DNA of 64,000 nt from Octopus bimaculoides (GCF_001194135.2 NC_068997.1:49174502-49238501); one strand, 5' to 3'. Positions 1-64,000 are shown, numbered from the stretch's first letter. Numbers and translations: made by a program. The notes: a model not told the origin generated them from the sequence alone.

Positions 1-119
1 TATAAACTTAAACACCAAGATTTATTGTAAATTTAGAAATTAAAACCCATAAAGCGATCATCGTTCCATAAAAAAAAAACAAAAAAACATCTGGGTAGAA
101 AAACCCATTAGTGGCATCC

Positions 120-150
120 CTGCGTCACACCACCACCACCATCGTCGTAG

Positions 151-196
<46 letters not shown>

Positions 197-536
197 TACA
201 ACAGCAATTCTACTGGAATTTACAATAACAACAAAATCAACGAAGATATCGATTGTCTTTTATTTTCAATATTTTCACAAATTCTTTCTTTTTTTTTTTT
301 TACAAAAATAAACTGTCATGTGTCGGTTATTGTAGGTGCAGTGGTAGCTGTAGTAGTAGTAGTAGTAGTAGTAGTTGTTGTTGTTTTTGTTGTTGTTGTT
401 GTTGTTGTTGTTGTTGCGGTGGTGTTGGCGGTGATTGTTGTGTTTGTTGTGGCGGTTGTTTAAATCTAGTAGTTGTAGTAGTAGTTGCAGTGATATTTTA
501 GTGGGGACTCTGATATGCTGGTTGTAATAGCAGTAA

Positions 537-573
<37 letters not shown>

Positions 574-580
574 GCTGCTG

Positions 581-647
<67 letters not shown>

Positions 648-1660
648 CAGTAGTAGTAGTAGTTGTTGTTGTCGTGTGGTAGCTATAGGGTTGTAGATTT
701 AGTGGTTGTCGATGCGTTGGTTGTAGTATTGGTTCTAGTGCTTGCGGTTGTGGTGCGGTAGTTGTATTGATTGCAGTGTTGGTGGCAGTATTACTTGTTT
801 AATGGTGGTCTGGGTTAGTGTTGTACTGTAAATTGTAGTGTTGGTCGTAGTATGGTTTTTATATAGTGGTGGATTTGATGGTAGTTGTCTTGTGGTAGTT
901 TAGCAGTGGTTGTCGTAGTGTTGTTGTATGGGTGGTGGACTTTGCGGTGGTTATTGTGTTTGTGGTTGTAGTGATTGTGTTTGTGGTTGTAGTGATTGTG
1001 TTTGTGGTGGTTGTGGTTTTGGTGGTGGTGGCGATGATGGTGGTTGTGACGGTATCGGTTGTAGTAATAATTGTTGTAGTAGTGGATGCAGTTGTGGTTT
1101 AGTGATTGTATTGGTGATTGTAGTGTGATTGCAGTACTGTGTTGTAGTACTGAGTGTAGTGGTGATTGCGTTATAGTGGTTATGACGTGGGATATAGTGG
1201 TAATTGTAGTGGTGTGGTGGTTGTAGTTCGTGGTAGTTGTGATGGCGGCAGGGGCTGTTGTGGTAGTAGTGTGTGTGGTTATTGTGATGGTGGTGGTTTT
1301 AGCTCGTGTGATTCTTGTGGATGTAATGCTATTTGTGGTGGTTGTTGTGGTAGTAGTTGTTGTGGTGGTGATATGTTATTGTTGTGGTAGTTGCGGTGGT
1401 GGTTGCTGCATTGGTGATAGTTGCAGTGGTGCTTGTGGCGGTGGTGATTGCGGCACCGGTGGTTTTTGCGGTAGTGGCTCTTGTAGTAGTGGTTTTTGGG
1501 GTTGTCATTGTGGTGGCTGTTGTTGCTATTATAGTGGTTGCTCTGGTGATGGGTTTGTCTTAGTGGTCGCTGCGACCGTGATTGTTGCGTTGTTGCGTTG
1601 TTGCGTTGGAGGTTGTTGCGGTGGTGGTTGTGTATGTGGATGTAGTGGTGGTTGTGTGCT
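120..1660. repeat. Trinucleotide microsatellites and cryptic GTN/TGN low-complexity sequence
   Basis: (CAT)n, (TAG)n, (TTG)n, (ACT)n, (AGT)n, then degenerate GGT/TGT/AGT triplets with frameshifts. Confidence 0.9.
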
Positions 1661-2025
1661 GTAATGTTGACTTAACTGAAGTCCTGTAGTTTCGCTTCTG
1701 TGATGATAACGTATCTATGTCAGTAATGTGCACTCGTGCGTGGCCGTGCGTAAAGGCGAGTGGATGTCTGCGCGCAGTGGTGCAGGTTGCGTAGTTAAAA
1801 CACCTATGATCAAAGGTATTCCAGCCGTGGCCATCACGACTTTTTCCGCTAAGCTAAAGGATATTTCTGAGGGAGACTTGGCTGTTAATTCTAACAGATC
1901 CAGTGGTTACACAAAAGGCTCCCTTATTGGCTCGGATAGTGCTTTGTAGAGTTGGGTAAGGTCTAGTGGTGGTAAGGTACGGCGGTGGAGTGTGGTTGTA
2001 GTATGTAGGGATTTGTTTCATGAAA

Positions 2026-2080
<55 letters not shown>

Positions 2081-4753
2081 TAGTGTCAGAATGGTACTGA
2101 ATGGTGGTTGAAAATGNNNNNNNNNNNNNNNNNNNNNNNNNNNNNNNNNNNNNNNNNNNNNNNNNNNNNNNNNNNNNNNNNNNNNNNNNNNNNNNNNNNN
2201 NNNNNNNNNNNNNNNNNNNNNNNNNNNNNNNNNNNNNNNNNNNNNNNNNNNNNNNNNNNNNNNNNNNNNNNNNNNNNNNNNNNNNNNNNNNNNNNNNNNN
2301 NNNNNNNNNNNNNNNNNNNNNNNNNNNNNNNNNNNNNNNNNNNNNNNNNNNNNNNNNNNNNNNNNNNNNNNNNNNNNNNNNNNNNNNNNNNNNNNNNNNN
2401 NNNNNNNNNNNNNNNNNNNNNNNNNNNNNNNNNNNNNNNNNNNNNNNNNNNNNNNNNNNNNNNNNNNNNNNNNNNNNNNNNNNNNNNNNNNNNNNNNNNN
2501 NNNNNNNNNNNNNNNNNNNNNNNNNNNNNNNNNNNNNNNNNNNNNNNNNNNNNNNNNNNNNNNNNNNNNNNNNNNNNNNNNNNNNNNNNNNNNNNNNNNN
2601 NNNNNNNNNNNNNNNNNNNNNNNNNNNNNNNNNNNNNNNNNNNNNNNNNNNNNNNNNNNNNNNNNNNNNNNNNNNNNNNNNNNNNNNNNNNNNNNNNNNN
2701 NNNNNNNNNNNNNNNNNNNNNNNNNNNNNNNNNNNNNNNNNNNNNNNNNNNNNNNNNNNNNNNNNNNNNNNNNNNNNNNNNNNNNNNNNNNNNNNNNNNN
2801 NNNNNNNNNNNNNNNNNNNNNNNNNNNNTATATATATATATATATGTACATATATACATATAAGAGGGATGACCACTAAGCGGACATCCATTATGCTAGC
2901 AGTAGACCACCTATGCTCTGACCACTAAGAAGAGATTGTTCTATATATACATACATATGTGTGTGTGTGTGTGTGGATAAGTAGGGACATTCTTTGTATG
3001 TTACTTGTCCTGTTTTCCATTCGTTTCGCTTCTTGTTTGCGTATTGAACTCATTTGTTCTCGTTTACTCTTTGTAACGACCTGTACCCAAATTATACATA
3101 TACGCATATGTATTTACACACACACACACATANNNNNNNNNNNNNNNNNNNNNNNNNNNNNNNNNNNNNNNNNNNNNNNNNNNNNNNNNNNNNNNNNNNN
3201 NNNNNNNNNNNNNNNNNNNNNNNNNNNNNNNNNNNNNNNNNNNNNNNNNNNNNNNNNNNNNNNNNNNNNNNNNNNNNNNNNNNNNNNNNNNNNNNNNNNT
3301 ATGTATGTATGTATGTATGTATGTATGTATGTATGTATGTATGTATATACAGACACACAACACCATTTAATTTTTCTTCATGCAAACGTATATATGTAAA
3401 TTATATCTCTGCAAATCACCAGTTCTTCTGACAAATAACTAACTGTGAAACTGGATCAATTCTCAAAAACCTCAGTTCAAATATAAAATAAAAGTTACAC
3501 GAGTTTTCAACGACTGTAGTTCTTTGTCGTTTACAAAACTGCAAATGCTGGCGTGTGAGTTCATGCGTGCGTACATGTATGTATGTATGTATGTATGTAT
3601 GTATGTATGTATGTATGTCTGTATGTCTGTATGTATGTATGTATGTATGTATTGAAAGATACAGAAATATTTCTTTTGTTTTTATTCTCAAACGCGTGAT
3701 AATGCTACTAAATAGCGTGATCAGTTAAAGCTGGCCGGTAACGTATTTTTCTGCATTATATATGTATACCGACGTATATNNNNNNNNNNNNNNNNNNNNN
3801 NNNNNNNNNNNNNNNNNNNNNNNNNNNNNNNNNNNNNNNNNNNNNNNNNNNNNNNNNNNNNNNNNNNNNNNNNNNNNNNNNNNNNNNNNNNNNNNNNNNN
3901 NNNNNNNNNNNNNNNNNNNNNNNNNNNNNNNNNNNNNNNNNNNNNNNNNNNNNNNNNNNNNNNNNNNNNNNNNNNNNNNNNNNNNNNNNNNNNNNNNNNN
4001 NNNNNNNNNNNNNNNNNNNNNNNNNNNNNNNNNNNNNNNNNNNNNNNNNNNNNNNNNNNNNNNNNNNNNNNNNNNNNNNNNNNNNNNNNNNNNNNNNNNN
4101 NNNNNNNNNNNNNNNNNNNNNNNNNNNNNNNNNNNNNNNNNNNNNNNNNNNNNNNNNNNNNNNNNNNNNNNNNNNNNNNNNNNNNNNNNNNNNNNNNNNN
4201 NNNNNNNNNNNNNNNNNNNNNNNNNNNNNNNNNNNNNNNNNNNNNNNNNNNNNNNNNNNNNNNNNNNNNNNNNNNNNNNNNNNNNNNNNNNNNNNNNNNN
4301 NNNNNNNNNNNNNNNNNNNNNNNNNNNNNNNNNNNNNNNNNNNNNNNNNNNNNNNNNNNNNNNNNNNNNNNNNNNNNNNNNNNNNNNNNNNNNNNNNNNN
4401 NNNNNNNNNNNNNNNNNNNNNNNNNNNNNNNNNNNNNNNNNNNNNNNNNNNNNNNNNNNNNNNNNNNNNNNNNNNNNNNNNNNNNNNNNNNNNNNNNNNN
4501 NNNNNNNNNNNNNNNNNNNNNNNNNNNNNNNNNNNNNNNNNNNNNNNNNNNNNNNNNNNNNNNNNNNNNNNNNNNNNNNNNNNNNNNNNNNNNNNNNNNN
4601 NNNNNNNNNNNNNNNNNNNNNNNNNNNNNNNNNNNNNNNNNNNNNNNNNNNNNNNNNNNNNNNNNNNNNNNNNNNNNNNNNNNNNNNNNNNNNNNNNNNN
4701 NNNNNNNNNNNNNNNNNNNNNNNNNNNNNNNNNNNNNNNNNNNNNNNNNNNNN

Positions 4754-4787
<34 letters not shown>

Positions 4788-5772
4788 GAGAAGAATCTGG
4801 ATGTGCGTATGATTCATTGTGGAATTCGCTATTGTGTCTGCCGACATACTCTTCCGTATGCAAACCATGCACAATTCTTTATAAATGACAATTATTTACA
4901 TTCAAAATATATTTATTCAAAATCTTTCTCTAGGCCACATTGTTGCAGAAATGAATTGAAGTTCCACATTTATTGAAACGGTAATTTTAGCTGATTATTT
5001 GGTATAAATAGGGGGGTTTTTTGGGGTGGGGGTAAGACAAAAAGTGATGTTTCCTTCTTCCGTTTGTTGATAAAAAAATGTACGCTTCATCAATTACAAT
5101 TAAGTGTGCGTCTGGAAAATATAGTCCCAGTGGATGTACTACGAATATATAGAAAATGTAATTGTGATAAACTGTTGAAATATTTCAGTTTAGACATAAG
5201 AAAAAATTACAAAGGCAGAAAAGAAAGGAAAAATCATTTAAGAAATAATTAAATTCACGGGAGGTTACTCTCGAAGCTTAAATAAGGTGATTAGAGTGAT
5301 CTCCCTTGATACGTTAGTCTGTATGTATTTTTTAATATTGTCTATATAAATGGTGGTAGAATTTCTGCCTTTCTTTTGTAATATTAACGTTTCGTCTGCT
5401 TCTTTCTCCGTCTCTCATACACACAGACACACAGATGCATGCACGATACGCTAAACATACACATGAACAGACAAACGTATAAATCGTGTTCCAGTGAATA
5501 TACTACGGATATATAGAAAAGATAATTGTTATCAATAAAACGATCAAATATTTCATTTGAGATTTAAACTAGAAAAATCTGAAAATAATAAATTTGGAGA
5601 TATTCAGGGTGAGTAACTCTGATGGTTGAAAGGATATAGAGTTCTCGCCCTTGATATGTATTATTTTTTTCTGTCTTTTATATTTTTTTTATTATATACC
5701 TACGATGGTGATAGCTTTCGGTTCTGGTTAACTCCGTATATTTCCTTTTTTATGGAAATAATTCTTCACATT

Positions 5773-5789
5773 CTCTCATTCTCTCTCTA

Positions 5790-5822
<33 letters not shown>

Positions 5823-5864
5823 TTCTCTTTCTCTCTCTCTCTCTCTCTCTTCCATCCTTTCTTC

Positions 5865-5922
<58 letters not shown>

Positions 5923-5953
5923 CTTTCTTTTTCTCTCTTTCTTAGTCTCTCTC

Positions 5954-5984
<31 letters not shown>

Positions 5985-6022
5985 CGCGTTCTCTCTCTTT
6001 CACTCTCTCTCTTTATTTCTTC

Positions 6023-6079
<57 letters not shown>

Positions 6080-6432
6080 TTTCTTTCTTCCTTTCTTTCT
6101 TTCCTTCTTTCTTTCACTCTCTCTCTCTTTCTTACTTCCTCTCTCTCTTTCTTTGTCTTTCTTTCATTCTTTCTTTCTTTCTTTCTTTCTTCCTTTCTTT
6201 CTTTGTTTCTGTCTTCCTTTCTTTCTTTCTTCCTTTCTTTCTTTCTTTCTTTCACTCTCTTTCTTTCTTTCTTCCTTTCTTTCTTTCTTTCTTTCTTTAT
6301 TTCTTTCTTTCTTTCTTTCTTTCTTTGTCTTTCTTTATTTCTTTCTTCCTTTCTTTCTTTCTTCCTTTCTTTCTTTCTTTCTTTCACTCTCTCTCTTTCT
6401 TACTTCCTCTCTCTCTTTCTTTCATTCTTTCG

Positions 6433-6463
<31 letters not shown>

Positions 6464-6606
6464 TTTCTTTCTTTGTTTCTGTCTTCCTTTCTTTCTTTCT
6501 TCCTTTCTTTCTTTCTTTCTTTCACTCTCTTTCTTTCTTTCTTTCTTTCTTTCTTTCACTCTCTTTCTTTCTTTCTTTCTTCCTTCCTTTCTTTCTTTCT
6601 TTCTTC

Positions 6607-6674
<68 letters not shown>
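5773..6674 (+). repeat. ~900-bp (CT)n/(CTTT)n polypyrimidine tract
   Basis: Almost exclusively C/T, with an internal ~165 bp duplication (~6112-6275 vs ~6381-6535). Confidence 0.95.
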
Positions 6675-6826
6675 ATAGCAATCTAGACCTTTACTTCAAC
6701 CCCCACCCCCGTACAACGTTTCAGTGTTTCTCTCTGTGCGTCGGACACTTCTTATCAACAAAAACAAAAACAACAACAACAACCACATCCCCCACTCTAC
6801 ATCGTCTTCCCCCTCCACCTTCATTG

Positions 6827-6980
6827 CTACACACATCTACTCCGGTGACGTTCCCCCACAGATATCATTTCCTCTCTCTGCCTCTTTGCTTTCACGTCAT
6901 ATTCAATTTCCTTCTTCCTGACAGATCTTGCATTCTGCTGGGTTTCTTCCAGAACTGAACCCGTGATCTTGCTGTTTGAG
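6827..6980 (-). CDS. Candidate terminal exon 4
   Basis: Acceptor TTTTTTTACTATATTTCTATACGCAG|, phase 2. Reads SNSKITGSVLEETQQNARSVRKKEIEYDVKAKRQREEMISVGERHRSRCV then TAG at 6829-6827. No strong donor precedes the stop. Confidence 0.55.
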
Positions 6981-7283
6981 CTGCGTATAGAAATATAGTA
7001 AAAAAACAGAAGACTATTATAAATATAAGATGTTTGGATGACAACGTATAAAACAAGGTAAAATGGAGACCACCTCCCCCTTGTGGGATGGAGTTAAAAA
7101 ATATTAGACAGAGAACACCACTGGAAAATGAGAAAACTAAAAGAAGCAGCACATATTCATGAGCACAACAACCTCCTAAGCAGACCGAGTGCAGATATGA
7201 ATAGCATATGGGAACCGGTACTAAGGAAGGATAGGAAAATATTAGATTTATAAGCCCTAAAATTCACTCCATAATTGCCCACA

Positions 7284-7342
7284 GCATACGTAGTGGTTAA
7301 GAGCACGGGCTACTAACCCCAAGATTCCGAGTTCGATTGCAA
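7284..7342 (+). mobile_element. Truncated tRNA-like SINE head (not a tRNA gene)
   Basis: A-box TAGTGGTTAAG and B-box GAGTTCGATT. No complete acceptor stem. Confidence 0.65.
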
Positions 7343-7362
7343 GCATGTATATACAGAGAAAG

Positions 7363-7431
<69 letters not shown>

Positions 7432-7514
7432 TAGATCGATAGATAGATAGATAGATAGCAGAATATTAAATAAAGTACGAGTAAGGCAGAAAAATGTAGC
7501 TGTAGGGTGGATAG

Positions 7515-8075
7515 ATTACAGGATGGCTTACGACAACGTCCCATACTGTTGGCTCTTGGAGTGTCTGAGAACGCCCAGAGTAAATGAGAAGAGAAACAAC
7601 TTCCTTGAGAAAGCAATAAGAGTGTGGGAAGTAGAACTGCCACGAGAAAAAGTGAGGGTGTTCAGTAAAGCTATTGGAATGGAACCTAGAGTAGATAAGT
7701 GCGCTGTTCTAATTATGAAGAGACCTAATCACAAAGAGAGCCTGGAAGATAAACTTTGATAGCATAAATTTATCACAAAACAACATTATTAGATCATTGT
7801 GGCGTAATGAGGGATACAAATATCTAGGAGTGCAGCAAAACGATAGTATAATGGAAGGAGAAACGAGAAGGAAAGTTACGAAAAAGTACAAGGAGAGAAA
7901 TAGGAAGGTGAGCAAAACAAAATTAAATGACGGGAACATTATTAAGGTCACAAATATATGGGGCTATGCCAGAATTGAAATCCTTTGCTCCCTTTCTGAA
8001 ATAGACAAAAGCTGAGCTACAGAACCAGGATACAAGAACGAGAAAGCTGCTCACATTACACAACGCATCCTCATT
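7515..8075 (+). mobile_element. Decayed R4/Dong-like non-LTR retrotransposon RT fragment
   Basis: Frameshifted peptides AYDNVPYCWLLECL, VRVFSKAIGMEPRVDKCAVLIMKR, EGYKYLGVQQND and KTKLNDGNIIKVTNIW resemble R4-clade RT motifs (AYDSVPHSW, DIGMEFGLDKCA, YKYLG, KLNGGNLIKAINTW). Confidence 0.8.
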
Positions 8076-8120
8076 CTCTATCACAGGTTCTGGTTTGTGT
8101 TCATACCACTTTAAATGTAT

Positions 8121-8256
8121 ACATATATGCAGTTATGCATACATGCATAGATATATGCAGTTATGCATACGTGCATACATATATGCAGTTGTGCATACAC
8201 GCATAAATATATGCAGTTATGCATACATGCATATATGCAGTTATGCATACATGCAT
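8121..8256 (+). repeat. 28-bp minisatellite, ~5 copies
   Basis: Unit ACATATATGCAGTTATGCATACATGCAT; the last copy is 24 bp. Confidence 0.9.
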
Positions 8257-8348
8257 ATATACATACATCAGCTGAAGACTCATTAAATACAGGGTTTAAA
8301 AGTATACAAAATTTTACAATAAAGATATGAGTAAATAATACAACTTAC

Positions 8349-8415
8349 TGGTTTTCCATCTGTTGGGTTGTCACACATTTTGTAATGCACTTCTTGGTAA
8401 TAACATCTTGTGTTT
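8349..8415 (-). CDS. Candidate exon 3
   Basis: 67 nt, phase 1 to 2. Acceptor TTCTCTCTTCTCCAG|, donor CCA|GTAAGT. Reads (E)TQDVITKKCITKCVTTQQMEN(H) in frame with exons 2 and 4. Confidence 0.6.
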
Positions 8416-8899
8416 CTGGAGAAGAGAGAATGGTGTCATCCGTCATCTTTGAGATTAAAACTTGTTCATGTATGAAGATATAGACCAGATGGTTCATTTG
8501 TAACTTCGTAACATTAGCATGACTTGGTAAATGACTTCTGCGCAGATTTTCGAAAACGAGAGAAACATTTGCTTGTTTCTTTACATTTACGTAGAATAAA
8601 TAATAATTGTTTTCTCTAAAAGAATTAACAAGTAAAAGAAGATGAAGTTTTCAGATGTGAGAGGGTGAACAAGATGATATTCGTTGTTGCGAGAATACCA
8701 TCGAAGCTTAGACTCAGTTTTCTAGTTTTGATAATATCTTTTATAATTAATTTTAGCTCTGTAGTTGAGATGGTGATACATCATTACCACATCTAGATCC
8801 ACTACAATCGCCGCCACCACTACCACCACCATCTTCTTTTGACATCTCTGTCTTTTAGCTAGCATGTGGTGAGGGATGATTTGAAAGGAACCATGGGTT

Positions 8900-9025
8900 G
8901 GAGGAATGCACCAAGCTCCAATATTTTGCCCTGTTTTCTAAGGCTGGATGCCCTTCCTAACACCGACAACATTACAGAGTACACTGGATGCTTTCCTGTG
9001 TCACAAGTACTAGCGAGTTCACCAT
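8900..9025 (+). mobile_element. SINE/LINE 3'-end fragment
   Basis: GGCTGGATGCCCTTCCTAAC motif, which I recognise from RTE-related retroposon tails. Confidence 0.5.
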
Positions 9026-9276
9026 GTTTTGTTCGCAACACTTATACCCGCTTCTGCAGGGTTGGATTACATTAGAGGGTGAATCAGTTTTAGGCTAGAT
9101 GATGAGAGCTGAAAGCACATAACAGGTTTCTTGCTGTAGAGAGAATACATATATACTTGTATTATACAAAAAGGGGCAGGAGTAAATGAAGTGGGGCTAA
9201 AAAGGGAGATAAAGATAGAATTGGCAAGATATCAAGATGGGCCCTGATATATATATATATATATATATATAACTAA

Positions 9277-9345
9277 AATGGGAACAAAAGCAGCCAAAGT
9301 TCTTGCAAACCTAGTAGTGGAGTATTGAATATTTACTATATATCA

Positions 9346-9407
<62 letters not shown>

Positions 9408-9690
9408 AACTACTACTACTACTACTACTACAGAATTATGAATACACATTTTACCAATTTATAGGAGAGAATTGAAACAAATATTTAGATGACTGCTTTA
9501 TCCTTTCGAATGAATGTATTTATAATACATCCGAATTTAAAAGACGCTTCAATAGAATAAATACAAACATTCAATTTAATGTGGAATACAGCAAAGAGAA
9601 AGTTTCGTGTTTTGGTATTTTAATTTTAAAATGTCGATGACCAAATTGAAAACGCGATCCATTTTCAATCCACAGATTCATTAAATAAAC
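9277..9690 (+). mobile_element. Decayed Penelope-like RT fragment split by a (TAC)n array
   Basis: MGTKAAKVLANL, then after the TAC array (~9345-9432) KYLDDCFIL...FNRINTNIQFNVEYSKEK, resembling the Penelope MGT..AP.YANL, RYLDDCFI and IKFTME motifs. Confidence 0.7.
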
Positions 9691-9870
9691 ACCCGCTGTG
9701 TGATGCAAATACCAGGGACCTTCAACTTGATGAACTTAAAAATATATTAGTCGAGTGACATTGTTAATCTTCACTGATAGATGATGATCTAAAACGTGCA
9801 AAGTGAATTGATGTCCAAACACCACGAGAAATAAAACGGAACAACACAACTAATTTTAAAATAATACCTC

Positions 9871-10019
9871 ATGTGTAGTAAGTAGCTTGCTTATCCACCG
9901 CATGGTTACGGATTCAGTTCCACTGCGTGACAACTTGGGCAAGTGTCTTCTACTATAGCCTCGGGATAACCAAAGCCTTGTGAGTGGATTTGGTAGATGG
10001 AAACTGAAAGAAGCCCGTC

Positions 10020-10051
<32 letters not shown>

Positions 10052-10250
10052 NNNNNNNNNNNNNNNNNNNNNNNNNNNNNNNNNNNTACGTATCCACAAA
10101 TTAGCGGTTCAGCAAAATAGACCGATAGAATAAGTATTAGGGTTACAAAGAATAAGTCCTGGGGTCGATTTCTTCGACTAAAGGCGGTGCTCCAGCTTGG
10201 CCGCAGTCAAATGACTGAAACAAGTAAAAGAATAAAAGAATAAAAGAATA
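9871..10250 (+). mobile_element. Composite tRNA-derived SINE family A/C, near full length
   Basis: tRNA-like head, CORE-like TTGGGCAAGTGTC, CAAAGCCTTGTGAGTGGATTTGG...GAAAGAAGCCCGTCG, internal (TA)n plus gap, 3' module TTAGCGGTTC...GGTGCTCCAGC..GGCCGCAGTC, tail (AAAGAATA)n. Confidence 0.85.
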
Positions 10251-10323
10251 TATGTGTGTGTATGCATGTCTATCTATGCATGTATATATAATTTTCGTAA
10301 GGGAAAGTCCTTTTATAACGTAC

Positions 10324-10617
10324 CTTTAAATTTTTTCCTCGCCTTCTTCTTACGTTTTAATTTCTTCCTTTTCTTCTTTGAACCTTTTAACTTCAGTGTG
10401 TGATTGTGGTGTATTTTATAGCGGACGGACGTCTGGTCTACATACAGTTTTTCGGACACGGTATCAGTTTTGTCTTGGGTATCCGGGTTGTAACTTTCTG
10501 TTAACTTACGGTTCATATACACCTGTCCTCTGTTTCCTGGCGAAAGATGTTCTTCGCGAATTCTGTTCGGCTCCCGACCGTTTTCTTTGCCATTCACTTT
10601 GAAATTCATTTTCTTAC
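10324..10617 (-). CDS. Candidate exon 2; hydrophilic with a Lys/Arg-rich tract
   Basis: 294 nt, phase 1 to 1. Acceptor TTTATTGCAG|, donor AAAG|GTACGT. Only one frame is open: GKKMNFKVNGKENGREPNRIREEHLSPG...KLKGSKKKRKKLKRKKKARKKFK. Non-repetitive sequence. Confidence 0.65.
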
Positions 10618-10692
10618 CTGCAATAAACAATTTGTATACATATATTTGTACACCACGTGACATGGAGTGTTTTGTTCAAGAACACAACGCAC

Positions 10693-10780
10693 CATATCGT
10701 CTCGAAATTGAAACCACGATCACTAGCAACACTAAACCATGCGCCATCCTGACTGTAACTGCCCGAAACAGTAAGGACAT
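10693..10780 (-). CDS. Candidate exon 1 of a 4-exon orphan gene; signal-peptide-like leader
   Basis: ATG at 10780 (second ATG at 10747) reads [29 protein letters not shown](G), with hydrophobic core [10 protein letters not shown]. Donor ATG|GTGCGT in phase 1, then a 75-nt intron ending TTGTTTATTGCAG. Confidence 0.55.
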
Positions 10781-10899
10781 CTGGTATCTTGACTGAACAC
10801 ACGAATGACCCGTCCTTTTTTCCCCCTGTTGTTTTTCCTGTCCGCTTTTGTATCGTCTATCAGTCCGAATGTTTTATTGTCCTTTATTGCGTTTTTGTT

Positions 10900-10937
<38 letters not shown>

Positions 10938-10992
10938 TAATATATATATGTGTGTGTGTGCGTGTGTGTGCGTGTGTGTGTGTGTATGTATG

Positions 10993-11029
<37 letters not shown>

Positions 11030-11377
11030 TTTATAAAGCATATTACTNNNNNNNNNNNNNNNNNNNNNNNNNNNNNNNNNNNNNNNNNNNNNNNNNNNNN
11101 NNNNNNNNNNNNNNNNNNNNNNNNNNNNNNNNNNNNNNNNNNNNNNNNNNNNNNNNNNNNNNNNNNNNNNNNNNNNNNNNNNNNNNNNNNNNNNNNNNNN
11201 NNNNNNNNNNNNNNNNNNNNNNNNNNNNNNNNNNNNNNNNNNNNNNNNNNNNNNNNNNNNNNNNNNNNNNNNNNNNNNNNNNNNNNNNNNNNNNNNNNNN
11301 NNNNNNNNNNNNNNNNNNNNNNNNNNNNNNNNNNNNNNNNNNNNNNNNNNNNNNNNNNNNNNNNNNNNNNNNNNNNN

Positions 11378-11420
<43 letters not shown>

Positions 11421-11850
11421 ATATACACACTCGGGTGCACACACACACAAACGCATACACACATGCGCGCTAATATCAAAAACAATATTATCATAAGCAA
11501 ACCCCTTTCACACTCGCATTTATATACTTTACTGCGGTATCGAACACAACTCTTTGTCAGACACCAGCTTCTTTTGCAGGTACGTATCTTCGATATCTAT
11601 AACTGCTTGGTAAACACTTCTGCAATTTTCTTCGGGCAACCTTCTAATTATCATCACAAAACACTCACGAGAACATCAATGCAGAAAGCGAAACCATACC
11701 ACGTTTAGAATCTTCAAGAAAGTACAATAGAAAGTTTTCTACCAAGAAATAAAATGAAGGTTTTTTTTTTTAATTTTCTTCTCCTTTTTCAGAATTCGAT
11801 CAGTAACTCAGATACTGCAAGTTATTCAACGAAATAATTATAGACGTATC

Positions 11851-12189
11851 TTGAATGCAATTCCCACATGGCAACATAAAAAAAAGTATAGCCCTAATTA
11901 TACACCAGATATAACCAATTCCAGACACAATACAACGAAACCACACGCAACAGAAATGAAATTCAACATCAAACAACTAAAGAAAGAAAACGAAGCAAAA
12001 TACAACGAAAAACTAATGAATCATGAAAGACATCGAAACTGGCAAAGATTTCTATCGAATATAAACAACAAAACTAACAGTAATAGAGAGAATAGATTAA
12101 TTAATAACAACAACAACAGCAACAACGGTCATACAACATTGTATGCCAAAATAATAACCCTAAATAATTTAAAGACATTGCCACGCTAA
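11851..12189 (+). mobile_element. Possible decayed LINE linker region (I/Nimb-like)
   Basis: AIPTWQHKKKYSPNYTP...IKQLKKE...RNWQRFLSNINNKTN resembles the region between endonuclease and RT of I-group LINEs. No catalytic motif is visible. Confidence 0.35.
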
Positions 12190-12584
12190 GCAATAGCTCT
12201 TAGACACTTTTCGATAATGAGTCACTAAAAATCGTAGAACGAAAGCAAGTCTATAAAATGAAAAATATGCTCCTTTCACCTATAGCATGATGTCCTTTTT
12301 CTTTCAACAGATTTGGAAAGTTTTATAAATAATATCAAATCTTTGAGAACTCAAGGCCAGAAGACAATCACAAACTTCCTTTTAGCACACACGTAAAATG
12401 TAATAAGCTAATATCAAAACTATGAGATGTCAGGACCAGGAGACAATCAGATGCTTCTTTCTAGCAGATATATAAAATGTAATATTCAAATCTAAGAAAC
12501 TTAGAGAACTTAGGACTAAAAGGTAATGAGGAGCTTTACACTTGAGACCCAGAGTCTTAAGGAAGGAATCACTCACTGGATCAC

Positions 12585-12803
12585 TTTTTTTTTCTCTACT
12601 GTAGGCACAAGGCCCGAAATTTTGGGGGAAGAGGCCAGTGGATTGGCTCGACTCCTGTATGCAACTGGTACTTAATTTATCGACTCCGAAAGGATGAAAG
12701 GCAAAGTCGATCTCGGCGGAGTTTGAACTCAGAACGTAAAGATTATCGAAATACTGCTAAGCCTTTCGTCGGCGTGCTAACGTTTCTGCCAGTTCGCCGC
12801 CTT
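12585..12803 (-). mobile_element. tRNA-derived SINE family B, full length with a 10-bp TSD
   Basis: Head GGCGGCGAACTGGCAGAAACG, B-box GAGTTCAAA, central GCCTTTCATCCTTTCGG.GTCGATAAA, poly(A) tail. ACTGGATCAC is duplicated at 12575-12584 and 12804-12813. Confidence 0.9.
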
Positions 12804-12914
12804 ACTGGATCACGTTTTTTTAAAAAAAATGTATCTGCATTATTCAATGTCCTTTCTTACTGTCAACACAAGGAAACATAAAAAAACAATAAACAATAAA
12901 CTGTAGTACTCAAT

Positions 12915-13125
12915 AGCAAAGGCATGTCGCACATGCGATTCCATTCACTCGGATCCCCTCAACATGCAAATCCCCGCTGCCCGATAACACATCTAGCAGC
13001 GGATCGGTTGCAATGTTAAAGAGGATCGGTGAGAGCGCGTCCCCTTGCCTAACACCCTGGCGAATCTCGATGGGTTCACTAACTTGTCCCCCGACTGAGA
13101 ATTTGGTAGCACTTTCTTCATAGAT
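12915..13125 (-). mobile_element. Non-LTR RT fragment, R2-like
   Basis: IYEESATKFSVGGQVSEPIEIRQGVRQGDALSPILFNIATDPLLDVL contains the RT motif GV.QGD.LSP.LFN. Confidence 0.85.
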
Positions 13126-13345
13126 CCCCTGCACACACATACACACACACACACACCCATACACACACGAAGGAGACGCAGAAAGAATTCTTTGGATTAC
13201 AGTTCAGTTTGATCAGAGCTTAACTCCAATTGAACAAATACAACAACAACGAGTGTACAGAAACAAACTGAGAAGTGAAAAAGTGGAGGGAGAGAGAGGG
13301 AGAGAGGGGGGAAAGAGAAAGAAAGAGAGAGAGAGGAAAAGAGAG

Positions 13346-13402
<57 letters not shown>

Positions 13403-13929
13403 NNNNNNNNNNNNNNNNNNNNNNNNNNNNNNNNNNNNNNNNNNNNNNNNNNNNNNNNNNNNNNNNNNNNNNNNNNNNNNNNNNNNNNNNNNNNNNNNNN
13501 NNNNNNNNNNNNNNNNNNNNNNNNNNNNNNNNNNNNNNNNNNNNNNNNNNNNNNNNNNNNNNNNNNNNNNNNNNNNNNNNNNNNNNNNNNNNNNNNNNNN
13601 NNNNNNNNNNNNNNNNNNNNNNNNNNNNNNNNNNNNNNNNNNNNNNNNNNNNNNNNNNNNNNNNNNNNNNNNNNNNNNNNNNNNNNNNNNNNNNNNNNNN
13701 NNNNNNNNNNNNNNNNNNNNNNNNNNNNNNNNNNNNNNNNNNNNNNNNNNNNNNNNNNNNNNNNNNNNNNNNNNNNNNNNNNNNNNNNNNNNNNNNNNNN
13801 NNNNNNNNNNNNNNNNNNNNNNNNNNNNNNNNNNNNNNNNNNNNNNNNNNNNNNNNNNNNNNNNNNNNNNNNNNNNNNNNNNNNNNNNNNNNNNNNNNNN
13901 NNNNNNNNNNNNNNNNNNNNNNNNNNNAC

Positions 13930-14121
13930 AACCACCACCACCACCACCATCACAACTACTACCCTCTCTATCTCAAGAACAACAAAACACTACCACCACC
14001 ACCACCACCACCATCACCACTACTGCTGCCGCTAATACCATCGCCACCACCAACAACAACAACAAGGAAACACTACCAGTACCATAGGCGCCATTGCTAG
14101 TACCGTTTACCACTACTACTG

Positions 14122-14167
<46 letters not shown>

Positions 14168-14460
14168 CACTACTACTACTAGTAATACTACTACTACCAC
14201 TACTGCTGCTGATGCTGCTACTGCTACTACTACTAATACTACTATTATTACGATTATTGCTGTTATTACTACTATTACTACTACTACTACTATTTCCCCC
14301 AAACACTGCTGTACACAATTACACACTCCCTCCCTCTCTCTCACCCACTACCTCTCTATCTATCTCTCACACACACTACCCCCTTCTCTCTCTCTCTCTC
14401 ACACCCACACACTCTACCCCCTTCTCACTCTCTCACACACACACACACACAGAAATGCAA
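13930..14460. repeat. Compound (ACC)n/(ACT)n/(CT)n/(CA)n low-complexity sequence
   Basis: Visible directly. Confidence 0.9.
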
Positions 14461-14957
14461 ACGCACACGAAGACACACATGCACAAAAACACGCACACGC
14501 ACACACGTTTACAGAATCACCCCCACCCCCATCCCCCACACACAGAGCCAAACACAAAGATCACAGTTCGTCCGACTCCCAAGCATCGACATGCAATCAC
14601 AGAGCGAAGATAATTCATTTAGATAAAAATAAAAGAAGAGCAAAAAGATTGCTTTTCAAATGGAAGTTATATTGTTAGGGCATGTATCATGCATTATAGA
14701 TATCGTGTATCGATTAACCATTCACTATCGATCAAAACTTATTCACCTTCCGTTTTATCCCTCTCCTTTACAGCCTCTGAGTTGCTTTATATACACCCAG
14801 CGCGGCCAGATTGCATCTCGTGATGTTAATAGGACGTCGTCAGTAAATACATGACACAAGGGCAAAGGAGAGGAAGGGTGAAAAAGGAGAGGGAGGAGGT
14901 TGATATCTTAATTGTTTATCTTGCCAATTGTCGTGTCTGTGTGTGTGTACGTATGTA

Positions 14958-14988
<31 letters not shown>

Positions 14989-14999
14989 GGTAAGGATGG

Positions 15000-15660
15000 A
15001 TGGATGGATGGATGGCCGGATTGATGGATGGATGGTTGGATGAATCGATCGATCGATGTGTGGATGAATGTATGTGTATGTATATGTACGATTGTTTTGT
15101 ATGTATGTAAGTATGTATGTATTCATGCATGAATGGATGGATGAATTGATATGAGTATTATCTGTACGTATCTATGTATGTATGTGTCTGTGTATATGTG
15201 TGTATATATCATGTATGTATGTATGTATCTGTGTATGTATCATGTATGTATGTATATATGCATGTATGCATGTATGTATGTATGTATGTATTATGCAAGT
15301 ATGTATGTATCTGTGTATGTGTCTGTGTATGTATCATGTGTATGTATGTATGTATGTATGTATGTACTTACGAACGTATGTATGTATATATGTATCTATG
15401 CATATATGCATTTATAGCGTTATGCATACATTTAACTGCTATGTAAGTTTACATGCATGCATATATACAACTATGCATAAGCACTTAACTGACATGTACG
15501 TATACACGCATGTGAGCATGTACGCAGTTTTGCTTTTATGCATGTATGTAACAGTTGTGTATGTATGCCTGTATGCATATATGCAGTTATGCCTTTATGC
15601 ATGTATGCGACTGTTACGTATGCATTCATGTATGTATGATCGTATGCAATTGTGGCTCAG
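15000..15660. repeat. Degenerate (GGAT)n and (TATG)n arrays
   Basis: Visible directly. Confidence 0.85.
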
Positions 15661-15724
15661 GTGAATGCATACAAATGCGCAGATTCATCTTTGCATGCAC
15701 GTCTACTTTATTTTCTCATAGCAA

Positions 15725-15880
15725 TTTTCAGACTGTGGTCATCGTGGCGCACCGCTTTCAAAGGTTTTAGTCGAATAAATCGACCGCAGTACTTATTTGG
15801 AATCTGGGTTTTATTCTAACGACACCGTCTTTCGCAAACCGCTAGGTGCGATAACATAAACAAACCAACACAGGTTATTG
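15725..15880 (-). mobile_element. SINE A/C 3' module
   Basis: Diverged reverse complement of 10088-10230. Confidence 0.7.
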
Positions 15881-15971
15881 AGGCTTATCTGAGTTCTTCG
15901 TAACTAAGTAACTAAGCATCTTTACGTCAAGAGATTTCCATGTATTTGCCAGCTTGTGAATAAGTTAATGT

Positions 15972-16092
15972 GCAGCAGGCGTGTCTGTGTGGTAAGAAGC
16001 TTGCTTCCCAACCACATCTTTCCGGGTCGGGCCGACCAAAGCCTTGTGAGTGGATTTGAGAGACGGAAACTGAAAGAAGACCGTCGTATATA
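15972..16092 (+). mobile_element. SINE A/C 5' module with an internal deletion
   Basis: Head TGTGTGGTAAGAAGCTTGCTTCCCAACC joined directly to GGGCCGACCAAAGCCTTGTGAGTGGATTT...GAAAGAAGACCGTCG. Confidence 0.8.
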
Positions 16093-16597
16093 CAAACCTC
16101 ATTAAGGGATAGCAAAATCCAATGAAAATACTGGTTAGTTACCCATGGAGAATTGATGTGGTGGAGCTTCAGTACCCAAAATATTTCACTAATATCTATT
16201 ATTCATATTGGAGTAACAGATAGGATATGTACCAGCTTGTCAAAATCAAAGTAGAAATTAACTTGGATTCCCAGAGAAAATGTACGTCCATAATTTATAC
16301 GCTACGAATTATCTTAAAATCTGGGGCGATGAAAATCCGCAAGTCATTAAGTTTAAGGGATGAAATGGTTGCGCTAATGAATGCGAAAAGACGAAAAGTA
16401 TTTTTTTTTTTTGCGACCTTGCAACTGAACTGGTAGCCAATGAAAATAAATGCTAAAATTCCAATCAAGAAGAGAAGTCATACAAATTAACTTACATATA
16501 AATACGTACACACGTTCTTAAATATATAAACACGGCATTGCGTTCAGTCACACGAGCGTAAACGATTACTCATTCATTTCCGTAATAAATACAACTC

Positions 16598-16745
16598 ACT
16601 AAAACGTACAATTTACTAAAACGTACAATTCACTAAAACGTACAATTCACTAAAACGTACAATTCACTAAAACGTACAATTCACTAAAACGTACAATTCA
16701 CTAAAACGTACAATTCACTAAAACGTACAATTTACTAAAACGTAC
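16598..16745 (+). repeat. 17-bp minisatellite, ~8.7 copies
   Basis: Unit ACTAAAACGTACAATTC; two copies end in T. Confidence 0.95.
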
Positions 16746-17734
16746 GTCACTTATAGAAACCTAGAAAAATATTCGCTATCCTTTTAGATGATCGCAAAGA
16801 AGCGGCTTTTAGAGCAAATCATTGTGGTAATGAAGCGGTGAAATTAAAAATACAAATGAAACCTTGGATTACTGCTGTATATACCATGGTAGTAAGACAG
16901 AATAATAATGTTAGCTACCACAGGTCGTGGAACTAAAAGGAGAAATTCTACTGGAGTTTTGAATTGAATCAAGATATATACCAAGGTTAGGGAAGTTCCG
17001 TTGGTCAGTTACAGAAAAAAGATGATGGGTTAATGGTATGCAAAATATCGTATCTATTCACAATTCAATGTGAATCAATGTTTCTCGCTGAAATATTGCT
17101 TCTGTTAGTAAGCTATGGTCTGTTGAGCTGAAAACACTGCTGCTCTTCTCGTAAAATCTACCAAAAAACCTGCACAGCAAATAACAAAATCAGTAGATTA
17201 GTATATTTTGCCTTTTGGGATCGAGAAAATTTGTAAAACCATGAACCGTGAGAAAAACAAAAATGGAAACAATGACGCTGAGATAGAACTGCCGCCATTA
17301 GACGGAGATGTGGTAGTAATATCGGAACAAACATAAATGAGGGAAGCATGCAGATCAAAACACTGCTGGCGGTAATATTGGAACGAATTCACGTTTTACA
17401 TTAACAAACCACTAAATGGAAGAATGATTGTTACGACAAGAATCGATAGAAAGGAAACCTAGTGACTCGGTGTTATCAGTGATCGATTAAGTTGCTAAAG
17501 AATACATAGCAAAAATGGAAGCTCCCAGCTTTTGGACATTTCATGTCTTATTGTATTTTGATGCAATTACCGTTGGTCAACAGATGGGAATAACAGATCG
17601 CTCGAAATAACACAGAATCAGAATGGATTACTTCTCTCCAAAAGAACATCGATAAACTACGGAAAAATATCGGATAGTTGGAGACTATCATTTGATGTAA
17701 AGAGACTAATATATTCACAAATAACGAGCTCGAT

Positions 17735-17768
<34 letters not shown>

Positions 17769-18482
17769 GGAGAGAGAGAGAGAGAGAGATGCGGAGAGAG
17801 AGAGGTAGAGAGAGAAAGAGAGAGAATATCCAAAATCTATGGGAACTGTCGGTGAGAGACTCTCACAAGTAAACTAATTGTCTTTAAATAAGAACAGTGA
17901 TCAATAAGTCAAAAGCAAGAACATTTAGTAGATTCGGTGATGGTACTTCGCTTCTAAAAGGAGAGCTTTGTTGGCGAGAAATTTTACGACTATTAATTGT
18001 AAGTTTACAGTACGGAAGACCATATCGCTAAGGTTGTCTTCATTCAATATTTTTGTCACCATCTTCGTGTTAAATGGACAGCGGACTTCCATAACCAACA
18101 GAGAAATGCTTTTATTTTGTGAACCCAAGCAACAATATCAAGTGATTGTTTCTGCAAGATCTGTACCATGTATGTTCTCTTCTCTTTTTAATCATTTAAA
18201 TTCTTCCTCCGAGAAAGGATTTGGTTTATAAACAAAAATACAAAACCTCCATGATTAGAATGTAAATAACAAAATGAAGAAACAAAAAAAAAAACAATGT
18301 CACCTTTTAAATTTGATAAAAGTCTTGCATATTATTATTGCTCCTCTTACAGATTGTATTTCTAATGTGCTAGCTAATTGGTTGGTTTATTTTCTGAAAA
18401 TCCAAGCTTATCAGTTGGGCATATGTATGTATGTGTGTGTATGTATGTATGTATGTATGTGTGTATGTGTGTATGTATGTAT

Positions 18483-18713
18483 TATTTCTTAACTACCCAC
18501 AAGGGGCTACACACAGAGGGGACAAACAAGGACAGACAAACGGATTAAGTCGATTATATCGACCCCAGTGCGTAACTGGTACTTATTTAATCGACCCCGA
18601 AAGGATGAAAGGCAAAGTCGACCTCGGCGGAATTTGAACTCAGAATGTAGCAGCAGACTAAATACCGCTAAGCATTTCGCCCGGCGTGCTAACGTTTCTG
18701 CCAGCTCGTCGCC
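18483..18713 (-). mobile_element. SINE B (alternative tail), embedded in (TATG)n
   Basis: Same head and central domain as 12585-12803; tail TTGTTTGTCCCCTCTGTGTGTAGCCCCTTGTGGG. Confidence 0.9.
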
Positions 18714-21700
18714 TATGTATGTATGTATGTATGTATGTATGTATGTATGTATGTATGTATGTATGTATGTATGTATGTATGTATGCATGTATATATGTAT
18801 CTATGTATCTATGTGTAAATGTATGCATGAATGAATAAATGGATATTTGCATCTAAGTAGATTGGAAGGTGTGTATGCGTGTATGGGCATATGTATGTGT
18901 GTGTGCGTATGTTTTCACATACGTACGCACGTATGTATCTATGTATGCGTGCATGTATATTCCCGAGTATGTATGACTATATGTGTGAGCATGTATGTAT
19001 ATACGTATGTATGTGTATATGTATGTATGAACGTATGTATGAATGTATGCATGTGTTCGCTGCTTCACTGGTTCTGTCCAGCTTTCACTGGTTTTGTCCG
19101 CCCTGCTATTCCCATTTCACCGTTGTACCACTGACTTCAGTTATACAAAAGCAAACGGACAGACACTGGCGGTGGTGGTGGTGGCGTTGGTCGTGGCGTT
19201 GGTGGCGGAGTCAGTTAATAGAGTACACAAGGATATCGTATTTAGTTACAAAAGGACCAATAGAGCATAACACTAAGATCGATCCCTGATTCATTGTTAT
19301 TTAACGATCCACCAGAATTTTTTTCACCAACCACACACCTCTCCCGCTCCGCAGCCTTAATTGCTGTTGATTAATAACTGAAGACAAACTAATTAAATTG
19401 TAAATAACTTCGTATAATGATACAAAGGTTGACGACTAAATAATAATCGCTAGAATAGCAAATATTAATGATGATGANNNNNNNNNNNNNNNNNNNNNNN
19501 NNNNNNNNNNNNNNNNNNNNNNNNNNNNNNNNNNNNNNNNNNNNNNNNNNNNNNNNNNNNNNNNNNNNNNNNNNNNNNNNNNNNNNNNNNNNNNNNNNNN
19601 NNNNNNNNNNNNNNNNNNNNNNNGAGGAGGGGGGATGGGATGAGGATGGGATGAGGAGGGGAGATAGAGGTGGAGGAGGAGGAGGAGATGGAGGAAGTGG
19701 AGGAGGATACCGATGATGACGTAGATTATGATGATGATGATGATGATGATGATGATGGTGATGATGACGATGATAAAAATAATTATAATAATCCTTTCTA
19801 CTATGTGCAAAAGGCTTGAGATTTGGGTGTCGGTACTTGACTGGCACATATTTCATCGACCCCGAAAGGATGATGGTGATGATGATGATGATGATGATGA
19901 TGAGGAGGAGGAGGAGGAGGAGAAAAATAATAATACCAATAATAACTATTTCTTTTATTTTGTCACGGGTGCATACGCTGAAGGGCTTCCTTTGGAAATA
20001 GAAGAAAAGGGTAAAGAGAAAAGTGCTTTCTCTCTTTCTTTCTCTCACTCTCTCCCAGTGAATTTATCAAAAGGTGAGTAACTGTGGCAAAAAAGGTTAG
20101 CCTGAACCATTCGATCATGCAAGTGTAGATTGGAGAAAAATATTTGTCCGACACCTCGTTGTTTACGCGACCAATGGTGCTACCTTTACACCAACGCACC
20201 AACCTGCTCCAGTCTGTCAGATTTAAAACCTCTAATCAGTTCGTAGTTGTTTTTCTAAACAAACTTTCATGTGCTTTTTAACTGCGAAGGTTTTGTTAAG
20301 CAGCGTCGATTTTTTACAAGAGGGTCAAATATACATATGTATATGTATATATATATATGTACACAAACATAAACATACACACATACATCTATGTATACAC
20401 AGATTTATGTATATATCCAAACCTTTATACATATTTGCACATATAAATATATGCATGCGTATTTCTAAATATACACATGTATATGAATATGTATATACAG
20501 ACAGATGTACATATCCATATATACACGCGTTTTCAGCATGTGTGCGTGTGTGTATGTGTGTGCGCGTCTTTGGACAATAGCCTTTTGTTAAGACATGCTT
20601 GGTTAAACAAACAAACGAGAAATCTGTTAACCGCCTTCGTATTGAACCACTTCTATTCTCTGAAGGCGTTTTTGTTTGTAGCATTCGAAGAAGGTCTATT
20701 TCTGTGATCAAAGGAAGAACACATAAAGCAAATTTTCGGCCACTTATGTACGATGCAACCTCGCATTTGTATTGCTGAATTAAGTAAACTCAGGTACTAT
20801 ATTAAAGTTCAAAGCGCGAAGATAAACGTTCTTCCAAACGAGTAGATTTGCGCCATGGTTGTCGATTGACTTTACAGCTTCTGCAAAGGAGCTTAAACAA
20901 CCGGTAAGTGATGGTAGATATGTGTAGTAAAGCCACTGAAGAACGGAGAGAAAGGGGAAATCCTATTTTCCTATTTGCTTATTTATTTCATTTCTTTGTT
21001 ATTGGTATTTTCGTAATTTGTTTTATAGATTTTGTTTTACTTATTTACTCAATTTTTAGTATTTTTTCTAACTGGAAGTATTTCTCTTTTTTTCTATTCA
21101 TGTAAGATCCAATGAATTTATGTAATTGTTAACTGTCACTTTTATGGTATAATTTATTTAATTTGGAGACACACACAAACACATACATACATGCATACAT
21201 AAATGTATACGTACGTTACGTGCGTACTATACATACATTATATATACATACTTACATACATACATACATACACACAAACACACATACACATACATATTCA
21301 TTTATATCGTATAATTCAGGTTAAAACCTCGTTATTTGGCTATTACATATCCTACAGTAGGGTATTTTTCAGGGTTGGTTACTCATGCAGAAATCCTCTT
21401 TGCATAAGATTAATACAAGGATAATATAATACGAACACGCAGGATACCAAGCTTTAATAGTTGGATAACAACGCCTGCACGATTTTCACTAAGAAAAAAA
21501 AAATTACGGAAGACTACCAAGACTGCAATTACGGAAGTCTATCAAGAGTCACGTGGAGATGAAATGATTGTACTTCACTCGGGAGCTCCAAGATTGGGAT
21601 AGTATAGCCCTTTTCCTTTAAGCTAAGACGATTACATATATATATATATATATATANNNNNNNNNNNNNNNNNNNNNNNNNNNNNNNNNNNNNNNNNNNN

Positions 21701-22012
21701 NNNNNNNNNNNNNNNNNNNNNNNNNNNNNNNNNNNNNNNNNNNNNNNNNNNNNNNNNNNNNNNNNNNNNNNNNNNNNNNNNNNNNNNNNNNNNNNNNNNN
21801 NNGTGTATATATAATGTTACAAATGTAGACACAGGCATACATACATAATATAAGAGAGTGTGGATTTATATGTTTAGTGGAACAAACAGGAAAAATAAAA
21901 CTCATTACAATCTTAGAAGGCAATATTTTCTCTAATTTCAATTTTTCTATGAATTCAAGTTACAAAAGTGATTCAAGAGACGAGAGATTAAAAATGTTTT
22001 TAAAAATGCATC

Positions 22013-22063
22013 GGATCAACTGGAACCCTCGTCCTCGCAACCGCTGGAGTGCCATTAAGCATG
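22013..22063 (+). mobile_element. SINE D 3' fragment
   Basis: CGGATCAACTGGAACCCTCGTC...GGAGTGCC, shared with ~41268-41309. Confidence 0.75.
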
Positions 22064-22748
22064 AGGTATACACCTGGTAAATTGCAGGTAAAGGTAGGGA
22101 AAAAGTCACAATTAATTTAAGGGATCCAGACAAAACCCCCTCAGATAACCCCGCCCCCGGACAAAACCCTTATGACTTATTTTCCTGTGACTTTTTTACT
22201 GGATTCTTTACACCATATTTCATTGTAAGGGTCAATGTTACTATCTAACCATTAGGGAACCCTTTGGTAAAATACAGTCTGTTACAAGCGTATCGGACAG
22301 GTCTCTGCTTTGAGGGTGACATTTTCCATTCCACTAAAAAGTCACGGGGATCCAGATAATGGATTAAGGGTGTTATCCTTTCCCTTCTGACCACAACATT
22401 AAGCGACAACACCAACAGCTGCAGCAGCAGCAGCAACAATAACACGAACAGCAAAATCCGCGACGACATAAAATACGATGAAGGCGTAAAAAGAGTTTGT
22501 GGATTCGGTCAACTTACAAGAATTTCGGAAACAGAAGTCGTCCTGTGAGATGACCTCAGCAATACTGGAGGCACATAGGATGATGATAAGGATGGTGATA
22601 GTGGTGGTGGTGTTGGTGAGAAGGAGAACGGCACGTGTTTGGTCGGACATGTTCACCGACTATCGATGATGTAACAAAGTAAGGCTCCGTCGGTTGAGCA
22701 AGGAGAACGGGCCGGACGTCCATGGCAGGAGTACCTGAAGAAACAAAG

Positions 22749-22789
<41 letters not shown>

Positions 22790-22799
22790 AATAATAATG

Positions 22800-22855
<56 letters not shown>

Positions 22856-22856
22856 C

Positions 22857-23061
22857 TTTTCTACTCTAGGCACAAGGCCCGAAATTTTTGGGGAGGAACC
22901 AATCGATTAGATCGACCCGAGTAGGCAACTGGTATTTAATTTATCGACCACCAAAGGATGAAAGGCAAAGTCAACTCGGCGGAATTTGAACTCGGAAGAC
23001 AGAAGAAATACCGCTAAGCATTTCGCCCGGCGTGCTAACGTTTCTGGCAACTCGCCGCCCT
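22857..23061 (-). mobile_element. SINE B, embedded in (TAA)n
   Basis: Full head, central domain and GGGCCTTGTGCCTAGAGTAGAAAAG tail. Confidence 0.9.
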
Positions 23062-23856
23062 AATAATAATGATAATAATAATAATAATAATAATAATGAT
23101 AATAATAATAATGATGATGATGATGATGATAGTTNNNNNNNNNNNNNNNNNNNNNNNNNNNNNNNNNNNNNNNNNNNNNNNNNNNNNNNNNNNNNNNNNN
23201 NNNNNNNNNNNNNNNNNNNNNNNNNNNNNNNNNNNNNNNNNNNNNNNNNNNNNNNNNNNNNNNNNNNNNNNNNNNNNNNNNNNNNNNNNNNNNNNNNNNN
23301 NNNNNNNNNNNNNNNNNNNNNNNNNNNNNNNNNNNNNNNNNNNNNNNNNNNNNNNNNNNNNNNNNNNNNNNNNNNNNNNNNNNNNNNNNNNNNNNNNNNN
23401 NNNNNNNNNNNNNNNNNNNNNNNNNNNNNNNNNNNNNNNNNNNNNNNNNNNNNNNNNNNNNNNNNNNNNNNNNNNNNNNNNNNNNNNNNNNNNNNNNNNN
23501 NNNNNNNNNNNNNNNNNNNNNNNNNNNNNNNNNNNNNNNNNNNNNNNNNNNNNNNNNNNNNNNNNNNNNNNNNNNNNNNNNNNNNNNNNNNNNNNNNNNN
23601 NNNNNNNNNNNNNNNNNNNNNNNNNNNNNNNNNNNNNNNNNNNNNNNNNNNNNNNNNNNNNNNNNNNNNNNNNNNNNNNNNNNNNNNNNNNNNNNNNNNN
23701 NNNNNNNNNNNNNNNNNNNNNNNNNNNNNNNNNNNNNNNNNNNNNNNNNNNNNNNNNNNNNNNNNNNNNNNNNNNNNNNNNNNNNNNNNNNNNNNNNNNN
23801 NNNNNNNNNNNNNNNNNNNNNNNNNNNNNNNNNNNNNNNNNNNNNNNNNNNNNNNN

Positions 23857-23890
<34 letters not shown>

Positions 23891-23896
<6 letters not shown>

Positions 23897-25130
23897 GTTG
23901 GACAAAATAATGGAAACACCCTAAAATTTCAAACAAATTTATTTTAGTAAGGAGTAGGATCGCTACTGGCAGTAAATACTGCTTGAATTCTACGAGGTAT
24001 GGACTCCTACAAATTTGAATTGGTTCCAAAGGAATGTTTGTCCATTCTTCAGCTAAAACAGTCTTCAGTTCTTGTAGTGACGATGGTGAAGGATATCGAT
24101 TCATTACTAAAATGCACCATAGATGTTCGATACTATTGAGATCTGGGGACTGTGGTGGCTAGATAAGATGTTCAAACTACACTAGAATGTCTTTCGTGGC
24201 TATTCAGTAACAAATTTAGCTGTATGAATTGGTGCATTATTATCCTGAAAGATTACATTTCCATCCGGAAACAGTTCCACAACCATAGGATGAATTCGAT
24301 CATATAAAATGCTTAAATAGTCTTGATTATTTATTCTGCCATGAAGGAAAAACCATTGGGCCCGGCGGATTTCCAAGATATAGCCCTCCAGATCATCAAA
24401 GGTCCTCTTCCATGTTTAACAGTTGAAAGAAGGCAGTCTGGGTCAAATGCTTCTTTTGGCTATCTTCACATACATACTCGGCCGGTGGTCAGAAATAAGG
24501 ATGTCTCGTCCGAGAAAATAACATTCTTCCACTGCTCTAGGGATCAGTTCTGTAGGTTTTGACTCCACTTTAAACGCTTTGCAGCATTTGTCTTTGAAAG
24601 TAGTGGTTTTCTGATTGCAGCCATCCCATGAAATCCGGCTTTCTGCAGCTCCCGGTGAACAGTTTTTGTGGAAACTGGGTTCTCGAGGTGGTCATTAAGC
24701 TCTGTAGTAATTTTGAGAGCTGTACTTTTGTGATCCTTTCTAACAATTCGCGTAAAATTCCGAAGATCTCTATCTGAAAGTTTTGGTTTTCTTCCGGAGT
24801 TTTGTTTCGACGAGGAGGTTTTTTCCTCTTTCTCAAAGGCTGTCATTACTTTCGAGACAGTACTTCTTGATACACCAAACATTTCGGATGTGTTCGTTAC
24901 GCTAGTGCCTGCACCAACAATTTGATCTCTTACGAGCACCAACAATTTACCTCTTTGAAAGTCCGATCGATTTGTTATTTTAATGAATTTTAATTCCTTA
25001 TTTCTGATGATATTTGAAAGGGAAACGGCAATTTTAGCAAAACATATTAAGCAACACTTATAATAAATAAAAAAACATAAAAATAAACAAGCTTTTGACG
25101 ATTTTATAGATATTTCAAAATTATGATGCN
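23891..25130 (-). mobile_element. Decayed Tc1-family DNA transposon
   Basis: TIR-like AGGGGTTGGACAAAATAATGGAAACACC at ~23892-23919. Transposase remnant ~24985-23944 reads SDFQRG...VSRSTVSKV...SGRKPKLSDRD...HGMAAIRKPLL...WKNVIFSDE...IFQDNNAPIH with stops and frameshifts. The other end runs into a gap. Confidence 0.9.
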
Positions 25131-26004
25131 NNNNNNNNNNNNNNNNNNNNNNNNNNNNNNNNNNNNNNNNNNNNNNNNNNNNNNNNNNNNNNNNNNNNNN
25201 NNNNNNNNNNNNNNNNNNNNNNNNNNNNNNNNNNNNNNNNNNNNNNNNNNNNNNNNNNNNNNNNNNNNNNNNNNNNNNNNNNNNNNNNNNNNNNNNNNNN
25301 NNNNNNNNNNNNNNNNNNNNNNNNNNNNNNNNNNNNNNNNNNNNNNNNNNNNNNNNNNNNNNNNNNNNNNNNNNNNNNNNNNNNNNNNNNNNNNNNNNNN
25401 NNNNNNNNNNNNNNNNNNNNNNNNNNNNNNNNNNNNCCACCACCCACCACTACCACCACCCACCACTACCACCACCCACCACTACCACCACCCACCACTA
25501 CCACCACCACCATTTGTTCAGTTATACCTATTGTGAATAATTGTTTGTTACTTCCTCCCATAGGATAGTCTTCAACAGAAAATCACACAGCCCTCTCATC
25601 GAGAGTAGGCAATAAAACATAAATATATATATATATATATTATATATCCATATATATATATATGTATATGTTATAAATACATACACACATATATATCTGC
25701 ACCTAAACATATATACATATAAACACTTTTTAGTTATTTATTGTCTTCTCAATGATATTATTACTTCACCTTTAAACATAGGCTCTCAAATCAAGTCTGA
25801 CCAAACTAATAAAACTTCAAAGGTAAAACAAACTCGTAGTTTATCTAAGCCGTAATTTAATTTTCATTCTTCATCCTTTTGTTATTTCTAATCGGCTCAC
25901 TTTCTGATCTTCTCCATACTGGATCACTGCCAATGAAAGATTCCTGTAACGAGGTCTTAACATTTGATAGCATATTTCCAGAGTTTGTTAGTTGCATGTC
26001 TTTG

Positions 26005-26011
<7 letters not shown>

Positions 26012-26100
<89 letters not shown>

Positions 26101-26145
26101 TGTGTGTGTGTGTGTGTGTGCGTGTGTGTGCGTGTGTGTGTGTGA
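26012..26145 (+). repeat. (TG)n microsatellite
   Basis: Visible directly. Confidence 0.95.
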
Positions 26146-26547
26146 GTATGCGATTTAAAAAACTTTCAACTCCGTACAATTGTCGTTGGTATTATTATTC
26201 TTCAAGCCATCCAATTTTGCTTCTTACTCAAGAGAGTCGTGAAGCTGGAATCCTCAAGCACCTTCTCCAAAGGTTCCAGTTAGAACGAACTTTCCGGAAG
26301 GATTCCGAAGCGTGACCAAGTGGAGACTATTGATATTATCCAGTCAACTCGTTCTTGGGTCTACTCGTTCATCTCTTGCAGATTGAAGAATCCGTCTTGC
26401 GATTCTTTACTGCGACATTCTAATCGCATTTCCATAGTACTTGAACTCTGACCTCACAAAGTAGAGAAGTAGCGGATCACCTTGGAGAAACATCGTGATC
26501 GCACAACGCACTGTATCGAGTAGCGTTGCTCCAGAGGAGAAACACAA

Positions 26548-26558
26548 TTCTGGCCATC

Positions 26559-26630
<72 letters not shown>

Positions 26631-26937
26631 TATTATTATTATTATTAGCTGGCAGAAACGTTAGCACGCCGGGCGAAANNNNNNNNNNNNNNNNNNNNNN
26701 NNNNNNNNNNNNNNNNNNNNNNNNNNNNNNNNNNNNNNNNNNNNNNNNNNNNNNNNNNNNNNNNNNNNNNNNNNNNNNNNNNNNNNNNNNNNNNNNNNNN
26801 NNNNNNNNNNNNNNNNNNNNNNNNNNNNNNTATAATCGACTTAATCCGTTTGTCTGTCCTTGTTTGTCCCCTCTGTGTGTAGCCCCTTGTGGGCAGTAAA
26901 GAAATAATAATTATTATTATTATTATTACTATTATTA

Positions 26938-27002
<65 letters not shown>

Positions 27003-27007
27003 ATTAC

Positions 27008-27061
<54 letters not shown>

Positions 27062-27169
27062 CATTCCTTCGTAAAGCAGTATAGGTGTAAATGTACCGGA
27101 GTCTTTAGTCATTTGTCAAGTCACAAGAAGGACCTCAGACAGGTAATACGTTCCTTAAGATGAGCGTTG

Positions 27170-27220
<51 letters not shown>
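26548..27220 (+). repeat. (TTA)n arrays flanking SINE B
   Basis: Arrays at ~26548-26647, 26905-27062 and 27170-27220. Confidence 0.95.
26648..26905 (+). mobile_element. SINE B (centre in a gap), embedded in (TTA)n
   Basis: GCTGGCAGAAACGTTAGCACGCCGGGCGAAA, gap, then tail CCCCTCTGTGTGTAGCCCCTTGTGGGCAGTAAAGAAATA. Confidence 0.85.
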
Positions 27221-27221
<1 letters not shown>

Positions 27222-27333
27222 TTAGAGATTGCCTTTGACTCTCGTCATTTCGGGGTCGATAAAATAAATACCAGTTGAACAGTGGGGACGTTGTTGTCGA
27301 AATTGCTGGTGTTGTGTAAAAATTTAAAATCAA

Positions 27334-27364
<31 letters not shown>

Positions 27365-28029
27365 GTCATCATTTTTAATCTGATAAAACTATGATAATGA
27401 ATTGAGTAAAGAGCAGACGATATCTAAATGGTTTGGATGTTCAGAGGAATTTTTAATGTATTCCGTTGTTATTTCAAAGAATTAAAATTTTATTCCCATT
27501 TTAATAGATTCTATAAATAAGGCTACGCCCCACCACACATTCACACACACAAACACACACACACCTTTTCTCTCACAGGCAAACTTACACATATACATAA
27601 TACATAGAGAGAGACACACCGCTCACTAATGATTTCTGAGGAGCAGACGATATTTTCCGCCATGATTTGAGGGAAGAAGGCAATGTCCTTTCCGGAAATA
27701 ATCAATAAACCAAGATTGTGGAAACAATCGATCGATAGCCAAATAACAGTCTATATCATGCACTTTTATTCCTCTACTTATTCGTAGTTTTGTATCATTT
27801 ATCTCACCCTTCGAACCACCACTCATTAAAATTCGTCCTTCCTCGAAACCTTACAGTCTTACATTCTCATCTTTCCGGCATTCACTCCTCCTCACACCGT
27901 TAGTTACAACCCTTTTAACAACCTCTCCGATCCATTATGCCTTCTTTTATATTTTTTTTCTTTGATTTCGTTTGCGTTTTCCGCCTCTGTTTTCATCATT
28001 CATTCCACCCGGGACTTTTCCTTTCTCTC

Positions 28030-28062
<33 letters not shown>

Positions 28063-28678
28063 TATCTCTATCAGGACCGGATAATTATTACGGAACTGGG
28101 CGTAAAAAAAATATTGATTTGGACGAATACGCATACCCACACACACAAACACACATATAAATATATTTGTAAAGATATATATATATATATATATNNNNNN
28201 NNNNATATATACATACATACATACATACATACATACATACGTAGACCAGTTCTTGTTTTCCTGTTGTAAGTCATGGGATTGAGGCTAAACTGGGGCAACG
28301 CATTCAAGGTTTTTAATCGGTCACTTCGACATCGGTGCATGATTTGGCCACTTAGTTTGTGAAATGCTAATAACAGGATATAGCATAAATGATATTGTAA
28401 CCCGTAAATATTGATACACATAGAGATCACAGTTATATATATATATATATAGGTTAGTTTTTCCTTGGGAATGGCCAGATTGGAGCAATTTCGAGTATAA
28501 CCAGCCGAAATTGCAAAGATAATCTGGAACTCGACTGAGGAAAGAAAACTCCGAATCAATCGTCCTTGTTTTCTTTGCATCATCTATCTGGATGTTTTGC
28601 TGTCCCATTTTTGTATTTATATATATATATAAATATATATATATAATATGTATGTGTATGTATATGTGCGTATATCAA

Positions 28679-28739
<61 letters not shown>

Positions 28740-29665
28740 NNNNNNNNNNNNNNNNNNNNNNNNNNNNNNNNNNNNNNNNNNNNNNNNNNNNNNNNNNNNN
28801 NNNNNNNNNNNNNNNNNNNNNNNNNNNNNNNNNNNNNNNNNNNNNNNNNNNNNNNNNNNNNNNNNNNNNNNNNNNNNNNNNNNNNNNNNNNNNNNNNNNN
28901 NNNNNNNNNNNNNNNNNNNNNNNNNNNNNNNNNNNNNNNNNNNNNNNNNNNNNNNNNNNNNNNNNNNNNNNNNNNNNNNNNNNNNNNNNNNNNNNNNNNN
29001 NNNNNNNNNNNNNNNNNNNNNNNNNNNNNNNNNNNNNNNNNNNNNNNNNNNNNNNNNNNNNNNNNNNNNNNNNNNNNNNNNNNNNNNNNNNNNNNNNNNN
29101 NNNNNNNNNNNNNNNNNNNNNNNNNNNNNNNNNNNNNNNNNNNNNNNNNNNNNNNNNNNNNNNNNNNNNNNNNNNNNNNNNNNNNNNNNNNNNNNNNNNN
29201 NNNNNNNNNNNNNNNNNNNNNNNNNNNNNNNNNNNNNNNNNNNNNNNNNNNNNNNNNNNNNNNNNNNNNNNNNNNNNNNNNNNNNNNNNNNNNNNNNNNN
29301 NNNNNNNNNNNNNNNNNNNNNNNNNNNNNNNNNNNNNNNNNNNNNNNNNNNNNNNNNNNNNNNNNNNNNNNNNNNNNNNNNNNNNNNNNNNNNNNNNNNN
29401 NNNNNNNNNNNNNNNNNNNNNNNNNNNNNNNNNNNNNNNNNNNNNNNNNNNNNNNNNNNNNNNNNNNNNNNNNNNNNNNNNNNNNNNNNNNNNNNNNNNN
29501 NNNNNNNNNNNNNNNNNNNNNNNNNNNNNNNNNNNNNNNNNNNNNNNNNNNNNNNNNNNNNNNNNNNNNNNNNNNNNNNNNNNNNNNNNNNNNNNNNNNN
29601 NNNNNNNNNNNNNNNNNNNNNNNNNNNNNNNNNNNNNNNNNNNNNNNNNNNNNNNNNNNNNNNNN

Positions 29666-29701
<36 letters not shown>

Positions 29702-29949
29702 CATTTCGCATAACGTAATTGAAAGTGATTAAATTAAACAACGGAGATCCATACCTCCACTCCGTCTTTCTGCCTACTCTTCCTCCTCCCTCCTTCCCTT
29801 TGCCCTTCGCTACTCTCTTCCCTCCTCTACACTCTCCTATTAAGAGATTAGTTTCGTGTTTTCACACAAACGTATAAATTACGTGACCGCTGATGGAGTG
29901 TGGTCTGGTCTATTTACGATGCTGTGGCGTGACTGAGTTGAAGACAAGA

Positions 29950-30335
29950 CGGAGGGTAGTGCTGGTGGTGGAGGTAGTGGTAGTGGTCGTGATGGTCGTA
30001 GTGGTGGTGGGGCAAGGGTATGGAAGTGTGAGCGTGGGGGAAGTGGTCGAGACGTGAAGAACTGAATGACTACGTGAAACATGATGGAAGATGATCGAAG
30101 GAAGGAAGGAAGGAAGGGAAGAAGGAAGGGGAAGTGGGAGAGCAGTGTTGACAATGATGATGATGAGGAGGAGGAAGGAGGATAGATGATGACTATGGGT
30201 TCGATGGTGAGAGTGGTGGTGGTGGTGATGATGGTGGTGGTGGTAATGGTGGTGGTGGTGGCGTTGGTGGTCGTCGCCATCATGATGGTGATGTGTAAGA
30301 ATATGCAAGGAGATCGAGGAGCAGGAGGAGAAGGA

Positions 30336-30400
<65 letters not shown>

Positions 30401-30404
30401 GTAA

Positions 30405-30435
<31 letters not shown>

Positions 30436-30441
30436 AAGAAG
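29950..30441 (+). repeat. Compound GGT/GAT/AAT/GAA repeats
   Basis: Visible directly; runs into a gap. Confidence 0.9.
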
Positions 30442-31321
30442 NNNNNNNNNNNNNNNNNNNNNNNNNNNNNNNNNNNNNNNNNNNNNNNNNNNNNNNNNNN
30501 NNNNNNNNNNNNNNNNNNNNNNNNNNNNNNNNNNNNNNNNNNNNNNNNNNNNNNNNNNNNNNNNNNNNNNNNNNNNNNNNNNNNNNNNNNNNNNNNNNNN
30601 NNNNNNNNNNNNNNNNNNNNNNNNNNNNNNNNNNNNNNNNNNNNNNNNNNNNNNNNNNNNNNNNNNNNNNNNNNNNNNNNNNNNNNNNNNNNNNNNNNNN
30701 NNNNNNNNNNNNNNNNNNNNNNNNNNNNNNNNNNNNNNNNNNNNNNNNNNNNNNNNNNNNNNNNNNNNNNNNNNNNNNNNNNNNNNNNNNNNNNNNNNNN
30801 NNNNNNNNNNNNNNNNNNNNNNNNNNNNNNNNNNNNNNNNNNNNNNNNNNNNNNNNNNNNNNNNNNNNNNNNNNNNNNNNNNNNNNNNNNNNNNNNNNNN
30901 NNNNNNNNNNNNNNNNNNNNNNNNNNNNNNNNNNNNNNNNNNNNNNNNNNNNNNNNNNNNNNNNNNNNNNNNNNNNNNNNNNNNNNNNNNNNNNNNNNNN
31001 NNNNNNNNNNNNNNNNNNNNNNNNNNNNNNNNNNNNNNNNNNNNNNNNNNNNNNNNNNNNNNNNNNNNNNNNNNNNNNNNNNNNNNNNNNNNNNNNNNNN
31101 NNNNNNNNNNNNNNNNNNNNNNNNNNNNNNNNNNNNNNNNNNNNNNNNNNNNNNNNNNNNNNNNNNNNNNNNNNNNNNNNNNNNNNNNNNNNNNNNNNNN
31201 NNNNNNNNNNNNNNNNNNNNNNNNNNNNNNNNNNNNNNNNNNNNNNNNNNNNNNNNNNNNNNNNNNNNNNNNNNNNNNNNNNNNNNNNNNNNNNNNNNNN
31301 NNNNNNNNNNNNNNNNNNNNN

Positions 31322-31357
<36 letters not shown>

Positions 31358-33957
31358 GTATGTATATATATACAAAATTGTTCAGTACTGTTCGTCGTAC
31401 AATAGTCATTTATATAACGGTCATCGTTGGCCATAACTGAGAATAATTGACCTCTAAGATACATTTATATTCCTCAACTGTGCCACCACCACCACCACCA
31501 ACAACAACAACTCCACCACAACCATTGCTATTACCAATGTTATGGTCAGCAACAACCCCACCGTCACAACATCGTTATCGTTACTAAAATCCCTTAAAAC
31601 AGGAACAATATTTCCTTAGCTTTTTCCTTCATCATCAAGTGGTCGCATCCAAAATGCGTTTCGCAACTCTGTAACAGAAGTCCCTGCATCCCACCCCGTT
31701 ATCTTTTCCGTGTGTTTAATCGATCTTTGTCCAACATTATGGTACAGTAGAATTTTCCAAAATACTTCATCCGATATGGCCTGGTGTTTCATCACGATAG
31801 TTTTTGCCAAGAAATCCAACCGTAAGTTAAGCAAATACACAGAATGTGTCTATAAATATCCGCTTTGGTTTTGTGCTAACGAAATTTAATATTTTGGCCC
31901 TTGTTGAGAAGCCTGGTATGCAACATCAAAACCATCTTGTAGTTGCTTCTATTAAGTCCAGCTTTTGAATTCATAGAGAAGAATTCTATCCATGTTCACT
32001 GAAGACCAACCTTGTTCATTTTGAAATACTTGATCGCAAAGTTTTTTGAAACTGATTACAGGTACATATTCCAGGTAAGTCCCTTTGGCGTAAAAATATC
32101 TTTCTTGCTCTCAGCCACATAGGATCTAAAGTACTTGAATTAAGTCCAAGTCACCTTTGTTAATAAAGAAAATAATTCTTAAGTGTGAGATGCTCTGAGG
32201 CTTGAAACAAGTACTTCGGCTAGTCATGAGAGGCGAAACTAGTTAATTTTAACATATAAGATTGCCAGAGGTTTTGAAGCTGGTTACAGGTTTACCAGGC
32301 ATATCCCTTGCGCGCCATGAATTCATCTTACTAACAGAAATATAGGACTCAAGATAATGAAAATCATTGAAAGACAGTTACGCAAATTTTATTTAAAAAA
32401 TTACATGATTACCATATGTTTTGAAGCAGGTAACAAAACACACCAGGTAAGCCCCTTGTGAGTCAAAAATTATCAGCAACGTAGGACTCAAGGTAGTTCA
32501 AGCTACTAACCTCCTAAATAGTTAATACCTGCTATCATTTGATCCACGTCGTTACTTGAATTACATGTAATATTGTGGTTTATTATGGACCAGAAGAATA
32601 AACAAAATAACACAAAATAGAACAGTAATAATTATACAACCAGTGAAAAAAGGCCGGATATGCAAACGAAACGTTTGGATTCACATGTTTTGGTTACAAC
32701 CGTTTTCTCATTCGCTTTACCAAATCACCGATATACAAAAAGGGTTTGTTGCTATACAAAACACATTACAACTGAAGCTGTAAATTTAATCAAATATGCA
32801 TGAACAATCGTTTTGTAAACATACAAATGAATACAACAAACACAACAAACACACATACACTCACGCACACACACTCACACACACATACACACACGAAAAA
32901 ACAAGCACGAATACACACTGGCATGCCAAAATACACACAGATATAGACACACATGTGTATATATTTATATATATGAATATATCAATATATGTATGAATGC
33001 ATCTATATATGTATGTATGTATGTATGTATCTATCTATCTATCTATTTATATATCTATCTATCTATATATATATATANNNNNNNNNNNNNNNNNNNNNNN
33101 NNNNNNNNNNNNNNNNNNNNNNNNNNNNNNNNNNNNNNNNNNNNNNNNNNNNNNNNNNNNNNNNNNNNNNNNNNNNNNNNNNNNNNNNNNNNNNNNNNNN
33201 NNNNNNNNNNNNNNNNNNNNNNNNNNNNNNNNNNNNNNNNNNNNNNNNNNNNNNNNNNNNNNNNNNNNNNNNNNNNNNNNNNNNNNNNNNNNNNNNNNNN
33301 NNNNNNNNNNNNNNNNNNNNNNNNNNNNNNNNNNNNNNNNNNNNNNNNNNNNNNNNNNNNNNNNNNNNNNNNNNNNNNNNNNNNNNNNNNNNNNNNNNNN
33401 NNNNNNNNNNNNNNNNNNNNNNNNNNNNNNNNNNNNNNNNNNNNNNNNNNNNNNNNNNNNNNNNNNNNNNNNNNNNNNNNNNNNNNNNNNNNNNNNNNNN
33501 NNNNNNNNNNNNNNNNNNNNNNNNNNNNNNNNNNNNNNNNNNNNNNNNNNNNNNNNNNNNNNNNNNNNNNNNNNNNNNNNNNNNNNNNNNNNNNNNNNNN
33601 NNNNNNNNNNNNNNNNNNNNNNNNNNNNNNNNNNNNNNNNNNNNNNNNNNNNNNNNNNNNNNNNNNNNNNNNNNNNNNNNNNNNNNNNNNNNNNNNNNNN
33701 NNNNNNNNNNNNNNNNNNNNNNNNNNNNNNNNNNNNNNNNNNNNNNNNNNNNNNNNNNNNNNNNNNNNNNNNNNNNNNNNNNNNNNNNNNNNNNNNNNNN
33801 NNNNNNNNNNNNNNNNNNNNNNNNNNNNNNNNNNNNNNNNNNNNNNNNNNNNNNNNNNNNNNNNNNNNNNNNNNNNNNNNNNNNNNNNNNNNNNNNNNNN
33901 NNNNNNNNNNNNNNNNNNNNNNNNNNNNNNNNNNNNNNNNNNNNNNNNNNNNNNNNN

Positions 33958-33993
<36 letters not shown>

Positions 33994-34394
33994 ATATGCA
34001 GAAATAGAGGGGTGGAGTGAGAGACGGTCAGACAGGTAGAGAGAGAGGGGCAGAGAGAGAAGGTGAGATAAAGAGGTAGATATGTACGCACACCGATACA
34101 TATATATACACAGTCTACATACAGGCATATATACATATGTACACACACATACATAGATACATACATACATACATATGTACACATACATACATACATACAT
34201 ACATACAGTTCTACATATATACATACATACATACATACAGTTCTACATATATACGGTAGCGTAGACACGTAATTCCATTGAGTTCTGCGTGCAACAGTTC
34301 CAGATTAGCGGTTCCAGAGAAAGCCATCACCATTCCGTCCATACTTCCGTACCCAATTATATTGTCAGTTTCAATATTCTACTCGCAAAGTAGC

Positions 34395-34443
34395 AATAAT
34401 AATAATAACAATAATAACAATAACATCAAAATCAACAGCTGAA

Positions 34444-34496
<53 letters not shown>

Positions 34497-34504
34497 TGAT
34501 GATG

Positions 34505-34538
<34 letters not shown>

Positions 34539-34555
34539 TAATAATAATAATAATG

Positions 34556-34607
<52 letters not shown>

Positions 34608-34654
34608 TAATAATAATAATAATAATAATAATGATAATAATAATAATAATAATG

Positions 34655-34685
<31 letters not shown>

Positions 34686-34738
34686 TAATAATAATAATAA
34701 TGATGATAATAATAATAATAATAAAAATAATAATAATG

Positions 34739-34775
<37 letters not shown>

Positions 34776-34965
34776 TAATAATAATAATGATAATAATAAT
34801 AATGATAATAATAATGAATATTGTAATTGTTATTAATATTCCTATTAAAAGAAATCATTATTAGGAATAAATCATAGTTAATATTATTATTATTTTTATC
34901 ATCATCGTCATCGTCATCATAATCATCATCGTATCCTCATCAACATCATCATCATCATCACCACT

Positions 34966-34996
<31 letters not shown>

Positions 34997-35045
34997 TCAT
35001 CATCGTCATCACCACCATCATCATCATCATCATCATCATCACCGC
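34395..35045 (+). repeat. Long (AAT)n/(GAT) array followed by (CAT)n
   Basis: About 430 bp of AAT with GAT interruptions, then CAT/CAC repeats. Confidence 0.95.
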
Positions 35046-36781
35046 CATCAGGAAAGCTAACAAGAACAACAGCAAGTGGTGTCGTTGTTGCCGTTCATTA
35101 TAATGCGATTTATGTGCGTGTGATTGGCTCTGTTTATTTTCCAAGTGAAAGAAGAGAGAGAGGAGGGAGAGAAAGACAAAAAAGACATAGGGAGAGAGAG
35201 AGAAAGACAGAGAAAGGGAGAGAGAAAGAAAGTGAGGGAGAGACAGAGAGAAGCCATTCATCAGCATCAAACACCGAATTCTAACTCCCACACACCAATG
35301 TGTTTTTCGTTAGTGTAACCTACATCAATGATTTGTTATTTTTGTTTTACCAATGTATCTATGTATTTACATCTACAGCTCAATATATGTGTTATGGACT
35401 CATATACGTACATACATACATATCTATCAATTTATACGTATATATATATATATATATACATATATATATACGCATTCACATACATACATGCATACACACA
35501 TGTATTTCTTTTGCTTTCCTTTTATATATGATTCTCGCCTTGGACAGAAGATTATACAGCGTTGCAGCGAAAAATATATATAACTAACAAAATGAGCGAT
35601 GACATTTTCTAGAAACTTAATTCCATCTCTTCATTTCGACTTTGAGGGTTGTGGGATGTTTTATTTTACTTAATCAATTATGTTTTAGAAACCCAGCTAC
35701 CAAATAACGGCCTCGCTCATAAATCTGTAAAATTATGAATGGTCCATAAGAAATATGTTTGGTAAGTTTATAGGCTTGACCTGATCCTATCTGTGTTTCT
35801 TAGAGGTCAGACAATCGTGTTTTTTTTTTCAAAAGTAAGACAAGCATTTCTTTCTTTAGAATGATAAAATCTTAAACAAAGAAGGCCATTAGATAACAAA
35901 CGCTTCAACATTAAACTCGTCAACAAAGGCGAAACAAAGAACAAGGATCGATATTATCGACCCAAAAAGGAAACAAAATAAAACACATTGAATCAGTGCT
36001 CCAATATGGCCACAGTCTAAAAGCTGAAGATGAAACTAGTTAATGAATAAACGATAAGGAATAAATTTAACAGCAGTTCAGTCAAGTAGATCCTATAATT
36101 TACTTTAAACATACGGGGATGTGAATGTATATGCGTTAGTAAACGTGTGTTTGTCTGAGCATCCATTTTTGTTTTGACCACGAGTGTCTGCGCGAGCGCG
36201 TATCTGTGAGTCTTTCTGTGTGAGTGTATGGATATGTGTGCGGCAATGTCCAAAGAAAAAAATATAAAATAAAAAGAAACTAAACAAACTTCAAGACTAT
36301 ATTTAGCGTACGTCCATTTTGCATTTCTGTGGGCATACAGCATCTTCCTCACTGCAAAATGCTTCGAAGGAAATGGTTGTTAAAAATTTATGGCTGGCCT
36401 CATACCAAATATTAGGGTGGTACCTGCTTTAAATATTATCGCCCTCCCTCACTAAAAATTATTGTTTCTTCCCAGTGAAATATTATGTGAGCTACCATCG
36501 AAAGTTAATGGGCACTCTCTCAAAAAATTAGCATATCTGATGGCTTACAATTCGCACGTATTTTCCAACAAATGTCTCATAAAATCTAATTGATTCCTAT
36601 AAAGACAACTTCAGGATTTATGTTACTGCATGCGGTTGTGCAAAAATAAAATTCAGCCAAAATTGCGGTGCGTGCATTATATAAGCCCGTGTACCATATA
36701 ATACATTACTTAGGTTGCTGCTTTTCTTCAGAGTGGAGATATATTTCAATTAAAAATGAAACTTATGTTAAACCCTTGTAA

Positions 36782-36817
<36 letters not shown>

Positions 36818-36848
36818 GATATATATATATATATGTATNNNNNNNNNN

Positions 36849-36880
<32 letters not shown>

Positions 36881-37779
36881 ATATATATATAGATATAGAT
36901 ATATATATATGAAGATATATGTATACATATTCATTAACTCCAACATCCATACATCAAGCTATTCAACCACCCATCAATTAACCGATCCATCCATCCACCC
37001 AGCCATCTATCGATACATAGATACAAATGGTTGCGGTTCCAACATTATCTCTTTGAGATCCTCAAACCACAAAGACATTTAATTCTTTGCCAATTAAATA
37101 AAAAGAGAATGATATAGAAAAAAAAATAATAATACTACAAAGGAAACGAAAAATGCTATGAAAAATAGTGACTGATCAAAAGTTGAGAAAAAGATTTTAG
37201 TTACGATAACATAGGTCTATGAACATATATATATAGACATAGTCTTTAATGAACTAGGCGGAAGTCCGTTATATCTACAGCAGGAGATGAACGGCAGACA
37301 TCCGACCTTCTCTCATGTTGCCTTCCTTCGTTTAGTGATTGTTTGTTAGAATAAAATGTCGAGATCTTTGCCAGCTATGAAGCCAGACTCTCCCTCTCTC
37401 CATCATGTCTTTCTATCTCAGATATATTATTGAAAGTATTTGAAACTTTACGGCTGTCTTTGAAGTGCTGTTTTAGACTGTTTATTATAATAAATATAAT
37501 ATATTATAATCGATACTTTATACACATATTTGGAAGTTTTTCTTCATTATGCTATTAAAATGTAATATATTTCTTGTAAGAGCGCCAAACTTCAAGTCCC
37601 CTTGAGTGCCTGAGCACTAAGGTTGTTTCTCAGTGCTGCGGGTTAATATCGTGTTGATTAAAGCGGCGAGCCGGCAGAATTGTTAGCAGCCCGGGAAAAA
37701 TCCTTGGTTGAAATGTTGTTAGTAAAATAGATTGGTTTTGGTTAAAGTGGTGTTATTACTCCAAATGATTCCTCTGACA

Positions 37780-38005
37780 CTCAGTTCATTCCTCACTTTT
37801 CATTCAAACTAACTTCACACATTCCGCAGTGTATCCTTGATTCATTTCTCCACAGCCCTCACACATTCAGTGCCCATCCATGGCTCAAAGCAATGCAGCA
37901 TTGCAGTCCATACACAAACCTCGTATAATCTGCCTTTCACATGGAATGAATATCTCTTTTTTGCGAGTGGAAGTAATATATCCTTGATCTGCCATCCTTA
38001 TCACA
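37780..38005 (-). mobile_element. Decayed RTE-clade LINE fragment
   Basis: Minus strand reads ...KRYSFHVKGRLYEVCVWTAMLHCFEPW..., matching RTE SLRVKGRLY.ACVR.AMLHGSETW. Confidence 0.75.
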
Positions 38006-38056
38006 TACCCATCCCTTCACCCAACATTAGCGTTTACTTGCCCGAAGTTGGCAATT

Positions 38057-64000: not shown

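Follow-up and report, generated by a model that had tools for sequence, protein, structure and literature searches.

The DNA analysed here, a window of 64,000 nt, comes from an Octopus bimaculoides chromosome (CM046617.1 in assembly GCA_001194135.2). Its region 6827-10780 is the downstream three quarters of an already annotated gene, LOC106881492, with four coding exons on the minus strand, a structure about which we have very little doubt. Read as its reverse complement from position 24650, the window agrees base for base with the LOC106881492 locus (CM046617.1:49179328-49199151), and the annotated gene range covers 15,824 nt (22650-6827). The coding sequence (22650-22518 + 10617-10324 + 8415-8349 + 6980-6827, minus strand) comprises 648 nt and translates exactly into XP_014787381.1, the RefSeq protein of LOC106881492, which has 215 residues and is uncharacterised; a second record is XP_052829983.1, and EukProt contains the identical protein as well. 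The features of the locus are:

22556-22723, minus strand: upstream open reading frame (uORF) of 55 codons, out of frame and overlapping the main start codon; its position is conserved in O. sinensis and Argonauta
22518-22650, minus strand: true coding exon 1, 133 nt, with the ATG at 22650, donor GTAAGT and phase 1; found by tblastn with 100% identity
22564-22650, minus strand: predicted signal peptide, residues 1-29, assigned by inspection, with a hydrophobic core
10618-22517, minus strand: intron 1, 11.9 kb, with four assembly gaps, repeats, a reverse-transcriptase fragment and the rejected exon
10693-10780, minus strand: first exon of the original prediction, rejected; a chance ATG...GT open frame within intron 1 that ends 75 nt before exon 2
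10324-10617, minus strand: coding exon 2, 294 nt, phase 1 at entry and exit, with the NRIREE motif and the polybasic tract; identical to RefSeq
10325-10384, minus strand: Lys/Arg tract GSKKKRKKLKRKKKARKKFK, residues 123-142, 20 codons, amino-acid invariant between Octopus and Argonauta
8416-10323, minus strand: intron 2, containing the assembly gap 10052-10086
9880-10250, minus strand: a single SINE-like repeat with left arm (10250-10090), right arm (10020-9880) and, between them, a microsatellite spacer that holds the gap
8349-8415, minus strand: coding exon 3, 67 nt, entered in phase 1 and left in phase 2, part of the RefSeq coding sequence
6981-8348, minus strand: intron 3, a GT-AG intron
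6827-6980, minus strand: coding exon 4, 151 nt followed by the TAG stop codon (6829-6827)

The original prediction had joined four segments via GT-AG borders, with phases 1, 1 and 2, into a stop-free frame of 603 nt, and this can be reproduced. It had recognised a genuine spliced protein-coding gene, the borders and phases of its exons 2-4 agreeing to the base with the last three RefSeq coding exons, and it had described these exons correctly as non-repetitive, as each occurs only once in the window, and likewise in the 38-kb locus of O. sinensis, and is not TE-like. The gene is not, however, missing from the annotation; its model is already known, and as a discovery the prediction adds little. 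The caveat about a larger gene was justified in one sense, as another 12 kb of the gene lie upstream. The protein of the earlier model is identical to XP_014787381.1 and XP_052829983.1 from KKMNF to the C-terminus, but only from residue 46 onward. What precedes this junction is encoded by the true exon 1 (22650-22518), which specifies MSDQTRAVLLLTNTTTTITILIIILCASSIAEVISQDDFCFRNS and the first base of Cys45 and is spliced into the same acceptor (10618/10617) that had been assigned to the predicted first exon. A leader-encoding exon ending at a phase-1 intron does exist, while the one proposed, and the leader read from it, were wrong. The exon 1 peptide also shows a weak similarity to 57915-57823 (E 0.36), which was judged to be due to chance.

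The segment 10780-10693 was rejected as an exon, as all orthologous proteins carry a different sequence before the KKMNF junction, the one encoded at 22650-22518. Compared with O. sinensis it shows 6 differences in 88 nt, of which 5 are non-synonymous and 1 is synonymous, and identity over the whole region is 92.7%, which is intron-like, whereas the true exon 1 differs at only 2 of 133 nt, both synonymous. A counterpart was detectable neither in Argonauta nor upstream of exon 2 in an intron-retaining Logan contig. Within the 10.75 kb of intron 1 that are read sequence, 40 different ATGs are each followed by a stretch of 60 nt or more that is free of stops and closes with a GT in the right phase, and 15 of these 40 candidates contain a hydrophobic 10-residue stretch, so that a signal-peptide-like exon at this position is what chance gives. 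It may be argued that a transcript starts at 10780 and uses this segment at least as an alternative first exon, since O. bimaculoides and O. sinensis both preserve its frame, ATG and GT donor and it would be joined to a real acceptor (10618/10617). We consider this extremely unlikely in view of the intron-level divergence with its excess of non-synonymous changes, the lack of a counterpart in Argonauta and the Logan contig, the forty comparable candidates within the same intron, and the fact that no annotation of any species uses the segment.

In O. sinensis, exons 1 and 2 share one gap-free contig in the same orientation, and in the Logan mRNA contigs exon 1 is joined to exon 2. The gap at 10052-10086 has no effect on the reading frame, as it lies inside intron 2. 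There it interrupts the spacer of the SINE-like element, and two other copies of this element in the window (42430-42806 and 48111-48529) have the same arms in matching order and orientation. In the gap-free O. sinensis locus, too, collinear intron blocks lie between exons 2 and 3, with order and orientation unchanged. Two ORFs at 7523-8015 on the plus strand look by eye like LINE reverse-transcriptase remnants; neither has a significant match in Pfam. A scan of the whole window against Rfam gave no match.

Orthologues were found in O. sinensis (LOC115221115, XP_029647188.1), O. vulgaris (a hypothetical protein), Argonauta hians (Ahia01_001215000) and one Logan transcriptome (runs SRR8281668, SRR8281672, SRR8281674 and SRR8281677). 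Frameshifts or lost splice sites in orthologous regions would have spoken against the gene; instead, both O. sinensis and Argonauta have four exons with GT-AG borders, phases 1, 1 and 2 and an uninterrupted open reading frame. Orthologues of exon 2 are present in O. sinensis, Argonauta and the Logan species, and exon 3 with its flanks is 97% identical in O. sinensis. In Argonauta the orthologue of exon 3 measures 244 nt and includes a Thr/Pro-rich, mucin-like expansion, which suits an extracellular protein; the C-terminal ...G.RHRSRC of exon 4 is common to Octopus and Argonauta. Exons 3-4 are open, with their splice sites kept, in Octopus and Argonauta and are missing in the transcript of the most distant relative.

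In the Logan species the exon 1/2 junction has the same position and phase as in Octopus. Spliced mRNA contigs occur in three sequencing runs and a contig retaining intron 1 occurs in the fourth, and the two types diverge exactly at this junction. For Octopus, the splice junctions rest on annotation and conservation, as the protein collection searched contains no Octopus copy of the protein derived from a transcriptome. Two of the public models are partly wrong: that of Argonauta changes frame after exon 2, and that of O. vulgaris has an incorrect N-terminus. The annotated range of the O. vulgaris gene is about 158 kb. For the O. sinensis isoform X2, no gene-product record was found, and the LOC identifiers, the CFRNSC motif and the SRA run numbers returned nothing relevant from the searchable literature.

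The product had been described as a highly basic protein of about 200 residues, and in this respect the prediction holds: the mature protein has a pI of 9.99 and a net charge of +23, with Lys or Arg at 15 of the 20 positions 123-142. AlphaFold models it as largely disordered (mean pLDDT 54.8, pTM 0.20), the quality being too low for fold comparison; the basic tract alone is modelled with confidence, as a helix (block pLDDT 78-92). The hydrophobic core of the leader reaches a maximum 10-residue Kyte-Doolittle mean of 3.37, and all orthologues carry a hydrophobic N-terminal leader in which positions -3 and -1 are occupied by small residues. In the Logan species this leader is short and canonical, with a six-residue N-terminal region, about 13 hydrophobic residues and then V-G-A. 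The leader of O. bimaculoides is broken by a TNTTTT run, and in Argonauta about 45 residues, mostly Thr, lie ahead of the hydrophobic core, which is long for a cleaved signal peptide. From the small residues at -3 and -1, we infer that the O. bimaculoides leader would be cleaved after CASS.

The orthologue alignment shows conserved blocks alternating with variable spacer. The conserved core has four parts, namely the hydrophobic leader, a DD[FY]C[FY]RNSC loop, the NRIREE motif and the 20-residue Lys/Arg tract. Two features named by the original prediction do not belong to it: the CxxxC pair of exon 3, for which Argonauta has CITRS, and the RSVR site, which Argonauta lacks. The conserved cysteine pair is instead C40-x4-C45, mostly encoded by the true exon 1 (the DDFCFRNSC loop in Octopus). 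The two residues following this loop differ between lineages (Octopus, KK; Argonauta, DR; Logan species, NK). Between O. bimaculoides and O. sinensis, exon 1 has an omega of 0 and exon 2 one of 0.09. Exons 3 and 4 combined give an omega of about 2, a value based on only 8 non-synonymous and 1 synonymous differences. The N-terminal two thirds of the protein is under purifying selection, and the C-terminal exons 3-4 are fast-evolving. Within the Lys/Arg tract, the comparison of Octopus with Argonauta gives 10 synonymous and 0 non-synonymous differences, i.e. the order of Lys and Arg is frozen while synonymous sites are saturated.

The protein had been called an orphan; it does match no known family, but it has orthologues in other octopods and in one further transcriptome. 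An index-free HMMER profile search of 1.84 billion proteins returned three representative clusters only. Word-index searches, one using the alignment of the whole family and one its N-terminal part alone, gave the same five clusters only, among the matches listed, the candidates probably being dominated by poly-Lys and poly-Thr words. Within the reach of the exhaustive profile search, the gene is restricted to cephalopods. Pfam gave no match above cut-off (sub-threshold only, SepSecS at E 0.02 and ALMT), and a profile search of the PDB gave no significant match (best E 0.11).

Some chemokine and growth-factor isoforms have long basic C-termini, which are the glycosaminoglycan-binding tails of secreted signalling proteins and represent a functional class, not a homology family. 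LOC106881492 resembles such polybasic factors in having a predicted signal peptide and a dense Lys/Arg cluster in an otherwise unstructured, strongly cationic protein. It has no sequence or fold relationship to them, and its tract differs from their tails in that it lies within the chain in octopods and is conserved more than any other element of the protein, rather than being an isoform-specific appendix. The six-residue Cys-x4-Cys ring near the mature start, with an aromatic residue, Arg and Asn inside, is reminiscent of cephalotocin and octopressin. However, this ring begins 6-10 residues into the mature protein, depending on the assumed cleavage site, it is followed directly by KK, DR or NK and not by a Pro-x-Gly amidation tail, and Pfam finds no neurophysin domain. 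A precursor of the vasopressin/oxytocin type was rejected on account of the ring position, the tail, the non-conserved basic site and the missing neurophysin domain.

Of the possible explanations, we favour one where the annotated gene specifies a probably secreted cationic protein, and we hold this to be highly likely; the basic tract would be its working surface. Secretion as such, predicted from the leader, is likely. That the main activity is the binding of a polyanion or of an acidic partner is put forward more tentatively, as less likely than not, polyanion binding being suggested only by amino-acid composition. In such a mechanism, the leader would act as a signal peptide and be cleaved at about Ser29/Ile30, the two conserved cysteines would form a six-residue disulfide ring at the mature N-terminus, and the disordered protein, with its pI of about 10, would be exported by secretion. 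The basic helix could then dock on a specific acidic receptor or on sulfated glycans, whether in the matrix or at the cell surface. A specific partner is favoured over generic charge because the order of Lys and Arg is frozen.

The basic tract contains many convertase-type sites together with what we take to be the core of a classical monopartite nuclear localisation signal (SV40 large-T type), the latter a lead only, and other uses of the tract are thus possible. The protein might be a prohormone or neuropeptide precursor, in which furin or PC-type convertases cut the polybasic tract and other sites, so freeing N-terminal Cys-loop and C-terminal peptides. Like such precursors it has a hydrophobic leader, a small, disordered product, conserved blocks separated by variable spacer, and many basic sites, among them the KK after the Octopus Cys loop and a K[AL]KR near the C-terminus, the only such site shared by Octopus and Argonauta. 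The idea is weakened by the fact that the dibasic site after the Cys loop is not conserved (KK, DR and NK in the three lineages), as is true of the sites flanking conserved blocks generally, and Argonauta lacks RSVR altogether. Inspection of the alignment found no conserved Gly-basic amidation signal, and the precursor would be basic throughout, its spacers basic and not acidic. Moreover, a cleavage site would tolerate Lys/Arg swaps and changes in length, whereas the 20-residue tract is frozen residue by residue; we regard a precursor as unlikely.

A protein that remains inside the cell is even less probable and, in our opinion, very unlikely. The hydrophobic segment would then be an uncleaved anchor or non-functional, and the tract a nuclear or nucleolar signal or a motif binding nucleic acid or acidic lipids. 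The likeness of the tract to a nuclear localisation signal would agree with this, as would the long Thr-rich region ahead of the Argonauta core and the TNTTTT run in the O. bimaculoides leader. Yet a nuclear protein would be expected to lack an ER-targeting leader, and a hydrophobic leader is found in every orthologue, in the Logan species in a short form resembling a canonical signal peptide. Acidic residues lie C-terminal of the hydrophobic core, so that the positive-inside rule favours a lumenal C-terminus; two conserved cysteines follow shortly after the leader, and the mucin-like Thr/Pro insertion of Argonauta suits the secretory pathway. The low-complexity product without known domain, the repeat-rich surroundings and the lack of a transcript-derived Octopus protein in the collection could also suggest an annotation artefact, a pseudogene or a functionless TE-derived ORF. 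We give this almost no credence, as it is already contradicted by the conservation data: reading frame, splice sites and phases are preserved from Octopus to Argonauta, and exons 1-2 with the basic tract are under purifying selection. The related species also provides spliced contigs from three runs and an intron-1-retaining contig from a fourth. A TE origin of the ORF was rejected specifically, exons 2-4 being single copy and without a Pfam domain.

Returning to the secreted cationic protein, a more far-reaching version can be imagined, where the Lys/Arg helix, the Cys-x4-Cys loop and NRIREE together make up a new, cephalopod-only secreted ligand or matrix-bound signalling factor with a specific acidic receptor. 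The conserved, overlapping uORF would act as a gate on its translation, and octopods would have added the fast-evolving C-terminal exons to a gene that originally had two. We consider this combination distinctly unlikely, if less so than an intracellular protein.

The results of the current study correct the earlier gene model by replacing a wrong first exon and flag faulty public models in Argonauta and O. vulgaris. They also define the conserved features of the protein as the Cys-x4-Cys loop, NRIREE and a basic tract under very strong constraint at the amino-acid level. Taxon-restricted secreted genes are thought to underlie cephalopod novelties. If LOC106881492 encodes a secreted cephalopod-specific signal or a matrix-binding factor, it would represent another such gene, with a simple functional core.

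The predicted gene is RefSeq LOC106881492, and the product of the corrected model is identical to the protein annotated there. A protein search with the 200-aa product of the original prediction returned 'uncharacterized protein LOC106881492 [Octopus bimaculoides]' (215 aa), the N-terminus of which, MSDQTRAVLLLTNTTTTITILIIILCASSIAEVISQDDFCFRNSC, is unlike that of the predicted product. Read directly, the four predicted segments, each bordered by AG and GT, do join into a frame of 603 nt that is free of stops, has phases 1, 1 and 2 and closes with TAG; a 116-codon genomic ORF encloses exon 2. Exons 2 to 4 are identical to RefSeq from KKMNF to the C-terminus, but the RefSeq protein starts differently, on an exon 11.9 kb further upstream which joins the predicted acceptor at 10618/10617. 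The exons concerned are:

22650-22518, minus strand: true exon 1, encoding MSDQTRAVLLLTNTTTTITILIIILCASSIAEVISQDDFCFRNSC with a 100% match; donor consensus GTAAGT, phase 1
10780-10693, minus strand: exon 1 of the original prediction, replaced by the above
10617-10324, minus strand: exon 2
8415-8349, minus strand: exon 3
6980-6827, minus strand: exon 4

With the true exon 1, the four-exon CDS has 648 nt and its translation is exactly XP_014787381.1 / XP_052829983.1; the identical protein is also present in EukProt. The gene had been taken for an orphan, but the search with the 200-aa product returned orthologues in O. sinensis, O. vulgaris, Argonauta hians and a Logan transcriptome assembly. 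The gene model is already known, and the family is uncharacterised and lineage-restricted.

The exon at 10780-10693 is carried by no orthologue. It differs from O. sinensis at 6 of 88 nt, five of these differences being non-synonymous, and its region is 92.7% identical to that species, intron blocks being 88–93% identical; no counterpart of it could be detected in Argonauta, where one exists for the true exon 1. We reject it on these grounds, and chance also supplies comparable exons freely in intron 1: within the 10.75 kb of read sequence, 40 ATGs open stop-free runs of at least 60 nt that end at an in-phase GT, and 15 of these 40 hold a strongly hydrophobic 10-residue window. Nothing supports its use as a minor alternative first exon or isoform. 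A concern that exon 2 might belong to a transposable element (TE) is removed, as all exons are single copy and exon 2 has no TE signature.

The window is identical to chromosome CM046617.1 of GCA_001194135.2 (~49.18–49.20 Mb, reverse orientation). It is draft sequence rich in gaps, 18% of its bases falling in 28 N runs; apart from this gene, the 64 kb yielded no convincing protein-coding ORF, and no Rfam family was found in it. One N run, 10052-10086, falls within intron 2 (10323-8416) and so cannot alter the reading frame. A single SINE-like repeat spans it, with one arm on the 5' side (10250-10090) and the other on the 3' side (10020-9880), and the sequence on the two sides looks continuous. 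Two further copies of the repeat have the arms in the same order and orientation, separated by a microsatellite-rich spacer of 145–190 nt, and we therefore interpret the gap as an unread microsatellite spacer inside a single repeat, its true length probably being somewhat greater than the nominal 35 nt. In the orthologous O. sinensis locus, which is without any N, exons 2 and 3 enclose collinear intron blocks, all arranged and oriented as in O. bimaculoides. The repeat family consists of two conserved arms and a microsatellite-rich spacer, in which assembly gaps tend to land, and has these members in the window:

9880-10250, minus strand: SINE-like copy in intron 2
42430-42806, plus strand: SINE-like copy
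48111-48529, plus strand: SINE-like copy
16027-16086 and 52458-52539: fragments

Other elements were also noted. An ORF fragment inside intron 1 (12910-13164, minus strand) carries a reverse-transcriptase motif, its match to RVT_1 (E 1.3e-4) falling short of the Pfam cut-off, and ORFs in intron 3 (7523-8015, plus strand) are LINE-like by eye, with no significant match in Pfam. Just downstream of the stop codon, a long low-complexity block of (GAA/AAG)n type (5626-6690) produces, on both strands, spurious ORFs as long as 350 codons that are rich in K/E/R or in S/F/L; a similar block follows the gene in O. sinensis. A weak similarity to the end of the exon 1 peptide (...EDYFCKSFVRNS...) at 57823-57915 on the minus strand (tblastn within the window, E 0.36) has no exon-2-like continuation and is probably due to chance.

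In O. sinensis, isoform X1 of LOC115221115 (213 aa) is built from the same four exons, again bordered by GT-AG. The public Argonauta hians model is partial and departs from the orthologous frame after exon 2; once the four orthologous GT-AG sites are used instead, exons of 211, 300 and 244 nt are followed by a terminal one, and the ORF runs unbroken with phases 1, 1 and 2. Direct transcript evidence for the exon 1/2 junction and its phase is provided by the Logan contigs (SRR8281668, SRR8281677, SRR8281672 and SRR8281674): in three runs exon 1 is fused to exon 2 in a single 144-codon ORF, in the fourth the 3' end of intron 1 is kept (...ttctcttcag/GTAAC...), and spliced and intron-retaining contigs part exactly at the intron-split Cys codon.

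Several database entries for these orthologues differ from the structures described here. The faulty Argonauta model is Ahia01_001215000, at a locus spanning 5845-11035 of our extract from BAAFZT010000080.1; in exon 3 there, ~60 residues rich in Thr and Pro are inserted, and the leader includes a run of ~27 Thr-rich residues, both of which appear to derive from ACN/CCN repeat expansion. In the Logan 'proteins' of 236 and 221 aa, gene calling has run past a TGA stop, the true product being 144 aa. The 'hypothetical predicted protein' of O. vulgaris is probably a mis-prediction: its N-terminus is the conserved 5' leader (window 22655-22735, minus strand) translated in a third frame, the signal-peptide segment of exon 1 and some of exon 2 are left out, and its annotated gene range is ~158 kb. 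RefSeq isoform X2 of O. sinensis (177 aa) enters exon 4 ~14 nt early (window 6981-6994, minus strand; ~36328-36341 in the O. sinensis locus), which shifts the frame and gives the end ...QFLYAAQTARSRVQF; as the two bases preceding this point do not resemble AG in O. bimaculoides or in O. sinensis, this isoform is doubtful.

Selection is distributed unevenly along the protein, as estimated by the Nei-Gojobori method between O. bimaculoides and O. sinensis:

Whole CDS: omega 0.315 (10 non-synonymous, 8 synonymous differences)
True exon 1: omega 0 (0 non-synonymous, 2 synonymous, in 133 nt)
Exon 2: omega 0.09 (2 non-synonymous, 5 synonymous)
Exons 3 and 4: omega ~2, from small counts (8 non-synonymous, 1 synonymous)

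Between Octopus and Argonauta, where synonymous sites are about saturated, omega is ~0.26 for the stretch between leader and basic tract, and all 10 differences within the 20-codon tract itself, GSKKKRKKLKRKKKARKKFK, are synonymous. In the Logan species the tract is kept too, except that it lacks one Lys and has Asn in place of one Phe. Family-invariant columns include V33, I34, D37, D38, C40, R42, N43, S44 and C45, N62-E67 (NRIREE), R81-L83 and nearly all of 123-142. The motifs to which attention was originally drawn fared less well: the CxxxC pair of exon 3 reads CITRS in Argonauta, and the RSVR site is missing there. O. sinensis and O. vulgaris have Phe in place of the protein's last Cys. 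Since the Logan transcript ends 17 codons past the basic tract with no counterpart of exons 3 and 4, and unspliced exon 2 of O. bimaculoides meets a stop three codons past the donor, the ancestral gene may have had two exons only, the C-terminal ones having been added in octopods.

Conservation extends into the 5' leader. Located 73 nt ahead of the main start codon, an upstream ATG with a strong context (GCCATGG) opens an out-of-frame ORF that in Octopus has 55 codons and overlaps the main ATG, and its position is kept in the other two species:

22556-22723, minus strand: upstream ORF in the window
~1928-2095: the same in the O. sinensis locus
~5772-6008: the same in the Argonauta locus

A 23-nt block, GCTCAACCGACGGAGCCTTAC, is identical in Octopus, O. 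sinensis and Argonauta despite the saturation of synonymous sites. The upstream ORF may serve translational control of LOC106881492, and a conserved ...ttcag/G just upstream hints at the end of a 5'-UTR intron at that point.

Only three clusters, all of the gene's own family, came out of an index-free HMMER profile search covering 1.84 billion representative proteins, and neither Pfam nor the PDB gave a significant match. Membership of the vasopressin/oxytocin family, a generic prohormone family and a TE family was rejected, a defining feature that was examined being absent in each case. AlphaFold, run on a four-sequence alignment, gave a mean pLDDT of 54.8 and a pTM of 0.20, with residues 42-119 below 50 and the basic tract alone confident, modelled as a helix. 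The predicted mature protein (residues 30-215) has 21.9 kDa, a pI of 9.99, a net charge of +23 and a GRAVY of -1.33.

Gene structure, pattern of conservation, confinement to cephalopods and composition are established here; beyond these, we propose that the leader, being hydrophobic, acts as a signal peptide and is cleaved off. The leader of the Logan orthologue is of textbook type, and each of the three lineages has small residues at -3 and -1; acidic residues directly follow the hydrophobic core, which by the positive-inside rule favours a lumenal C-terminus. An intracellular or nuclear protein, with the basic tract as localisation signal, is a weaker explanation given this leader. Secretion would deliver a disordered cationic protein in which C40 and C45 would close a six-residue ring near the mature N-terminus and the basic helix would be the working surface; the mucin-like Thr/Pro-rich expansion of Argonauta exon 3 fits an extracellular protein.

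A prohormone cut at basic sites would also be secreted, but is weakened as the sites flanking the conserved blocks vary, amidation signals are absent, and a frozen 20-mer is unnecessary for a cleavage site. An annotation artefact is contradicted by the conservation data. For the secreted cationic protein, we favour binding to a specific acidic partner or to a defined sulfated glycan over non-specific charge, as the exact order of Lys and Arg is frozen, beyond charge. In working mode it would be closest to secreted factors with polybasic glycan-binding tails, a resemblance and not a homology. LOC106881492 is a sound gene with a nice conserved motif, one among many uncharacterised cephalopod-specific genes.
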